NCBI GenBank assembly: GCA_043760135.1
Contig: JAYUPL010000014.1
Coordinates: 25,347-89,346 of the forward strand
Direction: 5' to 3'
Length of the DNA stretch: 64,000 bases
Source of the DNA: Candidatus Parcubacteria bacterium
GTDB taxonomy: Bacteria; Patescibacteriota; Minisyncoccia; Phycocordibacterales; CAIZLB01
Positions 1-64,000 of this stretch are shown in pieces. Both the position numbers and the translations under genes were made by a program. The number at the start of each line of letters is the position of its first letter. Within the stretch, counting starts at the first letter, position 1. The notes beneath the pieces were generated by a model. It was not told the origin of the DNA. It saw only the letters and a program-made list of their open reading frames with translations, and ran no database searches.

Positions 1-358
1 GTCAAAAATGAAGTATCCAGAATTTTTATTACGTTCAGAACAATCAATCATGCTTGAGGAATTGAAAGCTGATGTTGCACAGAGTGGTCAATCATTTGGT
101 GAATATTTAAAAATGATAAATAAGACAGAAGATACAGTAAAAGAGGAGAGAAAAGAAATGGCTGATAAAAGAGTGAAAACTCAACTTGTACTTAGTAAAA
201 TTGCGAATGAGGAAAAGCTGAAGGCTGATCAAGTTCATGTAGACGAACAAGTTGTTGAGATATTAAGAACTCATGTAAACGCAGATAAGGACAATGTTCG
301 TATGTTTGTGGAGAGATTTGAACTTAACCAGCTTGTGTGGAAGCTGCTGGAAGCATAG
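1..358 (+). CDS. tig: trigger factor, C-terminal fragment (gene continues upstream of window)
   Basis: Frame is open back to position 1. C-terminal helical region resembles the trigger factor C-domain (EYLKM..., charged helical repeats). Confidence 0.5.
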   Translation, partial: SKMKYPEFLLRSEQSIMLEELKADVAQSGQSFGEYLKMINKTEDTVKEERKEMADKRVKTQLVLSKIANEEKLKADQVHVDEQVVEILRTHVNADKDNVRMFVERFELNQLVWKLLEA

Positions 359-398
359 CATCATAGGTAGGGGGGGGAGGCTATTGACAAACCATATT

Positions 399-436
399 AA
401 AAGTGCTATCATTATCAGGTAGCACTTTTAATATTG
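399..436 (+). terminator. hairpin aaaagtgcta-N11-tagcactttt followed by an AT-rich tail
   Basis: Perfect 10-bp inverted repeat right after the tig stop. The T-run is weak. Confidence 0.4.
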
Positions 437-502
437 AATAAATAAAACGATAACGAAAGTGCTTTCCTCTACCGCAAACCAACCTAAAACACTGAAAATA
501 CC

Positions 503-1420
503 ATGAAAACGCTAGTTATGCTTGCTGTGCTCCTTGGAGCGTTCTTAAATGTCTCCGTCAGGGCTAAAGCCGCCGAAATGCAACTTTGGATGTCTGTGTC
601 GCCTCCCAACCCAATCGTTGGGAAAATCGTAACAGTGTCCATCACGTCTTCTGGGGGTGATAATCCCCACCAATACGTTTGGAACTCCTCCAATCCGACT
701 GAGACCCCTCAGCTCTACAACTGGACGGCACCCTACCCATATGCAACAACGAAGACCATGAGCTTTGTTTACACCACCACCGGAGGGAAGTCGATTACGG
801 TCGCCGCCGCCAGTGGCAACCAGCAGATAGTTAGAACTCTCTATTTCAACGTTGTTGGAGGTAAGATGAGTCCTAATGGCGGCGATATATGGGTCTCAGC
901 CTCACCTCCTAATCCAATTGTTGGAGAAACCGTGACGGTCTCCGTCACATCTTCGTCGGGAGGTACCAAATCCACTAAAACCGCAACGTTTATTTACAAC
1001 GCTGCTGGAACTAAGTTTGTCAACGTTACCTCTCCTAGCGGGATTAGCAGAACCCTTTCCTTCGACGTTGTTGAAGGCAGGATCACTCTAATCACCCCTA
1101 ACGGCGGTGAAGTTTGGGAGGTCGGTAAGACTTACCAAATTCAGTGGATCACAGAAGGCAACGTCCCTTTCGTCCAGATTGGACTCTGGGATGATCGTTA
1201 CAACAGCGAAGTTGGTAGTAATGGCGAAGAATTGATCGCTTTTTCAACCACCAACACAGGTTGGTTCAACTATGAGGTTCCACCAGCTCGTGCTGACGGA
1301 ATCTCCGCTGGAAATCTTGGTGGTCAGAACTACAAAGTCTCTGTTCAGGGCTTCAATCCCTGCTTCGGTGGACTCTCGGCCGGGAAGTTCACAATAAAAC
1401 TCCCAGTTCTTCAGTTCTGA
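503..1420 (+). CDS. secreted repeat protein with two Ig-like SPPNPIVG..TVTVS.TSS repeats and a Kre9/KNH-like motif (ITLITPNGGEVWEVGKTYQIQW); GC-rich outlier
   Basis: Signal peptide MKTLVMLAVLLGAFLNVSVRAKA and internal protein repeats. Local GC is near 50% against a ~30% background. Confidence 0.6.
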   Translation: MKTLVMLAVLLGAFLNVSVRAKAAEMQLWMSVSPPNPIVGKIVTVSITSSGGDNPHQYVWNSSNPTETPQLYNWTAPYPYATTKTMSFVYTTTGGKSITVAAASGNQQIVRTLYFNVVGGKMSPNGGDIWVSASPPNPIVGETVTVSVTSSSGGTKSTKTATFIYNAAGTKFVNVTSPSGISRTLSFDVVEGRITLITPNGGEVWEVGKTYQIQWITEGNVPFVQIGLWDDRYNSEVGSNGEELIAFSTTNTGWFNYEVPPARADGISAGNLGGQNYKVSVQGFNPCFGGLSAGKFTIKLPVLQF

Positions 1421-1465
1421 AACCTCAACTCAAGGTAGGGCGACTACCTATAAAACTAAATTGTC

Positions 1466-1500
1466 GCCATCAGCTGTCACCTCGTGTGATGGCTTTTTCT
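1466..1500 (+). terminator. rho-independent terminator gccatca-N14-tgatggc + TTTTT
   Basis: 7-bp GC-containing stem followed by a T-run, 45 nt after the stop at 1420. Confidence 0.55.
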
Positions 1501-1687
1501 TATTCACCCCTATCTATCCTCGCACAACCGTGTTATACTCAAATCACAAGGGTATACCCACAGACTTTGAGAGAATACAGAGCCTGATTTATAACCAACT
1601 GCAGTGACTTTCAGTGGAATAAATCATACAGATTACAAAGTAGTGTTAGTCAGATTAATTTAAAATAAAAATACAAGAATAAACAAA

Positions 1688-2101
1688 ATGGAAGCAGTAA
1701 ACAATAAAAAATTATACGTAGGAAACCTATCATGGGGAATCAGTGATGATTCATTAAGAGCTGCTTTTGCAGAATTTGGTGAAGTTACATCAGCACAAGT
1801 TGCTATGGATAGAATGACAGGTAGATCAAGAGGATTCGCATTCGTTGAATTCGCAACTGATGAAGCTGCTGCAGCCGCAGTTGCAGCATTGGATGGTCGT
1901 GAATTAGACGGAAGAGAATTGAGAGTAAACATCGCTATGCCAAAAACAGAAGGAGGCTCATCAGCACCAAGAAGATCTTTTGGTGGAGATAGAGGTGGAC
2001 AAGGTGGTGGATACTCAAGAGGTGGAGACAGAGGAGGTGATAGAGGTGGATATTCTTCACCAAGAGGTGGACAAGGTGGTGGATACTCAAGAGGATACTA
2101 A
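1688..2101 (+). CDS. RRM-domain RNA-binding protein with C-terminal RGG/Gly-rich tail
   Basis: RNP-2 motif LYVGNL and RNP-1 motif RGFAFVEF. Tail has repeated GGDRGG/RGG units. Confidence 0.85.
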   Translation: MEAVNNKKLYVGNLSWGISDDSLRAAFAEFGEVTSAQVAMDRMTGRSRGFAFVEFATDEAAAAAVAALDGRELDGRELRVNIAMPKTEGGSSAPRRSFGGDRGGQGGGYSRGGDRGGDRGGYSSPRGGQGGGYSRGY

Positions 2102-2143
2102 TCTTTCGATAAAACCTTTGGTATTTTTTAAATAAAATAAATT

Positions 2144-2178
2144 AAAACTATGTGTTAATTCACATAGTTTTAATTTTT
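2144..2178 (+). terminator. hairpin aaaactatgtg-ttaatt-cacatagtttt + aattttt
   Basis: 11-bp perfect stem immediately after the RRM gene, followed by an A/T run. Confidence 0.5.
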
Positions 2179-2240
2179 AACTCCTCGGTTCGGAAATAAG
2201 TATTTGTATACTTATTTCTCTCACTCTACGTCGTTAATAA
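2177..2240 (+). repeat. conserved structured element, copy 1: TTAACTCCTCGGTTCGGAAA-[hairpin gaaataagtat/ttgt/atacttatttc]-TCTCTCACTCTACGTCGTTAATAA
   Basis: Flanks are identical to the reverse complement of 9658..9723. The central hairpin differs in sequence but keeps the same stem-loop geometry (compensatory changes). A hairpin plus T6 follows (2241..2275). Confidence 0.55.
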
Positions 2241-2280
2241 ACAAAAGACGCGACAAAATCGTGTTTTTTGTTTATTATAT

Positions 2281-3504
2281 ATGTATATGAAATTTTCTTA
2301 CATCGCAAAGAAAGCAGACGACTCTACGTATGAAAGTATTTTTGTTACAGAATCAAAAACAGATTTATTTAATAAAATAAAACAAAGTGGTGATGTTCTT
2401 GTTTCTTATAAAATAATAACAGATGACAAGTTTCAGGTTGCTTGGAATAAATTTCTGTCTTCATTTTCAAAAGTAAAAATGATAGATAAGATAGTGTTTG
2501 CTCGTAACTTAGCAAACATGCTTGAGGCTGGACTTTCTTTGACACGTTCTATTTCTGTGATGGAAAAACAGAGTAAAAATAAAAAACTAAAAAATATTTA
2601 TCATGAAATTAATCTTGACATATCAGCGGGTAAAACTTTTCATGATGCGTTAAATAAATGGAATACAGTATTTCCTCCAGTTTTTATTTCTATGGTGAAG
2701 GCTGGTGAGGAGTCTGGAAATCTAGCTGATTCTTTAAAGTCTGTTGGTACCCAAATGGAAGCAACATATAAGCTTCAAAAGAAAATTAAAGGAGCTATGA
2801 TGTATCCGTCCGTTATATTTGTTGTGATGATTTTGATTGCAATTATTATGATGGTGTTTGTTGTACCAAAATTGACCGCTACGTTTGCTGATGTAAAAGC
2901 TGAACTTCCAGGTTCAACAAAATTTGTTATTTTTGTGAGTGAGTTTTTAAGAAATCATTTTATATTACTACCTGTTGGTTTATTAATATTGATGACTGTA
3001 ATTTATCAAGTCCTTCACACAAAAGAAGGTAAGAATATTTTTGATAAGGTTATTATAAAACTACCTATCTTTGGAACTCTTATAAAAGAATCTAACTCTG
3101 CAAAAACTGCAAGAACGCTTTCATCACTGATAGGATCTGGAGTAGATTTGATTCAGTCAGTTGATATTACTTCCGAAGTTTTACAAAATAATTTATACAA
3201 AAAAGTTATGTTTGAAGTAAGAGAAAATGTAGAAAAAGGTAAGCCGATGTCGGACATATTCAGTCAACATGAAAATCTGTACCCTGTGTTTGTTTCAGAG
3301 ATGATAAATGTAGGTGAGGAAACTGGTAAGTTGTCGAGTATGCTCCAGGGGGTTGCTGGTTTTTATGAAAATGAGGTTGATCAAAAAACGAAAGATTTGT
3401 CTACAATTATAGAGCCTATTCTTATGGTATTTATAGGTGTTGCTGTTGGATTCTTTGCTATCTCTATGATTACTCCGATGTATAGTGTAATGAATAATAT
3501 ATAA
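2281..3504 (+). CDS. pilC: type IV pilus assembly / type II secretion platform protein PilC/GspF
   Basis: Polytopic membrane protein with two GspF-like repeats and GEESGNL/GEETGKL motifs. Confidence 0.85.
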   Translation: MYMKFSYIAKKADDSTYESIFVTESKTDLFNKIKQSGDVLVSYKIITDDKFQVAWNKFLSSFSKVKMIDKIVFARNLANMLEAGLSLTRSISVMEKQSKNKKLKNIYHEINLDISAGKTFHDALNKWNTVFPPVFISMVKAGEESGNLADSLKSVGTQMEATYKLQKKIKGAMMYPSVIFVVMILIAIIMMVFVVPKLTATFADVKAELPGSTKFVIFVSEFLRNHFILLPVGLLILMTVIYQVLHTKEGKNIFDKVIIKLPIFGTLIKESNSAKTARTLSSLIGSGVDLIQSVDITSEVLQNNLYKKVMFEVRENVEKGKPMSDIFSQHENLYPVFVSEMINVGEETGKLSSMLQGVAGFYENEVDQKTKDLSTIIEPILMVFIGVAVGFFAISMITPMYSVMNNI

Positions 3505-3507
3505 TAT

Positions 3508-3951
3508 ATGAAAAAAAATCTCATCACATACTGCAAGCAAAAAGGTTTTACATTCATAGAGATGATAATTTCTCTCGGTCTGGTTGCTATGATATCAAGT
3601 CTTATTTTAGTCTCGTTCAATTCTTTGAACAATAAACAGTCACTTGATAAACAGATGGACTTTATAAAATCAGCAATAGGAAAAACGAGAACCAATGCTA
3701 TTAATTCACTTAACGGTGCAGATCAAGTGTTTACCTTTGCTTCAACTTCTATCACATATAATAGTCAAACGATAGATCTAGATCCAAGCATCTTATTGTC
3801 ATCATACACAACCGGCAGTAAAAATATTACATTTTCAAGATTAACAGGTTATCCAAGTGCTACAGGAACTCTGATTTACGTACTTCAAAAAGGAAGCACT
3901 GTTATTGCAACCAGTAGTATTACAATAAATAATTTAGGAATTATAGAATAA
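3508..3951 (+). CDS. prepilin-type N-terminal methylation-domain protein (pilin/pseudopilin)
   Basis: N-terminus KGFTFIEMIISLGLVAMISSLILV (G-F-T-x-x-E prepilin motif followed by a hydrophobic helix). Confidence 0.7.
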   Translation: MKKNLITYCKQKGFTFIEMIISLGLVAMISSLILVSFNSLNNKQSLDKQMDFIKSAIGKTRTNAINSLNGADQVFTFASTSITYNSQTIDLDPSILLSSYTTGSKNITFSRLTGYPSATGTLIYVLQKGSTVIATSSITINNLGIIE

Positions 3952-4487
3952 TGAAATTAATAAAATTACAACAAGTCGTACAACAAGCGCACTTCTGTTT
4001 TGATAAATCAAAACAAGTCGTACAAAAAGGAATATCTTTAGTTGAGGTTATTATAGCTTCATCGATAATTAGTGTATCGATGATTTATATTTCTAATGTA
4101 TATGGAAATTTTTTAACTCTGTCTTTGGAAAATACTGACAAAGTGCAAGCAGTGTTCTTGTTAGACGAAGGGGTTGAAGCTGCAAAGACGATGAGAAACT
4201 ATGCATGGTCTTCTATTGCATCTTCAACTTCAGCTACGGATTATTATTTGGTGTGGCAGAGTGCTCGGTGGCAATCAACAACAACACCTGTGATTATTGA
4301 TAATAAGTTTATTAGAAAATTTACAGTTTCAGATGTATTTCGTGATGCTTCAACTTTGAACATTGTGACTAGTGGTGGAGTTCTGAATACAGACAGTAAG
4401 CTTGTAACTTTCGACGTATCTTGGAATTACAAAGGTGCAACATCAAGCAAGCAAATAAGTTTTTATATATTTAATCTATATGAATAA
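3951..4487 (+). CDS. prepilin-like minor pilin
   Basis: KGISLVEVIIASSIISVSMIYI N-terminal prepilin-like helix. Overlaps its neighbours by a few nt (operon). Confidence 0.55.
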   Translation: MKLIKLQQVVQQAHFCFDKSKQVVQKGISLVEVIIASSIISVSMIYISNVYGNFLTLSLENTDKVQAVFLLDEGVEAAKTMRNYAWSSIASSTSATDYYLVWQSARWQSTTTPVIIDNKFIRKFTVSDVFRDASTLNIVTSGGVLNTDSKLVTFDVSWNYKGATSSKQISFYIFNLYE

Positions 4488-5010
4488 AATAATTAACAAA
4501 AAAAAGAATAGCGGTTTTTCAATAATTGAAATAATTATTTATTTTTCAATACTCGCAATTATTTCTACTTTAGTAATTGGTAATATAATTTCACTTTTCA
4601 AAAACTATAATGTAGTAAGGGCTAATCAGGATATAGAATATAATGCCATTTCAATACTTGATAAGCTGACTCGAGATACTCGAGATGCTGCATTCATAAA
4701 TACATCAGACTCCTTATTTTCTGTGTCACAGGGTGCAATCTCTTTAAACATTGCAAGTTCGACTAATAGTACCGCTTCTAACACAGCTAAATTTTATCTA
4801 AACAATAATAAGATAAAATATAAAAAAGATGGTGTTGATTTTGGTAATCTTTCTACAAATGCAGTTACAGTTTCCAATTTTAAAATATATTATATAAATT
4901 CTTCCACCACTGAAGCTATAAAAGTAGAGCTGAATCTTGAAGTGACCCCTCACCTACATTCAGCAGTGATTTCTAAAAACTTTTACACTACTATACAACT
5001 TCGTGAATAA
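4480..5010 (+). CDS. prepilin-like minor pilin
   Basis: NSGFSIIEIIIYFSILAIISTLVIG prepilin-like N-terminus. Confidence 0.55.
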   Translation: MNKIINKKKNSGFSIIEIIIYFSILAIISTLVIGNIISLFKNYNVVRANQDIEYNAISILDKLTRDTRDAAFINTSDSLFSVSQGAISLNIASSTNSTASNTAKFYLNNNKIKYKKDGVDFGNLSTNAVTVSNFKIYYINSSTTEAIKVELNLEVTPHLHSAVISKNFYTTIQLRE

Positions 5011-5025
5011 TTAAGATATAATAAC

Positions 5026-6819
5026 TTGTATATGAGAAATAAGGGTACAAAAGAAAAAGGAGCAGCTATGATCATAGTTGTTTTATTTTTTATAATATTA
5101 TCGGCAACATTATTGATTGGAGTATCTACGCCTATATCAAATCAGATCAAGGGTACCAATGAATTTCTGATTTCCAAATCAAGCTACACTATTGCTGACA
5201 GTCAGGTGGAAAATTCACTTTATAGATTTAATAAGGGTAAAAATGACGCCCCAAGTGAATTATCATTATTGGATTCAACAGCTAACGCTGTCCTGACTGA
5301 GACGAGTGATGGAAGAAGTCTTGTGGTTCAAGGCAGTAAATCATTTTTTGATAGATATGTGAAAGCAATATTTCAGAAAGGTGAAGGTTATTCCTTTAAT
5401 TATGGAATCCAAGTGGGAAATGGTGGATTACAGATGACAGGTTCATCCTATGTGACAGGAAATGTATATTCGAATGGGGATATTTCAGGTTCTACTGGCG
5501 GTGGTGGTCCATACAAAAACTACATCACAGGAACTGCCATTGCTGCAACATTATCAAATCCAAATGTAAGTTTTAGTATATCAAGCTCAACGGCAGCTTA
5601 TCAGGCATATTCGATAGGTCAAACAGATACGAATCAGGATGTTTCTCAGTCTTTTGTTACAGCGACTACGACAGGTATTACTCAAATAACTTTTTTAATT
5701 AAAAAAACTGGAATACCTGCAAATGCTACTGTGAAGATCGTAAATAACAACTCAGGTGTACCCGGGTCTACTCTGATAACCTCAGGTACTTTAAATGCTT
5801 CATTGGTAACAACCTCTTTTGCTTATATTTCTGCATATATGTCTACTACTGTACCTTTGAGTGCTAATGCGACATATTGGATTGTTATTGATAATGGGTC
5901 AAATGATGCTTCAAATTACTACTCTGTGGCTGCATATGATGGGGTGTATTCGACCGGTACTACAAAACAAGGTAAATATGGTACATCTATGGTAAATCTT
6001 TCAACTACAACCCTAGATTTTGATCTTGGTATATTTGTAGGTGGTGATCCTGGAGTTATATTGAATGTAGGAGTTGGTACTTCGGGAACTGGTGATGCCT
6101 GGGCAAACACTGTGACAGGTAGTACTGTGGTGGGAACAGGTAGTTTGTTTTGTCAGATTGGTTCAGGTAACAATAAAGTCTGTGATACTTCAAAAATTGA
6201 CCCTGTAGCTGTTGCATATCCAATATCACAAGGAAATATTAATGATTGGAAAGATCAGGCTACGGCTGGAGGAGCAACAACAACCAATCTTTCAGTGCCC
6301 AGCTCGGGTACATCATCGCTCGGACCTATAAAAATTAATGGTAATTTGACAATAAGTAGTGCGGACTTGATTTTAACGGGACCTATTTATGTAACGGGAA
6401 ATGTTACGATTGATGGTGGTTCCGTAATATCTGCAGATCCTACATTGGCAGCTTTCAGTGCCTTGATTATTGCAGACGGGGTTATCAGTGTTACGGGTTC
6501 TGGAGGAATTAGCGGTTCTGGCACATATGGAAGTTATGTTATGCTAATTTCAGATAAGTCTTGTACTACAACGGCAAATTGTATTGCAAACCCGTCTATA
6601 ACTGTTGCAGGGTCGTCAGGTACTGTTGTTTTATATGCTATAAATGGTGGTGTTACACTATCTGGTTCTTCCAATGTAAAATCTATTGTTGCAAAACTTG
6701 TATACCTACAAGGTGGTGCTAATATAACTTATGAAACAGGTCTTGCTAACATGAGCTTTACCTCAGGCCCATCGGGGTCCTGGAACAGGAAATCTTGGAA
6801 AGAGGTATTGGGGTGGTGA
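5026..6819 (+). CDS. giant pilin-like protein (PilX-like hydrophobic N-terminus followed by a long Ser/Thr/Gly-rich beta-rich domain); putative pilus tip/adhesin
   Basis: N-terminus KGAAMIIVVLFFIILSATLLIGVSTPI. About 560 aa of low-complexity T/S/G-rich repeats. Last gene of the pilC-pilin operon. Confidence 0.5.
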   Translation: MYMRNKGTKEKGAAMIIVVLFFIILSATLLIGVSTPISNQIKGTNEFLISKSSYTIADSQVENSLYRFNKGKNDAPSELSLLDSTANAVLTETSDGRSLVVQGSKSFFDRYVKAIFQKGEGYSFNYGIQVGNGGLQMTGSSYVTGNVYSNGDISGSTGGGGPYKNYITGTAIAATLSNPNVSFSISSSTAAYQAYSIGQTDTNQDVSQSFVTATTTGITQITFLIKKTGIPANATVKIVNNNSGVPGSTLITSGTLNASLVTTSFAYISAYMSTTVPLSANATYWIVIDNGSNDASNYYSVAAYDGVYSTGTTKQGKYGTSMVNLSTTTLDFDLGIFVGGDPGVILNVGVGTSGTGDAWANTVTGSTVVGTGSLFCQIGSGNNKVCDTSKIDPVAVAYPISQGNINDWKDQATAGGATTTNLSVPSSGTSSLGPIKINGNLTISSADLILTGPIYVTGNVTIDGGSVISADPTLAAFSALIIADGVISVTGSGGISGSGTYGSYVMLISDKSCTTTANCIANPSITVAGSSGTVVLYAINGGVTLSGSSNVKSIVAKLVYLQGGANITYETGLANMSFTSGPSGSWNRKSWKEVLGW

Positions 6820-6841
6820 TAGAGTGTGATATAATATTTTA

Positions 6842-7651
6842 ATGATATCTAAAAAAACGATTGTAATTGCAAATCTCAAGGCATCCAATAGTGTATATAA
6901 AGAAGTTGAAAAAAAGATTACTCTTTTATGTAAAGTTTTAAGTAAAGATAAATCCAAAGTAGATTTGATTGTTGCTCCTGTATTTTTACATCTCTCTCGT
7001 CTTAAGACTTTTTTTAAAAAATCTGTATCTCTATCTGCTCAGGATGTATCTTTATTTGAAAATGGATCACATACAGGGGAAGTAACTGCAGGTTCCATAA
7101 AAGATGCTGGTATTGAGTATGTGATAATCGGTCACAGTGAAAAAAGAGAACAAGGTGATACTCAAGACATGGTGGTACAAAAAGTTCAAAATGCTATAAA
7201 AAATGATTTAAAGGTTGTCCTATGTATTGGTGAAAAAGATAGAGACGAAGGTGTAAAATATTTAAAGGTTATAGAAAATCAAATCACTTCAGTTTTTCAT
7301 ACTGTAGATAAAAAGAATCATGAAAATATTATCATAGCCTATGAACCTGTCTGGGCTATTAACAATAAAAATAATTTATCTATTGATGCTCATAGTTTGC
7401 ACTCTATGGTAATTTACATCAGAAAAATTTTACTTGAAAAATATGGTGAGGCAGTTTCTAAAAATATAAATATACTTTACGGTGGATCTCTTACTCCGGA
7501 GAATGCACAAGATATATTGTGGAATGGAGAAGTTCAAGGTTTACTTATTGGGCGTGCTTCATGGGAGGTTGATAGTCTCGTTAAAATTATAAAAAATATA
7601 ATCGTTAATCCGAAAAAAAGTCTACTAAAAGTTTATGGAAATAAAAAATAA
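6842..7651 (+). CDS. tpiA: triosephosphate isomerase
   Basis: Catalytic motifs IIGHSEKRE (His), AYEPVWAI (Glu) and YGGS. The usual GTG loop after AYEPVWAI is replaced by NNKNN. Confidence 0.85.
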   Translation: MISKKTIVIANLKASNSVYKEVEKKITLLCKVLSKDKSKVDLIVAPVFLHLSRLKTFFKKSVSLSAQDVSLFENGSHTGEVTAGSIKDAGIEYVIIGHSEKREQGDTQDMVVQKVQNAIKNDLKVVLCIGEKDRDEGVKYLKVIENQITSVFHTVDKKNHENIIIAYEPVWAINNKNNLSIDAHSLHSMVIYIRKILLEKYGEAVSKNINILYGGSLTPENAQDILWNGEVQGLLIGRASWEVDSLVKIIKNIIVNPKKSLLKVYGNKK

Positions 7652-8783
7652 AAAAGTATTACTACGTGCTGATTTCAATGTGCCTATAAAAGATAGTATT
7701 ATCAAGGATAATTACAGGATTGTATCAACTATTCCGACTTTAGAATTATTAAGAAATGCAGGAGCTAAAACAATTATTATTTCGCATATAGAAACTAAGG
7801 ATGCAGAAAAACCAACACTGAAACCTGTTTTTGATTATTTAAAAAATAATTATTCAGATTTAAATATTGAATTTATTGATAATGTTGAAATGCTAGAAGA
7901 TGCTTTAAATAATCTGGTTGATGGTGGATTTTTACTTTTAGAAAATATTAGAAATTTTGATGGAGAAAAAAATAATAGTACAGAACTTGCTGAAAATTTT
8001 AAAACATTAACAGAGGTGTACATCAATGATGCATTTGCAGTTTCGCATAGAGATCACATGTCTGTATCTGCGCTTCCTGCGTTGTACGATAAAGATCATA
8101 AAATGTTTGGATTACAGATGCAAAAAGAAATTAATAATTTATCAAAAATATTAATTCCAGAAAAACCTTCTGCTGTGATTTTGTCTGGTGCAAAATTTTC
8201 CACTAAGCTACCGTTGATTGAAAAATATTTACAAACTGCTGACAAGCTTTTGATTGGTGGTGCATTGTTTAACAACGTTTTAAGATCACTCGGACACAAT
8301 ATCGGAAAATCTTTGATAGATACTGAGGCTGATTTAACAACATTGGTTACAAGTGAGAATTTTATTAAAAAAGTTTATATACCGAAAACTGTTATTGTTA
8401 AAAATATAGATACAAATGAAGTTAGAAAATCTAGTGTACAGGATGTAAAAGAGAATGAGAGTATAATGGATGTGGACAGTATACAAAATTTTGTACAAAT
8501 CTTAAAAGATGAAAATTATAAAACCATAGTATGGAATGGGCCTCTTGGATATTATGAGGATGATCTGTTCAAAACAGGAACTTTGGAGTTGGCTAAAGGT
8601 TTAGTTGAATACGTGACTGTTCATGAAAACGCGCATCTATTTATAGGAGGAGGAGATACTGTGGGTGCAATACAAAGCATGCACATAGATAGTCAAAGGA
8701 TATTTATCTCAACCGGAGGTGGGGCAATGCTCGAGTTTTTGGAGAGGGATGGAAAATTACCTGGAGTTGTGAATGTTCAGTAG
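7635..8783 (+). CDS. pgk: phosphoglycerate kinase
   Basis: LRADFNVP, LLENIRNF and SHRDHMS motifs and a GGGDT-containing C-domain. 17-nt overlap with tpiA. Confidence 0.9.
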   Translation: MEIKNKKVLLRADFNVPIKDSIIKDNYRIVSTIPTLELLRNAGAKTIIISHIETKDAEKPTLKPVFDYLKNNYSDLNIEFIDNVEMLEDALNNLVDGGFLLLENIRNFDGEKNNSTELAENFKTLTEVYINDAFAVSHRDHMSVSALPALYDKDHKMFGLQMQKEINNLSKILIPEKPSAVILSGAKFSTKLPLIEKYLQTADKLLIGGALFNNVLRSLGHNIGKSLIDTEADLTTLVTSENFIKKVYIPKTVIVKNIDTNEVRKSSVQDVKENESIMDVDSIQNFVQILKDENYKTIVWNGPLGYYEDDLFKTGTLELAKGLVEYVTVHENAHLFIGGGDTVGAIQSMHIDSQRIFISTGGGAMLEFLERDGKLPGVVNVQ

Positions 8784-8840
8784 TTGTTGTATAAATACAT
8801 AATCTGAAAATGTATTTCAGACTGTACTACCCACAAAACC

Positions 8841-9272
8841 ATGAAAACCACACATTTGATTATTTTGTTCTTCGCGTTTTTTCTCTCTGCTTCGGCGCAG
8901 ACTGGTCCGAGTTATGGACTTCCGAAACTCAAAGAGGTTCAAGGTGCTCGGACGAGTGTTGACGGTCGTTGGATTAACTATGACGGTAGTCTGTACCATA
9001 TAATGGACACTTCCTTCAATAAGGATTCGGATGAACCAATTCTTTTTGTAAATAGTGATCCATACATTGTTGGGGCTCGGATCACTCTCAATGATGAGTT
9101 CGTGTACTACGGTCGAAACAATTACCAAAAGTTTCGGACCGCTTGGAAACCGATGGTGATACGTGGAGGTGAGATAAAACGTCCAACTGGAGCAGTCTTA
9201 GGATTTGCAGTTTTTATTGCTATTTTTATAACCTGCTTCGCAAGATCTACTGCCAAAAGGACAGCATGGTAG
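8841..9272 (+). CDS. hypothetical secreted protein with C-terminal TM anchor
   Basis: Signal peptide MKTTHLIILFFAFFLSASAQ, C-terminal hydrophobic segment, GC above background. Confidence 0.4.
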   Translation: MKTTHLIILFFAFFLSASAQTGPSYGLPKLKEVQGARTSVDGRWINYDGSLYHIMDTSFNKDSDEPILFVNSDPYIVGARITLNDEFVYYGRNNYQKFRTAWKPMVIRGGEIKRPTGAVLGFAVFIAIFITCFARSTAKRTAW

Positions 9273-9379
9273 GTGAATCTGTTTTTGTTTTCAAATCAAC
9301 CCTCGGGACTCTAAAAGTTCCAGGGTTTTCTTTTTATTTGATAAATTGCTGTTGGTGAGGTATACATAAAGTATCCGAA

Positions 9380-9601
9380 ATGGTTTCGGATCTTGAACCT
9401 TCGACCTATATGAGAACCATAAGCACCGTTTTCCTCGTTTTACTTACTGTCAAATTATTTTTCTCCTTCAGTGGTGTGCCGTTGTTTATTGTTATGATCG
9501 TTTCTGTATTTGCTGTTCCTTTCTTTATTATGGAGATACTCTACATCTCTCAAGATAGGGACAGTGACCTCGGATATATCAATCGATCTTCTAACTGGTA
9601 A
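9380..9601 (+). CDS. hypothetical small membrane protein
   Basis: Two predicted TM helices. No recognisable family. Confidence 0.3.
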   Translation: MVSDLEPSTYMRTISTVFLVLLTVKLFFSFSGVPLFIVMIVSVFAVPFFIMEILYISQDRDSDLGYINRSSNW

Positions 9602-9624
9602 CCTTGTGCAAACCCAAATCAAAA

Positions 9625-9657
9625 ATCCCCGGACTTTTACAGGACTGGGGATTCTCT
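9625..9657 (-). terminator. rho-independent terminator (minus-strand reading: ccccagtcctgtaaaagtccgggga + TTTTT)
   Basis: GC-rich stem followed by a T-run on the minus strand. It closes the structured region downstream of the DoxX-like gene. Confidence 0.55.
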
Positions 9658-9723
9658 TTATTAACGACGTAGAGTGAGAGAAACAAAAGTGATGACACTT
9701 TTGTTTCCGAACCGAGGAGTTAA
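9658..9723 (-). repeat. conserved structured element, copy 2 (inverted orientation): same flanks as copy 1, central hairpin gaaacaaaagtg/tcat/cacttttgtttc
   Basis: Reverse complement matches 2177..2240 in both flanks (about 20 + 24 nt identical). The hairpin sequence differs but is fully compensatory. Confidence 0.55.
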
Positions 9724-9819
9724 CGGTAAATACCTCGGAGCTTTGCTCCGGCACATGGACAAGCAAAGCTTGTTCGATGTGATACCTCGATGCTCTGCAT
9801 CGGGGAGGTATTCATTTAA

Positions 9820-10230
9820 TTAAAACTTTGGTAAATCAGCTGTTGAGTGTGCGACGATAATTTTATCTTTCGGGTGGTTTGTCACCAATGCCCATTTTCC
9901 ACCACCAACTGCAGCAAGGATTGCAGAACCGATAAGTAGTAGTATTGCATCTGTAGATTGACCATTTGTGTAATACACAGCACCAATCATTATGATGAGT
10001 GCACCAGCTGCGGCTAACTTGGTCCATATTCCAAAAATAAGACCAAGACCTGTTGCGAGCTCTCCAAGTGCCACTGCCCAGGCAAAGCCTGCAGATAATC
10101 CTGTTAACCCACCCAAGATATTTACCGCATGATTCATATCAGTAAGTTTGTTGTAACCTGCATATGCAAGCATTCCTCCAGCAACGAGGCGAATAATTAA
10201 TATTAGTATATTTTTTATATTTGTATTCAT
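9820..10230 (-). CDS. DoxX-family membrane protein
   Basis: About 135 aa with 4 TM helices. N-terminal LILIIRLVAGGMLAYAGYNKL resembles DoxX. Confidence 0.5.
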   Translation of the reverse strand: MNTNIKNILILIIRLVAGGMLAYAGYNKLTDMNHAVNILGGLTGLSAGFAWAVALGELATGLGLIFGIWTKLAAAGALIIMIGAVYYTNGQSTDAILLLIGSAILAAVGGGKWALVTNHPKDKIIVAHSTADLPKF

Positions 10231-10237
10231 GTACTAA

Positions 10238-10684
10238 TTATACCACCTCCTGTATTTCTTTTACCACCTCCTGCATCTCATTTTCTGTATAAGTATATTT
10301 TTCCTCTGCGAAATCATTATATCGAGGAATGATGTGTAGATGTGCGTGGAAAATTACCTGATGTGCTGTTGGTTCATTATTCATAACGATATTTATACCA
10401 TCAGCAGATAAAGCATTTTTCATAGCGATAGCTATTTTCTGAGCGGTGATATTCATACGGCACCATATTTCAACAGGTAAATCATATATATTCTCATGGT
10501 GATTTTTTGGGATAATCAACATATGACCTCGGGTATGTGGAAAGATATTAAGAAAAGCTAAGGTCTCATCATCTTCATGTACTTTAGTAGAAGGGTTTTC
10601 ATTTTTGATAATTTTACAAAATAGGCAATCTGCCACTATATTGTCTTCGTCATGTGTTGCTTTATTGTTGTCGTTTGGATTCAT
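10238..10684 (-). CDS. HIT-family (histidine triad) hydrolase
   Basis: CLFCKI near the N-terminus and the histidine triad HAHLHIIPR. Confidence 0.85.
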   Translation of the reverse strand: MNPNDNNKATHDEDNIVADCLFCKIIKNENPSTKVHEDDETLAFLNIFPHTRGHMLIIPKNHHENIYDLPVEIWCRMNITAQKIAIAMKNALSADGINIVMNNEPTAHQVIFHAHLHIIPRYNDFAEEKYTYTENEMQEVVKEIQEVV

Positions 10685-10707
10685 AAAACTATGATATCAT
10701 ATATCCC

Positions 10708-12486
10708 ATGTTTGAGACTATCGACCAAAGTTTTATAAAAAAAATCCTTAAAGATAGGGGTTTTAATAAGGGTGAGACAGAAGAATTTCTTAACCCTTTA
10801 TATATTGAAGAAAATGGCGGTATGTATGATGGCCGAAAAATGAAAGATATGGATAAGGCTATGCAGAGAATATGGACCGCAATAGATGCTGATGAAAAGA
10901 TTGCAATCTACTCTGACTACGATGCTGATGGGGTTCCAGGTGCTGTGGTTCTGTATTCATTTTTCAAGAAAATCAAATATCAAAATAATGTGGTTGTGAA
11001 AATTCCTCATCGTCATAAAGATGGGTTTGGTCTACATAAACATTTGATAGATGAATTGAAAGTTGATGGTGTAAAATTAATTATCACAATCGATCTAGGC
11101 AGTTCGAATGTTGAACAGGTTGACCATGCTAACTCTCTAGGTATCGATGTTATTATCACAGACCACCACGAGCCTCATGAAAAATTACCTCATGCTGTTG
11201 CAATTTTAAATCCAAAACAAGAAGGTTGTAAATATCCTGATAAGAATCTTTGTGGTTCTGGGGTGATTTTTAAGTTGGTTCATTTAATGATTATTGAAGC
11301 AAGAAAAAGAAAATATGATATTGCAGTTGGGTATGAAAAATGGCTATTGGACATGGTAGGTCTTGCTACCATATCGGACATGGTTCCTTTGACGGGAGAG
11401 AATAGAGTTTTTGCTCAGTATGGTTTGAAGGTTCTACAGAAGAATAAAAGAAAAGGAATCTATCATCTTTTAAGTAAGTTAAAAATAAATGAGAGATACC
11501 TCGACGAATCTGATATTGGATTCTCAGTTTCACCGTGCATCAATGCCGCATCTCGTATGAGTCACGCTATCGATGCTTTTAATTTATTGTCATCTGATGA
11601 TGAGGATACTTGTATCAAATCAGCCGATGCATTAATAAAGCTTAACAAGCTTAGGAAATCTTCTGCTGATAGTTTGATCGGAGATATCAAAAATAAAATC
11701 GATGTGAGTCAAGTTCGTGACATTATTGTGATTGGAGACGAAAATTGGTCACCCACTATCTTGGGTCCTGCCGCATCAAACTTGGTACGACAGTTTCAAC
11801 TCCCTGTTTTCATTTATGCATCCGCAGGAGAAGATGTGTTTCGTGGATCATGCAGGTCAATACCAGGAATATCAGTTGTTGACATCATGGGTCATGTTTC
11901 AGAAGATTTTTTTATAGAATCAGGCGGACATCACGCATCTGGTGGTTTTGCATTTGCCACAGAAAAGAGAGATTTATTTGAAGCCGAGATGAGGGAAGCT
12001 TTTAGAAAATATAAAGAGATACGTGACAGTGCAAAGGTGAACGAAGAGATTGTGGCTGATGAGATATCATACAAGATTACTCATAACAACGTTGATAATT
12101 TTTTAATTAAGCATCTTGCCCAGATGAAACCTTTCGGGATGAAAAATCAAAGTCCGTTATTTTGTATCAAACAGGTGTCTTTTCGTACTATAAAATATTT
12201 TGGTAAACAGAAAGAACACATCGAATTTGTTGTTGAACAGTTCTTAAATGATAAACAACAGATGGAAACAGTCACACCTGAGTTGTTTCAGGACACATAC
12301 AAGTATTCTTCAAACTATAGTAAGAAAGATGTTGTAAAATACATAAGCTTCTTTGCTGATAATTTATTGCAGGATATCAAAGCAAACATCGAGTACGACA
12401 TATATGGTCGTGTTGAGGAGAGTAATTTTTTGGGTAAAAAAGAGATTCGTGTTAAAGTTGAATACATACATGTTTCAGAAAAATAA
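10708..12486 (+). CDS. recJ: single-stranded-DNA-specific exonuclease RecJ
   Basis: DHH phosphoesterase motifs (DYDADGV, ITDHHEP) and a DHHA1-like C-terminal region. Confidence 0.85.
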   Translation: MFETIDQSFIKKILKDRGFNKGETEEFLNPLYIEENGGMYDGRKMKDMDKAMQRIWTAIDADEKIAIYSDYDADGVPGAVVLYSFFKKIKYQNNVVVKIPHRHKDGFGLHKHLIDELKVDGVKLIITIDLGSSNVEQVDHANSLGIDVIITDHHEPHEKLPHAVAILNPKQEGCKYPDKNLCGSGVIFKLVHLMIIEARKRKYDIAVGYEKWLLDMVGLATISDMVPLTGENRVFAQYGLKVLQKNKRKGIYHLLSKLKINERYLDESDIGFSVSPCINAASRMSHAIDAFNLLSSDDEDTCIKSADALIKLNKLRKSSADSLIGDIKNKIDVSQVRDIIVIGDENWSPTILGPAASNLVRQFQLPVFIYASAGEDVFRGSCRSIPGISVVDIMGHVSEDFFIESGGHHASGGFAFATEKRDLFEAEMREAFRKYKEIRDSAKVNEEIVADEISYKITHNNVDNFLIKHLAQMKPFGMKNQSPLFCIKQVSFRTIKYFGKQKEHIEFVVEQFLNDKQQMETVTPELFQDTYKYSSNYSKKDVVKYISFFADNLLQDIKANIEYDIYGRVEESNFLGKKEIRVKVEYIHVSEK

Positions 12487-12997
12487 TATTACAATTTATA
12501 CAGACGGTTCATCCCGTGGTAATCCTGGTCCCGGTGGCTTTGCCTCTATTGTTGTTATAAACGATGAGAAAGTGATAGAACTGGGTGGGCACGACAAACA
12601 TACTACCAACAATAAGATGGAGCTTAAAGGTGTAATCGAAGGATTAAAAGTTTCACTGAATAACATTGATGAGAACATTAAGAATGTAAACGTTTATTCT
12701 GATTCAAAGTACGTACTACAAGGTATAACCACTTGGATTCATAACTGGAAGAAGAACAATTGGCGAACTGCAGCTAAAAAGGAAGTATTGAATCAAGAAC
12801 TGTGGATGGAATTGGATAAGGTGGTTGAAACAGTTTCACAAAAGAAAGTGAAAATAGAATGGCATTATGTAAAAGGACATGCTGACAATCCATATAACAA
12901 CAGGGCAGATATCATTGCAACAACTTCAGCTGATATAGGTGAAACTAAAATTATGTTTGATGGCGATTTTCAGAAGTGGCACGAAAGATTTGATTAA
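12470..12997 (+). CDS. rnhA: ribonuclease HI
   Basis: TDGSSRGNPGPGGFAS, YSDSKYV and HYVKGHADNPYNNRADIIA motifs. The internal ATG at 12470 is the likely start (the track ORF at 12353 is an upstream extension). 17-nt overlap with recJ. Confidence 0.85.
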   Translation: MFQKNNITIYTDGSSRGNPGPGGFASIVVINDEKVIELGGHDKHTTNNKMELKGVIEGLKVSLNNIDENIKNVNVYSDSKYVLQGITTWIHNWKKNNWRTAAKKEVLNQELWMELDKVVETVSQKKVKIEWHYVKGHADNPYNNRADIIATTSADIGETKIMFDGDFQKWHERFD

Positions 12998-13050
12998 AAC
13001 TTTAGAACTTCTTTACTAAAACTTTAACCTCACTGTGTAACAATGGTGGG

Positions 13051-14406
13051 GTGAAGTTTTATATATTTTTTACACTAGTGGCAATAGCAGGGTTTATGAC
13101 TTTTAGAAGTTACAATGTCTTTGATGAAAGGCAGGGGTTTTTGGATGAAAAATTCTCAGAGGAGAAGATACAAAAATTTGAGACTGTTCTTCGGATAAAA
13201 AGTGAGATAACGATCTCAAACTTTAAGATGACTTTTATCGGAGAGGGTAAAGATTTTAGATACAGAATTACGAGTTCGGAAATGTCTGGTATAAAATTTG
13301 GAGACTGTCTTAAAGTTAAGGGAACTATCTTGAGACCAGAGATAAAAGATTCAGGGGAGACTTTGTACAATTTTCCGTATACAGAATATCTGGCTAAAGA
13401 TGGGGTGTATCTTTTGTATCGGGTAAACCAAGCTGAGAAAATTTTAGAATGTACACCTCTGAGTTTTTATGAAAAAGTTAAATTATTTTTTCTCACTAAA
13501 AAGATACAAATTACAAAAATATTTTTAGAAAAATATGACCAACCATATGCGGGGTTAGTTGTCGGAGTTTTGATTGCTGGGAAGGGACTCATGAGTCCAC
13601 AGACTTTGGAGACGTTTAAAAAAGTTTCTCTATCTCATGTGATCGTACTCTCGGGTTCAAATGTGTCGATCATAATTTTTTGTATCAAATATATTTTCGA
13701 TTTAATTTTTTCTCGAGTTAAAGAAAGTTTGCTGGTAGAAATTATTAAAAAGATTTTGACTCTACTGTCGGTGACAAGTTTTGTATTACTCACTGGCGGG
13801 GGTGCTCCAATCAACAGAGCATTCATCTCTAGTTTTTGTGCACTCGTAATTTTTAAGAAAGGGACTGATCAAGTCTATGCATTAACTATTGTAGTTTTGA
13901 TTATGACAATCGTCAATCCATTTGGAAGTATTTATGATCCATCATTTCATTTAACTTGTTGTGCAACATACGGGCTGATTTTATTTTCAAAATATTTTGA
14001 CAAGGCTATAATTTTTTCTTGGTTAAACTTTATACCAAATTTTTTGAGAGAAATTATTTCTGTAACTTTAGCAACTCAGGTTTTTGTTTTCCCCTGCATC
14101 ATTTTTATGAGTGGATCTTTTTCTACAGTTTTTCTTTTGTCGAATGTTTTAGTTTTGCCGCTGATTCCATTTATCATGTTGTTGGGATTTTTAAGTTTGT
14201 TTCCGGTAGTTGGAGGGGCGTGCATTTTGATAAATAATATAATTTTGAAAACCGTATTTTTCTTGGTGAAGTTTTTGTCTGAGATTCCTCATTCATATAT
14301 TTTGTTTGATAAAAAAACTAGTATTGGGATACTAGTAATTTATTCAATATTTGTTCTGTTTTTATTTTGGAAAATTAGAAGCGACCTTCAACCACCCCAA
14401 AGTTAA
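13051..14406 (+). CDS. comEC: ComEC/Rec2-like competence membrane protein (N-terminal and polytopic channel domains only)
   Basis: Competence-domain signature SLSHVIVLSGSNVSII and multiple TM helices. There is no MBL domain in this ORF. Confidence 0.65.
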   Translation: MKFYIFFTLVAIAGFMTFRSYNVFDERQGFLDEKFSEEKIQKFETVLRIKSEITISNFKMTFIGEGKDFRYRITSSEMSGIKFGDCLKVKGTILRPEIKDSGETLYNFPYTEYLAKDGVYLLYRVNQAEKILECTPLSFYEKVKLFFLTKKIQITKIFLEKYDQPYAGLVVGVLIAGKGLMSPQTLETFKKVSLSHVIVLSGSNVSIIIFCIKYIFDLIFSRVKESLLVEIIKKILTLLSVTSFVLLTGGGAPINRAFISSFCALVIFKKGTDQVYALTIVVLIMTIVNPFGSIYDPSFHLTCCATYGLILFSKYFDKAIIFSWLNFIPNFLREIISVTLATQVFVFPCIIFMSGSFSTVFLLSNVLVLPLIPFIMLLGFLSLFPVVGGACILINNIILKTVFFLVKFLSEIPHSYILFDKKTSIGILVIYSIFVLFLFWKIRSDLQPPQS

Positions 14407-14962
14407 CATTTTCAAAGAAGGCCTCAACATATTTCTTTTTCTCTGATGGTGGGACGTCAAGCATAAATGAGTGCTCCCACATATCAAGTGTAAGGATAGG
14501 CTTTAACCCAGTCAGATGCCCCTCATGTTGCTCACCAACCCAAGTATTTATCAAGTTGCCTGTAGTTTCATCTTTGTATAGAAATGCCCAACCAATGCCT
14601 CGTGTCATAGCAACGGTTTTAAACTCTGATAACCATTGCTCATATGATCCCCAAACCTCTTCTATTTTTTTATACAGGTTAGATTCTGGGTTTGCAGCTA
14701 CGGCTCCACCTTCAAATTGAGCAAAATAATACTCATGGTTTCTCATTCCTCCAAATTCAAACCCTAATCTTCTTTTTAACTCACCTATTGTATACATGTT
14801 TGTTTCAGTATCTTTAGATAATTCTGCTATTTTCTCAAGGATAAGATTGGTATGTTTAACATATCCAGTATAAAGCTTTAGATGTTCTTCTACAGTTTTA
14901 GCTGATATTCCTTTGAGTTCTCCAATATTGAATTGTTTTTTTATGTATGTATTGTATGTCAT
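14375..14962 (-). CDS. sodA: Fe/Mn superoxide dismutase
   Basis: LDMWEHSFMLD and the typical N/C-domain histidines. 195 aa. Confidence 0.9.
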   Translation of the reverse strand: MTYNTYIKKQFNIGELKGISAKTVEEHLKLYTGYVKHTNLILEKIAELSKDTETNMYTIGELKRRLGFEFGGMRNHEYYFAQFEGGAVAANPESNLYKKIEEVWGSYEQWLSEFKTVAMTRGIGWAFLYKDETTGNLINTWVGEQHEGHLTGLKPILTLDMWEHSFMLDVPPSEKKKYVEAFFENVNFGVVEGRF

Positions 14963-15015
14963 ATCTTTATTATTTCTTTTGTTTTTCTTTATATAGTATA
15001 TGCTTTAATCATTAG

Positions 15016-15933
15016 ATGAAAGATATATACTATAAATATAACATATTTTACCTGATTTTAGGGTTGCTGATTATTCTCAATATTTGCCTCGGTATTTTCA
15101 TATATATGAATAGAGGATGTAATGTTCATCGTAATATGGTCGCTTTTTTAAATATTGGACAGGGTGACGCAACATATATAGAGAATAAGTCGGGACAGAG
15201 TATTTTGATAGATACAGGTAATAAAGATTCTGGTGTATTAAAACAGATTCAACGAGTTACATCATGTTATAAGGTTCATATAAATAGTCTTATTCTTACT
15301 CATGCTGACCAAGATCATATTGGTGAGGCAGCTAACCTTGTTCAAAAAAGCTATGTTGATCGAGTGGTACATAATGGTTTTTTGGACATGGATCAACAAC
15401 AAGAAAATCAGAGTGAAAATGACCTTGAAAAAATTATTAAGATAAAACGAATACCAACTCAAGATATGGTTAAAGATCAAAATTTTAATTTCAAAAACTT
15501 TGATCTGGTTTTTCTCTATCCAACTACTACCCCATATATGGACAAAAAAGGAAAAAGTAAAAGTGTTGATGATAACGATTATTCGATTGTATTAAAATTA
15601 ACTCATGCTGACTACATCTTCATGCTTATGGGTGATGCACCAATAAAGGTGGAAAAAGAAATAATTAATTTTAATTGTGTTAAAAAAGCTACGAGCACTT
15701 GTCCTCTTTTGAAATCAAACGTGCTTAAGCTTGGACATCATGGTTCTAAAAATTCGTCAGGTATAGATTTTCTAAAAAAGGTTGATGCTAAAGACTATAT
15801 TGTTTCGGCAGGTCTTAATAATAAATATCACCATCCTAACGAAGAGACTATATATAGAGTATACCTCAACAAAAAAGACTCCCGAGTAAGGGAGACTTCT
15901 GTAGAGGGGAATATTGTGTATATCTTGAATTAG
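15016..15933 (+). CDS. metallo-beta-lactamase fold protein, ComEC C-terminal-domain-like
   Basis: HADQDHIG and LKLGHHGSKNSS motifs typical of the ComEC/Rec2 MBL domain. N-terminal TM helix. Confidence 0.65.
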   Translation: MKDIYYKYNIFYLILGLLIILNICLGIFIYMNRGCNVHRNMVAFLNIGQGDATYIENKSGQSILIDTGNKDSGVLKQIQRVTSCYKVHINSLILTHADQDHIGEAANLVQKSYVDRVVHNGFLDMDQQQENQSENDLEKIIKIKRIPTQDMVKDQNFNFKNFDLVFLYPTTTPYMDKKGKSKSVDDNDYSIVLKLTHADYIFMLMGDAPIKVEKEIINFNCVKKATSTCPLLKSNVLKLGHHGSKNSSGIDFLKKVDAKDYIVSAGLNNKYHHPNEETIYRVYLNKKDSRVRETSVEGNIVYILN

Positions 15934-16172
15934 ATAATACCTGCTTTTCTAAGAGTTTGAAAAGCACCATTTTTATTGATAGTTTTGATAGCTCTGGTTG
16001 AAACTGTTACAGAGACTGTTTGGTTTATTTCAGGAACGAAGATTTTTTTCTTTTGTAGGTTTATATATCTTCTTCTTTTTCCGGTAGGGTTAAATTGAGT
16101 AGCACGAGTTCTGTTAGAATACCCGCCTCCGTTTATTGATCCTCTTCCTGTTATTTCGCAAATTTTAGCCAT
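15930..16172 (-). CDS. rpmB: 50S ribosomal protein L28
   Basis: MAKICEITGRG...RRRYINLQKKKIFVPE...VSTRAIKTINKNG matches L28. The track ORF has a spurious N-terminal extension. Confidence 0.85.
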   Translation of the reverse strand: MAKICEITGRGSINGGGYSNRTRATQFNPTGKRRRYINLQKKKIFVPEINQTVSVTVSTRAIKTINKNGAFQTLRKAGII

Positions 16173-16239
16173 GACAAGTATACTATCACAAAGGTTTGAT
16201 TGTGGCAATATATATAGTTTGTATGGTATATTTAATTTT

Positions 16240-16743
16240 ATGCTTAAAATAAAGGACGAAAAGAAAATAAAAATAGCTAAAATTCCAGTACCAGAGACGT
16301 TTGAAGAAAAGGTTTCCAAAAGCATAGGGTCAATTTGGTCACTCTATATTCATACAGCTATATTTGTCCTTTCATTTTTACTTATAATTTTAGGGGTTTC
16401 TACAGAAGAAGTGTTACTAACACTAACAACATTGGTATCTTTGGAAGCAATCTACCTCTCTATTTTCATACAAATGGCGGTAAACAAGAACACCGAATCT
16501 CTTGAAGAAGTTGAGGAAGACCTGGATGAGATCCAAGAAGATATTGATGAGATTCAGGAGGGTGTTGAGAGTATTGAGGAGGACATCGATGAGATCCAAG
16601 AGGATGTTGAAGAGATTGAGGAGGATGTGGATGAGATAGAAGAAGGTGATAATAAAAGAGACAAAGCAGTAAATGACAAGTTCACAAAAATTGATAATCA
16701 ATTAAACTTAATATTAGCTGAATTAAAAAACTTACAAAAATAA
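16240..16743 (+). CDS. membrane protein with C-terminal acidic tandem repeats
   Basis: Two TM helices followed by a repeated E-E-D-[ILV]-D-E-I-Q-E 9-aa unit. Start chosen at the internal ATG to avoid overlap with rpmB. Confidence 0.45.
   Translation: MLKIKDEKKIKIAKIPVPETFEEKVSKSIGSIWSLYIHTAIFVLSFLLIILGVSTEEVLLTLTTLVSLEAIYLSIFIQMAVNKNTESLEEVEEDLDEIQEDIDEIQEGVESIEEDIDEIQEDVEEIEEDVDEIEEGDNKRDKAVNDKFTKIDNQLNLILAELKNLQK
16507..16650 (+). repeat. about 5 tandem 27-bp coding repeats (acidic 9-aa units)
   Basis: Repeating units gaggaagacctggatgagatccaagaa / gatattgatgagattcaggag, and so on. Confidence 0.6.
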
Positions 16744-16744
16744 T

Positions 16745-17332
16745 ATGACAATAATCGCAATACTTATATTAATACTCTCAATTGTAGCTCACGAAGTTGC
16801 TCATGGATTGGCCGCATTGTGGCAAGGTGATAGAACGGCACGAGATGCGGGAAGGCTAACATTAAACCCGATACCACATATAGATATGGTTGGATCAATA
16901 ATATTGCCAGTATTTATGTACATAATAGGAATGCCATTTCTTTTTGGATATGCAAAACCAGTTCCGATCAATCCATATAACTTTAGAAATATAAAATACG
17001 GAGAAGCATTAGTTGCTTTTGCTGGACCATTGGTAAACATTATATTTGTGGCAATATTTACAGTATTACTTCACACAGTTCCAATGAGTCCTGTGTACAC
17101 TGGTGTAGCTCAAATGATTATTTTAATAAACATTGTTCTAGCTTTGTTTAACTTGATGCCAGTTCCACCACTAGATGGTTCAAAAATATTGTTTGCATTT
17201 ATTCCACAAAGATTTTACAGGTTCCGTAAATCACTAGAGGGTAAAAGTTTCTTGTTTTGGTTTATTATCATCATCTTGATTTGGCAAGTATTTCAGCCTT
17301 TGGTTGCTTGGATTTTTGAGAAGTTGGTGTAG
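16745..17332 (+). CDS. small site-2-protease (M50)-like membrane metalloprotease
   Basis: HEVAHG inside TM1 and NLMPVPPLDGSKIL (LDG motif). Confidence 0.6.
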   Translation: MTIIAILILILSIVAHEVAHGLAALWQGDRTARDAGRLTLNPIPHIDMVGSIILPVFMYIIGMPFLFGYAKPVPINPYNFRNIKYGEALVAFAGPLVNIIFVAIFTVLLHTVPMSPVYTGVAQMIILINIVLALFNLMPVPPLDGSKILFAFIPQRFYRFRKSLEGKSFLFWFIIIILIWQVFQPLVAWIFEKLV

Positions 17333-17369
17333 GTAAAGTCAATATTGCAGAATTCGTACAAATGCTATA

Positions 17370-18554
17370 ATGACCTCCATGAAAGATAAACAAGTAAAAG
17401 CCATCATCGATGCTGAAACCAAAAGGCAGAAAAAAGTTATAAATCTGATTCCATCTGAGAACTTTACATCCGTTGATGTGATGTCTGCGGTAGGATCTGT
17501 TTTTGATAATAAATATGCAGAAGGGTATGTATTTGCTCGATACTATGGAGGAAATGAAGAAGTGGATAAGATAGAAACATTGTGTAAAGAAAGAGCATTA
17601 AAACTTTTCGGGCTTAAAGAAAAAGAATGGCATGTAAATTGTCAGGCGCACTCAGGTTCACCTGCAAACATGGCAGTGTATCTCGCTAATGTTCCAGTCG
17701 GTACAGGGAAAATTATGGGAATGAGTTTAACTTCAGGTGGGCATCTCACTCATGGACAAAAAGTTTCTGCTACAGGAAAATTTTGGACACCGGTAAACTT
17801 TGAAGTTGATAAAGATACAGAAGTTATTGATTATGATGCTGTTATGAAACTCGCACAAAAAGAAAAGCCAACTATTATCGTTGCTGGATTTACTGCGTAC
17901 CCGAGAGTTGTTGATTTTAAAAAGTTTAGAGAGATAGCAGATAGTTGTGGGGCACTTCTTATGGTTGATATGTCACACCTTGCAGGATTAGTTGCAGGTA
18001 AAGCATATCCATCACCATTTCCATATGCTGATGTGGTAACTACTACAACTCATAAAACATTGAGAGGTCCAAGAGGTGCATTAATTTTCTCAAGAAAAGA
18101 TGAAAGGGGAATAGATAAAAAAATAGACAAGGCAGTGTTTCCAGGACTTCAAGGTGGACCACACATGTCACATGTTGCTGGTATTGCCGTTGCATTAGGT
18201 GAAGCAAACACTCCCGCATTTAAAGCGTATGCAAAACAAGTTATTAAAAATGCAAAAGCTTTTGCAAAAGAAATGAAAAAACTTGGTTGGAGAGTTGTGT
18301 CAGGTGGAACAGATTCTCATTTACTACTTATCGACACATGGGCAAATGGTGTTACAGGAAAGATTGCTGAAGCAGCACTTGAAAAAGCGGGAATTATTTG
18401 TAATAAAAATACGATACCAGGTGAGACAAGATCTCCATTTGATCCATCGGGTATACGCGTTGGAACTCCAGCGATGACAACGAGAGGGTATAAGGAAAAT
18501 GATTTTGTGAAGGTGGCACAGAAGATTGATAAGGTATTGAGGGCGGTGAAGTAA
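17370..18554 (+). CDS. glyA: serine hydroxymethyltransferase
   Basis: SGGHLTHGQ and VVTTTTHKTLRGPRG (PLP-Lys region). Confidence 0.9.
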   Translation: MTSMKDKQVKAIIDAETKRQKKVINLIPSENFTSVDVMSAVGSVFDNKYAEGYVFARYYGGNEEVDKIETLCKERALKLFGLKEKEWHVNCQAHSGSPANMAVYLANVPVGTGKIMGMSLTSGGHLTHGQKVSATGKFWTPVNFEVDKDTEVIDYDAVMKLAQKEKPTIIVAGFTAYPRVVDFKKFREIADSCGALLMVDMSHLAGLVAGKAYPSPFPYADVVTTTTHKTLRGPRGALIFSRKDERGIDKKIDKAVFPGLQGGPHMSHVAGIAVALGEANTPAFKAYAKQVIKNAKAFAKEMKKLGWRVVSGGTDSHLLLIDTWANGVTGKIAEAALEKAGIICNKNTIPGETRSPFDPSGIRVGTPAMTTRGYKENDFVKVAQKIDKVLRAVK

Positions 18555-18555
18555 A

Positions 18556-18640
18556 TTTGAGGTCACAATTTGTGACCTCAAATTTGGTACAAGAAAATTC
18601 CCCAAGGACCGAGATGGTCCGAGGGGAATGTTTTTTGTTT
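18556..18640. terminator. two hairpins (aaatttgaggtcacaa/ttgtgacctcaaattt and ccccaaggacc/ggtccgagggg + T6) between convergent genes
   Basis: Perfect 16-bp palindrome plus a GC stem followed by TTTTTTG. Confidence 0.6.
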
Positions 18641-19547
18641 ATTCTACAGGCCACTCGCCATCGAAGTTTGGAAGCACTACTTTATCGATATAATCTTTAA
18701 AGAGGCTACTTTCAGGATTAATGCCTAAGAGTAGTTCATTGTAGAGATGACTAAAGAATCCTTTGTGTCCGAAAAATTCTCTAGCCGCTGTCCTGGTGTA
18801 CTTATAGTGACTCAACGCACCTACCCAGGAATTTAAAGTACTGAGTATGTGGAAACACTTAAAGTCTTCGGCATTTTCCCAATGACAATCTTCCGTGACG
18901 ATGCTCAGATGGGTATAGTCTAATCTCCCAGGCCGAATGATTCTTTGTCCAAAATGTGTCCATCGGCACAAGTTTTCATTAGTGATGTGGGCGGCGAATA
19001 ATGGACTCCATGCCTCGTGGTCTTCATCAGACAGAAAATCTGTAAGTCTTCCTGCATAATCATTGGGTGATGCAAGACCACACTTAATAAAAATCCAGAT
19101 TAACATCTTACGTAGGAATTCTTGTTCATCTCTGTATAAATCCAGACTAAAGCCGTACATTTCAGATGAATAACCGGAGGCATTTGGTACTTGAGACCAG
19201 ATAAGATCTATATCATTCCCTAACTTTTTGTATGAAGGTACATCTGATTTGCCGTATTTTTTATAAATAATGTTTTGTTTCCGACGCAATTCTTCAACGC
19301 GTTTGGTTCGGTTTGGAACCAAAACAGTAATATAGTGAATCAGCGATTCCAAAAGGGTAACATACAGATCATAATCACTGTTTTCTTTACGTTTTGCGTC
19401 GATATCACTGTTTCTGTTTTTATTCAGTACAATCCAAGGATAAAGTTGGCTAAAATCTCTCCAATCATTGCTCAGTTTTTGGATGAGCGCGTTGAGCAAG
19501 GGAAGGAATGCGGGGAATGCCACGAAGTTTTCTGGAAACATTTTCAT
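18639..19547 (-). CDS. hypothetical protein (302 aa), GC-elevated
   Basis: Long ORF with GC near 42% and no recognisable motif. Confidence 0.4.
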   Translation of the reverse strand: MKMFPENFVAFPAFLPLLNALIQKLSNDWRDFSQLYPWIVLNKNRNSDIDAKRKENSDYDLYVTLLESLIHYITVLVPNRTKRVEELRRKQNIIYKKYGKSDVPSYKKLGNDIDLIWSQVPNASGYSSEMYGFSLDLYRDEQEFLRKMLIWIFIKCGLASPNDYAGRLTDFLSDEDHEAWSPLFAAHITNENLCRWTHFGQRIIRPGRLDYTHLSIVTEDCHWENAEDFKCFHILSTLNSWVGALSHYKYTRTAAREFFGHKGFFSHLYNELLLGINPESSLFKDYIDKVVLPNFDGEWPVE

Positions 19548-19669
19548 TTTTGTATTTGGTTTAAGTTTCTTTGGTTTCTACTTTAGTAACCTTGCAATCA
19601 GTATACATCCATGTCATAATAATATATACCATTCGCCGAAACGCGAATAATATTGTAATATATAGATAT

Positions 19670-20465
19670 ATGACAAATTCTCACCTAAATATAGACCAAA
19701 TCTGTGAAGTTTTAGACATCAAAACGACCACAAAGCGCATACTTTTGCTGTTGAATAGAGAAGAATAATCTCTCAGTTTCCGATATTTCCTCAGAGCTAA
19801 AAATCCCAAAATCCTCAATATATGACTCATTAAACGAGCTTATCGAAAAAAGTATCGTAATTGAATACATGGAAGGACGCTCAAAAACCTTCGGTATCTC
19901 AGACCTATCCCAACTTGAGTCTGTATATAAGAAGAAAATAGATAGTTTAGAATCGGCACATAAATCATTCATTTCATATATTCAAGAAAATTTACATAAA
20001 GAAGATAAAAAAGTTGGATTATCCCGTCCAAGAATAAAGTTTTATTATGGCGTAGAAGGTATGAGACAAGCTTTCAGAGATACTCCTTGGGTAGCAGAAC
20101 ATAAAGACACCTATCTGATGTGGCCAATGGTTGAAATGGTAAATTTGTTAGGTGAAGATTTTTTGATCCACCATGGAACCTCAAGATTTAATCATGATGT
20201 TTTAATGCAAGTTGTGCAGAAGCATAGTGATAAGGAAAAAGTTCCGGAATCATTCAAATGGAAAAATCATGACATTGAGCAAAAATTAACACAGATTCGA
20301 TTTGCTCCTAAAAATATGGATTGGTCTATTAGTTATTGGATATATGGAGATCAGGTTTTATTTGCAGGGTCAGGATATGAAAAATATGCGTTTGTGGTAT
20401 ATAGTCGAGAATTTGCCCAGTTGATGAAGTTGATGTGGCAGCAAGTGTGGAGTGTTTCGGAATAA
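19670..20465 (+). pseudogene. TrmB-family wHTH transcriptional regulator interrupted by a frameshift near 19755-19768
   Basis: The N-terminal helix ICEVLDIKTTTKRILLLLNRE (ORF 19571..19768) and the continuation NLSVSDISSELKIPKSSIYDSLNELIEKSIV (upstream extension of ORF 19869..20465) lie in different frames. Joined, they form a canonical TrmB wHTH. Confidence 0.45.
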
Positions 20466-20477
20466 GTTTTGAAAAAA

Positions 20478-20969
20478 CTAAATCCACTTTCTCACTTTAT
20501 TTTTGTATTCAGTAAAAATATTTCCAAACTTAGATTGTAAAAACTTTTCTTCTTTTCGTATTAAAAAATAATCTAAACATATTCCTATAAAAATAGTATC
20601 TATAAAAATCCATAGACTGTTAAACAGTAAGGCGATTCCTACATTGATTAATATAACAGCAAGATAAATAGGGTTTCTTGAATATTTATAAATTCCTGTA
20701 TCGATAATATCTGTAACAATATTATTTGGTCCAGCTTTTATTTTATATTTTTTAAATTCTATTTTTGATGAAAATATAATTGACCAGCTAAGTGATAAAA
20801 TTAATATACCGAGAATAAAGTTAAATCTGAAATGTAAATCTGTAGAATAAAAATATTCTAATATTGAAGCAACAACCAAGTTTGAATATAAAATGAAATC
20901 AGATGTTTGGAAGAAATTTTTATGCATGATTGTATTATATAATATTTTAGATTTTCTATTTGACACCAC
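20478..20969 (-). CDS. isoprenylcysteine carboxyl methyltransferase (ICMT)/PEMT-family membrane methyltransferase
   Basis: RNPIYLAVILINVG motif and a polytopic membrane protein. Confidence 0.6.
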   Translation of the reverse strand: MVSNRKSKILYNTIMHKNFFQTSDFILYSNLVVASILEYFYSTDLHFRFNFILGILILSLSWSIIFSSKIEFKKYKIKAGPNNIVTDIIDTGIYKYSRNPIYLAVILINVGIALLFNSLWIFIDTIFIGICLDYFLIRKEEKFLQSKFGNIFTEYKNKVRKWI

Positions 20970-21037
20970 CTAAAAAAAGTATATTGTATAAAAAGATTTG
21001 GACAGGTAAAGTGCCTTTTCCCCAAGTCAAAATTTGC

Positions 21038-21589
21038 AATATGAAAACATGTGGATGGATAATTGCTACGGTTGTGGAAGTTACATCAAGAGAAATAAAG
21101 TTTCGTGTGGACGAATCAGAAATTTTCAAAAATTTACCTAAATTTGCTGACTTACTCGGACAAACTCTTGCGATTTCGAAGAAGGATAAGTTTTGGAAGT
21201 CTGAGATTTGTAAGGGGCGCAGGCACCCTATTACCTTCAACAGGACCGAGAAAGAAATCATTTTTTCTGAAAAGTCTGAACATGTATTACTTATTTCTTG
21301 TAATGATACAGCCCCAGTAAGGCTAATAGGCACTGGTTCCAAAGAGGGGTTGTATAGATTACTTGGAAGAAGTTATGTCCCAGCTGAAATGATATACCGG
21401 GTAAATATTCCTTTACTGGAAGGTTTTGTGAAGGGTACACTGAGTGAAATTGTTCATAAATTAAGGTGTTTTCATTCCGGTGACCCTGAGGTATATCTCA
21501 CTCATGAAAAAACAACCTGGTTTATTTTAGCTCCAGACGGAGGTCTTAAAGACACTACGATGCCTCTACTGACACAAAAGGTGAGGTAA
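21038..21589 (+). CDS. hypothetical protein
   Basis: Longer of two overlapping ORFs. Start set at an internal ATG to clear the divergent methyltransferase gene. Confidence 0.3.
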   Translation, partial: NMKTCGWIIATVVEVTSREIKFRVDESEIFKNLPKFADLLGQTLAISKKDKFWKSEICKGRRHPITFNRTEKEIIFSEKSEHVLLISCNDTAPVRLIGTGSKEGLYRLLGRSYVPAEMIYRVNIPLLEGFVKGTLSEIVHKLRCFHSGDPEVYLTHEKTTWFILAPDGGLKDTTMPLLTQKVR

Positions 21590-21699
21590 GATCCTTCAAT
21601 TTCAATGATTTCTGCAATACTTTCGAGTAGTGCAGGGATTTTTTAATAAAAAGGGTATGTTTCTTGCAAAAAACCCCAAAATATAGTACATTACTGCTC

Positions 21700-22119
21700 A
21701 TGCCTACATTAAATCAATTAGTAAAAAGAAATCGTTCAAAGGCAGTTAAAAAGAGTAAAGCTATTGCACTTACTCGTGGTTTTAACAGTATTTTAAACAA
21801 ACCTATCTTTTATACATCTCCTCAAAAAAGAGGTGTGTGTATTAAAGTTACAACAAAGACTCCGAAAAAACCTAACTCGGCTGTTCGTAAGATTGCTCGT
21901 GTGAGACTTACAAATGGTATCGAGGTTACAGCATATATCGGAGGTGAAGGACATAACTTACAAGAGCACTCAGTGGTACTACTACGTGGTGGTCGTGTAA
22001 AGGATGTTGGTATTAGATATACAGTGGTTCGCGGTAAGCTAGACTGTGCCGGCGTTGCAAAAAGACGTAAGGGCCGTTCTATGTATGGTAACAAGAGACC
22101 AAAAGCCACTACAAAATAA
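21700..22119 (+). CDS. rpsL: 30S ribosomal protein S12
   Basis: [11 protein letters not shown]...[10 protein letters not shown]...LRGGRVKD. Confidence 0.9.
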
Positions 22120-22259
22120 TTGGCAGCAAAATAATCTTTGAACGAGATCATTTCAAATCAAAAAAAATCCAGTTGGAGTACTCGTGCCGCGAGGAATAAA
22201 AACTTACAACAGCTGGTAAATTTATAAACATAAATTATTAAACAAATTAAAATAAAAAT

Positions 22260-22730
22260 ATGAGAAGAAAAGTAAAAAACCGAAACGTCGCTGGAGTTGA
22301 TCCACGCTTCGATTCACTAACATTAGGAAAATTTATTAACTATGTTATGTGGGACGGTAAAAAATCTACAGCAAGAACTGTCGTATATGACATGCTTGAA
22401 GTATTAAAAGAAAAAACTGGAAACGAAAATCCTATTGAGATTTTTGATACAGCGATTAAGAACGTATCTCCTCAAGTTGAAGTTCGATCAAGAAGAGTTG
22501 GTGGTGCAAACTATCAGGTTCCTTATGAGATCAGACAAGACAGAAGAACTTTCTTAGCTATGAACTGGATCATTGGTGCAGCTCGTAATAAAAAAGGAAA
22601 GCCTATGCACTTAAAATTGTCAGACGAGATATTGGCTGCAATGAAAGGTGAAGGTGAAGCTATGAAGAAAAGAGAGAATACACACAAGATGGCTGAGGCT
22701 AACAAAGCCTTCGCACACATGGCTTGGTAA
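22260..22730 (+). CDS. rpsG: 30S ribosomal protein S7
   Basis: MRRK...DPRFDS...FINYVMWDGKKSTA... conserved S7 signature. Confidence 0.9.
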   Translation: MRRKVKNRNVAGVDPRFDSLTLGKFINYVMWDGKKSTARTVVYDMLEVLKEKTGNENPIEIFDTAIKNVSPQVEVRSRRVGGANYQVPYEIRQDRRTFLAMNWIIGAARNKKGKPMHLKLSDEILAAMKGEGEAMKKRENTHKMAEANKAFAHMAW

Positions 22731-22732
22731 TC

Positions 22733-22800
22733 TCGTATTTTTATAGAGTGATGAAAGACTCCAGAGATGGAGTTTTTCTTTGTACCCCTTTATGGGGTGT
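22733..22800 (+). terminator. two successive hairpin terminators after rpsG (actcca-gaga-tggagt+TTTTC; acccc-tttta-tggggt+gtgtttt)
   Basis: Both stems are directly followed by T-runs. Confidence 0.55.
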
Positions 22801-22914
22801 GTTTTATAACTTTATAAAAAATACTGTAAAAATTTAAATTTTCTTGATCAGTATTTTATGTTGTTTTTGCTAACGTAAAACATTACAAAAACAGATATAC
22901 AAAAAATAAAAAGA

Positions 22915-23277
22915 TTGATTCTTGAGTACTATCTCCTCGAGTCTGGTGTTCTTATTGATAATCATGAAGAATTGTTGATTGTAATAGAGAGCCTCAAAGT
23001 TTACATTTCAAGACGAGCTTTAAAACATTTTGTTGAAAGAAGGAAAAGTAAGAATTTAAATATTGTAATGCTACACAAAGCAATTGATTTTATTAAACCG
23101 ACAATATTGTCATATGATGTTATTGAATATTTTGAACCTAATAAATATATCTATATAAAGCATTTTTACCGAATCAATATGCCCTCACTTAGGGTTGTGG
23201 CAGAGGTTATTGATAATCATCTGCAAATAAAATCAATTCATTACAGGATATATAAAAAGACCCAACCCGAAGGTTGA
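22915..23277 (+). CDS. hypothetical protein
   Basis: 120-aa ORF, first gene of the island that follows rpsG. Confidence 0.35.
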   Translation: MILEYYLLESGVLIDNHEELLIVIESLKVYISRRALKHFVERRKSKNLNIVMLHKAIDFIKPTILSYDVIEYFEPNKYIYIKHFYRINMPSLRVVAEVIDNHLQIKSIHYRIYKKTQPEG

Positions 23278-23436
23278 ATCTTTTTATCATAGTTGGGGTG
23301 TCGGCACTGCACCCATGAGTACTCTAGTTTTTACTAGTGCCCGCAGCGGCCATTTCTGTCGTCAAGCTATATGTTTAGAATTATATTCTTTTCAAATATT
23401 TTGTCAAATAATACTTATATATGCTATAAATGACAC

Positions 23437-24390
23437 ATGAAGATTTCGCAGGATAAACCCCTAGACCCCTCATACACCGTAATACTATTTTACAAATATA
23501 CTCCGATAAAAGAATTGGATCGTTGTTTGAATTGGCAAAGAGGGATATGTAGAAAATATAATCTCACAGGAAGAATCCGTTTGGCTTCAGAGGGAATAAA
23601 TGCAACATTAGAAGGTAAAAATGAAGACATTGAAAAATATATTAATGAAATAAAAACAGATTTAAAATATCATGACTTGCATGATGTGGAAATAAAAACA
23701 TCGGTTGGTAGTGGCTTTGCGTTTAATAATTTATCAGTAAAAATCGTAACTGAGATAGTAAAGCTTGGACTTGGAACAGAAGACATTGATCCAAATCAAT
23801 TAACTGGAGTTCATTTAAAACCTTCAGGGTTAAGAGAGTGGTATGAAAACAATGATGACTTTGTTGTTATTGATATGAGAAATGATTATGAGTTTAGAGT
23901 TGGACATTTTAAAAATTCTATCAATCCACCAATTACAAACTTTAGAGAGATTGCAGATGTGTTACCTGACATTGTAAAAGAAAATCCTGGCATAGAAAAC
24001 AAAAAAGTATTAACCGTATGTACGGGAGGGGTGCGTTGTGAAAAAGCATCAGGATATCTAATGAAGCAAGGGTTTAAAGATGTGTATCAACTGGATGGAG
24101 GAATGCATAAATATATGGAGGAGTTTCCAGGGAAAGATTTTCGTGGAGGATTGTTTACGTTTGATAATAGAGTAGTGATGGATTTTACAAAAGATAGAGA
24201 AGTTATTGGAGTGTGTGATATGTGTAATGAAAAGACAGAAAGATTTGATAATTGTATCAATGATGAATGTCATGTGCATATGATGGTGTGTCATGAATGT
24301 AGAGAGAAGAATAAGTTTATCTGGTGTTCAGATACATGTAGGGAGACCGGCAGAGTTGGGAAGGTGAGGTTTCGGGATATGGTGTTGTAA
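23437..24390 (+). CDS. trhO: rhodanese-domain tRNA U34 hydroxylase-like protein (TrhO/YceA family)
   Basis: ILFYKY N-terminus, rhodanese active-site loop CTGGVRCEKA, and a C-terminal Cys cluster. Confidence 0.7.
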   Translation: MKISQDKPLDPSYTVILFYKYTPIKELDRCLNWQRGICRKYNLTGRIRLASEGINATLEGKNEDIEKYINEIKTDLKYHDLHDVEIKTSVGSGFAFNNLSVKIVTEIVKLGLGTEDIDPNQLTGVHLKPSGLREWYENNDDFVVIDMRNDYEFRVGHFKNSINPPITNFREIADVLPDIVKENPGIENKKVLTVCTGGVRCEKASGYLMKQGFKDVYQLDGGMHKYMEEFPGKDFRGGLFTFDNRVVMDFTKDREVIGVCDMCNEKTERFDNCINDECHVHMMVCHECREKNKFIWCSDTCRETGRVGKVRFRDMVL

Positions 24391-24502
24391 GCTTTATATA
24401 TTCACGATATGTACCCTTTAAATCGTGAAAATATACGATTAAAGAGTACTTATTCACGGTTTAACTTGACTTTATAGTGAATAAAAGTATCATATTAGAT
24501 AT

Positions 24503-25384
24503 ATGATAATGTCTAATATATACAAAAAAATAGAAAATCTTCGTCAAAGGTACCAAAAAGCGTTACCAGGTAAGGAATCTTTGATAAAGATGATTGAAGA
24601 ATCAGAAGTTGCTGAACAGGTGTATAACTCAAATGCTATTGAAAACAGTACTCTTTCACTTGAAGAGACTGAAAAAATCATACTACAAATAGACCTAGAT
24701 AGATTCATATCCGAAAGAGAACTCTTCGAAGCTAAAAATCTAGCTCGAGTCGTTTCTTATATAAGCACGAAAGCAAAGGAAAAAGAGCTAGATCTTGATA
24801 TGATTTTACTTTTGCATAAAATGTTGATTTCAAATATTCAGGATGATATTGCGGGTAGGTTTAGAAAAAATGGTGAATGGGTTCGTGTTGGCAATCATAT
24901 CGCCCCAGACCCGCTTGAGGTCGTTTTAAGGCTTACTGACATGCTGGTTGAATATAACTCATACCCAAGTCATCCTATAACAAAAAGAGTTGCTTTAATG
25001 CATTTAATGTTCGAACACACTCACCCATTTTGTGATGGCAATGGTCGGATTGGCAGGATATTGAATAATTATGTACTTATACGAGAAGGTTTTGTTCCGA
25101 TCAATATAAAGTTCATAGACAGACAGTTGTATTATCAAGCATTTAAAGATTTTGATTTAAAAAATAGTATAGAAATAATGGAGGAAATTGTAGGCAAGGC
25201 GTTGTTAAATAGTTATCATAAAAGACTGGCATATCTTGAAGGGTTGAAAATTGTAACATTGGCAGAATATGCAAAGATGAAAAAGATGTCGCATCCAAAT
25301 CTTATAAATAAAGCCAATAGGCAGACGATAGAGGCGTTTTTGGATCAGGGGATTTGGAAGATTGGGGTGAGGGAGGGGGTGTAA
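24503..25384 (+). CDS. fic: Fic-family AMPylase, class II (N-terminal inhibitory helix)
   Basis: Fic motif HPFCDGNGRIGR. N-terminal SNAIEN matches the [ST]xxxE[GN] auto-inhibitory motif. Confidence 0.85.
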   Translation: MIMSNIYKKIENLRQRYQKALPGKESLIKMIEESEVAEQVYNSNAIENSTLSLEETEKIILQIDLDRFISERELFEAKNLARVVSYISTKAKEKELDLDMILLLHKMLISNIQDDIAGRFRKNGEWVRVGNHIAPDPLEVVLRLTDMLVEYNSYPSHPITKRVALMHLMFEHTHPFCDGNGRIGRILNNYVLIREGFVPINIKFIDRQLYYQAFKDFDLKNSIEIMEEIVGKALLNSYHKRLAYLEGLKIVTLAEYAKMKKMSHPNLINKANRQTIEAFLDQGIWKIGVREGV

Positions 25385-25387
25385 ACT

Positions 25388-26155
25388 TTACTTAATCGCA
25401 GTACTCCACACAAACAAAAAAATTTGCTTAAACATATTAGAAATAGTTGGAGATGAAATAGTCACTGCATAAATATTTCCATCTTTTAATGAAAATAATG
25501 CCACATGGTCTTCCATTGCAATCATTGTTGAATTAAATGGAAATTGATTTGGTAAAAATCTCACCTCTCTATATTCATCATTGGTATATGCTGGAAGATT
25601 GAGGTCTTTAACGAATTCTGGAGCAATCAGATGGGTAAATATTTTAAGTTTATTTTTACGATTAAGTACATTAGGTAGATATTTAGGAAAATTCTCTAAA
25701 AGTTCAGGGTGAGATACTGTATAAAGGTTTCTTTCTGTTTTTGTTTCTAAAATATCATAAAACCCATTAATAATATCTTTTATTGCATCCTTCCCTTCAT
25801 AAAATCTTACTTCTGGATGCAGGGTATTTTTTTGGAGTAGGGATTCAAGTTCGGGGAATATCTCTTTTATTATACTTGTTTTTGATTCAGCTTCTTTAAC
25901 TAATCGTCTAGGGTTTTCTGCATACCAGTAGGCAACCTGGTTTTTCTTAAATATGTTTACTAAATCACGCTTTTTTAATCTTTCCAGATCACAGTATACA
26001 GTGGTCCGGGGAAGGGTAAGATGTTTTGCAACCTGAAAAACAGTCTGATCTTTATTACTTAATAGGTAAAGATAGATTGAAGCCTCTCTGTCATTAAGGC
26101 CATATTCTATTAGATTTTGGGTTAAATTGTTTAGTGTCATAAAAGTGGACAACAT
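25388..26155 (-). CDS. TrmB-family transcriptional regulator
   Basis: N-terminal wHTH (EASIYLYLLSNKDQTVFQVAKHLTLPRTTVYCDLERLKKRDLV) plus a C-terminal TrmB-like domain. Confidence 0.7.
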   Translation of the reverse strand: MLSTFMTLNNLTQNLIEYGLNDREASIYLYLLSNKDQTVFQVAKHLTLPRTTVYCDLERLKKRDLVNIFKKNQVAYWYAENPRRLVKEAESKTSIIKEIFPELESLLQKNTLHPEVRFYEGKDAIKDIINGFYDILETKTERNLYTVSHPELLENFPKYLPNVLNRKNKLKIFTHLIAPEFVKDLNLPAYTNDEYREVRFLPNQFPFNSTMIAMEDHVALFSLKDGNIYAVTISSPTISNMFKQIFLFVWSTAIK

Positions 26156-26249
26156 TAGTATATATTATATTGCTTTACATGTAAAGGTTTTATGTATTTT
26201 ACTATAAGAACAGTCATATTTCATGACATTAATTGACATTTAATATATT

Positions 26250-26990
26250 ATGTTACTTGGAACTAGTTGTTCCAAAAGAACCCTAAAAATCAACAATATG
26301 ATCGGATTATCAAATAGTGTACGACTTGAGCAACGTGTATATTATCGTCAGTCTTTGTCCTTGGATTTGAGACTGGGTTGTGATCTCACAATAGAACAAC
26401 GAGTAGATCAAATCGATACAGGAAACTGGTACTATGCAAGTTTCATTGATTTTATTGATCGTGCTATAGGTCATCAGATTTTACCGTCTGCAACCTGTCT
26501 CAATTGTTATCATGAGCTTTCAATCGCTGAAATCGTTGTGGGCTTTAAAAGAGATAGGGATGATTTCACGACACAATGTCCAACATGTAAGAAAAGGTTT
26601 GAAGCAACAAACCTGCTTGATCGTCGGACAGGAAAGGAAACCCAGTTCTGGTGTGATGAACAAACACTTGCACGATTGTATAGCAAAGAGCATCTCGAAG
26701 TTGAGGAGTTTGAGGCTAAGCATCCAGAAATCTATTACTCTGCACTTTTTCACTTCGGTAGTTTATTGAATGCTTTTAGCAAAATTAAAATCAAGTATCA
26801 TAAAGAGAAGCTAAATTGGCCTGATAAGGCTAAACTTTTTCTGGGACAGATTCCTGATATTGATGTTGCGAAAGTGTTCGGTGTTAAAATCTCTGAGATT
26901 AGAAAAGCTCGCATCGAATTTGGTATCGATGCATTCCCAAGAAGTAAATCTATTATGCCTGCAAACTGGAAACCCTATAGAAACAACTAA
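26250..26990 (+). CDS. hypothetical zinc-ribbon protein with C-terminal HTH-like segment
   Basis: CLNCYHE...CPTCKK cysteines. C-terminal DVAKVFGVKISEIRKARIEFGI. GC elevated. Confidence 0.4.
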   Translation: MLLGTSCSKRTLKINNMIGLSNSVRLEQRVYYRQSLSLDLRLGCDLTIEQRVDQIDTGNWYYASFIDFIDRAIGHQILPSATCLNCYHELSIAEIVVGFKRDRDDFTTQCPTCKKRFEATNLLDRRTGKETQFWCDEQTLARLYSKEHLEVEEFEAKHPEIYYSALFHFGSLLNAFSKIKIKYHKEKLNWPDKAKLFLGQIPDIDVAKVFGVKISEIRKARIEFGIDAFPRSKSIMPANWKPYRNN

Positions 26991-26991
26991 C

Positions 26992-27246
26992 ATGCAACAC
27001 AACGGAGAAAATACAAAACTGGAAAAAGGAGATATATGTCGTTGGTTCAAAGGACATGGAACTATTACGTTTATCCGAGACTTAAAACATATGCGGATAC
27101 ACGAAGGTCAGGATGATAAATTCTGTGTCCAATCAATATCCTTCCTTCATTTTGCAGAAATGGTAAAAATGGTATCGGAAGCAACAGGTATGAAAGCGAG
27201 TATTCATGCAGACAACGAGCAGTTTGCGGATTACATATTCAGCTGA
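26992..27246 (+). CDS. hypothetical small protein
   Basis: 84-aa ORF taken from the internal ATG directly after the previous stop. Confidence 0.3.
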   Translation: MQHNGENTKLEKGDICRWFKGHGTITFIRDLKHMRIHEGQDDKFCVQSISFLHFAEMVKMVSEATGMKASIHADNEQFADYIFS

Positions 27247-27334
27247 CAGATTTGTTTATAATCATCAAACGCACGGACTCTTAATGGAGTACCGGCGTTT
27301 TTTTCTTGATTTGGATAATTTAAAAAGGACTAAA

Positions 27335-27387
27335 CCTATACTTAAGTACAGGAAAAAGGGTGGTTTTTCTATACTTGAGTATAGGAA
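27335..27387 (+). promoter_or_regulatory. two direct 20-bp repeats ctaTACTTAAGTAcaggaaa / ctaTACTTGAGTAtaggaaa, each with an internal palindrome, overlapping the promoter region of the Bro-N gene
   Basis: TACTTAAGTA is a perfect 10-bp palindrome. Repeats are spaced 33 bp apart (3 helical turns). A TATAAT lies at 27409..27414. Confidence 0.4.
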
Positions 27388-27425
27388 ATTTAGAATTTGA
27401 CACCAATGATATAATTAAATAATCA

Positions 27426-28250
27426 ATGAATAAAAAAGCTGATAACAAAAAAATAACTATCTTTGAGGATAAAGAAATACGTCGCGTGTGGCATGATGAG
27501 CGATGGTTTTTTGTTGTCGAAGATGTTATCAAAGCCCTTATTGACTCAAACGATGCTAAGCAGTATATACAGAAAATGAGAACACGTGATCTTGAATTAA
27601 ATCAAGGGTGGGTACAAATTGTACTGACCCTTGACGTGTCAACAAAAGGTGGTCTTCAGAAAATGATATGCTCTGACATGGAAGGTGTTTTTCGTATAAT
27701 CCAATCAGTATCATCCCCTAAAGCTGAACCATTCAAGCTCTGGCTAGCTCGAATAGGTAAAGAAAGACTGGAAGAAATAGCAAACCCTGAACTCGCTGTG
27801 GCTCGGGCTAAAGAACTATATGAGAAAAAAGGCTATGACAAGTCGTGGATAGATAAACGCATGCGAGGCATTGCAGTTCGTAACACTTTGACTGATGAAT
27901 GGAAAAACCGTGGAGCAAAAGGTTCTGATTATGCAATTCTGTCTGATGAGATATATAAAGCAACATTTGATAAAACTGCAAAAGAATACATGGATCATAA
28001 AAGCCTTGATAAAAAAGCGGGGGATAATCTTCGTGATCATATGGGTGATATCGAGCTTATCTTGACTATGCTTGGTGAAGCAACGACAACAGAGCTTTCG
28101 ACAACTAAAGATTCTCAGGGTATTGTTGCGCTTAAACAAGATGCTGAAACTGGTGGAGAAGTTGCTGGGCGGACACGGAAAGATATTGAGGAGAAGACGG
28201 GTAAGTTGTTGGTGTCGAAGAGGAATTTTAAGGATAGGAAACGGATTTAA
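27426..28250 (+). CDS. Bro-N domain protein (DinD-like, DNA-damage-inducible/phage-antirepressor family)
   Basis: ITIFEDKEIRRVWHDERWFFVVEDVIKAL and SSPKAEPFKLWLAR match the Bro-N domain. Confidence 0.75.
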   Translation: MNKKADNKKITIFEDKEIRRVWHDERWFFVVEDVIKALIDSNDAKQYIQKMRTRDLELNQGWVQIVLTLDVSTKGGLQKMICSDMEGVFRIIQSVSSPKAEPFKLWLARIGKERLEEIANPELAVARAKELYEKKGYDKSWIDKRMRGIAVRNTLTDEWKNRGAKGSDYAILSDEIYKATFDKTAKEYMDHKSLDKKAGDNLRDHMGDIELILTMLGEATTTELSTTKDSQGIVALKQDAETGGEVAGRTRKDIEEKTGKLLVSKRNFKDRKRI

Positions 28251-28530
28251 CTATTACATTTTTCGAACCATCGATGTATAATACATATGTGCTTGTTAAG
28301 CGAAAGCTTTATATCGGCTACTAAGCTGAAGGTAGGCATTGATAAAGATCTCGTTCTCGTAACGGGTTTTTATGTTATACGTTAGTCATTATAACTTTAT
28401 ATTTAGGGTTTGAATCAAGTAAACTTTATAAAGTTTGGTAAATATTAAGTCTGAGTATAAAGTTTGCTTACATCAAAGGGTTTTAAGGGTGCTTTGTAAA
28501 TATATAAAACTAGGCTACAATATTACCTAT

Positions 28531-29028
28531 ATGGAAGGATTACAAACATTAGAGGAAAATAAAATAAGTTCATTAGAAACACTTGCCACAGAGTATTCTG
28601 TCTTAGCTAAGTATTTAGAGTCAAGTGAAAAATTTTATAGTCACAATGGAATACCTTTACCTGAAGCATTGTATGACGAAGAAAATAAAGAGCTTGTTAT
28701 AGAAATGACTGTTCCTGAAACAGCTCAGGCTTGGGAAGGGTTTGCTCATGGTGGATATTTGGCCACTTTATTAGATACTGGTGCTGGTGTAGCAGGTTTT
28801 ATGGAAGCTATAAAAATGGGAAAAGGTATTGTAACAAAAGAAATAAATAATATAACTTACAAAGCGCCAATACCTGTTGGTTCGCTTATTAAAGTTCGAG
28901 GGAAAATTGTTTCAATAGAAGAAAATGTTGTCAATACTGAAGGATATATATCGTTAGTTATTGAAGGTAAAGAGCGAAGACCTTTTGTATATTGTACAGC
29001 AAAAATGGTTATTAAGGATATTGGTTAA
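28531..29028 (+). CDS. hotdog-fold acyl-CoA thioesterase (PaaI-like)
   Basis: AHGGYLATLLDTGAGVAGF motif. Start taken at the internal ATG. Confidence 0.6.
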   Translation: MEGLQTLEENKISSLETLATEYSVLAKYLESSEKFYSHNGIPLPEALYDEENKELVIEMTVPETAQAWEGFAHGGYLATLLDTGAGVAGFMEAIKMGKGIVTKEINNITYKAPIPVGSLIKVRGKIVSIEENVVNTEGYISLVIEGKERRPFVYCTAKMVIKDIG

Positions 29029-29098
29029 TATATAAAATGAACCCCACTCAGCTAATGCCTTGTGGGGTTATGTTTTGAACCAGAGTTTGTGACCCGGT

Positions 29099-29560
29099 TC
29101 ATTTCCTGATGACCGCTACGTTCCAGTAGTCGGGATACCAACCTTCATGCAGGTGTCTTTTTTGATAGTTGATTGCTGATCCGCGACGGCTGTATTCAAT
29201 TGAAACGACCCATTTATCAGTACTGAAATAATTCTCAAACATGCTACCGAAGAAGAAGAGAGCGTGACCATCCATGCATACAGGGGGAAGATGTTTGAGA
29301 CTTTCGTCAGCGGGATTTTTTGAAATATAATCAGACATGCAATGATTTAAGGGGATGTATTCTACCTGTTGTTGTAACAAGTTAAACATATCCCCAATAG
29401 TCATGTCCTTTGTTCCAATTTTGATTACTTCGATATGGCGAGGGTCAACCATTCCACAATTTTGAAAGTTTGTAATCGGTTCTTTGTATTTAAACCATTT
29501 ATGTTTCTGAATTTCTTCATATTCAGCTGAGGAACTGCAGTCTACTAATGTGTCAGTCAT
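29099..29560 (-). CDS. hypothetical protein
   Basis: 153-aa ORF, GC elevated. Confidence 0.4.
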   Translation of the reverse strand: MTDTLVDCSSSAEYEEIQKHKWFKYKEPITNFQNCGMVDPRHIEVIKIGTKDMTIGDMFNLLQQQVEYIPLNHCMSDYISKNPADESLKHLPPVCMDGHALFFFGSMFENYFSTDKWVVSIEYSRRGSAINYQKRHLHEGWYPDYWNVAVIRK

Positions 29561-29838
29561 ATTTTTGTTGAGTTAAATTTTCATCCACTACCCACACAGG
29601 TATAGGTAATTATTATTTAATTATAGCATATTTACCTATAAAAAGCAAGTTCATAATCGTTCATACCTCCCCGAGGTCGGGGTTCTTTTTCATCCCTAAA
29701 AGACACTCAAAACCCCCTAGAAATCCCCATCAATCCATGCTATAGTTCATGGACAAGTTTTGATTTTTTCGCACAAACTCGCGAGCATCAACACATTTAA
29801 CAAAAAATAAAACAAATATAAAAACAACACACAATTTT

Positions 29839-31983
29839 ATGCAACGTGATTATCCATTAGAAAAAACAAGAAACTTCGGTATTATCGCCCACATCGACGC
29901 CGGTAAAACAACAACATCAGAGCGTATCCTGTACTACACAGGTATGTCCCACAAGATCGGAGAGGTTCACGAAGGTGAAGCAGTAACTGACTGGATGGAG
30001 CAAGAGAAAGAAAGAGGTATTACGATCACTGCCGCTGCGATCACTTGTTTCTGGAATCCTTCTTACATGGGTACTGATAAGTCACAAATGCATAGATTTA
30101 ATATCATCGACACACCGGGTCACGTAGACTTTACGGTGGAGGTGGAGAGATCTCTAAAAGTTCTTGATGGTGCCGTTACTGTGTTTGACGGTGTTGCTGG
30201 AGTAGAGCCGCAATCAGAAACTGTATGGAGACAAGCTGATAAATATAACGTGCCTCGTATTTGTTTTATTAACAAACTAGATAGAACTGGTGGATCATTT
30301 GAAAAATCATTCAAATCAATCACAGAAAGACTTACTAAACATGCTGTTCGTATGCAAATCCCAATGGGAGAGGAAGAAAGAATGGTTGGTGTGATCGATC
30401 TTATGAAGATGAAATCATATACATTCGAAGGAGATATGGGAAGTAAGGTGATAGAAGCTGAAATCCCTGCTGAATACATGGCTGATGCTACAAAATTCAG
30501 AGCTGAGCTTGTTGAAGCTGCTGCATCACAAGATGATGATATGATGAACACATATCTTGAAGGTGGTGAATTTACTATTGAGCAATTAAAAGCTGCTATT
30601 AGAAAAGGAACATTGGCTAACAAACTTTTCCCAGTATTTACAGGAACAGCTTTGAAAAATAAAGGAGTACAGCTTGTACTTGATGCTGTTGTAGAATACC
30701 TACCATCTCCACTTGATATTCCACCAGTAAAAGGACTTGATCCTGAAACTGGAGAAGAGATTGTAAGAGAGGCTTCTGATACAGAACCTTTTGCTGCTCT
30801 TGCCTTCAAACTACAAACTGATCCATTCGTAGGACAACTTACATTCTTTAGAGTGTACTCAGGAACTATTGAAGCTGGTTCATATATCTATAACTCAACA
30901 ACTGGAAATAAAGAAAGACTAGGACGTATTGTTAGACTACAAGCAAATAAAAGAGAAGAGGTTACAAAAGTATATGCTGGAGAAATTGCTGCAGCTGTAG
31001 GTTTGAAAGAAGCTCTTACTTCACATACTTTCTGTGATGAAGCACATCCAATCGTACTTGACCCGATTACTTTTGCTGAGCCTGTTGTATCTCTATCAAT
31101 TGAACCAAAAACAAAAGCTGACCAAGAAAAAATGGGTCTCGCACTTAGAAAACTTGGTAATGAAGATCCAACTTTCCGTATTACTTCAAATGCAGAAACA
31201 GGTCAAACACTTATCGCTGGTATGGGTGAACTTCACTTAGAGATTATGATCGACCGTATGAAGAGAGAATTCAACGTTGAAGCAAATGTAGGTGCACCTC
31301 AAGTGGCATACAGAGAAACTATTACTGCCGAAGTAAAAGATGTTGATTATAAATACGCTAAGCAATCAGGAGGTAAGGGTCAATACGGACACGTACGTAT
31401 TACACTTAAACCACTTGAAGAATTACCAGAAGGAACTAAACTTGCTAAAAATGTTCACCGAGAGCCTGGATATGAGTTTATTGACTCTATCAAAGGAGGT
31501 ATTATTCCTGGAGAATTTATTCCTGCAGTACAAAAAGGTGTTCGTGAGGCTATGGAGCGTGGTATTGTTGCAGGGTTCCCACTTACTGGAGTGTCTTGTG
31601 AACTTACTTTCGGATCATCTCATGACGTGGACTCATCAGAAATCGCCTACAAGATTGCTGCATCACAGGCCTTCCAAGAAGGTGCAAGAAGAGCAAAACC
31701 AGTTATCATGGAACCTATCATGCGTATCGAGGTTGTTGTTCCTGAGAAATTCATGGGTGACGTTACAGGATCATTATCATCAAAAAGAGGACAGATCGAG
31801 GGTATGGAAGATCGAGGTTTAAACAAGGCTATCAAAGCTCTTGTGCCACTTTCAGAGCTATTTGGATACACTACACAACTACGTTCTATGACAGAAGGTC
31901 GTGGATCAAGTACTATGGAATTTGCTAAATATGAAGCGGTACCACCAAACGTAGAAAAACTAATAGTTGACGCGAGAAAATAA
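29839..31983 (+). CDS. fusA: elongation factor G
   Basis: GIIAHIDAGKTTT, DTPGHVDF and NKLDR GTPase motifs. 714 aa. Confidence 0.95.
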   Translation: MQRDYPLEKTRNFGIIAHIDAGKTTTSERILYYTGMSHKIGEVHEGEAVTDWMEQEKERGITITAAAITCFWNPSYMGTDKSQMHRFNIIDTPGHVDFTVEVERSLKVLDGAVTVFDGVAGVEPQSETVWRQADKYNVPRICFINKLDRTGGSFEKSFKSITERLTKHAVRMQIPMGEEERMVGVIDLMKMKSYTFEGDMGSKVIEAEIPAEYMADATKFRAELVEAAASQDDDMMNTYLEGGEFTIEQLKAAIRKGTLANKLFPVFTGTALKNKGVQLVLDAVVEYLPSPLDIPPVKGLDPETGEEIVREASDTEPFAALAFKLQTDPFVGQLTFFRVYSGTIEAGSYIYNSTTGNKERLGRIVRLQANKREEVTKVYAGEIAAAVGLKEALTSHTFCDEAHPIVLDPITFAEPVVSLSIEPKTKADQEKMGLALRKLGNEDPTFRITSNAETGQTLIAGMGELHLEIMIDRMKREFNVEANVGAPQVAYRETITAEVKDVDYKYAKQSGGKGQYGHVRITLKPLEELPEGTKLAKNVHREPGYEFIDSIKGGIIPGEFIPAVQKGVREAMERGIVAGFPLTGVSCELTFGSSHDVDSSEIAYKIAASQAFQEGARRAKPVIMEPIMRIEVVVPEKFMGDVTGSLSSKRGQIEGMEDRGLNKAIKALVPLSELFGYTTQLRSMTEGRGSSTMEFAKYEAVPPNVEKLIVDARK

Positions 31984-32005
31984 TTAATATACTATACAAA
32001 ACAAT

Positions 32006-32275
32006 ATGCCAATAACACAATCAGCCAAAAAAGCTCTTAGAGCAGGAGAAAAAAAGAAAGTTTTTAACTTGAGACGTAAGAAAAAAGTTGAAGATGCAGT
32101 TAAATCTGTTAAACGCCTTGTAAAAGAGGGTAAAACTAAAGAAGCTAATGCTTTATTGCCAGAAGCATACTCTGCGTTAGACAAAGCAGCTAAAGGTAAT
32201 ACTATCAAAGCCAATACAGCAGCGAGAAAGAAATCAAGACTTAATGCTATGGTGAAGAAGGCTACGCTGAAGTAA
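32006..32275 (+). CDS. rpsT: 30S ribosomal protein S20
   Basis: PITQSAKKALRA...Lys/Ala-rich basic 89-aa protein. Confidence 0.85.
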   Translation: MPITQSAKKALRAGEKKKVFNLRRKKKVEDAVKSVKRLVKEGKTKEANALLPEAYSALDKAAKGNTIKANTAARKKSRLNAMVKKATLK

Positions 32276-32297
32276 TATTCTAAACCTAAACAATAAA

Positions 32298-32331
32298 AAT
32301 ACACATCCTGGTTGGGGATGTGTATTTTTTT
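32298..32331. terminator. bidirectional rho-independent terminator acacatcc-tggtt-ggatgtgt flanked by A/T runs
   Basis: 8-bp stem with T7 on the plus strand and a T-run on the minus strand. Lies between the convergent rpsT and 32342 gene. Confidence 0.65.
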
Positions 32332-32341
32332 GAGAAGGTTT

Positions 32342-32938
32342 TTACTTCCCAACAAAGTTTCCCGCTGCTGTCATAATAGTATCCTTGATCTCAAGTGGTT
32401 TAGGGACATCATCAAATAAGAACCTTTGTGTAGCTCCAGCTGTCTGTATTTCCACATCTCCAAAGTTTAAGTATGACTGAACAAAACCATCAGTATGTAC
32501 CGAAGTATCTTCAATAGATGTTAAATGTAACTCAGAAACTTTTCTTCTAAAAAGTGCGAGTTGAGATATGTCCAATATTCTCTCGTCTGTAACTATCCAA
32601 CTATCAAGTGCGTACATTGTTAGTTTATAAAAAACATAAAACCATATTGTCATAAGATATATAACCCAGGTTAAAGTAAAGATTGAAGAAAGATTGTATT
32701 GTATAAGTATTTTCGCACCTAAAACTACAAGTAGAAGTGGTAGTATGCTTGCAAAAAGTCCAATTACAATGGTACTTAGAAGCACAAACCAATGACGTCT
32801 TGTAAAAACTAGTATTTTTTCATTTGGTTTTTTACCATCAAAATTCATCTCTGAGTGAGATAGAAAATCAAATAAATTTCTACTTTGTGTTTTTATTTCA
32901 ACATTAGCTATGTCGATAGTTTCTTTTATTATATTCAT
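32342..32938 (-). CDS. membrane protein with bacterial PH (bPH_2/YdbS-like) domain
   Basis: Two TM helices followed by a PH-like domain. Similar architecture to 50597..51205. Confidence 0.45.
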   Translation of the reverse strand: MNIIKETIDIANVEIKTQSRNLFDFLSHSEMNFDGKKPNEKILVFTRRHWFVLLSTIVIGLFASILPLLLVVLGAKILIQYNLSSIFTLTWVIYLMTIWFYVFYKLTMYALDSWIVTDERILDISQLALFRRKVSELHLTSIEDTSVHTDGFVQSYLNFGDVEIQTAGATQRFLFDDVPKPLEIKDTIMTAAGNFVGK

Positions 32939-32942
32939 AGTT

Positions 32943-33140
32943 TTATCTTATTGCTATAAGGAGCATTATACTTAATATGGTTAAAAAAACTGATCCAAAT
33001 ATCATTATAAAAGCAATCCGCCGAGGATATGTTCCAATTCCAAAACGTATTAAGTGATAGGAGAGAAGGAATATTCCGGTCCAGTAACCGAATAGAAATA
33101 ATCCGGTTATTATTGCAATAGAGTTGGATAGGGTGGGCAT
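32943..33140 (-). CDS. hypothetical small 2-TM membrane protein
   Basis: 65 aa, two hydrophobic helices, immediately upstream of the bPH protein. Confidence 0.35.
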   Translation of the reverse strand: MPTLSNSIAIITGLFLFGYWTGIFLLSYHLIRFGIGTYPRRIAFIMIFGSVFLTILSIMLLIAIR

Positions 33141-33246
33141 GTTTGGATTATATCATATTTGGAATAAAAATAGCCCTAAGCGTGTTTATTGACAACTCTA
33201 TATTTATTGATACTATTACCCTGTAAACCTTAAACCCCAAACTACC

Positions 33247-33843
33247 ATGGCCACAAAAGATATTGTCTGGATGTCTATTATCCTCCTTGTTATCATTATT
33301 ACTTCGGTTATTTCCTGGAAGGAAAAGAATAATGCTCGAAATTTTGTTTTGAACTCTAAAACCGCCCTGGAGGATTTACTTAACCAGGCAGAAGACTTAC
33401 TTGATAAAAATCCTGAAGTTGCACCTCCATTTTTCGATGATTTTCATGAGATGTGGTGCGATCTTATAAATTTATTCCAAGGTGTCGATGAGAACACCTT
33501 TGATATTTGTTGGGTCACGAAGCAGAAAGAGGTGTTGATATTTAAACACTCGATAACTGCCAAGGTCGTCGAAATCAAAGAAGACATTCAGATAGTAATC
33601 GACGCAAAGTTCCATGTGCCTTTGTTGTTAGAGCTACTGCCTCCATTGCTTTCAGAAGTTCGTAAAAAGATTTCTGAAGGAAAACTTTCCGAGGACAAAG
33701 CGAAGCCTTATCTTGATCGAGCACACGGTTGGTTTTCTGAAGCGTGTGCAGTGATGCGTCAAAGTCAGGATCATTCATTGATATGGGGTATGCTCAGAAG
33801 CGCAAACGAAGAACTTGGTTTGGCTGATTCTTTCGAGGTGTAA
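33247..33843 (+). CDS. hypothetical protein with N-terminal TM
   Basis: 198-aa ORF. Confidence 0.4.
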   Translation: MATKDIVWMSIILLVIIITSVISWKEKNNARNFVLNSKTALEDLLNQAEDLLDKNPEVAPPFFDDFHEMWCDLINLFQGVDENTFDICWVTKQKEVLIFKHSITAKVVEIKEDIQIVIDAKFHVPLLLELLPPLLSEVRKKISEGKLSEDKAKPYLDRAHGWFSEACAVMRQSQDHSLIWGMLRSANEELGLADSFEV

Positions 33844-33874
33844 ACCTTTTCAAAGCTCTCGATGATCCTAGTGG

Positions 33875-34408
33875 TTGTCGAGAGTAATTTTTTGTTATAC
33901 TAATATAATGAATAAAAAATTTGATACATTAAAAATAACCTTTGCTATTTTAGTGTCAATATATTTTTTCTACTATGCATCAACTTCAACTGAGTGGCAC
34001 TTTATTGATAGTATTAATCTTATCTTTCATGAAGCGGGACATACCCTTACTTTTTTCTTTGGACAATTTATTAGTATTGCTAGTGGATCTTTATTTCAAA
34101 TCTTGATTCCTGTTGTGTGTTGTTTGTATTTCTACAAAGAACAACAATATTATTCTACATCCTTACTATTATTTTGGGTTGGTCAAAATCTTATTAACGT
34201 ATCAGTGTACGTTGGAGATTCTATAAATATGCAGTTACCATTATTGGGAGGGGAAAGTGCAATTCATGATTGGAATTATTTATTATCAGAGATGGGTATT
34301 TTGAAATATGCACCTGGCGTGGCGGATATGATTTATTTAAGTGGAGTTTTGGTGATGGTGATGGGGTTGTATTATTCTATTACATTTTCAAAAAACTATA
34401 AAAAATAA
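33875..34408 (+). CDS. hypothetical membrane protein with HEXXH motif
   Basis: IFHEAGHTL at the edge of a TM helix. 4-5 TM helices. Confidence 0.4.
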   Translation: MSRVIFCYTNIMNKKFDTLKITFAILVSIYFFYYASTSTEWHFIDSINLIFHEAGHTLTFFFGQFISIASGSLFQILIPVVCCLYFYKEQQYYSTSLLLFWVGQNLINVSVYVGDSINMQLPLLGGESAIHDWNYLLSEMGILKYAPGVADMIYLSGVLVMVMGLYYSITFSKNYKK

Positions 34409-34428
34409 TTTTATATATAATACCCAAA

Positions 34429-35070
34429 CTATTTTCTAGATTCTTTAATCTTAAAAACAATGTTTTTAGCGTTGCTCAGTATTGAACTTGCGAATCGTGT
34501 CAAATCGGCTGGTCCGGAGTCAGAACTATTAAATCCTTTGTATGATCCATCCAACATATAAATAGTGCTATCAATACTACTATCGTTATTACGATCTCCG
34601 TTCTTTAATACCGGTCCAACATTTTTAAGTAAGGGGTATAACTCATTAACTTTTAATTTTAATTTGTTGGTTACTTCTGCTCTAATTGCTGGAGATGTGG
34701 CTCTATCTACTCTAAAACCAAATCCTTTAACTTCAGTTTCGAATTCGTCTATCATACCAAGAATTTTTTCAGAATCTGATTCAAAAGATTCTGTAGATTC
34801 ATTTACGGTACCAAGTTGGTTCTTTAATTCTATAATTCTATTTTGATCGTTTAATGCAGCTTCGCTATTAGAAATAGTTTTTTCAGTTGAAACGGGTATA
34901 TTATTACTTGTTTGATTTACCTCTTGTCTTGAACGTAATTCTTTTTCAACAGATTCCCTTATATCTGTTGGTAGAGAGTCAAGGAAGGCATTAATTTTAT
35001 CCAGCGAATCTTTTACTTTGGTTTCATGATCTGTGTTAACTTCAAATTGGTTTGGTTTTATGTCTTCCAT
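34429..35070 (-). CDS. hypothetical coiled-coil protein
   Basis: 213 aa, charged helical sequence. Confidence 0.4.
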   Translation of the reverse strand: MEDIKPNQFEVNTDHETKVKDSLDKINAFLDSLPTDIRESVEKELRSRQEVNQTSNNIPVSTEKTISNSEAALNDQNRIIELKNQLGTVNESTESFESDSEKILGMIDEFETEVKGFGFRVDRATSPAIRAEVTNKLKLKVNELYPLLKNVGPVLKNGDRNNDSSIDSTIYMLDGSYKGFNSSDSGPADLTRFASSILSNAKNIVFKIKESRK

Positions 35071-35130
35071 GAGTGATATTATATATTAATTAGAAATACT
35101 GCGCTATTACATAACCTTGTGATTATATAG

Positions 35131-35155
35131 AAAAACGCCCACATGGGCGTTTTTC
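35131..35155 (-). terminator. hairpin aaaaacgccc-acat-gggcgttttt downstream of the minus-strand tRNA
   Basis: Perfect 10-bp stem flanked by A/T runs. Confidence 0.55.
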
Positions 35156-35158
35156 TTA

Positions 35159-35230
35159 CTGTGCTCCTGTTAGGAATCGACCTCTACGAGGTCAGTATAC
35201 CTTTGTGGTTTTCTCGGACCAAAGGTCCTC
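35159..35230 (-). other. degenerate tRNA-like remnant sharing a 22-bp 3'-tRNA segment with tRNA-Arg
   Basis: ctgtgctcctgttaggaatcga (35159..35180) differs by 1 nt from 35301..35322 (T-loop, T-stem, acceptor 3' strand, 2-nt trailer). Upstream sequence cannot form a D-arm, anticodon arm or acceptor stem. Confidence 0.4.
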
Positions 35231-35302
35231 AAAAACATCACAAAGCTTTTCGATTCCTAAAAACCCTTCGGATTTTTTAACTCGAACATATCGTAACAAT
35301 CT

Positions 35303-35375
35303 GTGCTCCCGTTAGGAATCGAACCTAAATTTACAGTTCCGCAAACTATTGTCCTATCCATTGAACGACGAGAGC
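35303..35375 (-). tRNA. tRNA-Arg (anticodon GCG by manual folding)
   Basis: Acceptor gctctcg/cgggagc, D-arm gttc-aatggata-ggac, anticodon arm atagt-ttGCGga-actgt, T-arm ttagg-ttcgatt-cctaa. No encoded CCA. Confidence 0.65.
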
Positions 35376-35401
35376 ATTTAGACAATATACCTCAAATTGC
35401 T

Positions 35402-35884
35402 CTAAAAACCAAGATACTCTAACGCTTTTTGAAAGATTGACTCACTAATCCTTTCCTCAGGTAAGATTTTCACCAATTCCTCATGAATATCGTGGATTCT
35501 GTCATTTGTGGTATCTAAGGGTAAGGTTAAAACAAGCAGGGAATCCAATACACCATTGGTAGCAAACAATATTCTTGAATGTATGTGGTGCTCCCGATTA
35601 TCTTCTATCCAAAATGAGCGTATGTCAGTAAATGACCAAAATTCTTGATTTACCCGAACACCTTTAGTATTTATTTCAAAACGAAGGATACGAGGCTCTT
35701 GAAAAGCGTGTATCAACAGCACTCCTGTGGCAACCAAAACAAGAACTCCGAAAGTTATATTCGAAAACATGAAAGAAATCAAGGTTATAGTTATAGAGAT
35801 TATTGCTACTGACCATTTCCAATCCTTATCTTTTGGGAAATACAGGTGATTGTACTCTTCCCATACCATTGGTAGTTTACTCAT
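35402..35884 (-). CDS. hypothetical membrane protein
   Basis: 160 aa, two TM helices. Confidence 0.4.
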   Translation of the reverse strand: MSKLPMVWEEYNHLYFPKDKDWKWSVAIISITITLISFMFSNITFGVLVLVATGVLLIHAFQEPRILRFEINTKGVRVNQEFWSFTDIRSFWIEDNREHHIHSRILFATNGVLDSLLVLTLPLDTTNDRIHDIHEELVKILPEERISESIFQKALEYLGF

Positions 35885-35898
35885 GATATTATTATACT

Positions 35899-38800
35899 AT
35901 GTTTACATTTATAATTACAGTATTTATTATTTTATACCTATTCAAAATAAATTCTCGCATCACTGATCTAGAAAATAAATTTAAAAACCCAAATCTCAAT
36001 CAAAATCTCGCGCCTGTACCAGCACCAGTGATACCAAATATGGTTGCGCCTGTACCTCAGCATGAGATACAAATACCAGCACCTGTTGTATCTCATCAAG
36101 ATAACTTTGCAACAAATTTGGCAAAATTTGGTATTGCAATTCTTGTGCTCGGCGTATTGTTTTTCTTAAACTACCTTGATAAACAAGGATTAATTGGTCC
36201 TGTGTTTAAATACGTTGCTGGATTATCTTTCGGTACTGTACTTCTAGGTGTTGGAGAATACTTGAGAAGTAGAAGTAAGGCCTATGTAAATATTCTTCGT
36301 GGTGCTGCATTTGTTATTTTCTACCTTACTTTATTTATTGGATACTTTGTATTTAAAATAGTTGCCTTGCCATTAACGTTAGGTTTAATAATCGCAGTCT
36401 TGGCGGTATCAATTATTATTTCATTACGTGAAAATGATGAGTTACCATTTACTATTGGAGCGCTGGGAGCATATCTGGTTTCTTTTTTAGTTAATTTAAA
36501 TTTTGGAGGATTGAGTGAGGAAAATGTAATCGGAATCTTATCATATCTATGTATATTAAATATTGCAGTGTTGGTTGTTTCATTTAGAAAACAATGGATA
36601 AATGGTGCGGTGATTGGATTTATATTTACCTGGTGTATCTTTGGATCAACGTTATCAGCCGATATTGGTAAAGGGTTGTTATTTGCATTCTCTACAATAT
36701 ACGGACTTCAATATATGATCGTGTTCTTGCTGCAAGATTTTAAAAAGGATAAAATCACCCACAATACCGTATTTTTAACCGTTATGAATACAATTGTGTA
36801 TTTGATGGTATTTTACAAATTGGTAGATAAAACATTCTGGTTTGACTATGTTGGGTTTTTGGTAGCTCTACTTGGAATATTCCACTTTATGGTGTATATG
36901 ATGCTTCGGGTTGTGAATAAAACATCAGATGGTGTTATCACACTTACACACTTTGTTATTTCTATTTTACTTATTACTGTTGCAATACCATTACAATTTG
37001 ACGGACCTTTGGTAACAATGATCTGGTTCTTTGAAGGTGTGGTATTGTCATTCCTATCTGTATTGCCAGACTTTAAAAATAAACCCATTATGTATGTTCT
37101 TGGTTTTGGATCTATTATTGCTGGTATTGCTCATATGATTATGTTTGGTGATTACAAGACGGTGTTAGAAACAGGTCAGATACTATTAAATCAATCATAT
37201 ATTGTATGGTTTGGAGTATTTGCCTTGATCAATCTTGTTGCCTATATCTGGTACAACACAGTGCAAGATTCACAAGATGTAAAATTCAAAACCGATATTG
37301 CTAAAGCTGCCTTCGCTTTGATCTTGGTTGGACAGGTGCTATTTGTCGCATTGACTTCTTTTGAAATAAATAATTATGGAAGATATAGGATAGATGTTGT
37401 AAACAAAGAGATTAACCAACAAGTACAATTAGATAGAAAATTATCTCCAGATAATTATGGATATGATACTACAAAATATGAAACAGAATATGCAGAAATA
37501 TCTTCTATTGCAAAACAAACCACATTTATGCAAATAGTATTATTTATTCTTATGACAATAATATATTTTGTAATCGGTTTGGTGAAGAAAAACAAAGTTG
37601 TGAGAAATATGGGTATTGTAACTTTGGTGATTACATCGGTATTACTTGTTACTCTAACTTGGGAACTTGGAGCGGTATATAGAATTATCACATTTGTTGG
37701 TTTTGGTATCTTACTACTTATTGTTTCATATTTGTATATTTCTAAAAACAAGAGGATGGATATGCCACAGGCACTGATGTTGTTGTTGATGATCGGATTA
37801 TTTGCAACGACAGTTGATGCAAAAGTAATAGATATAAAAAATTGGACCTCGGTTGCAACTCTAGGTCACTCACAGATCTCCGTGGGCAGTAGTACTGCGA
37901 TCAATAATCAAAATCTCTATGTGTTGCCAATTAATAAAGATGTTATAAATTTATCAAAAAAAAATTATCTGAGTGATATACGTATAATAGATAAGGCTCA
38001 TAATGAAATACCGTATATCTTGGTAAAATCAAATCAAAACACTCAAGACCTAAGAGAAAATAAAACTGATGTAAAGATTTTGGAAAATGGTGTGAGTCGT
38101 GATGGAAAAAGAATGTTGGTTATAGATACAACAAGAGAGGGGGTATTATATAATAACCTATATCTATCTCGTGATTTTAAATCACAAAACTTTAGAAAGA
38201 AAGTAAAAGTATATATCTCAGATAGTTTTTTAACCGTTAACAGTACATCGTGGATAGAGTTTGAACAAAGAAATGTAATATATAATTATACTGATGTAAA
38301 TAATTTTATAGTTGAAAACTTAGATATAAATTTAGCTGGTGTATCTTCACGATATCTAAAAATAGAATTAGCTGATGATACAGAGTTTGATAAAAATATA
38401 AAAGTTAATAATCAAATCTCTATTATAGGGGCACAAGTTGAATATTTGAAAACAGAAGACAAAAATATTGGTTATAAAGTAAAAGATTATCTAGGTGGTA
38501 ACTTTATTTTTGATAATGTATCAATTTACAAAGATGTGAAAGTTTTGGATAAGACGGAAAAAGAAGACAGGTCAGAAATAATATATGAAGGTGATATAGA
38601 TGTTGTAGAGTTAACTATTCGAGTTGATGAAAGTGAAAAAAACTTTAATAGGAATGTGGTCATTCAAGGATCGAATGATGATATTAATTGGCCAACACTG
38701 GGAAACACTAATGTATACCGCATAGACTCACCAACGTATAAAGGTGAAAAACTGAACATTATAATACCTCCATCTACCTATAAAAAATTCAAAGTAATTA

Positions 38801-39168
38801 TTCAAAATAATAATAATAAATCACTCGATGTACTAAAAACTGGAAAAATAAAGTTGCAAAATACAGGTCTGTTATTTAAAACTGAGGGTGTACCGGTTAC
38901 AGATTTACAAATCATCGTTGGTAATAATACAGAAAATGCTCCTGTGTATGACATAAAAAGCATTATAGGGTTTTTCGAAGAAATAACTCCACAAATCATT
39001 CAGTATTCTGATTTGGTTAAAAACCCAGAATATGTGCCTACAAAATCAATAATTCCTTTTGGTGAGAGGAATAAAATCCTATTAAATATAGGACTATTGT
39101 TATTTATTGCAATCGTTGGTATATTTGGGTTTTTCTGGATGAAGAAAGATATCACACATCATGAGTAA
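35899..39168 (+). CDS. giant polytopic membrane protein (Pro-rich N-terminus, about 14 TM, large C-terminal extracytoplasmic domain, final TM anchor)
   Basis: 1089-aa ORF with a long run of TM helices followed by about 450 aa of Asn/Lys-rich globular sequence. Confidence 0.6.
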   Translation: MFTFIITVFIILYLFKINSRITDLENKFKNPNLNQNLAPVPAPVIPNMVAPVPQHEIQIPAPVVSHQDNFATNLAKFGIAILVLGVLFFLNYLDKQGLIGPVFKYVAGLSFGTVLLGVGEYLRSRSKAYVNILRGAAFVIFYLTLFIGYFVFKIVALPLTLGLIIAVLAVSIIISLRENDELPFTIGALGAYLVSFLVNLNFGGLSEENVIGILSYLCILNIAVLVVSFRKQWINGAVIGFIFTWCIFGSTLSADIGKGLLFAFSTIYGLQYMIVFLLQDFKKDKITHNTVFLTVMNTIVYLMVFYKLVDKTFWFDYVGFLVALLGIFHFMVYMMLRVVNKTSDGVITLTHFVISILLITVAIPLQFDGPLVTMIWFFEGVVLSFLSVLPDFKNKPIMYVLGFGSIIAGIAHMIMFGDYKTVLETGQILLNQSYIVWFGVFALINLVAYIWYNTVQDSQDVKFKTDIAKAAFALILVGQVLFVALTSFEINNYGRYRIDVVNKEINQQVQLDRKLSPDNYGYDTTKYETEYAEISSIAKQTTFMQIVLFILMTIIYFVIGLVKKNKVVRNMGIVTLVITSVLLVTLTWELGAVYRIITFVGFGILLLIVSYLYISKNKRMDMPQALMLLLMIGLFATTVDAKVIDIKNWTSVATLGHSQISVGSSTAINNQNLYVLPINKDVINLSKKNYLSDIRIIDKAHNEIPYILVKSNQNTQDLRENKTDVKILENGVSRDGKRMLVIDTTREGVLYNNLYLSRDFKSQNFRKKVKVYISDSFLTVNSTSWIEFEQRNVIYNYTDVNNFIVENLDINLAGVSSRYLKIELADDTEFDKNIKVNNQISIIGAQVEYLKTEDKNIGYKVKDYLGGNFIFDNVSIYKDVKVLDKTEKEDRSEIIYEGDIDVVELTIRVDESEKNFNRNVVIQGSNDDINWPTLGNTNVYRIDSPTYKGEKLNIIIPPSTYKKFKVIIQNNNNKSLDVLKTGKIKLQNTGLLFKTEGVPVTDLQIIVGNNTENAPVYDIKSIIGFFEEITPQIIQYSDLVKNPEYVPTKSIIPFGERNKILLNIGLLLFIAIVGIFGFFWMKKDITHHE

Positions 39169-40411
39169 CATAGACTACGACATAATCATAATAGGGGGCG
39201 GGGCATCAGGAATGATGGCCGCTTCTTCTGTTGGTAAGAATAAAAAGGTTTTATTGATAGAGAAGAATAACATCTTAGGAAAAAAACTTTTGATTACAGG
39301 TGGTGGACGCTGTAATCTAACAAATGAAGAATATGATTTACGAAAGCTTTTGAAAAATTATAAGAAGGCTGAGCAATTTTTATATTCTGCTTTCACTCAA
39401 TATGGGGTTAAGGATTCTTTAACATTTTTTAATACTCGAAGTATGCCAACTAAGGTAGAGAATGAAGGAAGGGTGTTTCCCGTATCTGATTCCGCACGTA
39501 GTGTTTATAATGTATTAGTTAAAGAAATTAAAAATAAAAATATAGAAGTACTTTCTGATGCTAAGGTGTTGGATGTTTTACATGACGCTAAACAAGTCAC
39601 CGGGGTAGAGGTTGAAGTAAATAAAAAGAAAATAATCTATACTGCAAAAAAATATGTACTTGCAACAGGTGGAACATCTCATCCAGAGACAGGGTCAACA
39701 GGAGATGCATATGATTGGTTAAAAAATATGGGACATACGGTTCACACACCAAAACCTTCACTCGTTCCAGTAAAGAGTAATGATGCCTGGCTTAAAAAGT
39801 TACAGGGTATTGTTTTACAAAACGTGAAGATACATATATTCGCTGACGGTGAAAAGAAGAATTCTAAAAAAGGTAGGATTTTATTTACTCATTTTGGAAT
39901 CTCCGGTCCAACTGTTTTAAATATGAGTAAGGAGATTAGTGATTATTTAAATCTAAACCAAAAAGTATATTTGAGTTTAGATTTATTGTCAGAATATGAT
40001 CATGGCACACTCAATAAAACATTGACTGATTTGTTTCAAAATAATTCCAAGAAGAAAATTTCAAATATTTTAGGTGAAGTGATTAACAAAAATTTGATTT
40101 CAATCATTTTACAAAATGGAAAGATAGATGAAAGTATAACAGGGAACGCTGTAACCAAAGAAATGAGAATGGTATTGATAGAAAATATTAAAGGTTTGAA
40201 AATAAATATTCACGGTTTGTTAGATGAAAGTGAGGCGGTGATCGCTGATGGTGGGGTGGATATAAAGGAAATAGATTTTAAAACAATGAAATCAAAGATT
40301 ATGGATAATCTTTGTATTATTGGAGATTTGTTAAATATTGATAGACCGTCAGGTGGGTATAGTTTGCAGCTGTGTTGGACGACAGGGTGTATTGCTGGGA
40401 GTGGTCAATAA
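39161..40411 (+). CDS. HI0933/BaiN-family FAD-dependent flavoprotein
   Basis: DIIIIGGGASGMMAA dinucleotide fold and the TGGGRCNLTN signature. 8-nt overlap with the preceding gene. Confidence 0.8.
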   Translation: MSNIDYDIIIIGGGASGMMAASSVGKNKKVLLIEKNNILGKKLLITGGGRCNLTNEEYDLRKLLKNYKKAEQFLYSAFTQYGVKDSLTFFNTRSMPTKVENEGRVFPVSDSARSVYNVLVKEIKNKNIEVLSDAKVLDVLHDAKQVTGVEVEVNKKKIIYTAKKYVLATGGTSHPETGSTGDAYDWLKNMGHTVHTPKPSLVPVKSNDAWLKKLQGIVLQNVKIHIFADGEKKNSKKGRILFTHFGISGPTVLNMSKEISDYLNLNQKVYLSLDLLSEYDHGTLNKTLTDLFQNNSKKKISNILGEVINKNLISIILQNGKIDESITGNAVTKEMRMVLIENIKGLKINIHGLLDESEAVIADGGVDIKEIDFKTMKSKIMDNLCIIGDLLNIDRPSGGYSLQLCWTTGCIAGSGQ

Positions 40412-40815
40412 AAAAATCCCGGAGTGCATACTGTGAGGTATGATCTGGGATTTTGGTGTGGTTGTGTTTTTAAATCGGAACATTAATCCTAATTTCACCT
40501 GTCTTGGTTTTTTGCTTTTTGCCTTTGATGTTTAGAATTGCTAGGGTTTTGTTGAAATGGTTTAATACCGATTGCGTAGGCTTTCTGGGTGGGGTGATTA
40601 TGAACTCGACAGTATTCTTGCGTAAAATGATTCTTGTTTTCATTGGGGTTAGGGTTTGACCTATAAAAATTACCACAGAATATGATGCTTGTAAACCGAC
40701 ACTTAGGAATATTGTAATAAACCAATATGTATAAACGTATAATTTAGTATAAACTTATTCTTGTTGAGGTTCGTGTCCAGGGTATTAGTTTTTGTGGTAG
40801 AATATTTTTAAACCT

Positions 40816-41652
40816 ATGTTCAAAAAAATATTTAAATTTCTCCTCAAAATCATGATCACTCTTATTGTTGTACTTATAATCTTTTTCGTCTCAATAAACA
40901 TTTTCATAAAACCAACAAACGATCGAAATTGGAATGATGATCAAAAAATTTTACCGTCGGCTACTATAAAAGGAAATATTGTAGAAATAAAAAATATTAG
41001 AGATTTTCGCTATGCATCAACAACTTCGTACACACAATACTATTACGATAAAGAATATGATCTTAGTAAGATTAAAAGAGTGTGGTATATTGTAGAACCT
41101 TTTTCAGGAATACCTGGATCTGCACATACATTTTTAAGTTTTGAATTTGAAGATAATATTTTTATATCTGTCTCTGTTGAAATTAGAAAAGAAAAAGGAG
41201 AATCATTTCATCCGGTAAAAGGTTTGTTGAATCAATATGAAATAATGTATGTTTGGGCAGATGAAAAGGATGTTGTTGATCTACGTATTAATCATAGAAA
41301 GGATCAGGTGTTTTTGTATCCGATGAAGGCTGGTCCTGAGAAAACTAAAGAATTATTTTTGAGTATTATTGATAGAACGAATAAGCTATATACCGAGCCA
41401 GAATTTTACAATACACTATTCAATACTTGCACGACAAATATTGTGAAGCATGTGAATTTGATAAGTCCAAAAACAATACCGGCTATAGATACAAGTATTT
41501 TGTTTCCTGAAAATTCTGATTTGTTGGCCTACAATCTAGGGCTAATCGATACTGATTTACCTGTGGACCAAATAAGGGAAAAATTCAACATAAACAAGAA
41601 AGGGGAGATGTATAAAGGGTCTGATGATTTCTCGGTGAAAATTAGAGAGTAA
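40816..41652 (+). CDS. hypothetical membrane-anchored protein (possibly DUF4105/Lnb-N-like)
   Basis: N-terminal TM. An extended -10 tgtggTAGAAT lies at about 40790. Confidence 0.4.
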   Translation: MFKKIFKFLLKIMITLIVVLIIFFVSINIFIKPTNDRNWNDDQKILPSATIKGNIVEIKNIRDFRYASTTSYTQYYYDKEYDLSKIKRVWYIVEPFSGIPGSAHTFLSFEFEDNIFISVSVEIRKEKGESFHPVKGLLNQYEIMYVWADEKDVVDLRINHRKDQVFLYPMKAGPEKTKELFLSIIDRTNKLYTEPEFYNTLFNTCTTNIVKHVNLISPKTIPAIDTSILFPENSDLLAYNLGLIDTDLPVDQIREKFNINKKGEMYKGSDDFSVKIRE

Positions 41653-41669
41653 GATGTTATGATGTTTGT

Positions 41670-42254
41670 ATGGACATGCAAACAATAAAAATAATGATAT
41701 ATGTGGTTATTGGCGGTGCAATATTATTTACATTATTTAGAAAACTCGGCTCAATTAAAAGAAAATGTGCAGTGTGTGAAGCAGAAACTTCAGATTCCTA
41801 TGTAGATTCTTCAGGAAAAATGTTTAATTTATGTAGAACCCATTTAACTGACAGGTGGAAAACTGATGTGGTATCATCAAGTAATACAATGGTTGTAATA
41901 GAACCTGATCTCGAGGATAAAAATCATGCCAGGGGGTACATGTATGCTGACATTGCTCAACTAGGTTTATGGCAATATGGAAAACCTGCCCAGGAGAATA
42001 TATCTAAATATTTAGATCTTATAAAGGATAAATCCTGTGAAAAATGCGGTAATGCAGCCAGTGTGGCTTACCTTAAGAAAGAAGATTATGAGATACCTGT
42101 AATGGAAAAAATATCAGCTACTCCACAATATCTTTGTAAAAATTGTATGATAAAAAAAGTTGCGCCAATGATTGTTGGCTCACAGCACAGTTTTTATGAA
42201 GGGGTGTATGCACCTACGTCAGAGAATGGTGTTTATCATTCACAGGAGTTTTAA
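41670..42254 (+). CDS. hypothetical TM protein with two CxxC zinc-ribbon-like pairs
   Basis: CAVCEAE...CRTHL and CEKCGN...CKNC. A terminator hairpin aaaatcc-cactta-aggatttt follows. Confidence 0.4.
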   Translation: MDMQTIKIMIYVVIGGAILFTLFRKLGSIKRKCAVCEAETSDSYVDSSGKMFNLCRTHLTDRWKTDVVSSSNTMVVIEPDLEDKNHARGYMYADIAQLGLWQYGKPAQENISKYLDLIKDKSCEKCGNAASVAYLKKEDYEIPVMEKISATPQYLCKNCMIKKVAPMIVGSQHSFYEGVYAPTSENGVYHSQEF

Positions 42255-42862
42255 AATCTATACAAAATAAAATCCCACTTAAGGATTTTTTATTTTTAAT
42301 AGTCATGCGGTTTAACTATACATCTTCCGAAGGCTATTTTTATTTCGATCATAAGTCGATGCTTTTTGCCTCATTGATGTCTTCGTTAAACATTCGATTG
42401 TGTTTCCTGGTCAACTACGCCGAGGGGGATGGTATTGGATCTGTCCTTTATCCAAATTATTGTATCTGTATATATACTTATTTAACAAATTCATATATCT
42501 ACGTTATTGTTATAGTAATAATTAACAAATAATTTTTTCGATACTACAACATACTTATATATACGTAAGATGAAGTGCTATTTATTACAATAAATAGTAA
42601 AAGATGACTCGTCCTTTAGTTTAAGTTTAAAAATAAAGGTTTTGTAAGTTTTAAAAGACATAAACATATTTTAAAGACAGGTTGATTGGGGTTTGTTTAC
42701 TATTTCTTTCTGTTGAGAAGAAAGGGAGAAAGGAAAATTATCCCGAAAATTATATACAGCAAAGGTTTAGATTCTTGTCCTGACCGGGCAAAGACAGCGC
42801 CTAAAAAGGATAAATATAAACCATTCTTCCCAGGTGTCTTTCATAGCGGTATTGTAGCATTT

Positions 42863-43360
42863 TTACCTAAACTCAGGACTTATATAACTATAAGACAAAT
42901 TGTTGTATTCATCAGTTGGATACACACAGACACCCTGGTCGTGCCATAAGACAAATTCTTTAACTCCAGTATCAGGTGCAAAGCGGCTACATACAGTGCA
43001 AAGTGGTTCTCCTGATTTTGTTATATTATTTTCTTTATCAACTCTTGTAAAATATAAGGTTGAACCGTTTATCTTGTCTGGATTTCTTTTTGTGGCATCA
43101 AGTATTGCTCTCCATTCAGCATGCATGCAGCAAGTTTGATCATATCCAGGTTTTCCTTGTGTATTTTTTTCTTTGAGACAGTAGTTATGGTCCATGTTAT
43201 CGAGTGGGGGACCATTGTATCCTTCACCGATTATGTTCCCATCTTTGACTATGATACTTCCACACTTTGCTTTAAGACACAGAGCTTTTTGTGCAACTTT
43301 GGCTGCTTCATGCATCCAGTTGATTGCATTGGTTTCTTCTTGGTTTTGGAAGTATTTCAT
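42863..43360 (-). CDS. divergent cytidine/deoxycytidylate-deaminase-fold protein
   Basis: CMHAEWRAI (H-A-E zinc ligand) and PLCTVCSRF (CxxC). This is additional to the canonical ComEB at 57169. Confidence 0.55.
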   Translation of the reverse strand: MKYFQNQEETNAINWMHEAAKVAQKALCLKAKCGSIIVKDGNIIGEGYNGPPLDNMDHNYCLKEKNTQGKPGYDQTCCMHAEWRAILDATKRNPDKINGSTLYFTRVDKENNITKSGEPLCTVCSRFAPDTGVKEFVLWHDQGVCVYPTDEYNNLSYSYISPEFR

Positions 43361-43436
43361 ATTTTGATTTTAGCATAAAAATAAAACAGGTTAGAGAGTT
43401 GGAGGCTCTCTAACCTGAGTGAAGTGTTGGCAGCTG

Positions 43437-43973
43437 CTATTTTCCGATCAACTCATCAACAGCTACTTGGATTTTTTTGGTGATATAGATTGAAACGTTA
43501 GGATCACCATCGTTAGCATGTCCAGGACCTGGTAGGTTGAGGAATTTTTCGTAGCGCAGGTATCTTCCTTGATATGCCACCTCTCCACCGCACCGGTTGA
43601 TAATAGGTTGTCCGTATTCCGGATCATACACATCAGAAAATCCGAAGGCGGTCAGCAAATCTTCCAAAGAAAGCCAGATGGTTCCACTGCTGAAGGATTG
43701 GGTAGAATGATTGATTTTATAAGTTAAAAGCCAACCATCAGGTTCTCGGGCAAGTCCGGTGAGATCCTTTGTGATGGCGATTTCCACCGCACTTGAACCA
43801 AGGAGTAGTGTTTTCCGTACTGAGTTGGCGTCGTTGAACCCAATCCAATCGATTTTTGAGCCGTGGTGATGGAACCAGTCGGGAATACCCAACCCTCTTT
43901 GGAAGATCGGTTTAATTATTGGTGTTGTTTGTTTCATCAGTGTATCTTGTTGAAGTTTCTGTCTTTTGTACAA
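43437..43973 (-). CDS. hypothetical protein, GC-rich outlier
   Basis: 178 aa with GC near 45-47%. Directly upstream of the divergent deaminase on the same strand. Confidence 0.4.
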   Translation of the reverse strand: MYKRQKLQQDTLMKQTTPIIKPIFQRGLGIPDWFHHHGSKIDWIGFNDANSVRKTLLLGSSAVEIAITKDLTGLAREPDGWLLTYKINHSTQSFSSGTIWLSLEDLLTAFGFSDVYDPEYGQPIINRCGGEVAYQGRYLRYEKFLNLPGPGHANDGDPNVSIYITKKIQVAVDELIGK

Positions 43974-44103
43974 TATATGAAAATTTGGTAGGTGTAAATA
44001 GGGATGATTGGGTCCTTATATTATGACCTTTGTGGTTACAGGACCAGTATATCTTTCGAATCTCACCCGCAAGCCGAACTGTCGGCTTGCTCTCCATCTA
44101 ATG

Positions 44104-44136
44104 AAAAACAGATGTCTTTAAAAGACATCTGTTTTT
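44104..44136. terminator. palindromic hairpin aaaaacagatgtctttt/aaaagacatctgttttt
   Basis: 15-bp perfect palindrome with A/T runs, adjacent to the 3' end of tRNA-Ser. Confidence 0.55.
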
Positions 44137-44141
44137 CCTAG

Positions 44142-44228
44142 CGGAGGAGGTGAGATTCGAACTCACGGGACCCGTTAGAGCCCTCTTGTTTTCAAGACAA
44201 GCGCATTCGACCTCTCTGCCACTCCTCC
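44142..44228 (-). tRNA. tRNA-Ser (anticodon TGA), class II with long variable arm
   Basis: Reverse complement ggaggag-tg-gcagagaggtcgaatgcgc-ttgtc-ttTGAaa-acaag-agggctctaacgggtccc-gtgag-ttcgaat-ctcac-ctcctcc-g closely matches bacterial tRNA-Ser(UGA). Confidence 0.8.
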
Positions 44229-44272
44229 AAGTGTGTACGTCGATATACCTTTATGATATTATCAGATTATCT

Positions 44273-44722
44273 ATGAAATATCTAGGGCTAGACTATGGTC
44301 AAAAAAAGATTGGTATTGCGATAAGTGATGATAGGGCATCACTGGCTTTTCCAAGGGATATCATCATTAATGATATAAAGCATATAGAGTACATCCAACA
44401 TCTCTGTGATCAGGAGGAAATCAAGGATATTGTTATTGGGAAATCAGTCGATTATGACAAAAGGGATAATTCTGTTGAAAAACATATAACAGCATTTATC
44501 AAAATTTTAAATGCAGATAAAAAATACATTATTCACCGCATTGATGAGCGTATGACCACCTCTCTCGTAAATGCAGAAACTCGATTTCATTTTCAAAAAA
44601 AACAAACTTCAAAGACATTTTCCAAAAATGCTAAAACAGTTCGCGAAAGTACAAAAAATGATGACTCTAAAGTTGCTGCATTGATTCTTCAAAATTTTCT
44701 CGATTCGAAGTCGAAAGTGTAG
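44273..44722 (+). CDS. ruvX: Holliday-junction-resolvase-like RNase YqgF/RuvX
   Basis: MKYLGLDYGQKKIGIAISD N-terminal signature. Start taken at the internal ATG, since the track ORF runs across the tRNA. Confidence 0.7.
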   Translation: MKYLGLDYGQKKIGIAISDDRASLAFPRDIIINDIKHIEYIQHLCDQEEIKDIVIGKSVDYDKRDNSVEKHITAFIKILNADKKYIIHRIDERMTTSLVNAETRFHFQKKQTSKTFSKNAKTVRESTKNDDSKVAALILQNFLDSKSKV

Positions 44723-44734
44723 TATAATCACTAC

Positions 44735-45058
44735 ATGATTACATTTGACGAATTTAAAAAACTTGAAATGAAGGTGGGACAGATATTGTCAGCTACGCCA
44801 GTAGAAGGATCTGAAAAACTATTAAAGCTAGAAGTTGATTTTGGAGAGGATAAAACCAGAACAGTGGTGTCTGGTATAGCGGGACATGTTGAATTGGAAA
44901 ATTTTATTGGTAGTCAAAAAGTTTTTGTTACAAACTTAGAGCCAAGAGCTATTATGGGCATAGAAAGTCAGGCTATGATTTTGGCAGGGAAGGATGGGCA
45001 AGGTTTGGCCCTGATAGAACCAACGAGAGATTTACCAATTGGCACATTACTATCATAA
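44735..45058 (+). CDS. tRNA-binding protein (CsaA/Trbp111-like, EMAP/Myf domain)
   Basis: FKKLEMKVGQILSATPVEGSEKLLKLEVDFGEDKTRTVVSGIA... OB-fold tRNA-binding signature. Confidence 0.8.
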   Translation: MITFDEFKKLEMKVGQILSATPVEGSEKLLKLEVDFGEDKTRTVVSGIAGHVELENFIGSQKVFVTNLEPRAIMGIESQAMILAGKDGQGLALIEPTRDLPIGTLLS

Positions 45059-45067
45059 TATCATTAT

Positions 45068-46072
45068 ATGAGTACTTTTTTTGATAAATTAAAAAAACAC
45101 CTTCCTGTTCCAAAAATGATTAGATTTGATCATGCTGGGATTGATATTGGTATTGATCATATTAGGCATATAAACTTTAAAAGTAAAAATGGAAAGTTGT
45201 CGGTTGATAAATATGGGGTAGAGACTTTAACTAAATCAGTAGATAAAAAAAGTTTATTATCAGAAAATGTTGGTGTTATTTTATCCCTAAAAAAAATTCA
45301 AAAAGAATTCAAATGCAAATATGTCGAAGTTTCTTTGCCTGAAGAGTTGGCGTATATCTATACTCAAGAAGTGGATGATGGTGAGGTTTCTGTAATCAAA
45401 GGACAGATAGAATTTAAAATTGAAGAAAATGTTCCACTAAAGGCTGACGAAGCTATATTTGATTTTGTAACTGTTTTAACATTAAAAAATAATAGAAAAT
45501 TAATATCAGTTTCAGTTGTTTCCAAAAAAGTCATAGAGGATTATACAGACACTTTTCAAAAATGTAACATGAAAGTTGTTTCATTTTTAATACAAAACCA
45601 AGCCTTGAGTAAATCCTTAATACAAACAAATGACAAAAACGCATATTGTATTGTGGCGATAGAAAAAAAATATATTGTTGTATCTATTGTTTCTTCTGGA
45701 ATTGTTTTATATACCTCTACTATTAACAAAACATTATTTGATGATAATCTAAATCTTGAAAGAAAGGAAATCCTAGAAGAGGTGATAAAAGATATATATA
45801 GAATAATTGTATTCTGGCTTTCCTATATAGAAAATAATGATACGTACGGATTAGAGAAGATAAAATCTATTATTGTTAGTTCCACACACTCTAATATAAT
45901 AGAGTCAGAGTTTATAAATATGATGATTAATAAACTGGCAATACAGATTGATAAGCCAAATGTATGGACAAATGCCTTTGATTTAAATAGGCAGATTCCG
46001 CCAATTAATAAAATTGATTCGTATCAATATGCTACAGCAATTGGCTTGGCATTACCAAGATTACTAAAATAA
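45068..46072 (+). CDS. pilM: PilM-like actin-fold pilus assembly protein
   Basis: N-terminus IRFDHAGIDIGIDHIRHINFK resembles PilM, which begins with a GIDIG nucleotide-binding loop. Followed by two bitopic proteins in PilN/PilO positions. Confidence 0.45.
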   Translation: MSTFFDKLKKHLPVPKMIRFDHAGIDIGIDHIRHINFKSKNGKLSVDKYGVETLTKSVDKKSLLSENVGVILSLKKIQKEFKCKYVEVSLPEELAYIYTQEVDDGEVSVIKGQIEFKIEENVPLKADEAIFDFVTVLTLKNNRKLISVSVVSKKVIEDYTDTFQKCNMKVVSFLIQNQALSKSLIQTNDKNAYCIVAIEKKYIVVSIVSSGIVLYTSTINKTLFDDNLNLERKEILEEVIKDIYRIIVFWLSYIENNDTYGLEKIKSIIVSSTHSNIIESEFINMMINKLAIQIDKPNVWTNAFDLNRQIPPINKIDSYQYATAIGLALPRLLK

Positions 46073-46077
46073 AAAAT

Positions 46078-46605
46078 ATGCTCTTCTTAATTACAAAAAA
46101 ACAAAAAGATAAAATACTTGACGAATATCACGGAAATCTAATATATATCTTTACTATAAGTTTGGTTGTTTTATTTGTAATATTTTTGATTTCACTTTTT
46201 CCATCTTATTTAACAATGAGAGTGGATAGACAAATACTTACAGATAAAATAGCTCCTCTGCAACTTCGGATAGATTATTATAAAGCAGAAAGTGAAAAGA
46301 ATAATACGGCAGGTATAAATGATGATATATCTATCCTAAGTTTAAATCCTAAAAAAGATACTGTTGCTATCTACAAAGAAATAAAAAATATTTATCAAGA
46401 GATTCCAAATCTTCAGATTACAAGTATAAGTGTAGATAGTTTGTCTAAAAAAGTTACCGTAATAGCAAATATTGATAATAAAAATACAGCCAACTTGCTG
46501 GTTGATAAATTAAATTCTACACGGTATAAAGGTGCTGATCTGCCATACTCAGTATTTAGTGAAAGTAAAAATTTTACATTTAGTCAAACATTAACTTATG
46601 AATAA
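46078..46605 (+). CDS. PilN-like bitopic membrane protein
   Basis: Single N-terminal TM after a short cytoplasmic segment. Position directly after the pilM-like gene. Confidence 0.35.
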   Translation: MLFLITKKQKDKILDEYHGNLIYIFTISLVVLFVIFLISLFPSYLTMRVDRQILTDKIAPLQLRIDYYKAESEKNNTAGINDDISILSLNPKKDTVAIYKEIKNIYQEIPNLQITSISVDSLSKKVTVIANIDNKNTANLLVDKLNSTRYKGADLPYSVFSESKNFTFSQTLTYE

Positions 46606-47170
46606 AATCAATTTAAATTTTAATAAAAAAGCTATAAGTATTATCATATTGGTAATAGTTATTTCGGTGTTTGTATATCCTGTGTACTTTGTAAATAGTA
46701 AAATTAGAAATTATAAGACAGAGGTGTTGGGGGATTATACAAAATTGGCTGAATTACAAAGTGAGAAAAATGTGCTTGATATGTACAATAAGATTTTACT
46801 AAAAGGATCTAAGGAATCGATACAGATTAAAAAACATATTTTATCGAGTAATAGAAAAGAGGTGTTGGGTTTGATAAATGAATTGGAGAATTATACAAAA
46901 AAAGTAGGATTAACGGAAAACGGTATATCACCAATACAGTCTGTTGCTACACGTGAAAATGCGGCATTAACAAAATATAAGGCTGCAGATTTGGTTATTG
47001 ATATGAAAGTTGTGGGTAGTGAAAAGAATATTGATAATTTTATAAATTTAATAAACAATATGCCGATGATTTCGTATATAGAAAAAGTGGACATTCGATT
47101 CGATGCTGTGAGTGGTAAAAATAATGCTACTATAATATTAGTAATGTATCAAAAAAATGAAGTTAAATAA
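46598..47170 (+). CDS. PilO-like bitopic membrane protein
   Basis: Single N-terminal TM followed by a coiled coil. 8-nt overlap with the previous gene. Confidence 0.35.
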   Translation: MNKINLNFNKKAISIIILVIVISVFVYPVYFVNSKIRNYKTEVLGDYTKLAELQSEKNVLDMYNKILLKGSKESIQIKKHILSSNRKEVLGLINELENYTKKVGLTENGISPIQSVATRENAALTKYKAADLVIDMKVVGSEKNIDNFINLINNMPMISYIEKVDIRFDAVSGKNNATIILVMYQKNEVK

Positions 47171-47534
47171 TAGTAAAAAACACAAAAAACAATTTAATCC
47201 AATATATCATTGGTACCTTCTACTTCTTGCTTTTTTTGTACTGACTTTGATTGTTATTTTATATAGTGTTTATAGTTTTTTCTACATTAAAAATGAAATA
47301 GTGTTGATCGACCTTGAGGCTCAAAATAGTGCCGAAAACTCAACTTCTACCGAGGTTTTGGAGAAATCCCGCACTAATTCTAAGTTTTTGAAAGATATTA
47401 ATAATCTAAACAAAACTTTGGAAGAATTTGATAAAAAGGAAATAGAGTACAACAGGCTTATTAAAACAGCTACAGTGACTACTGTTTTGGCTACAACTAC
47501 AGCGTCTACTACGGTTGCAACTTCAACGAACTAA
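47157..47534 (+). CDS. hypothetical bitopic membrane protein (fourth gene of the pilM-like operon)
   Basis: Single TM, C-terminal T/A-rich tail. Confidence 0.3.
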   Translation: MKLNNSKKHKKQFNPIYHWYLLLLAFFVLTLIVILYSVYSFFYIKNEIVLIDLEAQNSAENSTSTEVLEKSRTNSKFLKDINNLNKTLEEFDKKEIEYNRLIKTATVTTVLATTTASTTVATSTN

Positions 47535-47552
47535 TGTTATATATTATATACT

Positions 47553-47627
47553 GCTCTTGTAGTTCAATGGATAGAACTGCGGACTTCTAAGCCGTTAATG
47601 TTGGTTCGATTCCAACCGAGAGCACCA
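47553..47627 (+). tRNA. tRNA-Arg (anticodon TCT), CCA encoded
   Basis: gctcttg-ta-gttc-aatggata-gaac-t-gcgga-ctTCTaa-gccgt-taat-gttgg-ttcgatt-ccaac-cgagagc-a-cca. Confidence 0.8.
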
Positions 47628-47630
47628 CAG

Positions 47631-47659
47631 GCACTTCTATTTTGCCAAGGCAAAATATG
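47631..47659 (+). repeat. tRNA-trailer hairpin motif gcacttctattttgccaaggcaaaatatg (copy 1)
   Basis: 27 of 29 nt identical to the reverse complement of 50335..50363, which directly follows tRNA-Val. Confidence 0.5.
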
Positions 47660-47839
47660 TCGCACAAAAAAATATTCGCTCATGCGAAAAAGACCGGAAT
47701 AATCCCATCTCCTAGTGAGATGGGATTTTCCTCTGACTCAGACCTACTGGTCTTCTGTAAAGCCTTTTTCTTCTTCACTCGTGTTTAGTTAAGTGATAAA
47801 AACTTTTTGTGAATAAATGATTCTCCCTCTGTAATAAAA

Positions 47840-48577
47840 ATGCTACAATACACGTATATTATGTATATGCGTAAAACTTTATTGTCTTTGATATTGCTTC
47901 TTTCTATGGGTACAGTTAGTATTGTATTTGCTGATACAATGAATATTGTAAATACACAGGTGTATAAAGATATAAAACTAAAAGCTCCTATTTACAAACA
48001 ACAATATGCAAACAGTTGTGAAGCTGCTGCTTTGCGTATGGCATTGGCATTTAAAGGAGTTATGAAAAATGACGTGCAGATTTTGACAAAGTTTGGATAC
48101 AATCCAACCTACAAAGATTGGGCCAACAATATTTGGGACGATCCTCAAAAACAATATGTTGGGTTTGTCGATGTGACTGGTAGGATAAAAGGTGGATATG
48201 GAGTGTATGGTCTTCCGGTTGTAAAAGCTATTGAGTCCTTTAAGTTAAATGCTGAATATGCAACAAGTACAGCGATAACACCAACTTTTATTGCACAAGC
48301 TGTTGATAATAAAAACCCAGTTATGATCTGGGGATATACATCATTCACTGAGGCCCCTTATACATGGCAAACACCTGAAGGCAACACTGTTAAGGCCTTT
48401 AAGGGTGAGCATGTACGCTTAGTTGTAGGTTTTAAGGGAACTATTGAAAAGCCTGTAGGTTTTTACATACACGATTCAGTTACAGGAAAGGCTTTTGAAT
48501 ACTGGACAACTGAACAGTTGGTAACACATATGAATAAAGTTCCAGGAGTGACCGATCAAGCTGTTATTGTAAAATAG
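47840..48577 (+). CDS. secreted C39-like cysteine peptidase-domain protein (YvpB-like)
   Basis: Signal peptide and QQYANSCEAAALRMAL (Q...CxxxxLxMxL motif of the Peptidase_C39_2 family). Confidence 0.5.
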   Translation: MLQYTYIMYMRKTLLSLILLLSMGTVSIVFADTMNIVNTQVYKDIKLKAPIYKQQYANSCEAAALRMALAFKGVMKNDVQILTKFGYNPTYKDWANNIWDDPQKQYVGFVDVTGRIKGGYGVYGLPVVKAIESFKLNAEYATSTAITPTFIAQAVDNKNPVMIWGYTSFTEAPYTWQTPEGNTVKAFKGEHVRLVVGFKGTIEKPVGFYIHDSVTGKAFEYWTTEQLVTHMNKVPGVTDQAVIVK

Positions 48578-48602
48578 TTTTTTAAAAGGGTATACTAGGG
48601 TT

Positions 48603-49574
48603 ATGTTTTTAGAATTTATTGTGCTCGTGTTATCTTTGATGACAGGGTCAACAACAACCAATATACAAGTTAAACCCGAACCTGCTTCTGCTTCGGTGTT
48701 GTTTTTAGGTGATATGATGTTTGATAGGAGTGTGAGAGCAACTGCAAATAAGATTGGATATGAAAATATTTTTGGTCCAAGTACGACGACTATTGCTCAG
48801 TATGATGTAGCCGTTGCTAATCTTGAAGGACCGATAACTACATTTAAATCAAAAACCATATCATCAACAGGTTATCCTATATCAGGATTTCAATTTACAT
48901 TTGATAATGCAGTCGCTTCAGCTTTAAAAAAATCAGGTGTAGATATTGTAAGTCTTGCTAATAATCACACTGATAATTTTGGACAACAAGGCATAGATCA
49001 AACTCGATCAATATTATCTAAAAATAATGTTATGTATTTTGGTAGTCCTAAAAATAATCCTGCGTATACTGCCACATCTACTTGTGTTAATGATATTTGT
49101 ATTGGTGTGATAGGTTGGAATGAATTTGGATATGCTAATAATCAATTTATTATTGATAAAATAAAAGATATGAGATCTAAAGTTGACTACTTGGCTATAT
49201 ATCCACATTGGGGAATAGAGTATCAATTGACGCCAAGTAAGAATCAAATCAAGCTAGCGCACGAATGGATTGATGCAGGGGCTGATGTGATTATAGGTGC
49301 ACATCCACACGTGATCCAGTCTGTGGAACAATATAAGGATAAATATATCTTTTACTCATTAGGTAATTTTATCTTTGATCAATATTTTTCTTTCAATACA
49401 ACTCATGGTATTGGGGTTGAGGCAATTGTATATAAAGATAAAGTTGAATATAAGGTAATACCTTTTTCAAGTATTGGTCATAAGGTGAGTGTTCCGAGTG
49501 AGGCTAATAAAGATAAGTTGTTTAATATATTAAGGAAGGTGTCAGGAAGTATTATCGATAAAATGATTATCTGA
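48603..49574 (+). CDS. capA: CapA/PgsA-family metallophosphoesterase (poly-gamma-glutamate/capsule synthesis-like)
   Basis: LFLGDMMFDR, VANLEGPIT, LANNHTDNFG, HWGIEY and GAHPHVIQ motifs. Confidence 0.8.
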   Translation: MFLEFIVLVLSLMTGSTTTNIQVKPEPASASVLFLGDMMFDRSVRATANKIGYENIFGPSTTTIAQYDVAVANLEGPITTFKSKTISSTGYPISGFQFTFDNAVASALKKSGVDIVSLANNHTDNFGQQGIDQTRSILSKNNVMYFGSPKNNPAYTATSTCVNDICIGVIGWNEFGYANNQFIIDKIKDMRSKVDYLAIYPHWGIEYQLTPSKNQIKLAHEWIDAGADVIIGAHPHVIQSVEQYKDKYIFYSLGNFIFDQYFSFNTTHGIGVEAIVYKDKVEYKVIPFSSIGHKVSVPSEANKDKLFNILRKVSGSIIDKMII

Positions 49575-49663
49575 TATAGATAATTTTACAAAATTTGTTG
49601 ACTTAGATAAATAGTATATTCCAATTTTGTAAAAAGTTGCACTTGTGTAATTTGAGAATATAA

Positions 49664-50023
49664 TTGTCTGTAATGAATCCAAACATTAACAACCAAAAAG
49701 GAATAAAAGATGATATGTCAGTGAAGGAACTGGCTGTTTTGATGATGGAAGGTTTTGCCGTTGTTAATAAAAGGATAGATAAACTTGAGGGAAGACTCGA
49801 TAGTTTAGAAAATAGATTTGATCATTTAGAATCTTACATGAAAGAAGGTTTTGAGGCTATTGATCAACGTTTTGATGATTTGGAAAATAGGTTTGGAAGA
49901 TTTGAAACTCGCTTTAATAAATTTGAAAAAGAGGTAAGTAGGCACTTATCCATAATAGATAAAAATATGGTAAATCCATTTGAGTTTCAGGCACTGTCTT
50001 TGAAGGTTGAACAGCTGGGGTAG
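49664..50023 (+). CDS. hypothetical coiled-coil protein with RFD..LE..RF heptad-like repeats
   Basis: Repeated xRFDxLExRFxxxExRF units over 119 aa. Confidence 0.4.
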   Translation: MSVMNPNINNQKGIKDDMSVKELAVLMMEGFAVVNKRIDKLEGRLDSLENRFDHLESYMKEGFEAIDQRFDDLENRFGRFETRFNKFEKEVSRHLSIIDKNMVNPFEFQALSLKVEQLG

Positions 50024-50199
50024 GGTGCTATCATTATCTATGAATATCAAGATAAAACGATAGCAGATGTTGATAGGTTGGTGGGTGTATAAATAAGAAT
50101 CATACGTAAGGACCAGTATTTTTCTATCTCATTTCACCAAGGATCATTCGATAAAGAAAAATTTTTCACTTGTATTTTGGGTCCCTAACTCAAAGCTCA

Positions 50200-50284
50200 C
50201 TCACAGAACTGCCACAGGGCAGTTCCTATTGCTAAAACTCTTTCAAGTCCCTCACAAAATTGCCATCAGGCAATTTTTATCGCT
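50200..50284 (+). repeat. two 34-nt tandem hairpin units (ctcacaGaaCtgccaCAGggcaGttCCtatTgct / ctcacaAaaTtgccaTCAggcaAttTTtatCgct)
   Basis: The units are 51 nt apart. Stems differ by compensatory c-g to t-a changes. Confidence 0.45.
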
Positions 50285-50295
50285 TATATTGTGCA

Positions 50296-50333
50296 AAATA
50301 AATAGAGCCCTTAAAAAAGGACCCTATTTATTT
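50296..50333. terminator. long AT-rich palindrome aaataaatag-agcccttaaaaaaggacc-ctatttattt
   Basis: 10-bp perfect outer stem with an inner cctt/aagg stem. Confidence 0.4.
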
Positions 50334-50334
50334 C

Positions 50335-50363
50335 ACATTTTGCCTTGGCAAAATAGAAGTACA
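50335..50363 (-). repeat. tRNA-trailer hairpin motif (copy 2, follows tRNA-Val on the minus strand)
   Basis: Minus-strand reading gtacttctattttgccaaggcaaaatgtg. Confidence 0.5.
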
Positions 50364-50369
50364 CTTGTT

Positions 50370-50442
50370 GTGCGCGATGAGGGACTTGAACCCCCGACCT
50401 TCTCAGTGTAAATGAGTTGCTCTACCAACTGAGCTAATCGCG
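50370..50442 (-). tRNA. tRNA-Val (anticodon TAC)
   Basis: Reverse complement gcgcgat-ta-gctc-agttggta-gagc-a-actca-ttTACac-tgaga-aggtc-ggggg-ttcaagt-ccctc-atcgcgc-a. Classic D-arm. Confidence 0.8.
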
Positions 50443-50512
50443 CTCTCACGTAAAAATAATATATCATATTCCGATTTGATATACAAATACAACTATAGTA
50501 ATCTAATACTAT

Positions 50513-50595
50513 GCGCAGGTGGCGAAACGGTAGACGCACTACCTTGAGGTGGTAGCGCCCGCAAGGGTGTGGGAGTTCAAATCTCCCCCCGCGCA
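50513..50595 (+). tRNA. tRNA-Leu (anticodon GAG), class II
   Basis: gcgcagg-tg-gcgaaacggtagacgc-a-ctacc-ttGAGgt-ggtag-cgcccgcaagggtgt-gggag-ttcaaat-ctccc-cccgcgc-a. One A:C mismatch in the acceptor stem. Confidence 0.75.
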
Positions 50596-50596
50596 C

Positions 50597-51205
50597 ATGA
50601 AAAATGTAGAATTAATACAAGACAAAAAGTATACCCTTGGTAAAAGGGCTTTCTGGTTCTTATTTTTTAAACATGGTTACAAACCTTTTCTCGTTTTATT
50701 GGCTTGTGGAACTATTGTATATTTTATAAACACAGCCAACTTCGAAAGCTGGCTTTCTACTGTAGATACTATTATTACGGTCGGTCTTTTAAATCTTTGG
50801 ATTATATCTTTGATTCTATCTATATTATTTTTAATATTTGTTTCAACATTTGAACGATATATTCAGCATAAATTTTTATTAGGAGAGCATTCATTTCATG
50901 TTCGAAGGGGAATATTTATGGTGAAAGAAAAAGTTATTCCATATAGACATATTCAAAATGTAGACATTGATAGACCATATCACTACAGACTGCTTGGTTT
51001 ATCAAAGTTAAATATTACAACTGCCCGACTCGACAACTTTGAAGATGAGAAGACAAATCTTATCCCTTTGATCGACAAACACCTTGCTAAAAAGTTATCA
51101 GATTTTTTAATTAAACAAGGTGTTATGAGTCATAAAGGTTATGCTGTAACAGTAGATCAAACTCCAAACACTGCTGTTATTATTGAGGAAATAAATCAAG
51201 AATAA
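50597..51205 (+). CDS. membrane protein with bacterial PH (bPH_2/YdbS-like) domain
   Basis: Two TM helices followed by HVRRGIFMVKEKVIPYRHIQNVDIDRPYHYRLLGLSKL (PH-like). Start set after the tRNA. Confidence 0.5.
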   Translation: MKNVELIQDKKYTLGKRAFWFLFFKHGYKPFLVLLACGTIVYFINTANFESWLSTVDTIITVGLLNLWIISLILSILFLIFVSTFERYIQHKFLLGEHSFHVRRGIFMVKEKVIPYRHIQNVDIDRPYHYRLLGLSKLNITTARLDNFEDEKTNLIPLIDKHLAKKLSDFLIKQGVMSHKGYAVTVDQTPNTAVIIEEINQE

Positions 51206-51208
51206 TAT

Positions 51209-51775
51209 ATGTCATTATTTTTAGTCCAATTATCAATATATGTTACCAATACCTTTGCACCAGAGGTGTTGATATTATTTTGTGTTTTTATGTTAACTTT
51301 GTCAGTTTTATATTTTAATATTAAAGAAATAAAATATAAAGAAGTTCTCAGTGTAAATTGCCCTAACAATGTAAAAGGGGTAGTCATAGTTTCTACAGCA
51401 GTTTTTATTGCTACAATTTTAGCAACATCATTTAAATATATTTTTAAGATTGAAAGACCTGAAAATATGTTGGTCTTAGAATACGGGTATGGCTTTCCAT
51501 CAACTCATACTGCCTTAATTTTTGCACTCTGCTCAGCCTCTATATTTATATTGTTTAAATACTTTGAAAATAACAGCAGGAGATATTTAAATTATCTTCA
51601 CTCTGCTTTATTTATTTCTGTTGCACTACTTGTGGCATCTACTCGTCTAATATTACAGGTGCACAGACCAGTGGATGTGGTAGCGGGGGTTATAGTTGGT
51701 TTAGCATCTACTTACGCAGCGATTAAAATATATTATACTATAACTAAATATGTCGATTTTAAAATTTTTAAATAG
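51209..51775 (+). CDS. PAP2-family phosphatase (undecaprenyl/phosphatidic acid phosphatase-like)
   Basis: PAP2 motifs KIERPENM, PSTHT and TRLILQVHRPVDV. Confidence 0.7.
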   Translation: MSLFLVQLSIYVTNTFAPEVLILFCVFMLTLSVLYFNIKEIKYKEVLSVNCPNNVKGVVIVSTAVFIATILATSFKYIFKIERPENMLVLEYGYGFPSTHTALIFALCSASIFILFKYFENNSRRYLNYLHSALFISVALLVASTRLILQVHRPVDVVAGVIVGLASTYAAIKIYYTITKYVDFKIFK

Positions 51776-52103
51776 TATAAAATATGCGTGGTATGGAATA
51801 AAACAGGTCTTCTTGGAAGAACAGAATTTTCAAATACAATCATTCTGTGGGATTGTGGTTATATTGTTATCTATATTTAAATTTCATTTTAATTACATTG
51901 AACTGTGCTTAACATTTATTTGTATTGCACTGGTACTTGCAACAGAGATTGTAAATACGGCTATTGAAAACACGTGGGATCATTTAGAGCCAAATCATCA
52001 TCCTGTAGTAAAGGCAGTGAAAGATATGATGGCTGCAGCGGTTATGGTGGTTTCGGTTTTTTCTGCTATAGTGTGGTTATTACTCATTGTTAATCGTTAT
52101 TAA
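51750..52103 (+). CDS. dgkA: diacylglycerol kinase / undecaprenol kinase
   Basis: 117-aa 3-TM protein with ATEIVNTAIENTWD...VKDMMAAAV (DAGK_prokar). Confidence 0.75.
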   Translation: MSILKFLNSIKYAWYGIKQVFLEEQNFQIQSFCGIVVILLSIFKFHFNYIELCLTFICIALVLATEIVNTAIENTWDHLEPNHHPVVKAVKDMMAAAVMVVSVFSAIVWLLLIVNRY

Positions 52104-52962
52104 TTCTCTTATGGAAACTCTTTTATTAAAATCTAAACCTATCTTAGATTTTTTTCACCTACATCATAAGATGACTGGTATATCTATTAAAGCTCGCCTC
52201 GATATTTTTTTAATCGGTAGTGATTTATCATCTGGAATCTATGTAAACAAGAAAAAAGAATTAGCTGATACATTAGGAATCGAAACTGTTATTCATACAT
52301 ATCAAGACGATGCTGAGCAAGAGTTTTTAAAATCAGAAATAAAAAATATCTCAGATGATCCAAATGTGAATGGAATAATAATTCAACTTCCTATCCAGAA
52401 AGAATTAAACGTTCGTGAACTTTACAATCAAATTGATCCACAGAAAGATATTGAATCTTTGTCAGACACAAATGTTTCAAAAAGAGAGTATGGTGAGAAA
52501 ACATATTTACCAGCAACTGCTCGTGCGGTACAAAGTCTTTTTGATTTTTATCAAATAGAAATAGAAGGGCTCCACATTGTGATGATTGGTAATTCGGATA
52601 TTGTAGGAAAACCCATCGCAAACATGTGTCTCGAGAAAAAAGCCACAGTGACCATCTGTCACGAATTTACAAAAGACTTACAAGGTATAACCAAGACTGC
52701 TGACATTGTAATAGTGGCTATCGGGAAACCAAAGTTCATTGATCAATCATATTTCAGACATGATAATACGCAGATTGTGATCGATATTGGCATAACTGAT
52801 ATTGGACTCGATGAAAAAACAGGTAAAAGGAAGGTCTCAGGGGATGTGGATTTTGAAAATGTGAAAGATAAAGTTTTGGCAATAACCCCAGTTCCAGGCG
52901 GGGTTGGTCCTCTGACTGTTTTAAGCCTTATTGAAAATCTCCTCGAATCGGTGGTACAATAG
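52087..52962 (+). CDS. folD: bifunctional methylenetetrahydrofolate dehydrogenase/cyclohydrolase
   Basis: VGKPIANM, TICHEFTKDL and PVPGGVGPLTVLSLIENLL. Confidence 0.8.
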   Translation: MLIVINSLMETLLLKSKPILDFFHLHHKMTGISIKARLDIFLIGSDLSSGIYVNKKKELADTLGIETVIHTYQDDAEQEFLKSEIKNISDDPNVNGIIIQLPIQKELNVRELYNQIDPQKDIESLSDTNVSKREYGEKTYLPATARAVQSLFDFYQIEIEGLHIVMIGNSDIVGKPIANMCLEKKATVTICHEFTKDLQGITKTADIVIVAIGKPKFIDQSYFRHDNTQIVIDIGITDIGLDEKTGKRKVSGDVDFENVKDKVLAITPVPGGVGPLTVLSLIENLLESVVQ

Positions 52963-53839
52963 GTATATGAATAACATCCAACAAAACATTACAGAATTCG
53001 TTCAGGCGAATAACTTAAGAAGAAATTTAGCCACATTAATTTTGATTTTTATAGCCCTATTTTTAGTAGCTAAGACTGTGCTTACATACAAAGAAGCAGT
53101 TGGTTATGAAAACCCAAACAATATCAACTATATAAATGTAACTGGTAAGGCAGAAAAGTATATAGTTCCTGATACACTAACTTTTAATATTACAATCAAC
53201 GAGGAAGGTAAAAATATATCTGAAGTAACTACAAAAGCAAAAGCGAAAGCAGAAAAAGCTATAGCAATTCTTGTTGCAAATGGTGTAGAGAAAGAAAATA
53301 TAAAACTAGAAAATTACAATGTATCGGATAAATATGAAAATGTGTCACAGCCATGTGCATATCCAGATATTGCAACATCAATGAAAGTGAGTGTTGCATA
53401 CCCATGTCCATCAAATCCTAGAATTGTGGGGCAGATATTAAATCAAATTATGGTTGTAAAAATTCGTGATATAGAGAAAAATGCTGATAATGAGAAGAGA
53501 ACAAAGATTATAAGTGAATTATCGACAGAAAATATTAGAGCTGACGGCTTTAATTTCACAGTCTATGATATCGAGAGTGTTCAAAAGGAAATACGTGAGG
53601 AAGCTATAAAAAATGCTAAAGATGATGCCAAAAGATTAGCAAAAGCATTAGGTGTAAGGCTAGATGAATTATCATCATTCTCAGATAACGGTCAACCAGT
53701 CTATCCGATGTATGGAGGAACTGCATATGATAGTATGAGTGCAAAGGTTGAGAGGGCAGTAGCTCCGGTAGCTCCTGAACTTACTCCAGGTCAAGAGAAA
53801 ATCACATCAAATGTAACATTGACATACTCAATCAAATAG
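52931..53839 (+). CDS. SIMPL/DUF541-like membrane-anchored protein
   Basis: N-terminal TM followed by the two-lobed repeat architecture typical of DUF541 (YggE-like). Confidence 0.45.
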   Translation: MKISSNRWYNRYMNNIQQNITEFVQANNLRRNLATLILIFIALFLVAKTVLTYKEAVGYENPNNINYINVTGKAEKYIVPDTLTFNITINEEGKNISEVTTKAKAKAEKAIAILVANGVEKENIKLENYNVSDKYENVSQPCAYPDIATSMKVSVAYPCPSNPRIVGQILNQIMVVKIRDIEKNADNEKRTKIISELSTENIRADGFNFTVYDIESVQKEIREEAIKNAKDDAKRLAKALGVRLDELSSFSDNGQPVYPMYGGTAYDSMSAKVERAVAPVAPELTPGQEKITSNVTLTYSIK

Positions 53840-53931
53840 GCTACTATAATTACATGTTTAAGGCGCTCCCAAAAGAGCGTTTTAAATTTGAAAAAATTTC
53901 AAAAATAATTAAAATCTAATATAATAAAAAC

Positions 53932-54111
53932 ATGTCTATCATATCGTACATCAAAGAAGTTGCATCTGAAAGTAGAAATATAAAATGGCCTACTCGTAAA
54001 CAAGTGATCAGTTATACATTGATTGTTATTGTTCTTTCTCTTTTACTTGCAATATATGTTGGGGCACTAGACGCTGCGTTCGCAAGGCTATTATCAATAT
54101 TACTTAACTAA
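53932..54111 (+). CDS. secE: preprotein translocase subunit SecE (59 aa; not in the supplied ORF track)
   Basis: MSIISYIKEVASESRNIKWPTRKQVISYTLIVIVLSLLLAIYVGALDAAFARLLSILLN. KWPTRK followed by a single TM, directly upstream of nusG. Confidence 0.75.
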   Translation: MSIISYIKEVASESRNIKWPTRKQVISYTLIVIVLSLLLAIYVGALDAAFARLLSILLN

Positions 54112-54130
54112 TATAATCTTATAAAAATTT

Positions 54131-54673
54131 ATGGCAAAACAAATTGAAAAAGATCGAAACTGGTATGCGGTACAAACATATTCAGGATATGAAAATGCAG
54201 TTGTTCGTAATCTTAAACAACGTATTGAATCTCTTGGACTTGAAGATAAAATCTTTAATGTGCTTATCCCAACAAAAAAGGTGATCAAAATCAAATCTGG
54301 AAAGAGAATTGAGGAAGATGAAAAAATCTACCCAGGATACGTACTTGTAGAAATGATCGTGAATGATGAGACATGGTTCAACGTTCGTAATACTCCGAGA
54401 GTTACAGGGTTCGTAGGATCAGGAAATATTCCAGTTCCTGTGACAGATACTGAATTGGCTGACATATTTGCAAACATGAAGGGGGACAACCTGATACATA
54501 ACCTTGACGTACGTGTTGATGAATACGTTTCAATCGTAGATGGTCCATTTAAGGACTCAGAAGGTAAGGTTTCAAAGATTGATCAAGAAAAAGGGAAGCT
54601 CACTGTACTCGTTTCTATGTTCGATCGCGAGATTCCAGTGGAACTCGACTTCTTGCAAGTAAAGAAAAAATAG
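54131..54673 (+). CDS. nusG: transcription antiterminator NusG
   Basis: NGN domain WYAVQTYSGYEN and KOW motif GPFKDSEGKV. Confidence 0.9.
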   Translation: MAKQIEKDRNWYAVQTYSGYENAVVRNLKQRIESLGLEDKIFNVLIPTKKVIKIKSGKRIEEDEKIYPGYVLVEMIVNDETWFNVRNTPRVTGFVGSGNIPVPVTDTELADIFANMKGDNLIHNLDVRVDEYVSIVDGPFKDSEGKVSKIDQEKGKLTVLVSMFDREIPVELDFLQVKKK

Positions 54674-54709
54674 GTTATTATCAATCACACAAACAAAACT
54701 AATATATAT

Positions 54710-55135
54710 ATGGCAAAAAAAGTAGTAAAAATAATAAAATTACAGATCGCAGCTGCAAAAGCAACACCTGCACCACCTATTGGTACAGCCCTTGGGCCGG
54801 CCGGTGTTAACATTGCTGATTTCGTAAAGAGGTTCAACGATGCAACACAAGCTCTTGTGGGAAGTACTGTTCCTGTTGTGATCAATGTATATGACGATAG
54901 ATCTTTTGATTTTATCATGAAAACAGCTCCTGCAGCTGAGATGGTTAAAAAAGCTATTGGACTTGAAACAGGTTCAGGTACACCAAACTCTAAGAAAGCT
55001 GGTAAGATTACAAAGGCTCAAGTAGCTGAGATTGCTGCGAGAAAGATGGTGGACATGAATGCGTATAATCTAGAAGGGGCAATCAAAATGATTGAAGGTA
55101 CATGTCGATCTCTAGGGGTTGAGGTTGTAAACTAA
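54710..55135 (+). CDS. rplK: 50S ribosomal protein L11
   Basis: [35 protein letters not shown]. Confidence 0.9.
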
Positions 55136-55236
55136 AGAAAATAAAGAAGCATCACTGAGAGGTGATGTTTTTTTGTTGTTCTTATACTATAATAATAGTC
55201 AGAATTATAATTATAAATAAAATTTATACAATCTTA

Positions 55237-56268
55237 ATGTTTACAAAACATAATATTTTATCCATCTCAGTCCTTGCACTCTTCATTGTTTCTTCTTCAC
55301 TCAAAGCATCAACTTATGAGCTGGCTGAAAATTTATCAGGACCATCAACGTACACTTTAACTGCAGTCAAGTCGGGTACAGGAACAGGGTTGATTAACGG
55401 TATTGATGCAGCGACTACTACATTTATGTTCGGAGAAACTTTCACCCTGACAGCTACTGCAAACCCAGGTTCAACTTTCACCGGTTGGTCAGGAGATTGC
55501 ATTGGCACTGCCTCATGTCTTTTGGTTATGAGTGGGAATAAATCAATCACCACAACCTTTACGGCAAATAATGTTGTAACTCCTCCAGGTACAGCTGGCG
55601 GTGGAGGAGGTGCAAGTGGAGGTGGTAACACATCAGGTGGGGGCAGTAATACATCAGGTGCTACCAATACTGGCGGGTATACAAATCCCAACAATACAGG
55701 TCTTGGAATAAATACAAATCTGAATGTAACCCCAATTAAATACTCATTTGTTCAAACTCTGGGTGTGACACAGAAGAGTGATGATGTGATCAAACTTCAA
55801 CAACTCTTAAATGCAAACGGCTACACTGTTGCTTTCAGCGGTATTGGTTCAAGAGGTCAAGAATCAAACTACTTTGGTCCAGCTACTCGAGCTGCTTTGA
55901 TTAAATTCCAGACTGCAAAAAAAATCCCCACTACTGGCGTGCTCGACCTTGCAACTCGAACTGCGTTAAATGAATTTAATATGCCTATTACTCCAGAAGC
56001 TAATACACTAGTTAATGCAACAGGAGGGTATGCCTTTGTACGAAACTTAATGGTCAACTCTAGAGATTCTGATGTGATCAAATTACAACAAATTTTAAAT
56101 GCTAAAGGTTATATTATTGCAACAAGAGGGGCAGGTTCTCCTGGACTTGAATCAAACTACTTTGGACCAGCTACTCGCGCAGCGCTGGCTCGATTTCAGA
56201 GAGATAACGGCATTAGTCCAGCTGCTGGTTTCTTGGGAGTAATAACTCGAGCAAAACTAAGTAAGTAA
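55237..56268 (+). CDS. secreted protein with Gly-rich linker and two peptidoglycan-binding (PG_binding_1) repeats
   Basis: Signal peptide. DDVIKLQQLLNANGY...NYFGPATRAAL is repeated twice. Start at the internal ATG. Confidence 0.65.
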   Translation: MFTKHNILSISVLALFIVSSSLKASTYELAENLSGPSTYTLTAVKSGTGTGLINGIDAATTTFMFGETFTLTATANPGSTFTGWSGDCIGTASCLLVMSGNKSITTTFTANNVVTPPGTAGGGGGASGGGNTSGGGSNTSGATNTGGYTNPNNTGLGINTNLNVTPIKYSFVQTLGVTQKSDDVIKLQQLLNANGYTVAFSGIGSRGQESNYFGPATRAALIKFQTAKKIPTTGVLDLATRTALNEFNMPITPEANTLVNATGGYAFVRNLMVNSRDSDVIKLQQILNAKGYIIATRGAGSPGLESNYFGPATRAALARFQRDNGISPAAGFLGVITRAKLSK

Positions 56269-56341
56269 TTATTCTTAAATTCAAAAAAAATAAATTATCT
56301 ATAACACAGGTGATTTATTTTTTTATGTTATTATATAAATT

Positions 56342-57118
56342 ATGAATATATACCTTATGTTAATTTCAATCCTAGAAGGTCTAACAGAATTTCTTCCTAT
56401 ATCTTCTACGGCCCATCTTATTATTTTCTCAAAGTTTACCAATGTTGATTTAACCGATATGTATATAAAGTTTTATTTACTCTTTATTCAGTTCGGAGCA
56501 TTGCTTGCAGGTGCTTCGGTTTTTGCTAAGAAAATTTTTACAGATAAAAAATTATTTACAAATATAATTGTAAGTTTTATTCCAAGTGCTATTGTTGGAT
56601 TTATTTTTTATAAAATGTTTAAGAAATTATTAGAAGGAAATATATTACTGATGGCTACTATGCTTATAGTGGGTGGTGTTATATTTATATATATAGAAAA
56701 AGTATTTCTAAAAAAGCAGGTAAACATACAGAAACAAAAAGATACACTGACCACGAAGGATGCTTTTGTTGTAGGACTTGCTCAAGCTGTTGCTATCATC
56801 CCTGGGGTTTCCAGATCGGGAGCTACTATTATCGCTGGTGTGTTTAGAAATATTAAAAAATCTGTGATCATTGAGTATACATTTATATTGGCATTACCAA
56901 CGCTAGGTGCTGCAGTACTATATGATGCATATAAGTCGAGAGAGATTTTTTCTATGATATATGGATATGGTGAATTGATAACAGGGTTTGTTTTGGCTTT
57001 TGTGTCTGGATATGCAACATTGTTTATTTTGAGAAAATATTTGACTCGGATATCTTTGACTTTCTTTGGGTGGTATAGGATTGTGTTGGCGATTCTGATA
57101 CTTTTGACATTGTATTAG
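56342..57118 (+). CDS. uppP: undecaprenyl-diphosphatase
   Basis: LEGLTEFLPISSTAHLII and GVSRSGATIIAG. Confidence 0.85.
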   Translation: MNIYLMLISILEGLTEFLPISSTAHLIIFSKFTNVDLTDMYIKFYLLFIQFGALLAGASVFAKKIFTDKKLFTNIIVSFIPSAIVGFIFYKMFKKLLEGNILLMATMLIVGGVIFIYIEKVFLKKQVNIQKQKDTLTTKDAFVVGLAQAVAIIPGVSRSGATIIAGVFRNIKKSVIIEYTFILALPTLGAAVLYDAYKSREIFSMIYGYGELITGFVLAFVSGYATLFILRKYLTRISLTFFGWYRIVLAILILLTLY

Positions 57119-57168
57119 AAAAAAAGTCAAGCAGTCATTAAAAATTCAAAAATGATACAATTACCAAA

Positions 57169-57687
57169 ATGGCTACTAAAAAAGTATCAACTATTCAAAT
57201 TAAAAAAGAACCCGTACAAGTTCTGAGACCATCTTGGGACGAATATTTTATGGAGCTTGTGGAAACAACAGGACATCGAGCAACTTGCAACAGAGGGAGA
57301 TCGGGATGTGTGATTGTAAAAGATAAAAGAATTTTAACTACAGGGTATGTAGGATCTCCTATGGGGGCGAAACATTGTGATGAAGTTGGACATGAGATGC
57401 ATAAAGTAACGCATGATGATGGTACAGAAACGATGCATTGCATCAGAACGATTCATGCAGAACAAAATGCATTGATACAAGCATCACGTGTTGGAGTATC
57501 ACTTCAAGGTTCAACTTTATATTGTACAATGACACCATGTTATACCTGTGCGAAGTTAATTATTAACGCCGGTATTATTCGTGTTGTTGCAAAGCAAGAT
57601 TATCAGTCAGCACTTCAAACAAAAAGAATTTTCAAAGAGACAAAGGTGAAGCTTGAGATACAAGATAAAAATATTACAAAATATTAA
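57169..57687 (+). CDS. comEB: dCMP deaminase (ComEB-type)
   Basis: HAEQNAL and PCYTCAKLI zinc-binding motifs. Confidence 0.8.
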   Translation: MATKKVSTIQIKKEPVQVLRPSWDEYFMELVETTGHRATCNRGRSGCVIVKDKRILTTGYVGSPMGAKHCDEVGHEMHKVTHDDGTETMHCIRTIHAEQNALIQASRVGVSLQGSTLYCTMTPCYTCAKLIINAGIIRVVAKQDYQSALQTKRIFKETKVKLEIQDKNITKY

Positions 57688-57698
57688 TTTTTAAATAT

Positions 57699-58124
57699 AT
57701 GCAATTAAAATTTAAAAAAATTCATCCTAATGCAAAAATACCAAGTTATGCTTATACAGGGGATGCAGGTTTGGATTTATATATTCCAGAAGATTTACTT
57801 TTTAAAAAAAAAGAAAGAAAATCGATTGCTCTTGGAATAGCTATTGAGATACCTGAGGGATATGTAGGAATATTGTTTGATAAAAGTGGATTGTCACACA
57901 AACATGGTTTAAAAAGTTATGGTGGTATTATCGATTCTGGATATAGAGGAGAGGTTCATGTAGGTATGATGAATTTGTCAGATAAGGATTATGAATTTAA
58001 GGCAGGAGATAAGATTATACAGATACTAATCATGCCGGTTCTTCAGGCTCAGGTTGTTGAGTGTGAACAATTGTCAGAATCAGATCGAGGTGAGGGGGCA
58101 TTTGGTAGTAGTGGAAATAAATAA
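57699..58124 (+). CDS. dut: dUTP diphosphatase
   Basis: AYTGDAGLDLY and IDSGYRGEV. Confidence 0.9.
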   Translation: MQLKFKKIHPNAKIPSYAYTGDAGLDLYIPEDLLFKKKERKSIALGIAIEIPEGYVGILFDKSGLSHKHGLKSYGGIIDSGYRGEVHVGMMNLSDKDYEFKAGDKIIQILIMPVLQAQVVECEQLSESDRGEGAFGSSGNK

Positions 58125-58139
58125 AAATAAAACATATAC

Positions 58140-58820
58140 ATGACAAAATCAATACACATTGCAATAGAAGGAACGGACTGTTCAGGAAAAGCCACTCAGA
58201 CACAAAAATTAAAAGAAAGATTTGTAGCTTCAGGTGCACCAACTGAAGTCTTTGCATTCCCAAGATACGGAGAGCCTGCATGTGTATTAGTTGAAAAATA
58301 TTTGCATGGAGAATATGGTACTGCTGTTGAAGTTGGCCCATTTGCAGGTTCGATGTTTTATGCAGCTGATAGATATGATGCCTCATTTGCTATTAGAAAA
58401 AATCTGGACGCAGGAACAAACGTTATTTGTGATAGATTTACATCTTCAAACATGGGGCATCAAGCAGGGAAGATTGATGATCTAACTGAACGAGATGCAT
58501 ATCTTGAATGGTTGGATAATCTAGAGTTTAAACTTTTAAATATTCCAAGACCAGATAAAATAGTTTTTTTGTATGTACACCCTGAGATCAGTCAAAAACT
58601 TATGGCAGAGCGTGCTGATAAAGATTATTTGAAAGGAAAGAAAAAAGATATTCATGAAGCAGACATGGATCACTTAATGAAGGCATCAAATGCGTTTTTA
58701 TATGTAGCGAAGAAATATAATTGGATTGTGATTGATTGTGCACCGGAGGGTGAGCTTTTGAGTATTGATACCATACATGAGATGGTGTGGAAAGGGGTGA
58801 ATTCAAGAATGCGTAGTTGA
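58140..58820 (+). CDS. tmk: thymidylate kinase
   Basis: P-loop IAIEGTDCSGKATQ, DRFTSSNMGHQ and lid region. Confidence 0.75.
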   Translation: MTKSIHIAIEGTDCSGKATQTQKLKERFVASGAPTEVFAFPRYGEPACVLVEKYLHGEYGTAVEVGPFAGSMFYAADRYDASFAIRKNLDAGTNVICDRFTSSNMGHQAGKIDDLTERDAYLEWLDNLEFKLLNIPRPDKIVFLYVHPEISQKLMAERADKDYLKGKKKDIHEADMDHLMKASNAFLYVAKKYNWIVIDCAPEGELLSIDTIHEMVWKGVNSRMRS

Positions 58821-58850
58821 CTAATTTTATAGAGGTGGTATTTTGAGAGA

Positions 58851-59384
58851 GTGAGCACTACAAAAAATACAATATTTGATATTTCAAGCCCAGACGTTGC
58901 TGTGCAAAAGACCGTTTTTGATCAGCTTGTTGGATTGGACTTTTTACAGGCTAATCCTATTCGTACTAAGGATCATGTATATACGATGAATAGTTTTTTA
59001 CACTACGGCCAAGGTCATCATTCTGTATTGAATGCCGCCAGTCAAGTTTTAAGTTCAACCAATCCGATTCATATAAGCTGTGGATTGTTTGCAGATTTCT
59101 TTGTGGAAATGGAAAATTCCGAACTTAAACACAAGCCCAATTCAGCGGCCGAGGCTGTTCGGGCTTTGAAAAGAGAAGTTCTAAGTTTGATCAGAATTGT
59201 TCATATCCATATCAAATCGGATTGCATTCACAATCTGACAAGAAGGATGGCATTGAATATATGGCATCAGAGCATCGATTATCGTAATCCAAATGAAAGG
59301 TGGTTGACGTTCGAGACTTTGGACATTGATTTGATCTCTAAGCAAATACTGCAGTACATACGGGAATCAGAAGTACCTGCCTAA
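58851..59384 (+). CDS. hypothetical protein (GC-elevated)
   Basis: 177-aa ORF followed by a strong terminator. Confidence 0.4.
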   Translation: MSTTKNTIFDISSPDVAVQKTVFDQLVGLDFLQANPIRTKDHVYTMNSFLHYGQGHHSVLNAASQVLSSTNPIHISCGLFADFFVEMENSELKHKPNSAAEAVRALKREVLSLIRIVHIHIKSDCIHNLTRRMALNIWHQSIDYRNPNERWLTFETLDIDLISKQILQYIRESEVPA

Positions 59385-59397
59385 TTTACATTTCACC

Positions 59398-59430
59398 AAA
59401 GCTGGTCCCACCCCGGGACCGGCTTTTTTT
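59398..59430 (+). terminator. rho-independent terminator ggtccc-acccc-gggacc + T8
   Basis: GC stem followed by tttttttt. Confidence 0.65.
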
Positions 59431-59450
59431 ACTACCCCAATTCTGATATA

Positions 59451-61199
59451 GTGAACTATATGTTACCCATCGCCTTGCAGATAAAAACCCACTGTATTTC
59501 ATTCCTTAAAACGAACGATATGACAGACGAAGATATACAAAAAATAAAATTTACAGTCGATATAAATAAAGATATTGATAGGGGGGATCTCTATACTAAC
59601 TTTGCTTTAGTGGCTTCAAAAACGTTCAATCAGAACCCTATTGTGATTGCTATCAATCTGGCAGAATATTTACATCAACAACTCGATAAAAATATTTTCA
59701 AAAAAGTAGAGGCGGCTGATTCTTATGTAAATTTTTATTTAGTTGATGATTTTCAAACATCGATAGGGAAAATAAACCATCCAGAATTTACTGGAAAAAA
59801 AATAGCTTACGAATATACTGATCCAAACCCAATGAAAGAATTTCATATTGGGCATCTTATGTCGAACACTATAGGAGAAGCCGTCTCTCGTCTAGGGGAA
59901 ATTGCCGGTGCGGAAATAAAAAGATATTCATATCAAGGAGACACAGGTCGTCACTTGGCAATTACTATGTGGGGACTTCGTTATATGAAAAATCCTTGGC
60001 CTGATGCGGAAGGTATGACTATAACTGATAAAGTAAAATTTTTAGGACAAGCCTATGTGATAGGAAATATAAAACTTGCTGAAGCAAAAGAGAAAGGTGA
60101 GGAAGAATACTCTCGTGTGATGACTGAGATAGAAATTATGAATCAAAAGATTTATGATCGGTCTGATGAAGATGTGAATACGTTATATGATCAAGGAAAA
60201 GAATGGTCTTTGCAAAAGTTTGAGCAATTGTATGAAGTGCTTGGAACAAAATTTGATCATTATTTTTTCGAAAGTCAGACAGCTCCTATTGGCCTAAAGA
60301 TTGTTACGGATAATCTTAATGCAACTTCAAGTATATTTACCAAAGGTGAAAATGATGCAATTATATTTGTAGGTGAAGCTTATGGTTTACATACTCGTGT
60401 GTTTATAAACGCCAAAGGAATTCCAACTTATGAAACAAAAGAGATGGGTCTGGCTCAGATGAAATATGATTTGTGGAACTTTGATCGGAGTATTGTCCTA
60501 ACTGCCAATGAGCAAAATGAAGTGTTTAAAGTAACAAATAAGACAATCACTCTTTTGATGCCGGAGATTGGTTCAAAGATGGAACATTTGGGACACGGTA
60601 TGATGAGTTTTGTTGGAGTGAAAATGAGTTCACGAACAGGAAAGATCTTAGCAGGAGATGAGTTGCTGGAAGATATGATGGCGAGCTCATATGAGAAAAT
60701 GGCAGAGCGTGATATGACAGAAGAAGAAAAACAAGATGTGTCAAAAGACATTGCAGTTGCAGCGATCAAGTTTTCTATACTCAAACAAAACTTTAGAAAA
60801 AACATTATTTTTGATAAAGAGAAAGCATTGTCATTGGAAGGAGATTCAGGTCCGTATATACAATATGCAATTGTGCGTATTAATTCTATTGAGAAAAAAA
60901 CAGAAGGATTGTCTGTTTCTGTCGTGAAAAATGAAATGTCTCCTGAGGCAGAAAATCTACGGCGAACATTGTGGAGATTTAATCATATGTGTTACAAAGC
61001 GATTGATGAATTTGCCCCACAATATATCGCACAGTATCTTATTGATCTGGCTTCAAGGTTCAATACTTTTTACAACAAGAATAAAATTATAGAGGATGAG
61101 AAGGTAAGTAAAGAATTATTGGATCTGTGTGTAAAAACTAGAGATATATTGACACAAGGGTTGACAACACTTGGGATACGGGTGGTTTCGAAGATGTAA
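59451..61199 (+). CDS. argS: arginine--tRNA ligase
   Basis: Class I HIGH motif (FHIGHLMSNTIGEA) and C-terminal DALR anticodon-binding region. Confidence 0.85.
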   Translation: MNYMLPIALQIKTHCISFLKTNDMTDEDIQKIKFTVDINKDIDRGDLYTNFALVASKTFNQNPIVIAINLAEYLHQQLDKNIFKKVEAADSYVNFYLVDDFQTSIGKINHPEFTGKKIAYEYTDPNPMKEFHIGHLMSNTIGEAVSRLGEIAGAEIKRYSYQGDTGRHLAITMWGLRYMKNPWPDAEGMTITDKVKFLGQAYVIGNIKLAEAKEKGEEEYSRVMTEIEIMNQKIYDRSDEDVNTLYDQGKEWSLQKFEQLYEVLGTKFDHYFFESQTAPIGLKIVTDNLNATSSIFTKGENDAIIFVGEAYGLHTRVFINAKGIPTYETKEMGLAQMKYDLWNFDRSIVLTANEQNEVFKVTNKTITLLMPEIGSKMEHLGHGMMSFVGVKMSSRTGKILAGDELLEDMMASSYEKMAERDMTEEEKQDVSKDIAVAAIKFSILKQNFRKNIIFDKEKALSLEGDSGPYIQYAIVRINSIEKKTEGLSVSVVKNEMSPEAENLRRTLWRFNHMCYKAIDEFAPQYIAQYLIDLASRFNTFYNKNKIIEDEKVSKELLDLCVKTRDILTQGLTTLGIRVVSKM

Positions 61200-61433
61200 A
61201 CGGACATAGAGTGTACGAGTGTCAATTTGCTTTTTTTAAATGCGGATGGTGATTAAGTAAATAATTTCACATAGTTTACTGTTTACTATAAACTATAAAC
61301 TATTATTAAAATCTATATAAACACTGTCCTCAAATTATGAAAAAATACCCTATTCGCTGTTTCTTAAAAAATCAGAGTAGTTCCCAAGATGTAGGTTTTG
61401 TGCTTAAATAGAACTGTCTAACATTTAAAAATT

Positions 61434-61832
61434 ATGAACATAGAAAAACATCTCCCGTATTGGCATAAAGGTAGGTATTATCCCAATCGCTTTGAAATAA
61501 AACCTGCACTTCATCTTGGGGGATGGCAACATCCTGATCAGCACGGCACCGTTTCAAGACCTAATGGTCATGAGATTATTCGCATACTAGAAGCTCGCTT
61601 CCTTCACCGTGTTATCGGTTTGGTAACTTTGATACATTATCAGAAATTCCCTAAAACACGTCCAGTCATTTTTCAAAATATTCACATGTGTGGCTGGCTT
61701 GATATAGTTCTTGGTTCACATAGTGACAGAATCTTTGTTCCAACCTTGACCCCTCAAAACAAGATTCATTGGATGGATCTCAACAGTGGATTCAATTGTT
61801 TGGACTTTATTCCACTTCGACGCGCTACTTGA
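61434..61832 (+). CDS. hypothetical protein (GC-rich outlier between argS and lysS)
   Basis: 132-aa ORF, GC near 45%. Confidence 0.4.
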   Translation: MNIEKHLPYWHKGRYYPNRFEIKPALHLGGWQHPDQHGTVSRPNGHEIIRILEARFLHRVIGLVTLIHYQKFPKTRPVIFQNIHMCGWLDIVLGSHSDRIFVPTLTPQNKIHWMDLNSGFNCLDFIPLRRAT

Positions 61833-61919
61833 TTGGTCTACTATTTTTTTCGCCTACCTAGGTCACTGTTGACCTTGGAGGCGATTATTTTTTTACTCAA
61901 TTTATGCTAAACTGCACTC

Positions 61920-63383
61920 ATGACATCAATCGAAGACATTCGCGACCAACGAGTAGAAAAGGTAAAACTTATACAAGACAAAGGACTAGAAGCTTTTCCG
62001 GTTAAATCAAATATAAACACAACCAATGCGGAATTTACAGATTCTTTTAAAGATCTTTTGGATTCTCAAAAAGAGATAATTACAGGAGGAAGAATTATTT
62101 CAGTTCGTGGACAAGGAAAACTTGGTTTTGTTGATCTTATTGACGGTACATCTGAGAAAGTACAATGTTTTCTATCTTTAGAAAATTTGGGTGAGGAATG
62201 TATTACAGATTTTTTTGAATTAATTGATACAGGGGATTTTATAGAATTCACTGGAAATGCTTATGTGACAAAAAGAGAAACGAATGCACTTTCAGTGACT
62301 GGGTGGAGATTGTTATCAAAGAGTTTGAGGCCGATTCCAGATTCATTTTATGGAATAGAAGATGAAGATGAGAGATACAGAAAGCGATATCTGGATTTTA
62401 TTTTAAATAAAGATAATCGAGATATGATGAAGAGACGAAGTATGTTCTGGAATACTATCCGTACATTTTTATTACAAAGAGATTATATTGAAGTAGAAAC
62501 TCCTGTACTGGAGAATACTACTGGCGGGGCAGATGCTCGACCTTTTACAACTCATCACAATGCGCTTGATATGGATGTGTATTTGAGAATATCAGCAGGT
62601 GAACTATGGCAGAAGAGATTATTGATTGCAGGACTTCCTAAAACTTTTGAAATAGGACGTATTTTTAGAAATGAAGGAATGTCTGCTGAACATGCGCAAG
62701 ACTATACTCAAGTAGAATTTTATGAGGCATACTCTGATTTTACAAAAGGTATGCAAATGACAAGAGAGTTATATATCAAGATTGGAAAAGAAGTTTACGG
62801 AAAAACAACTTTTGAAAATAAAGGACTTACATTTGATTTAAAAGATGAATGGTCAATATATGATTTCTCAAAAATTATTGAAGAAAAATATAATATCGAT
62901 ATTCACAATACAAATGTTGATGAAGTAGAAAAAGAATTAAAAAATAATGAAGTTGAGTATGATAAAAAAACTTTGTCTGTAGAAAGGGGAATAGACTTAT
63001 TGTGGAAGAAGGTGAGAAAAACTTTAGCTGGTCCTGGGTTCCTTGTTGGTATTCCGGTATACCTTGAGCCGTTAGCTAAGAAATCAAAAACAGATGAGAG
63101 AGTAGTAGAAAGATTCCAGGTTATACTAGCTGGATCTGAAGTTGGAAAAGGATTTTCAGAATTGAACGATCCGATCGATCAAAGAGAGAGATTTATGGCA
63201 CAACAAGCTTTGAGAGATGCTGGAGATGATGAGGCACAGATGGCTGATCTCGAATATGTGGAGGCGATGGAATACGGTATGCCACCAGCATTTGGTTTTG
63301 GTGTATCAGAAAGATTATTTTCATTTCTTGAGGGTAAATCAGTGAGAGAATGTCAGGCATTTCCATTGATGAGGAAGAGATAA
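61920..63383 (+). CDS. lysS: lysine--tRNA ligase (class II)
   Basis: N-terminal OB anticodon-binding domain, motif 2 FRNEGMSAEHAQDYTQVEFYEAY and motif 3 GFGVSERL. Confidence 0.85.
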   Translation: MTSIEDIRDQRVEKVKLIQDKGLEAFPVKSNINTTNAEFTDSFKDLLDSQKEIITGGRIISVRGQGKLGFVDLIDGTSEKVQCFLSLENLGEECITDFFELIDTGDFIEFTGNAYVTKRETNALSVTGWRLLSKSLRPIPDSFYGIEDEDERYRKRYLDFILNKDNRDMMKRRSMFWNTIRTFLLQRDYIEVETPVLENTTGGADARPFTTHHNALDMDVYLRISAGELWQKRLLIAGLPKTFEIGRIFRNEGMSAEHAQDYTQVEFYEAYSDFTKGMQMTRELYIKIGKEVYGKTTFENKGLTFDLKDEWSIYDFSKIIEEKYNIDIHNTNVDEVEKELKNNEVEYDKKTLSVERGIDLLWKKVRKTLAGPGFLVGIPVYLEPLAKKSKTDERVVERFQVILAGSEVGKGFSELNDPIDQRERFMAQQALRDAGDDEAQMADLEYVEAMEYGMPPAFGFGVSERLFSFLEGKSVRECQAFPLMRKR

Positions 63384-63443
63384 AGAAAAGATAAAGATGT
63401 TAAGACACAGCATGAGTTTTTTGTCTTTGATATTATATCCTTC

Positions 63444-64000
63444 ATGAAGCAAAACATAAAAATATTTGAAGACAATAACATACGAAGGGTGTATGATGAA
63501 AAATCAGAAAAGTGGTATTTTTCAGTAGTTGATATTATTGCAGTATTAGTTGATCAAAAAAATTTCAAACTTGCCCAAAATTATTGGAAAGTGCTTAAAA
63601 ATCGTTTAAATAAAGAAGAAAGTCAGTTGGTTACAATTTGTAACCAACTGAAAATGCAGTCTTCAGATGGTAAATATTATCTAACAGACACTATGGATGT
63701 AGAATCTCTACTTCGACTTGTTCAATCCGTTCCATCACCCAAAGCCGAGCCTATCAAACTTTGGCTCGCCAAGGTTGGATATGAACGGATGCAAGAAACT
63801 GTAGATCCAGAAAGATCCATAAATCGTGCCCGCAAAAATTGGAAAAATGCAGGCATGGATGAAAAATGGATACAGCAACGCATGTTTAGTCAAGAGACTC
63901 GAAACAAGCTTACTGACTATTGGTCAAATAATGAAGTTAAAGAAGGAAAGGAATACGCCATTTTAACAAATATCATTCACAAAGAATGGTCAGACTTGTC
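63444..64000 (+). CDS. Bro-N domain protein (DinD-like), second paralog; 3' end beyond window
   Basis: KIFEDNNIRRVYDEKSEKWYFSVVDIIAVL and SVPSPKAEPIKLWLAK parallel the protein at 27426..28250. Confidence 0.65.
   Translation, partial: MKQNIKIFEDNNIRRVYDEKSEKWYFSVVDIIAVLVDQKNFKLAQNYWKVLKNRLNKEESQLVTICNQLKMQSSDGKYYLTDTMDVESLLRLVQSVPSPKAEPIKLWLAKVGYERMQETVDPERSINRARKNWKNAGMDEKWIQQRMFSQETRNKLTDYWSNNEVKEGKEYAILTNIIHKEWSDL

Follow-up and report, generated by a model that had tools for sequence, protein, structure and literature searches.

In the window, a 64,000-nucleotide stretch of DNA from a Candidatus Parcubacteria bacterium, ComEC is encoded by two genes with a sodA gene lying antisense between them. 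We consider that this is the Patescibacteria form of ComEC, which probably originated by an old gene fission and whose two products probably reassemble in the membrane. Both proteins are homologous to ComEC and retain its domain content and catalytic residues, the break point was located, both halves are under purifying selection, and the two-gene form is conserved across the phylum.

Organization of the locus

The order of the locus is the ComEC channel gene (ORF1), sodA and the ComEC nuclease gene (ORF3), and the three ORFs have exactly the coordinates that a preliminary description of this DNA had given (Table 1). A Pfam search identified RecJ, RNase H, SOD, L28 and an M50 peptidase as neighbours of the ComEC pair. 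The L28 gene is convergent with the MBL gene and overlaps its stop by 4 nt, as is also the case in the loci L003 and L005; the L28 orthologs have 80-92 aa.

Table 1. Features of the split ComEC locus (positions are those of the window)
Feature	Position	Strand	Basis
ComEC channel subunit gene (ORF1)	13051..14406	+	451 aa ORF; PF03772; TIGR00361; 30bt_A alignment; AF2 model
N-terminal TM helix, aa 2-34, ahead of OB fold	13054..13152	+	model helix, pLDDT 92-98
OB-fold module, diverged DUF4131, aa 41-131	13171..13443	+	structure
Competence (channel) domain, aa 177-441	13579..14373	+	PF03772
Last ORF1 helix, aa 421-446, ComEC TM10 equivalent	14311..14388	+	AF2 model; followed by 5 final residues
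ORF1 and sodA 3' ends, convergent and overlapping by 32 nt	14375..14406		ORF coordinates
Fe/Mn superoxide dismutase gene sodA	14375..14962	-	195 aa; Sod_Fe_C; 1coj alignment
Divergent AT-rich spacer, sodA start to MBL-gene start, 53 nt	14963..15015		sequence
ComEC nuclease subunit gene (ORF3; TM11-equivalent anchor helix and MBL domain)	15016..15933	+	305 aa; TIGR00361; 30bt_A; Foldseek 9ic4
Membrane anchor helix, aa 2-31, ComEC TM11 equivalent	15019..15108	+	AF2 model; 30bt_A residues 511-530
H-A-D-Q-D-H metal-binding motif, aa 96-101, ComEC-type H-x-D-x-D-H	15301..15318	+	sequence, homolog conservation
Ribosomal protein L28 gene, neighbour outside the system	15930..16172	-	PF00830 at aa 54-119 of maximal ORF

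Independent assemblies show these three genes in the same arrangement, with the MBL half down to 40% identity, so that the arrangement is neither a chance product nor an artefact. This confirmed that ComEC is encoded here by two genes with an antisense sodA between them. In the comparison with orthologs dS was above 1 (saturated), and therefore only the qualitative result was used, namely that pN was well below pS in both ComEC halves and in sodA; the two halves evolve at similar rates. Since canonical ComEC is one polypeptide, and one non-CPR locus in our survey (L069) appears frameshifted, a decaying comEC pseudogene or an assembly or frameshift artefact might be suspected. However, a complete and intact gene on the opposite strand separates the halves, both halves are full-length with invariant catalytic and channel residues, selection is purifying, and the same architecture occurs in dozens of independent assemblies. 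This explanation is hardly credible, and we regard it as effectively refuted.

The channel subunit

The preliminary description had placed the ComEC N-terminal and channel domains in ORF1, and both were found there. The Pfam Competence domain was matched with an E-value of 1.4e-32 and 113.6 bits (GA 23) over profile positions 5-267 of 270, and the NCBIfam model TIGR00361 (ComEC_Rec2) over positions 83-349 of 663 with 56.4 bits. The protein, whose sequence includes SLSHVIVLSGSNVS, aligns to residues 141-460 of the N. carbonis ComEC 30bt_A, with the envelope reaching 498, and its AF2 model has a pLDDT of 92.9. Six residues (H196, S201, G202, R256, P290 and N365) were invariant in 62 homologs. 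H196, S201/G202 and R256 align with H254, S259/G260 and R307 of 30bt_A. The conserved channel-lining residues of ComEC include an arginine essential for transformation; the published mutants H222 and R285 are numbered differently, and they have no exact mapping to ORF1.

The N-terminal OB fold of ComEC (DUF4131-type, PF13567) is present in ORF1. It was established by structure, because the Pfam DUF4131 model, even with E ≤ 10 allowed, did not match the N-terminal part of ORF1. Foldseek of the ORF1 model against the PDB returned weak OB-fold matches (E about 0.006-0.05) and no ComEC chain, from a library copy that apparently lacks full-length ComEC entries. Ahead of the OB fold ORF1 has one TM helix, whereas most ComECs have three; H. 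pylori ComEC also has a single one (PMC13539106). In the database gene call P0121 the start is 15 codons further in, so that this helix would be cut short. Towards its C-terminal end the ORF1 model contains a strand (356-358), two helices (361-381 and 388-410), a second strand (416-418) and the last helix, which agreed with the published ComEC order beta-NS6-NS7-beta-TM10 (PMC13539106).

The nuclease subunit and the break point

ORF3 had been described as encoding a ComEC-type MBL nuclease domain, and the comparisons supported this. Pfam Lactamase_B was matched with an E-value of 2.5e-8, and the top NCBIfam match was again TIGR00361, over positions 424-663 of 663 (E 7.4e-31, 107 bits). The sequence includes HADQDHIG and LKLGHHGSKNSS and aligns to residues 511-763 of 30bt_A; the best solved sequence matches were all ComEC. 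For the AF2 model (pLDDT 93.3) the top Foldseek structure was 9ic4, a ComEC beta-lactamase-like domain, with an E-value of 1.4e-18. ORF3 keeps every catalytic residue (H-x-D-x-D-H, GD, GHHGS and the distal His), and H96, D98, D100, H101, D207, H241, H242 and H273 were invariant in 70 homologs; in ComEC the motif is H598-x-D600-x-D602-H603 (PMC12455585). The preliminary description had named two findings that would speak against a split ComEC, an MBL domain within the upstream ORF and clustering of the MBL protein with non-ComEC hydrolases. ORF1 has no MBL domain, and ORF3 groups with ComEC.

The Avs1a and 6A-MBL effectors share a weak MBL-core similarity with ORF3 (NF041809, E 6.5e-17; NF058524, E 3.8e-10, respectively), at 61.3 vs 420 bits and 39.4 vs 220 bits, which is lower than the ComEC_Rec2 score. 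A defence-system MBL effector was rejected, as the scores are far below the cut-offs, there is no defence-gene context, and the protein has the ComEC TM helix and synteny.

The MBL protein had also been credited with its own N-terminal TM. The helix is present, but it is not a new acquisition, as it aligns to ComEC TM11, its homolog, which leads into the periplasmic MBL domain. Amino acids 10-28 form the single strongly hydrophobic segment of ORF3, and the anchor helix is present in 69 of 70 stand-alone MBL homologs. K and R were richer on its N side in 46 homologs and on the opposite side in 7; the charge bias of ORF3 itself is weak. Together the two proteins tile the full-length ComEC that has been solved, one from residue 141 to about 498 and the other over 511-763. 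This puts the break in the cytoplasmic TM10-TM11 loop, with all domains preserved. The loop is short, and both new termini would be cytoplasmic.

The sodA gene and its spacer

The sodA product matched Sod_Fe_C with an E-value of 1.6e-22 and 79.9 bits, and Sod_Fe_N with 26.1 bits, slightly short of its GA of 27 (Pfam). Its best solved match was 1coj (E 1e-23), to which all four metal ligands (His, His, Asp and His) aligned. Judging from both SOD domains and these ligands, the antisense gene is an intact Fe/Mn SOD, in agreement with the sodA that had been described on the opposite strand between the halves. The wording that it was inserted there is reasonable, because the halves are directly adjacent in many lineages, but the succession of events is unproven, and a large clade has sodA in this place.

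The antisense sodA means that the nuclease gene is no simple operon partner of the channel gene. Promoters of sodA or of the MBL gene outside neighbouring coding sequence must lie in the divergent spacer, and the nuclease gene probably has its own promoter there, in a region shared with sodA. A sigma-70 consensus scan of 12300-16500 found no site in this spacer; it was uninformative on transcription units, because the overall count of 18 promoter-like sites was at the chance level (18.5 in shuffles). A terminator-like hairpin on the minus strand (14398-14378) is weak, with 5 such sites against 2.1 expected in the region.

The position of sodA could be functional, through bidirectional control together with the nuclease gene or through read-through from the channel gene that yields antisense RNA to sodA, and DNA uptake and degradation would then be coupled to oxidative stress. 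The compact spacer is conserved at 51-61 nt in L002, L003, L005 and L006, L005 and L006 keep a convergent overlap between ORF1 and sodA (35 nt), and an antisense SOD was found at this place in 23 of the 80 surveyed genomes, these 23 being spread over several candidate lineages. On the other hand, other lineages carry unrelated genes or nothing in the same gap, and in one close relative clpP also lies there. The scan gave no promoter or regulatory motif, no Rfam element was found in the region, and tight spacing is general in this compact genome, as the RecJ/RNase H overlap and that of the MBL and L28 genes indicate. We consider a functional role very unlikely and regard the position of sodA as a conserved gene-order feature; a functional link with DNA uptake is not indicated.

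Distribution of the two-gene form

The survey covered 80 genomes. All Patescibacteria-titled loci had two genes, which were directly adjacent in 16; in 23 an antisense SOD lay next to the MBL gene, and in 7 the gap contained other genes. A single fused ORF was found at 20 non-CPR loci. Comparison with related genomes, which had been proposed as a check, thus returned the same split. The two-gene ComEC is the rule across Patescibacteria and the locus is ordinary and typical of its lineage, so that the split described earlier stands for this DNA but is not specific to this genome. The missing ComEC-MBL fusion in CPR was already reported by Méheust et al. 2019 (PMC6744442). That statement was the only one on a split or fission of ComEC that we found in the literature covered, and none was found there that describes the nuclease as a separate neighbouring gene; most subscription journals lie outside this coverage. 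Our survey adds to the published report that the MBL nuclease is a separate TM-anchored neighbour gene in most of the surveyed Patescibacteria.

The SOD-antisense state spans several lineages, including the clade of the window and many Paceibacteria-type lineages. An NJ tree of the concatenated halves was poorly resolved, and the long-branched clade of the window grouped with the fused outgroups, which is probably an artefact. The SOD state was not monophyletic in this tree, and one insertion with losses and several insertions are both compatible with it.

Comparison with known ComEC systems

The two proteins share with canonical ComEC/Rec2 (B. subtilis; N. carbonis 30bt/30bu/32ks; 9vc6, 9vc9, 9vcb, 9vcf) the order of OB fold, Competence channel and MBL domain, the H-x-D-x-D-H nuclease motif, the channel residues that align with those of N. 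carbonis ComEC, and the helix order up to TM10, followed by TM11 into the MBL domain. They differ from it in being two polypeptides, with the break in the TM10-TM11 loop and sodA between the genes; the halves scored 56 and 107 bits, both below the TIGR00361 equivalog cut-off of 190.

The CPR 'unfused' ComEC (fam000603, Méheust et al. 2019; S. epibionticum SEML1_0777) resembles ORF1 in having the OB fold together with the Competence domain within about 450-500 aa and no fused MBL. Deletion of this short type of comEC abolishes transformation in S. epibionticum. In the reports on these proteins the MBL is absent, whereas in this locus, as in most of the Patescibacteria surveyed, a separate TM-anchored MBL protein is encoded just downstream. 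Beside the MBL-less ComEC of S. pneumoniae (with EndA) and H. pylori, strand degradation is the task of a polypeptide distinct from the channel, or is assumed to require one (PMC12455585), as would be the case here. However, EndA is unrelated to MBL nucleases, and the separate nuclease here is ComEC's own MBL domain, which still carries the original TM helix.

One or two systems

The MBL protein might be an independent membrane-anchored extracellular nuclease or phosphodiesterase with an EndA-like role, which would degrade environmental DNA for nucleotide salvage, descends from a ComEC domain and does not dock on the channel. The linkage of the halves is not obligatory, because no Competence gene lies within 5-8 kb of the MBL gene in five Patescibacteria loci (L022, L023, L028, L039 and L045), and the comEC of S. 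epibionticum adjoins no ComEC-type MBL; an MBL of that organism, SEML1_0132, is located beside L28 and the site-2 protease. Two non-CPR genomes (L056 and L080) have stand-alone MBL copies, the intervening sodA forces separate transcription of the MBL gene, and CPR bacteria, which do not synthesize nucleotides, have been proposed to be DNA scavengers (PMC6744442). The phosphorylcholine esterase Pce is the closest non-ComEC structural neighbour of ORF3; this match does not discriminate, because Pce is also nearest to the authentic ComEC MBL domain (PMC12455585). Against independence, the ancestral TM11 helix is kept almost throughout the homologs, in most lineages the MBL gene directly follows the Competence gene in the same orientation, and the two often overlap, and the halves evolve at similar rates. 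We therefore consider an independent nuclease rather unlikely.

The two-subunit ComEC explains these observations better. In this model, a single-chain ComEC would have been split into two genes by an old fission in the TM10-TM11 loop. The first subunit consists of one TM helix at the N-terminus, the OB fold, which is extracytoplasmic, and the Competence channel, and ends just past the TM10 equivalent. The second has a complete MBL nuclease, which would be positioned outside the membrane by the TM11 equivalent as an uncleaved N-in/C-out anchor. That linkage is conserved and TM11 retained suggests that the halves may associate and work in trans. Both proteins probably reassemble in the membrane such that the nuclease would adjoin the OB fold where the channel opens and degrade one strand while the other passes, as in the single-chain ComEC. 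The role may be transformation, nucleotide scavenging or both. The gap between the halves would have been filled by different genes in different lineages, here by the antisense Fe/Mn SOD.

A stricter form of this model assumes an obligate two-subunit ComEC from one ancient fission, in which the Paceibacteria-type nuclease is transcriptionally uncoupled, stands back-to-back with sodA, and has its dosage set independently, possibly with the oxidative-stress response. It appears quite improbable. If true, the same nuclease would have two uses, the bulk degradation of extracellular DNA for nucleotide salvage and the processing of strands in uptake.

Significance

Natural transformation universally relies on ComEC to import DNA across the inner membrane, and recent structures and biochemistry have stressed the cooperation of its nuclease, OB fold and channel in a single chain. 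A natural split of ComEC that is conserved throughout a very large radiation of bacteria would demonstrate that a separate TM-anchored subunit can provide the nuclease. The TM10-TM11 loop would be a site where ComEC tolerates a cut, which is useful for engineering and for studies of nuclease-channel coupling. The impression that the CPR ComEC is without a nuclease is corrected by these results, and the separate nuclease bears on whether these nucleotide-auxotrophic bacteria use ComEC for transformation, for DNA feeding, or for both.

Results

Both the observation and the core interpretation of the preliminary description were correct, and the three ORFs had exactly the coordinates that it gave. 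In Pfam, ORF1 matched the Competence domain PF03772 at aa 177-441 (E 1.4e-32), ORF3 matched Lactamase_B, and the minus-strand ORF matched both Fe/Mn SOD domains; solved Fe-SODs aligned over the full length of this SOD, with four of four metal ligands in place. The two halves covered complementary parts of the NCBIfam ComEC/Rec2 model (663 positions), ORF1 at 83-349 and ORF3 at 424-663, each scoring alone below the 190-bit equivalog cut-off (ORF1 56 bits, ORF3 107 bits).

The split had been said to fail if the upstream ORF already carried a metallo-β-lactamase (MBL) domain and the MBL protein grouped with non-ComEC hydrolases. Domain searches of ORF1 found no MBL domain in it, and the top NCBIfam match of ORF3 was ComEC_Rec2 (E 7.4e-31). 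The structural search with the ORF3 model gave 9ic4, the solved ComEC beta-lactamase-like domain, as the best solved match (E 1.4e-18), followed by the phosphorylcholine esterase Pce, which was also reported by the ComEC authors as a neighbour of ComEC's own MBL domain (PMC12455585).

Positions of the features in the window and in the loci (L) of relatives and surveyed species
Feature	Sequence	Position	Strand	Remarks
ORF1 (channel half)	window	13051..14406	+	451 aa, GTG start
sodA ORF	window	14375..14962	-	195 aa
ORF3 (MBL half)	window	15016..15933	+	305 aa
Terminator-like hairpin	window	13027-13052		overlaps ORF1 GTG (13051)
RecJ/RNase H overlap	window	12470-12486		~17 nt, with the RNase H start taken as Met 12470
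ORF1/sodA overlap	window	14375-14406		32 nt, convergent
Divergent spacer	window	14963-15015		53 nt
MBL/L28 overlap	window	15930-15933		4 nt, convergent
Membrane protein gene	window	16171-16743		between L28 and M50 peptidase genes
MBL, antisense L28, M50 peptidase	window	15016-17332
ClpP protease gene	L002	4705-5259		between Competence gene and sodA
Gap gene, 196-aa multi-pass membrane protein	L009, L010, L013	7200-7790, 1070-1660, 3979-4569	-	Yonathbacteria; antisense, same size and orientation as SOD
Gap gene, methyltransferase-like	L027, L044	7343-7954, 7288-7959		Magasanikbacteria
Gap gene, 784-aa protein	L029	1060-3414
Gap gene, 306-aa membrane protein	L061	4454-5374		antisense
798-aa Competence ORF and separate 291-aa ComEC-type MBL	L076	4514-8834		Anaerolineae MAG; MBL 1 kb downstream
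comEC, apparently frameshifted	L069	6377-8783		Gemmatimonadales MAG, 74% GC
Stand-alone ComEC-type MBL	L056	7683-8744		Cohnella genome
Stand-alone ComEC-type MBL	L080	7866-8828		Armatimonas MAG

The AlphaFold2 models, made from 62-sequence and 70-sequence alignments, were of high confidence (pLDDT 92.9 for ORF1 and 93.3 for ORF3). The ORF1 model consists of an N-terminal helix (aa 2-34), a beta module (aa 41-131) and a helical membrane domain ending in the order strand, helix, helix, strand, helix 421-446. It is reported that ComEC has two non-spanning helices, NS6 and NS7, flanked by two short strands and followed by TM10, from which the chain runs through a short cytoplasmic helix and TM11 into the MBL domain in the periplasm (PMC13539106); the C-terminal elements of ORF1 follow this order up to TM10. 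The ORF3 model is a long helix (aa 2-31) followed by the MBL fold. Compared with the solved structure of Neomoorella carbonis ComEC (801 aa), ORF1 aligned to residues 141-460 (envelope to 498) and ORF3, with its N-terminal hydrophobic helix included, to residues 511-763. Between them, the two proteins thus span the full-length protein without a missing part. We concluded that the break sits in the cytoplasmic TM10-TM11 loop. The preliminary description had given the MBL protein its own N-terminal TM; the helix is present, but by this alignment we concluded that it is the ancestral TM11 and not a new one. The break point is thus precisely defined, which is an addition of this analysis.

Only one TM helix precedes the OB fold of ORF1, an arrangement that has been called unusual and set beside that of H. 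pylori (PMC13539106). DUF4131 was not detected by Pfam in ORF1 itself; its orthologs P0150 and P0194 gave a weak match at the same position. The database gene call P0121, an identical protein of 436 aa, starts at ATG 13096, 15 codons downstream of the GTG, and a start there would cut short the predicted N-terminal TM helix; the longer N-terminus is matched by homologs.

HADQDH in the window is the ComEC-type H-x-D-x-D-H motif (PMC12455585), and this motif together with D207, H241, H242 and H273 was invariant across 70 stand-alone homologs. The N-terminal helix was found in 69 of the 70, and positive charge was richer on its N-terminal side in 46 homologs versus 7 with the opposite bias, the window's protein being weakly biased. 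This would fit anchoring in the N-in/C-out orientation, the nuclease lying outside. The clade of the window's MBL protein has conserved cysteines at Cys35, Cys84 and two more sites in the NFNCVKKATSTCP segment (~aa 221-230 of ORF3), located directly behind the anchor helix and in insertions (RGC, SCYKV, NCV...STCP) that are specific to the clade and missing from more distant homologs; disulfides there would fit an extracytoplasmic location.

All of ORF3's closest relatives come from Patescibacteria/Parcubacteria and are stand-alone proteins with lengths of 250-330 aa, and those of ORF1 (430-520 aa) have the Competence domain, DUF4131 present or absent, and no MBL. Fused proteins of ~700-780 aa appeared in the ORF1 homolog search only from ~25% identity, in other phyla. 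The block RecJ, RNase H, Competence gene, antisense sodA, MBL gene, antisense L28 and, further downstream, M50 peptidase is conserved in the independent assemblies L002-L006, with MBL-half identity down to 40%. For all three genes pN was far below pS; dN/dS against L002 was similar for the two ComEC halves (~0.15 and 0.135), with dS saturated. A pseudogene or an assembly artefact was therefore rejected, because the same block occurs in independent assemblies and pN is far below pS.

L002, with an MBL half 75% identical, has an extra ClpP gene. In L007, which has the same RecJ-RNase H block, 8 nt separate the halves, these lie in different frames, and SOD is absent. Between the L28 and M50 peptidase genes, the window encodes a membrane protein whose coiled-coil tail is highly acidic and repetitive (EEDLDEIQEDIDEIQEGVESIEEDIDEIQEDVEEIEEDVDEIEE) and which gave weak coiled-coil-type Pfam matches only; its orthologs in L002 and L003 have 153-163 aa.

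One genome per GTDB species was scanned with the MBL-half alignment, and the loci, at least 80, were classified by HMMs built from the matches of the ORF1 and ORF3 homolog searches.

Arrangement of the ComEC halves in the surveyed loci
Arrangement	Loci	Occurrence
One fused ORF, 685-911 aa	at least 20	record titles all of other phyla: Cohnella, Paenibacillus, Metabacillus, Gemmatimonadota, Acidobacteria, Fibrobacter, Calditrichaeota and others
Two genes, adjacent/overlapping	at least 16	Magasanik-, Moran-, Falkow-, Giovannonibacteria and others
Two genes, gap 115-201 nt	at least 2	L014, L037
Fe/Mn SOD antisense directly upstream of MBL gene	at least 23 (Competence gene seen upstream in 18)	Nomura-, Zambryski-, Taylor-, Campbell-, Kaiserbacteria, Paceibacterota
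Another gene in the gap	at least 7
MBL gene, no Competence gene in available sequence	at least 8	Patescibacteria
Ambiguous, non-CPR	at least 4	L056, L069, L076, L080

Among the matches listed (80 loci), no Patescibacteria-titled locus had a fused ORF. The split is typical of the lineage and no oddity of this genome. No Competence gene was found in L022, L023, L028 and L039 despite 5-8 kb of upstream flank, nor within 8 kb in L045 of the SOD class or around the MBL genes of L056 and L080. In a crude NJ tree, too unreliable for counting events, the adjacent cases fell mostly in one group and the SOD cases mostly in another, with a few SOD-less members inside the latter.

Parcubacteria-type two-gene ComEC, often with SOD between, was also observed in 15 TPA MAG loci titled Gammaproteobacteria (L025, L029, L037, L052, L054, L061) or Saccharibacteria (L012, L021, L033, L034, L036, L047, L049, L066, L071), whose labels look unreliable.

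Discussion

Two intact, conserved genes together hold every ComEC module and catalytic residue. We presume that the MBL subunit would insert N-in/C-out and dock at the entrance of the channel, beside the OB fold, as its counterpart does in the single-chain protein, in which TM10 and TM11 lie at the periphery (PMC13539106). The docked subunit would degrade the non-transported strand while the other passes TM4-9. The main rival reading is that the MBL protein acts alone as a surface nuclease scavenging DNA, which fits the loci with an MBL gene unlinked from a Competence gene but accounts less well for the linkage being conserved and TM11 retained.

With sodA on the opposite strand between the halves, transcription of the nuclease gene probably begins in the divergent spacer, separately from that of the channel gene; a promoter scan covering the spacer identified no promoter. 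The genes are packed so tightly that conventional terminators would not fit between the convergent ones. That the place of sodA is regulatory is possible but unsupported. In other lineages the same gap holds different genes, or nothing. Genes seem to have been inserted or replaced repeatedly at the junction of the halves. Fe/Mn SOD itself is common in Patescibacteria (66-83% of groundwater MAGs).

Méheust et al. regarded the ComEC of CPR as a family that lacks the MBL domain (PMC6744442), and the structural papers noted that MBL-less orthologs exist, with competence unproven (PMC12455585). The comEC of Southlakia epibionticum (~482 aa) has the OB and Competence domains only, and its deletion abolishes transformation. 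In strain ML1 of this cultivated Saccharibacterium, SEML1_0132-0134 encode an MBL fold metallo-hydrolase (211 aa, PF13483), an antisense L28 and a site-2 protease (supplement, PMC10633639), an order that mirrors the MBL, L28 and M50 peptidase genes of the window, although comEC lies 600 kb away. This MBL may be what remains of the ComEC nuclease subunit, or may have replaced it; the resemblance may also be coincidental. Public annotation already names some of these MBL proteins 'competence protein ComEC'. In a search with most subscription journals outside its scope, we found no paper describing the break position or a nuclease retained in the form of a TM-anchored protein with its own gene beside that of the channel.

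The absence of fusion in CPR is already published. This analysis adds that the nuclease has been kept, in a gene of its own, and that the placement of sodA between the halves is a widespread, probably secondary arrangement.

Follow-up and report, generated by a model that had tools for sequence, protein, structure and literature searches.

A probable gene-flux locus between rpsG and fusA of Paceibacteria

Genes and signals between rpsG and fusA

We analysed a 64 kb stretch of DNA, here called the window, in which 7.1 kb with nine non-ribosomal genes (22731-29838) lie between rpsG and fusA. Features lie on the + strand unless marked otherwise. The conserved left flank consists of rpsL (ribosomal protein S12, 21700-22119; NCBIfam equivalog TIGR00981, 185 bits) and rpsG (S7, 22260-22730; equivalog TIGR01029, 191 bits), the latter being the anchor of the variable locus. 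The right flank is formed by fusA (EF-G, 29839-31983; equivalog TIGR00484, 1058 bits) followed by rpsT (S20, 32006-32275; TIGR00029, 68.9 bits). The initial annotation had described an island of about 7 kb splitting the str operon, with rpsT instead of tuf behind fusA. The island is real and its coordinates are exact, and tuf is missing from the whole 64 kb window.

Directly after rpsG, folding recovered the two hairpins noted earlier, which resemble tandem intrinsic terminators (22753-22778 and 22783-22805, with T-runs, the second spanning 22783-22799 without its T-run; z = -3.2, none of 200 shuffles folding as well). The first hairpin is kept in all strains, the second in some only. Then follows the variable slot A (22806-23410), which holds hyp120 (22915-23277) and its terminator hairpin (23252-23287). 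Distant homologues of hyp120 match PBECR3 at 2e-6, below Pfam's cut-off, and hyp120 is thus a possible PBECR3-like RNase-fold protein. The next gene, trhO (23437-24390), has a TATAAAT box about 7 nt upstream of its ATG and encodes an oxygen-dependent tRNA uridine(34) hydroxylase of the TrhO/UPF0176 rhodanese type. The protein exceeds the cut-off of the NF001133 equivalog (231.7 vs 170 bits), has the domains UPF0176_N, Rhodanese and Rhodanese_C, and carries a CTGGVR loop. As TrhO is a tRNA-modification enzyme it is translation-related, contrary to the earlier statement that none of the nine genes is.

Slot B (about 24413-25390) contains a Fic protein (24503-25384; Pfam Fic 2.8e-17) with the active-site motif HPFCDGNGRIGR (residue 174) and the inhibitory motif SNAIEN (residue 43), which places it in class II. 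It matches the PADLOC families PDC-S04 (4e-30) and SoFic (8e-28) as well as PHROGs; against the NCBIfam SoFic equivalog it scores 40.6 bits, under the cut-off of 550 bits. A TrmB-family transcriptional regulator (25388-26155, - strand; Pfam TrmB 6.7e-13) is divergent from a two-gene operon made up of a Zn-ribbon protein, hyp246 (26250/26298-26990, probably starting at 26298 and then about 230 aa long), and an abutting 84-aa ORF (26992-27246). The Zn-ribbon protein has the motifs CLNC and CPTC. This module has just seven homologues among 5.8 billion proteins, and those whose source is named are from Paceibacterota. The CxxC pairs are invariant, and with a pLDDT of 46.8 the AlphaFold model cannot be used. 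A small partner ORF also follows in L210, L211, L213 and L214, the genomic contexts being unrelated.

In slot C (27304-29694) two 16-nt palindromes, CTATACTTAAGTACAG and CTATACTTGAGTATAG, lie 33 nt apart (27336-27384) upstream of the Bro-N promoter. These two near-perfect copies compare with 0.45 matches expected by chance, and they look like operators. The Bro-N domain protein, encoded by the first gene of the slot (27426-28250; Pfam Bro-N 2.4e-11) matches over its full length PADLOC PDC-S13 (5e-100) and phrog_15286 (1.7e-73), and homologues of 33-50% identity occur in 37 IMG/VR contigs. It is followed by a hotdog-fold thioesterase (28531-29028; Pfam 4HBT 1.5e-8), whose TIGR00369 domain match (8.8e-7, 29.0 bits) is under the 36.6-bit cut-off. 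The last gene is hyp153 (29099-29560, - strand), a near-orphan with no match in Pfam, PADLOC, PHROG or NCBIfam and one related cluster only (63%) among 1.84 billion representatives. The family calls made before (TrhO rhodanese, class II Fic, TrmB, zinc ribbon, Bro-N, thioesterase) were upheld, and Bro-N and Fic do belong to families known from phages and from candidates of defence islands (SoFic/PDC-S04, PDC-S13, phrog_15286 and the 37 viral contigs). A defence role of the cargo is a candidate role, suggested by HMM matches to the candidate families PDC-S04 and PDC-S13.

The right edge of slot C is marked by a terminator-like hairpin, CCCCGAGGTCGGGG, with a T-run (29669-29692). Behind it lie a putative fusA promoter (TAGAAA-17-TATAGT with TG, 29718-29746) and a structured leader, together 29718-29838. 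The region 29640-29845 before fusA folds with z = -3.75, and the promoter/leader DNA is 81-88% identical in L015 (from 29710), L210, L211, L218 and L222. From these signals rpsG and fusA are predicted to be transcribed separately.

By composition the island cannot be told apart from the remainder of the window. GC is 0.344 vs 0.346 and the tetranucleotide distance is at the median. The elevated GC formerly ascribed to several island genes was not borne out: their values of 0.30-0.395 fall within the background (0.349 +/- 0.047 for 62 other ORFs; Mann-Whitney p = 0.66 for GC and 0.20 for GC3). The segment also shows no marks of one discrete mobile element. Pfam searches and protein comparison found no integrase or transposase among the island genes, nor is there a structural or replication gene among them, and the scans made over the 64 kb around the site gave no integron integrase or any recombinase. 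A search for att-like direct repeats at the island borders, as proposed earlier, found none; likewise there is no attC-like repeat family shared by the hairpins, which differ in sequence, no tRNA near the site and no Rfam element at the locus. The island DNA has no similarity to phage DNA and only two plasmid matches of about 100 nt each.

The junction in close and distant relatives

The nearest relative in which fusA is visible, L013 (S7 92% identical), has a closed junction. Homology to the window ends at 22731 and picks up at 29814, and the two genes are joined by a 46-nt AT-rich spacer without hairpin, where the window has two predicted terminators and a predicted promoter-like site. By this alignment the 7.1 kb is an insertion relative to L013. 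The order fusA-rpsT is common to the window, L013, L014 and L016.

Contigs whose S7 is 97-100% identical to that of the window have several different layouts, and even at 100% identity different genes can follow rpsG. Three layouts are fully resolved, namely the window (7.1 kb), L218 (6.5 kb) and L222 (7.4 kb), and trhO is the sole gene present in all three at 90% amino acid identity or more. Among the closest relatives no other gene resides at the locus as constantly (91-96% in L002, L005, L011, L012, L210, L218 and L222; with an internal deletion in L004). The three resolved layouts also share diverged hyp120 homologues (70-80%), and L222 has a Bro-N ortholog (93%).

Around trhO at least three cassette slots swap toxin- or defence-type genes. 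In near-identical strains slot A holds a 105-aa membrane protein, or LGT with a 154-aa ORF, a radical SAM protein and RelB/YafQ, or RelB/YafQ with a 104-aa ORF, or a 94-aa ORF. In slot B, L004/L210 have an unrelated 355-aa Fic and a 136-aa gene, L222 has the NAD-salvage cassette NrtR-Nudix-NAMPT, and L218 has an AAA_14/DUF4143 ATPase. A 69%-identical Fic is found in the distant L051 between fusA and an EF-Tu-like G-domain match. The block of trmB, hyp246 and the 84-aa ORF is common to the window and L210/L211 only; trmB itself is 95% identical in L210 and occurs additionally in L016, also between rpsG and fusA (77%). In slot C, Bro-N with its own promoter behaves as a clean indel of about 1 kb, bordered on either side by a short conserved segment: the gene is missing from L210/L211, and remnants of about 70 nt are left in L004 and L218. 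L210 and L218 retain the palindromes, which there adjoin the segment 28421-28466 because the Bro-N gene is missing. The thioesterase is missing from L210/L211, L218 and L222. The swapped cargo thus includes two Fic types, the Bro-N PDC-S13 protein, RelB/YafQ, the PBECR3-like protein and the NAD-salvage cassette.

The breakpoints gather at few places. At the rpsG hairpins, the left border of slot A, homology to the variants ends at 22777, 22785, 22804 or 22808. Further breakpoints lie at the trhO promoter (23408-23421) and at 27303/27394, and near the CCCCGAGGTCGGGG hairpin homology picks up at 29653, 29686 or 29695. Close relatives exchange single cassettes, while trhO and the flanks stay about 88% identical.

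For the wider comparison we used 80 GTDB loci titled Paceibacteria or Parcubacteria (S7 identity 62-100%), and the gap statistics refer to the 68 Paceibacteria species representatives in which fusA was found. The genes rpsL and rpsG are adjacent in 79 of 79 loci (gap 210 nt or less). The rpsG-fusA gap is below 200 nt in 27 of the 68 species, 200-500 nt in nine, 0.5-1 kb in seven, 1-3 kb in 16 and above 3 kb in nine. It is therefore at least 200 nt in 41 species and more than 1 kb in 25; the largest is 8.7 kb, and L017 has more than 10 kb. In all evaluable relatives but one or two, fusA follows on the same strand, no more than 10 kb further downstream. As a control, rpsG and fusA are adjacent in 59 of 74 loci of distant bacteria, with a largest gap of 1.5 kb. 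Hence the insertion, earlier called unusual, is so against bacteria generally but not within Paceibacteria.

Clustering of the gap ORFs of the different species gave more than 100 groups unrelated to one another. By Pfam they are a mixed set (NTP_transferase, TrmB, ABC transporter, aconitase, GH3, ORF6N and others), and just about 6-8 of 110 match PADLOC. On a quick neighbour-joining tree of three proteins (S12, S7 and EF-G; no support values) open and closed junctions are interspersed, and two sister pairs each combine a longer with a shorter gap: the window (7108 nt) with L013 (46 nt), and L016 (2107 nt) with L014 (140 nt). The RelB/YafQ pair and trmB have orthologues of 73-80% amino acid identity in the same gap of L015 and L016, whose EF-G is 87-88% identical; they are therefore long-term residents or old exchanges. 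Homologues of TrhO and Fic near rpsG are limited to the closest relatives and one or two other loci of 160.

Upstream of rpsL, the DNA at 18639-21589 likewise differs between strains, the fusA|tuf junction is open even more often (an EF-Tu-like G-domain match within 300 nt in just 5 of 60), and nusG-rplK is not followed by rplA. Taken together, these features speak for a general fragmentation of operons and against a special site.

A model for the turnover of cassettes

We suggest that the rpsG|fusA junction of Paceibacteria (Patescibacteria/CPR) is probably a long-lived gene-flux locus, and that the 7.1 kb is its state in the window. Most species have an open junction, and the genes in it differ even between near-identical strains. 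Transcription of rpsL-rpsG would end at its own predicted terminators and fusA would use its own predicted promoter, and therefore DNA in between could come and go, or be replaced, with no polar effect on the translation genes. By this process fusA would keep its linkage, downstream and on the same strand, and lose its adjacency. Turnover would proceed cassette by cassette, each cassette being a self-contained transcription unit with breakpoints at terminator hairpins and promoters. In the species cluster of the window, three slots would take interchangeable, mostly toxin- or defence-like cargo, which in the window consists of the PBECR3-like protein, the class II Fic, and the Bro-N PDC-S13 protein with thioesterase and orphan. 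We infer that relatives exchange cassettes through homologous recombination in the extremely conserved flanks, and that deletion removes cassettes.

The initial annotation offered two readings, a mobile-element remnant or a lineage-specific regulatory module. Could the segment be what is left of one prophage or integrative or mobilizable element that has since lost its integrase and att sites? The phage-family match of Bro-N with its viral homologues, the PHROG and PADLOC matches of Fic, the clean empty site of L013 and an rve integrase adjoining the hyp246 homologue of L216 are in line with such an origin. We nevertheless regard it as quite unlikely, given an island without recombinase, transposase, structural or replication gene, without border repeats or tRNA, with host composition and with no more DNA similarity than the two short plasmid matches. 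Moreover, the genes travel apart, the cassettes being exchanged singly around trhO, and trmB and the toxin-antitoxin pair diverged in step with the core genes in L015 and L016. A fixed ancestral module that acts on translation and is co-regulated with the ribosomal genes is also unlikely. It would comprise TrhO modifying tRNA, Fic modifying a translation factor and RelE/PBECR-type RNases acting on the ribosome. YafQ has been described as an mRNA endonuclease that depends on the ribosome, and slot A does alternate the RelB/YafQ pair with the PBECR3-like protein; TrhO is a true tRNA-modification enzyme and the most constant resident, the L051 Fic lies between fusA and the EF-Tu-like G-domain match, and there is no compositional break. 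However, the predicted rpsG terminators and the separate cassette promoters speak against co-transcription, the whole set is missing from L013 and L014, the nearest relatives, TrhO and Fic homologues are near rpsG almost exclusively in the closest relatives, and the gap content across the class is miscellaneous (ABC transporter, aconitase, glycosyl hydrolase, NAD salvage). A lineage-specific regulatory module finds no support. Of an ancestral arrangement, the even composition, the shared position and the trhO anchor stand, and the rest of the gene order differs.

The coincidence of variant breakpoints with hairpins (22777-22808 and 29653-29695), cassettes that are single transcription units and the clean Bro-N indel might suggest a dedicated site-specific exchange, integron-like or hairpin-targeting, with the border hairpins as recombination sites. 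This appears very improbable: the scans of the 64 kb gave no integron integrase or recombinase, the hairpins share no attC-like repeat, and terminators and promoters are where breakpoints would be expected in any case, since selection spares intact transcription units only. Finally, the relatives are MAG contigs, many of which end inside the locus, so that several variants are incomplete and bin contamination is possible. An assembly or binning artefact joining unrelated contigs is nonetheless extremely improbable for the window. An independent assembly of SRR22198261 (L001) contains the same DNA at 100% identity over 20.5 kb, and two contigs of SRR22198272 cover 23839-28300 and 28271-30222. 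The internal junctions are therefore reproduced at 100% identity in two runs; the L218 and L222 variants likewise span rpsG to fusA on single contigs. Overall, the observation of the initial annotation is confirmed and its interpretation partly supported, and a gene-flux locus remains our preferred reading.

Comparison with known systems

In E. coli and most bacteria the str operon has the order rpsL-rpsG-fusA-tuf, and the translational feedback by S7 in E. coli relies on coupling across it. Compared with this canonical operon (Table 2, PMC1924603), the window retains an intact, adjacent rpsL-rpsG and a fusA downstream on the same strand; unlike there, rpsG and fusA are 7.1 kb apart with predicted terminators and a separate predicted promoter, there is no tuf within 32 kb, and the gene behind fusA is rpsT. 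With this arrangement, a feedback of the E. coli type could not reach fusA in this form.

Single cassettes also have known counterparts. Like Fic/Doc-type cassettes of genomic islands (SoFic, PDC-S04), the window Fic has complete active-site and class II inhibitory motifs, and unlike SoFic it stays under the equivalog cut-off. The Bro-N protein matches PDC-S13 candidates end to end; PDC families are candidates from genomic association, known here from HMM matches. Sister strains carry RelB/YafQ in slot A in the manner of type II toxin-antitoxin cassettes.

The closest parallels are hotspots flanked by core genes, such as cDHS1 and cDHS2 of Pseudomonas aeruginosa (Johnson et al. 2023, PMC10250203) and the integration hotspots of E. 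coli (Hochhauser et al. 2023, PMC10121019). In Pseudomonas, the core region beside the hotspots includes a tRNA or tmRNA gene, and the hotspots often carry transposases or prophages (PMC10250203); the rpsG|fusA site has neither tRNA nor mobile gene. Unlike the hotspots of both species, the rpsG|fusA locus sits inside an otherwise near-universal translation operon, is small (0.2-10 kb), carries class-wide a mostly non-defensive cargo (about 6-8 of 110 ORFs being defensive matches) and belongs to CPR bacteria with reduced genomes. The missing mobile gene is shared with part of the Pseudomonas sites, as none is detectable at 29% of cDHS1 and 47% of cDHS2 sites (PMC10250203). Like these hotspots, the rpsG|fusA locus is fixed between conserved core genes, is occupied in most genomes, and holds a cargo that differs in close relatives and combines defence and toxin candidates with many unknowns.

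Gene content of the rpsG–fusA interval

The window has a GC content of about 34.5% and its open reading frames are intact under genetic code 11. The genes rpsL (21700–22119) and rpsG (22260–22730), both identified by equivalog-level matches, are contiguous. The gene fusA (29839–31983; EF-G equivalog, 1058 bits) follows rpsG at a distance of 7108 nt and is itself followed by rpsT (32006–32275). The four genes of the str operon are thus not contiguous, and no tuf gene is present within the 64-kb window. After rpsG we find two hairpins with T-runs (22753–22778 and 22783–22805, z = −3.2 against shuffled sequence), and before fusA an extended −10 box, TGCTATAGT, at 29738–29746. These signals are a predicted pair of terminators and a predicted promoter-like site, just as the defence roles of the cargo are predictions. 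An Rfam scan of 20500–33500 yielded no credible RNA family. The GC-rich stretch at 23295–23360 is unique in the window and was rejected as a structured element, as it folds no better than shuffled sequences (z = −0.87).

The island between rpsG and fusA codes, in this order, for a 120-aa hypothetical protein (hyp120), TrhO, a Fic protein, a TrmB-like regulator (minus strand), a zinc-ribbon protein (hyp246), an abutting 84-aa ORF, a Bro-N protein, a hotdog thioesterase and a 153-aa hypothetical protein (hyp153, minus strand). Because independent contigs of two sequencing runs, L001 among them, reproduce the island DNA at 100% identity, it is no assembly artefact. The flanking genes and the nine island genes agree with the family calls of the initial annotation. 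Its statement that none of the nine is related to translation does not hold for TrhO, which has the UPF0176_N, Rhodanese and Rhodanese_C domains, the CTGGVRC loop and a match to the tRNA U34 hydroxylase equivalog NF001133 of 231.7 bits against a cut-off of 170.

The Fic protein (Pfam Fic, 2.8e-17) contains the active-site motif HxFx(D/E)GN(G/K)RxxR as HPFCDGNGRIGR at residue 174 and, N-terminal to the core of the same chain, the inhibitory motif (S/T)xxxE(G/N) as SNAIEN at residue 43. By these two sequence criteria it belongs to the class II Fic AMP-transferases. It matches the PADLOC models PDC-S04, a candidate defence family, and SoFic, a Fic-type defence family. It does not appear to be a SoFic orthologue, as its NF046030 score of 40.6 bits lies below the cut-off of 550 and the PADLOC SoFic HMM reaches only 8.4e-28 over residues 7–213. 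Full-length matches link the Bro-N protein to phrog_15286 and to the PADLOC candidate PDC-S13, and relatives with 33–50% identity are present in 37 IMG/VR contigs. For hyp120, distant homologues match the PBECR3 nuclease family just under the Pfam cut-off; a Cpf1_PI-like match of hyp120 itself (E = 0.0028, under the cut-off) was judged to be noise.

The protein hyp153 (29099–29560, minus strand) is nearly an orphan: among 1.84 billion cluster representatives, searched exhaustively with HMMER, there is a single relative (63%), in addition to one weak match, to a repeat within a 3365-aa protein. Exact look-ups of the Bro-N protein and of hyp153 led to the same context only, with no sign of these exact genes elsewhere. 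For hyp246 and hyp153 there were no IMG/VR matches and nothing usable in PDB sequence searches. The zinc-ribbon protein, of about 230 aa, has an invariant CxxC...CxxC and a Q/R-rich N-terminus, and together with its partner of 84–92 aa it forms a portable pair, seen at 26250–27246 of the window and in the loci L210, L211, L212, L213, L214 and L216. Only seven homologues were found, and those with a source name are from Paceibacterota. Their contexts are unrelated (after uvrB, beside an rve integrase and recA, near rplJ-rplL), with the other island genes missing. An AlphaFold2 model of this protein, built from a seven-sequence alignment, was discarded (pLDDT 46.8).

Cassette turnover between near-identical strains

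Contigs with an S7 protein 97–100% identical to that of the window carry different genes after rpsG, in several layouts. The first exchangeable position, slot A, extends from the rpsG hairpins (breaks at 22777–22808) to the trhO promoter (breaks at 23408–23421). It holds hyp120 in the window, a 105-aa membrane protein in L004 and L005, LGT with a 154-aa protein, a radical SAM protein and RelB/YafQ in L002, RelB/YafQ with a 104-aa ORF in L011, a 94-aa ORF in L012, a hyp120 homologue with four further ORFs (172, 267, 127 and 140 aa) in L218, and a 103-aa hyp120 homologue with a 40-aa ORF in L222. Next comes trhO, with 91–96% amino acid identity in most contigs of the cluster and an internal deletion in L004. 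After trhO, slot B is occupied by the 293-aa Fic in the window, by an unrelated 355-aa Fic (a better SoFic match) and a 136-aa gene in L004 and L210, by an AAA_14/DUF4143 ATPase in L218 and by an NAD-salvage cassette in L222. The latter (8573–11710 of L222, GCA_040384245.1) codes for an NrtR-like regulator, a Nudix hydrolase and NAMPT/NAPRTase, stands in place of the Fic–TrmB–zinc-ribbon block and lies between trhO and the Bro-N gene.

The block of TrmB, zinc-ribbon protein and 84-aa ORF is common to the window and L210/L211 at about 85% DNA identity. Slot C (27304–29694), with the Bro-N, thioesterase and hyp153 genes in the window, is swapped in L210/L211 for about 730 nt, and homology restarts at 29695, just past a plus-strand hairpin. 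The Bro-N gene is found with 93% amino acid identity in L222 and as remnants of about 70 nt only in L004 and L218. Gene and promoter together behave as a clean indel of about 1 kb, flanked on either side by a short conserved segment bearing palindromes. One segment has two 16-nt palindromes, CTATACTTAAGTACAG and CTATACTTGAGTATAG, 33 nt apart at 27336–27384, 5′ of the Bro-N promoter; the other has the perfect palindrome AAACTTTATAAAGTTT at 28421–28436, 5′ of the thioesterase gene. Both segments are 84–93% conserved and lie side by side in L210 and L218, which have no Bro-N gene there. The palindromes are probably operators of some regulator.

Three islands are complete on single contigs, those of the window (7.1 kb), L218 (6.5 kb) and L222 (7.4 kb). 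The sole gene with at least 90% amino acid identity in all three is trhO, and a diverged hyp120 homologue (70–80%) is also present in each. Sister strains contribute further toxin- or defence-type cargo in the form of the second Fic and RelB/YafQ. In L015 and L016, whose EF-G is 87–88% identical, the rpsG–fusA gap likewise holds orthologues of the RelB/YafQ pair and of trmB with 73–80% amino acid identity; the residence of these genes in the gap is therefore old.

The breakpoints between the variants are located at hairpins and promoters. Each cassette has its own promoter-like box, and several have a TATAAT-like box 6–8 nt before the ATG, as is the case for trhO (23424–23439 in the window) and for the slot-A genes of L002, L004, L011 and L012. 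Because of this short distance, the boxes suggest leaderless mRNAs for trhO and several slot-A genes.

The region 5′ of rpsL (18639–21589) also varies between near-identical strains. In L012 glyA (SHMT) directly adjoins rpsL. An isoprenylcysteine-methyltransferase-like gene (20478–20969) has no detected homologue in the close relatives L010–L012, and a 209-aa ORF upstream of rpsL is only 53–61% identical in relatives. A TrmB-family paralogue at 19672–20465 is frameshifted in the window, its first ~31 residues lying in the frame of ORF 19571–19768 and the remainder, from 19764, in another. L219 and L222 have an intact orthologue (264 aa) with 90% amino acid identity. The window copy is either a pseudogene or the product of a sequencing error.

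The junction across Paceibacteria

The source belongs to the Paceibacteria (Parcubacteria, CPR), and shares an identical S7 with GCA_014378965.1, "Candidatus Parcubacteria bacterium". We compared 20 kb around rpsG in 80 GTDB species representatives (S7 identity 62–100%); these relatives are MAG contigs, many of which end inside the locus. The pair rpsL-rpsG is unsplit in 79 of 79 cases, with a gap of at most 210 nt. In 68 species fusA lies within 10 kb downstream of rpsG on the same strand. The gap between the two is below 200 nt in 27 of these 68 species, 200–500 nt in nine, 0.5–1 kb in seven, 1–3 kb in 16 and above 3 kb in nine (maximum 8.7 kb); one additional genome, L017, has a gap of more than 10 kb. 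As an outgroup control we used the mostly distant bacteria (56–80% identity) retrieved by a metagenome search with EF-G; rpsG and fusA are adjacent in 59 of 74 such loci, and the widest gap is 1.5 kb.

The gap ORFs form more than 100 unrelated clusters and belong to mixed Pfam families, among them sugar nucleotidyltransferases, TrmB, an ABC transporter operon, aconitase, a glycosyl hydrolase and ORF6N. PADLOC models match about 6–8 of 110 gap ORFs class-wide at 1e-8, a raw count with no background rate; in the window island two of the nine proteins match PADLOC candidate or SoFic models. A neighbour-joining tree of S12, S7 and EF-G, drawn without support values, shows open junctions scattered among closed ones: the sister of the window (7108 nt) is L013 (46 nt), and that of L016 (2107 nt, with a trmB 77% identical) is L014 (140 nt). 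Opening, refilling and closing of the junction have therefore occurred many times.

In one subclade (L019, L021, L022, L026, L050 and L052) a conserved sugar nucleotidyltransferase gene is found in the gap on the minus strand, directly 5′ of fusA, often paired with a TrmB-like regulator directly after rpsG. This filling looks locally stable and vertically inherited. We also considered a recurrent linkage of Fic and TrhO to the str operon and rejected it, since outside the closest relatives only one or two loci have a homologue near rpsG or fusA. In L051 (S7 64%) a Fic gene 69% identical to that of the window lies at 17279–18151 (minus strand) between fusA and an EF-Tu-like G-domain match, which we take as tuf. 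The other open str junction is therefore occupied by this cassette type as well.

In the relatives the junction fusA|tuf is more often open than rpsG|fusA. In the window, nusG (54131–54673) and rplK (54710–55135) are followed by genes for a peptidoglycan-binding protein, BacA, dCMP deaminase, dUTPase and thymidylate kinase (54131–58820 in all). As rplA-rplJ-rplL are missing after rplK, a second conserved translation cluster is interrupted in this genome. Taken together, the open fusA|tuf junction and the absence of rplA next to nusG-rplK indicate that a loosening of translation operons is general in the lineage.

Origin of the island and comparison with known hotspots

The initial annotation had suggested the remnant of a mobile element. 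If a prophage, an ICE/IME or a transposon had entered here, a relative should have the empty site, and such a site exists: in L013, the nearest relative with a closed junction, the rpsG–fusA spacer is 46 nt, AT-rich and without a hairpin, and homology to the window stops at 22731 and restarts at 29814. The other lines of evidence speak against such an element. No integrase, recombinase or transposase was found with Pfam, NCBIfam and PHROG on the nine proteins or in the precomputed Pfam matches of the contig, and no tRNA lies within 5 kb of the island. A search for att-like direct repeats at 22730–22915 and 29560–29838 yielded nothing but AT-rich chance matches, and the only border repeat pairing the two segments is one AT-rich 16-nt inverted match. 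There is no compositional break: the GC content of the island is 0.344 against 0.346 elsewhere in the window, its tetranucleotide distance is at the 53rd percentile of windows of the same size, and the per-gene GC and GC3 do not differ from those of the 62 other ORFs (p = 0.66 and 0.20, Mann-Whitney). A blastn search gave no match to phage DNA and only two matches of ~100 nt each to plasmid DNA. Nor does the island move as one unit, as single cassettes are exchanged between relatives and homologues of hyp246 occur elsewhere without the other island genes. The phage flavour noted initially is real at the family level for Bro-N and Fic, and does not extend to the island as a whole, in which only these two cassettes can be so described. 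We also rejected an integron-like cassette array, as there is neither a recombinase nor a shared, attC-like repeat family at the cassette borders.

The island has a fixed position, fluid content, a host-like composition and no mobility genes. We consider it probable that it represents one state of a long-lived locus of gene flux. The junction is a core-gene-flanked hotspot in position, with rpsG preceding fusA on one and the same strand in 68 of the species representatives, and in content, which differs among the close relatives with S7 97–100% identical; "hotspot" is meant relative to other bacteria, not to the genomic background. Such flux could arise as follows. The predicted terminators and the extended −10 box suggest that rpsG and fusA are transcribed separately in this lineage, and for this reason the interval between them might be neutral ground. 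Recombination anchored in the highly conserved flanks might then bring cassettes in, a step in which we have much lower confidence than in the overall picture, and deletion might remove them. A ComEC competence gene (Pfam PF03772) lies 9 kb upstream, which makes DNA uptake plausible.

One could go further and regard the str junctions rpsG|fusA and fusA|tuf as preferred exchange sites of Paceibacteria, at which strains and species would trade self-contained cassettes bounded by hairpins, in many cases toxin or defence genes, through recombination anchored in ultra-conserved translation genes. We think this rather unlikely. If true, reduced genomes would share a pool of accessory and immune genes without a classical mobile-element gene seen at the locus, and the flanks would offer a handle for mining CPR defence systems, for example the zinc-ribbon and 84-aa pair or hyp153.

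The adjacency of rpsG and fusA is among the most conserved of bacterial gene pairs, and here it is open in most species of a whole class. Once each part is equipped with transcription signals of its own, the linkage can thus be dispensed with. In practical terms the gene-flux locus is a marker-flanked site which is easily found in fragmented metagenome assemblies and which concentrates strain-variable CPR genes, namely Fic and Bro-N defence candidates, toxin–antitoxin pairs and lineage-restricted unknowns. Phage defence and gene exchange are poorly understood in CPR bacteria. The locus also accounts for the tendency of their assemblies to end directly after rpsG, which matters for ribosomal-protein-based binning and phylogenomics.

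A partial literature search for the CPR rpsG|fusA junction, an rpsG/fusA island, the CPR str operon and PDC-S13 returned nothing relevant, which is weak evidence that the junction is novel in CPR. The closest concept is that of the P. aeruginosa sites cDHS1/2 (PMC10250203), variable or defence hotspots flanked by core genes as here, and the E. coli hotspots (PMC10121019) follow the same concept. Unlike those hotspots, the rpsG|fusA locus lies within the str operon, is small, has no tRNA or tmRNA landing site and carries mostly non-defence cargo across the class. The lack of mobile genes is a feature it shares with 29–47% of the P. aeruginosa cDHS1/2 sites (PMC10250203).

Follow-up and report, generated by a model that had tools for sequence, protein, structure and literature searches.

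The DNA in front of a DinD-like gene in a Candidatus Parcubacteria bacterium carries short palindromic repeats in tandem, and the locus raises the question of what these repeats do. The gene (27426..28250, plus strand) lies in a stretch of 64,000 nucleotides, hereafter the window, which is AT-rich (34.6% GC) and whose best protein matches come from Patescibacteria (CPR) bacteria. An initial annotation read the repeats as repressor-binding sites that overlap the promoter of a damage- or phage-inducible gene. Having compared the array with shuffled sequence, with orthologous loci and with known systems, we give a probability of about 0.45 to the following reading: the array is a set of accessory cis-regulatory sites upstream of the DinD-like gene for a dimeric DNA-binding protein, which would probably act as a repressor.

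The two direct repeats are where the annotation had seen them, upstream of the first of two Bro-N genes in the window. Each is 20 nt long (27336-27355, CTATACTTAAGTACAGGAAA; 27369-27388, CTATACTTGAGTATAGGAAA); they agree at 18 of 20 positions (90%) and follow one another with a start-to-start period of 33 bp. Each repeat begins with a 16-bp near-palindrome, the distal one being CTATACTTAAGTACAG (27336..27351, with the core ACTTAAGT) and the proximal one CTATACTTGAGTATAG (27369..27384), and seven of the eight base pairs are symmetric in both. The perfect palindrome TACTTAAGTA, which had been assigned to both repeats, is present in the first only (27339-27348), while the second reads TACTTGAGTA. 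The array is therefore better described as two imperfect 16-bp palindromes. Between them lies the linker GAAAAAGGGTGGTTTTT (27352..27368), made of an A-tract, GGGTGG and a T-tract and dyad-symmetric on its own. The array is also one long inverted repeat, and on present evidence a role of DNA structure and the binding of a dimer are inseparable.

This arrangement exceeds chance. The 64-kb window has no other pair of mutually similar 16-bp near-palindromes at a distance of 16-45 bp, and a comparable pair arose in only one of 200 dinucleotide-preserving shuffles. Allowing up to three mismatches, the 16-mer consensus is found twice at the array and once in a coding region of the window, against 0.45 occurrences expected. 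The result is different when the motif is sought as the mark of a regulon, the search by which the annotation proposed to refute or uphold its reading. With at most one mismatch, TACTTAAGTA occurs seven times in the window against 3.9 expected, a count reached by 10 of 100 shuffles (i.e. background frequency), and the full 16-mer palindrome is confined to this site. No other gene in the 64-kb window carries the array motif, and a scan of about 760 kb of related loci finds the array only upstream of orthologous genes. The region upstream of the second Bro-N gene, which was expected to lie beyond the window, is inside it, and 63384-63443 holds none of the repeats. Taken together, the outcome is largely against a regulon. 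Several candidate patterns were also tried and set aside. The eight letters TACTNNAGTA are enriched in the window (seven occurrences against 1.4 expected), but its other occurrences fall within ORFs or resemble the array in those eight letters only. The repeat-unit pattern CTTAAGTNNAGGAAAAAGGGT has a single match in metagenome contigs, a chance one inside a transposase ORF, and no match in viral contigs. Upstream of 68 distant family members, tandem repeats follow no family-wide pattern.

The gene sits in a stretch of about 7 kb between rpsG (22260..22730) and fusA (29839..31983). In order, this stretch holds a 120-aa ORF, a rhodanese-family gene, a Fic gene (24503..25384, 2 kb upstream of the Bro-N gene, with PADLOC matches to SoFic and PDC-S04), a TrmB-family regulator, a 246-aa ORF, an 84-aa ORF, the Bro-N gene, a thioesterase and a 153-aa ORF. 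A family search gave no match for either the 246-aa or the 84-aa ORF. In relatives with 81-93% protein identity, the Bro-N gene keeps its place between rpsG and fusA while the genes around it change. Directly downstream of the 84-aa ORF (26992..27246) is an intrinsic terminator (27267..27307, plus strand), recognized by an inverted-repeat search and by reading, with the stem AAACGCACGGACTC/GAGTACCGGCGTTT followed by a T-run. It is the upstream limit of the Bro-N control region, and the array sits between it and the ATG at 27426. The terminator hairpin and T-run of the 84-aa ORF are also kept in L083 and L097 (L numbers denote relatives' loci). The ORF itself was considered as a partner or regulator of the Bro-N gene and rejected, being a pseudogene in L097, a remnant in L083, absent in L088 and without relation to the small ORFs that precede other orthologs.

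The promoter in this control region is constant across the orthologs aligned. A core promoter, TTTGACAC-CAA-TGATATAAT (27396..27415, plus strand), has invariant columns in seven orthologous upstream regions; in all seven aligned orthologs, with or without the array, TTTGACAC-N3-TGATATAAT is followed by 10 nt and then the ATG. The extended -10 element, TGATATAAT (27407-27415), is of consensus type. We take it as the promoter because it is invariant in the orthologs and because the arrangement recurs, several other genes in the window having TGnTAnAAT 6-7 nt before their ATG. A TTGACA is also present, but the 7 bp between it and the -10 hexamer are too few for a canonical -35. From this layout we infer a transcription start near 27422, 3-4 nt before the ATG, which would make the mRNA near-leaderless. 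The second Bro-N gene (63444..64000, plus strand, running off the window) has a similar layout, with the extended -10 TGATATTAT (63428..63436, plus strand) ending 7 nt before its ATG, and its mRNA is predicted to be leaderless. The 60 bp upstream of it are conserved in L103-L105, where the upstream genes differ.

Contrary to what had been thought, the repeats do not overlap this promoter. A gap of 22 bp in the window, and of 31-32 bp in L083 and L088, separates the array from the TG of the extended -10 downstream of it, and leaves the array clear of both the conserved -10 and the predicted transcription start. The stretch where a -35 would lie is covered by the array in the window only. Relative to the predicted start, the palindrome centres fall at about -45 and -78 in the window, and at about -55, -88 and -121 in the orthologs. 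An array edge at 31-32 bp from the extended -10, as in L083 and L088, is a position seen for activators and repressors alike.

How the array behaves between lineages was examined in the DNA around nine close relatives of the first gene. Three-unit arrays, with 33-bp units and the shared core ACTTAAGT, precede the orthologs in L083-86 (92% protein identity) and L088-89 (84%). The copy number is thus two or three, and the core is kept in every array unit of the three lineages. Four lineages of close orthologs have the same promoter but no array (L087, L090-92, L097-98 and L099-100). In L097-98, for example, a decayed 84-aa ORF is followed by the same terminator and the same promoter, with no array between. 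Given this absence from four lineages with an identical promoter, the array is not obligatory for control of the gene; judged from these loci, it is dispensable, and any regulation that it provides would be optional. In L088, the array follows a rhodanese gene and not the 84-aa ORF; it thus travels with the Bro-N promoter and not with the upstream gene.

Where the array is present, it has changed less than its surroundings. Between lineages, identity is 82-90% in the 49-bp core of two units, but 64-68% at the four-fold degenerate sites of the gene next to it (binomial P of 2e-4 to 0.025) and 63-78% in the spacer left of the array; the linker is as conserved as the palindromes. This is consistent with constraint, on modest evidence from three lineages: with three independent array sequences, the conservation and phasing statistics are weak, and recent common ancestry explains part of the similarity. 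The spacing tells a similar story. The palindrome centres lie 33.5 and 66.5 bp upstream of the -10 hexamer in the window, 42.5, 75.5 and 108.5 bp in L083, and 43.5, 76.5 and 109.5 bp in L088. Since the proximal distances differ by about one helical turn, all eight sites would lie on roughly one face of the helix. The three-turn spacing that the annotation described is accordingly borne out, with the 33-bp period in phase and the helical phase to the -10 kept. What stands of the proposal that these are repressor sites is the dyad symmetry, the integral helical spacing and a conservation above that of synonymous sites, all of them traits of operator arrays in general and here seen in three lineages. 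What falls is the promoter overlap.

On these grounds we propose the following mechanism. Two sites (three in other lineages) for a dimeric protein, 33 bp apart and on one helix face, would stand directly upstream of a consensus extended -10, on this reading a strong promoter that needs no -35, from which the near-leaderless mRNA of the DinD-like gene would be made. Two or three dimers might bind cooperatively at about -45 and -78 (in three-unit arrays also at about -111) and occupy the region needed for the upstream contacts of RNA polymerase, which would lower expression. The direction of the effect is suggested by the promoter itself, which is already consensus and is identical in orthologs without the array, so that the array most likely lowers expression. 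The binder could be the neighbouring TrmB-family regulator or the DinD-like protein itself.

The TrmB-family protein is a winged-helix regulator encoded 1.2 kb upstream of the Bro-N gene on the opposite strand (25388..26155, minus; Pfam TrmB E 6.7e-13). A 91% identical ortholog holds the same position in L083-86, which also bear the array. Moreover, TrmB-family operators use TACT/AGTA half-sites, arranged as TACT-N3-AGTA in Pyrococcus/Thermococcus and as TACT-N7-8-GAGTA in Halobacterium (PMC4158304). The palindromes of the window, TACT-N2-AGTA, have the same half-site letters with a different spacing. The regulator is a distant bacterial member of the family, without a match to the TrmB equivalog models, and a PDB sequence search made in this connection did not reach TrmB structures. 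In L083 the half-sites are GACT/AGTC, yet the DNA-binding helix of the L083 TrmB protein is nearly identical. Two further loci bear on the pairing of gene and array within the sequence available: in L088 the TrmB gene is not in the 400 bp upstream, where the contig ends, and at L144, the locus of another TrmB ortholog, there is no array within 10 kb on one side, and on the other, relevant side only 880 bp of contig lie beyond the gene. The TrmB-family regulator may thus be named as a candidate binder of the repeats, by a thin link.

The same sites could instead serve to raise expression. That is, dimers on one face, together with bending at A- and T-tracts, might recruit or position RNA polymerase, and the array would then be an architectural site or the site of an upstream activator. 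The whole array stands upstream of the -10, with the centres given above, the helical phase to the -10 is kept while the distance shifts by about one turn, and the linkers bear A5 and T5 tracts. Some members of the TrmB family are activators (PMC4158304). Against this, activation seems unnecessary for a promoter whose consensus extended -10 is unchanged in orthologs without the array, and we regard this alternative as unlikely.

It is also conceivable, though we think distinctly unlikely, that the array does nothing at all, being what is left of a tandem duplication at this locus, or of a small insertion, that a few lineages inherited and others lost. Its distribution would fit: close orthologs with identical flanks have it or lack it (L097-98 share the upstream pseudogene, the terminator and the promoter), the copy number varies from two to three, the element has a single locus without further copies, and three lineages carry it. 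A functionless remnant would be harder to reconcile with an array that is more conserved than synonymous sites and than the spacer next to it, with a dyad core (ACTTAAGT) in every unit, and with a helical phase that is conserved despite an adjacent length change of 9-10 bp.

A role as nucleic-acid structure appears more doubtful still. The linker and the flanking half-palindromes form a 54-bp inverted repeat, with 22-nt arms (27335-27356 and 27364-27385) that are 86% complementary, which might form an extruded cruciform in the DNA or a hairpin in read-through RNA and so act as a supercoiling switch, a backup terminator or an insulator. As single-stranded DNA, the array folds at -13.6 kcal/mol (z = -5.6), and none of 200 shuffles folds as well; in addition, palindrome position 4/13 co-varies (T-A in the window, G-C in L083) in six of eight units. 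However, a canonical terminator (27267-27307) already precedes the array, the hairpin has no T-run after it, and the symmetry is broken in several units by A-C, G-A and G-G pairs, while the tandem direct layout with its three-turn period is typical of protein sites. In Rfam 15, tRNAs are the only matches in the whole window that pass the gathering threshold, and a permissive search of 27200-27480 gives a best E of 0.23, with all scores far below gathering. With no Rfam family match, and with the array placed between terminator and promoter, an RNA role is less likely.

The remaining alternatives depend on what the gene encodes. Its product has 274 residues, with a Bro-N domain at the N-terminus and a helical domain at the C-terminus, and the second, related gene (63444..64000) shows 185 aa before the window ends, its orthologs being 271-284 aa long. 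As annotated, both ORFs encode Bro-N domains: the first matches Pfam Bro-N (PF02498) at E 2.4e-11 (44.5 bits) and the second at E 1.2e-6 (29.4 bits), above the gathering threshold of 25.6 bits. The C-termini, which had been called divergent, turn out to be alike. The two paralogs are 39% identical over 185 aa, up to the last visible residue, and P0121 (275 aa), a full-length ortholog of the second paralog at 92% identity, aligns with residues 8-274 of the first protein at 40% identity (E 8e-66). The likeness to DinD also reaches the C-terminal half, so that the description of two Bro-N/DinD-like paralogs is well chosen. In BLASTP, residues 164-261 match residues 157-250 of E. coli DinD (E 9e-7), and hhalign gives a probability of 68.5% for the C-terminal half (E 4.6e-5). 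E. coli DinD (the MG1655 protein) does carry a Bro-N domain, as stated by the annotation (Pfam E 1.5e-7, 32.4 bits). It has the same length of 274 aa, the same N-terminal domain and a homologous C-terminal one, but is distant, with about 26% identity over some 100 residues. At the level of the NCBIfam DinD equivalog (NF008573, cut-off 242 bits), E. coli DinD scores 488 bits, whereas neither paralog nor P0121 has a match at E <= 0.01. By these sequence models, 'DinD-like' is the correct name for the window proteins and 'DinD' is not.

Both paralogs belong, by profile match, to the PADLOC candidate single-gene defence family PDC-S13. The first matches PDLC04920 at E 5.4e-100 (residues 7-272), the second at E 5.9e-84 (partial) and P0121 at E 9.3e-117; the paralogs match this profile along their whole length. 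E. coli DinD falls under PDLC04919, in the same candidate system, and also matches PDLC04920 (E 2.2e-16, residues 122-250). The family is very large, with at least 8000 candidates in each of two homology searches, and its members are 50-57% identical between Patescibacteria, DPANN and methanogen archaea, Bacteroidota and others. PDC-S13 is a computational candidate only, and we found no paper that mentions it; we know of no defence phenotype for it. The window gene keeps a stable place on the chromosome, between rpsG and fusA, and is not obviously a gene of a mobile island. Phage Bro-N/Ant antirepressors offer a further comparison. They share the Bro-N domain, and the likeness extends to PHROG anti-repressor families (E 1e-6) and to fold matches in BFVD; the first paralog also matches PHROG 15286 (E 1.7e-73), and 28 viral contigs of IMG/VR carry full-length relatives of the gene, with 37-50% identity. 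The window gene differs in being chromosomal, with no phage genes around it, and its protein has a C-terminal domain of the DinD type and not of the KilAC/ANT type, Pfam giving Bro-N only.

A predicted structure adds one more relative. The AF2 model of the first paralog (pLDDT 88, pTM 0.65) has DdrC chains as its best PDB matches, and appears to have the two-domain fold of DdrC, with a hairpin and winged helix in the N-domain and a helical bundle in the C-domain. The pLDDT of 88 was obtained with a more diverse alignment; with 32 close homologs it was 57. The likeness to DdrC is that of a predicted model, and sequence-level similarity was not found: a profile built from 47 family members and searched against all sequences of the PDB returned no DdrC at E <= 10, and a PDB sequence search with the protein and the family profile gave only insignificant matches to flavivirus NS5. 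DdrC of Deinococcus radiodurans is a damage-induced sensor of DNA nicks and breaks that belongs to the DdrO/IrrE radiation-desiccation regulon. According to papers on Deinococcus, ddrC is controlled through a radiation/desiccation-response motif bound by the repressor DdrO, and the structural papers on DdrC report no homologs outside Deinococcus.

These relationships give some substance to the view that a LexA-like repressor responsive to damage or phage uses the palindromes as its operators, which would place the gene in an SOS-type regulon like that of E. coli dinD. The protein is homologous to DinD; like the window gene, E. coli dinD has a palindromic site tens of bp before its start codon (a single SOS box about 45-60 bp before the ATG); and the modelled fold appears closest to DdrC, which is also damage-induced. 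Nevertheless, we consider an SOS-type operator improbable. The box of E. coli dinD is one 20-bp CTGT-N8-ACAG, whereas here two or three 16-bp palindromes with the core ACTTAAGT stand in tandem and do not match that pattern, although it is of the E. coli type and the host motif may differ; LexA motifs are known to differ greatly from phylum to phylum (PMC8565304). Apart from this site and its counterparts at the orthologs, neither the 64 kb nor the roughly 760 kb of related loci hold the array motif, the second paralog is without it, and the array is absent from many orthologs. Finally, tblastn with E. coli LexA and an S24-domain (S24-peptidase) protein as queries found no homolog in the 64-kb window, which is part of the genome. 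In the sequence examined, no link of the site to LexA or to DNA damage came to light. A LexA motif is reportedly the subject of a 2017 paper by Sanchez-Osuna et al. on the SOS response of Patescibacteria.

A bolder combination is a long shot in our view: that the DinD-like (PDC-S13) proteins, including E. coli DinD, and DdrC form one ancient two-domain, DNA-lesion-sensing superfamily across Bacteria, Archaea and phages, and that in this Patescibacteria lineage the DinD-like protein itself reads a private, cruciform-capable array, an autoregulatory loop which would couple its expression to DNA damage or supercoiling without LexA.

If the array is a set of accessory sites for a dimeric, probably repressing protein, it looks like an ordinary kind of gene control, with repeats that resemble docking sites. 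That is, it would be a routine case of a putative, lineage-specific set of regulator sites before an accessory gene. Its use lies in being a clean, short target (about 50 bp) for studying the regulation of DinD-like genes in candidate-phylum bacteria, in which, to our knowledge, almost no regulatory sites have been characterised. Two by-products of the analysis may be weightier. One is the very large size of a family that has so far been listed only as a candidate defence gene; the other is the resemblance of the modelled fold to DdrC, the item that seems most worth following. If this link reflects homology, the sensing of nicks and breaks by DdrC would become a testable model for E. coli DinD and PDC-S13, and, should the superfamily reading be true, DdrC would not be specific to Deinococcus.

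The island between rpsG and fusA (22731-29838) varies in gene content among the close relatives L083, L087, L088 and L090, with Fic, TrmB, NrtR/NUDIX/NAMPT and zinc-ribbon proteins and unknowns making up the variable part. The constant member, in the window and in all four of these loci, is the DinD-like gene (27426-28250). The GC content of the island (34.4%) is the same as that of the remaining window.

The Fic-domain protein (24503-25384), encoded 2 kb upstream of the DinD-like gene, matches PADLOC SoFic as well as the candidate system PDC-S04. One profile of PDC-S04, PDLC04841, hits the DinD-like proteins in their Bro-N N-terminus and the Fic protein in its C-terminus, which implies that Bro-N–Fic fusions are present elsewhere. 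Closer to the DinD-like gene, at 26250-27246, lie a 246-aa ORF (stop at 26988-26990) and an 84-aa ORF (start at 26992), neither of which has a family match. The 84-aa ORF is frameshifted in the related locus L097 (2100-2500), and in L083 (3700-3830) only its last ~11 codons are left; its terminator is kept in both.

Palindromes and short motifs also occur away from the array upstream of the DinD-like gene. The TrmB-family gene and the 246-aa ORF are divergently oriented, and the intergenic stretch separating them holds a perfect 14-bp palindrome, CTTTACATGTAAAG (26172-26185); its counterpart in the related locus L084 reads CTGTATATGTAAAG, with the symmetry gone. TACTTTAGTA is found three times in the window (4566, 10580 and 19579), and none of these sites has flanking similarity to the array. 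Two of the three are inside ORFs, and the one at 19579 is ~30 bp upstream of a minus-strand ORF starting at 19547. TACTNNAGTA totals 7 occurrences in the window versus 1.4 expected, a count reached in none of 100 shuffles.

Upstream of the second DinD-like paralog (63444 to the window's end), ~60 bp are conserved in the orthologous loci L103-L105 despite different upstream genes. This segment contains GATAAAGA at 63379-63386 and, 11 bp away, again at 63390-63397. The first copy overlaps the stop codon that ends the 487-aa ORF lying before it. In several window genes an extended -10 element (TGnTAnAAT; at 6827, 17363, 27407 and 63428, and at 10245 and 33155 on the minus strand) precedes the ATG by 6-10 nt, and there is no Shine-Dalgarno sequence. 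This arrangement suggests that leaderless or near-leaderless mRNAs are common in this genome.

Genomic context differs in two further lineages of DinD-like orthologs, L093 (1485-3470) and L095 (1-3222), with 80% and 85% protein identity. In both, type II secretion/type IV pilus-like genes (T2SSE, T2SSF, N_methyl) lie downstream and a DUF3800 gene upstream. The upstream side also has, in L093, a Schlafen-type helicase that carries a fused S24 (LexA-like) peptidase domain and, in L095, a ResIII/DEAD-restriction endonuclease protein. Among the genome-contig matches L003-L082, full-length relatives at 47-58% identity are carried by Methanosarcinales, Woesearchaeota, other DPANN archaea, Bacteroidota, Ignavibacteriota, Clostridia, Gammaproteobacteria and Dependentiae. 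Identity at this level across domains suggests that horizontal transfer of the DinD-like gene has been frequent.
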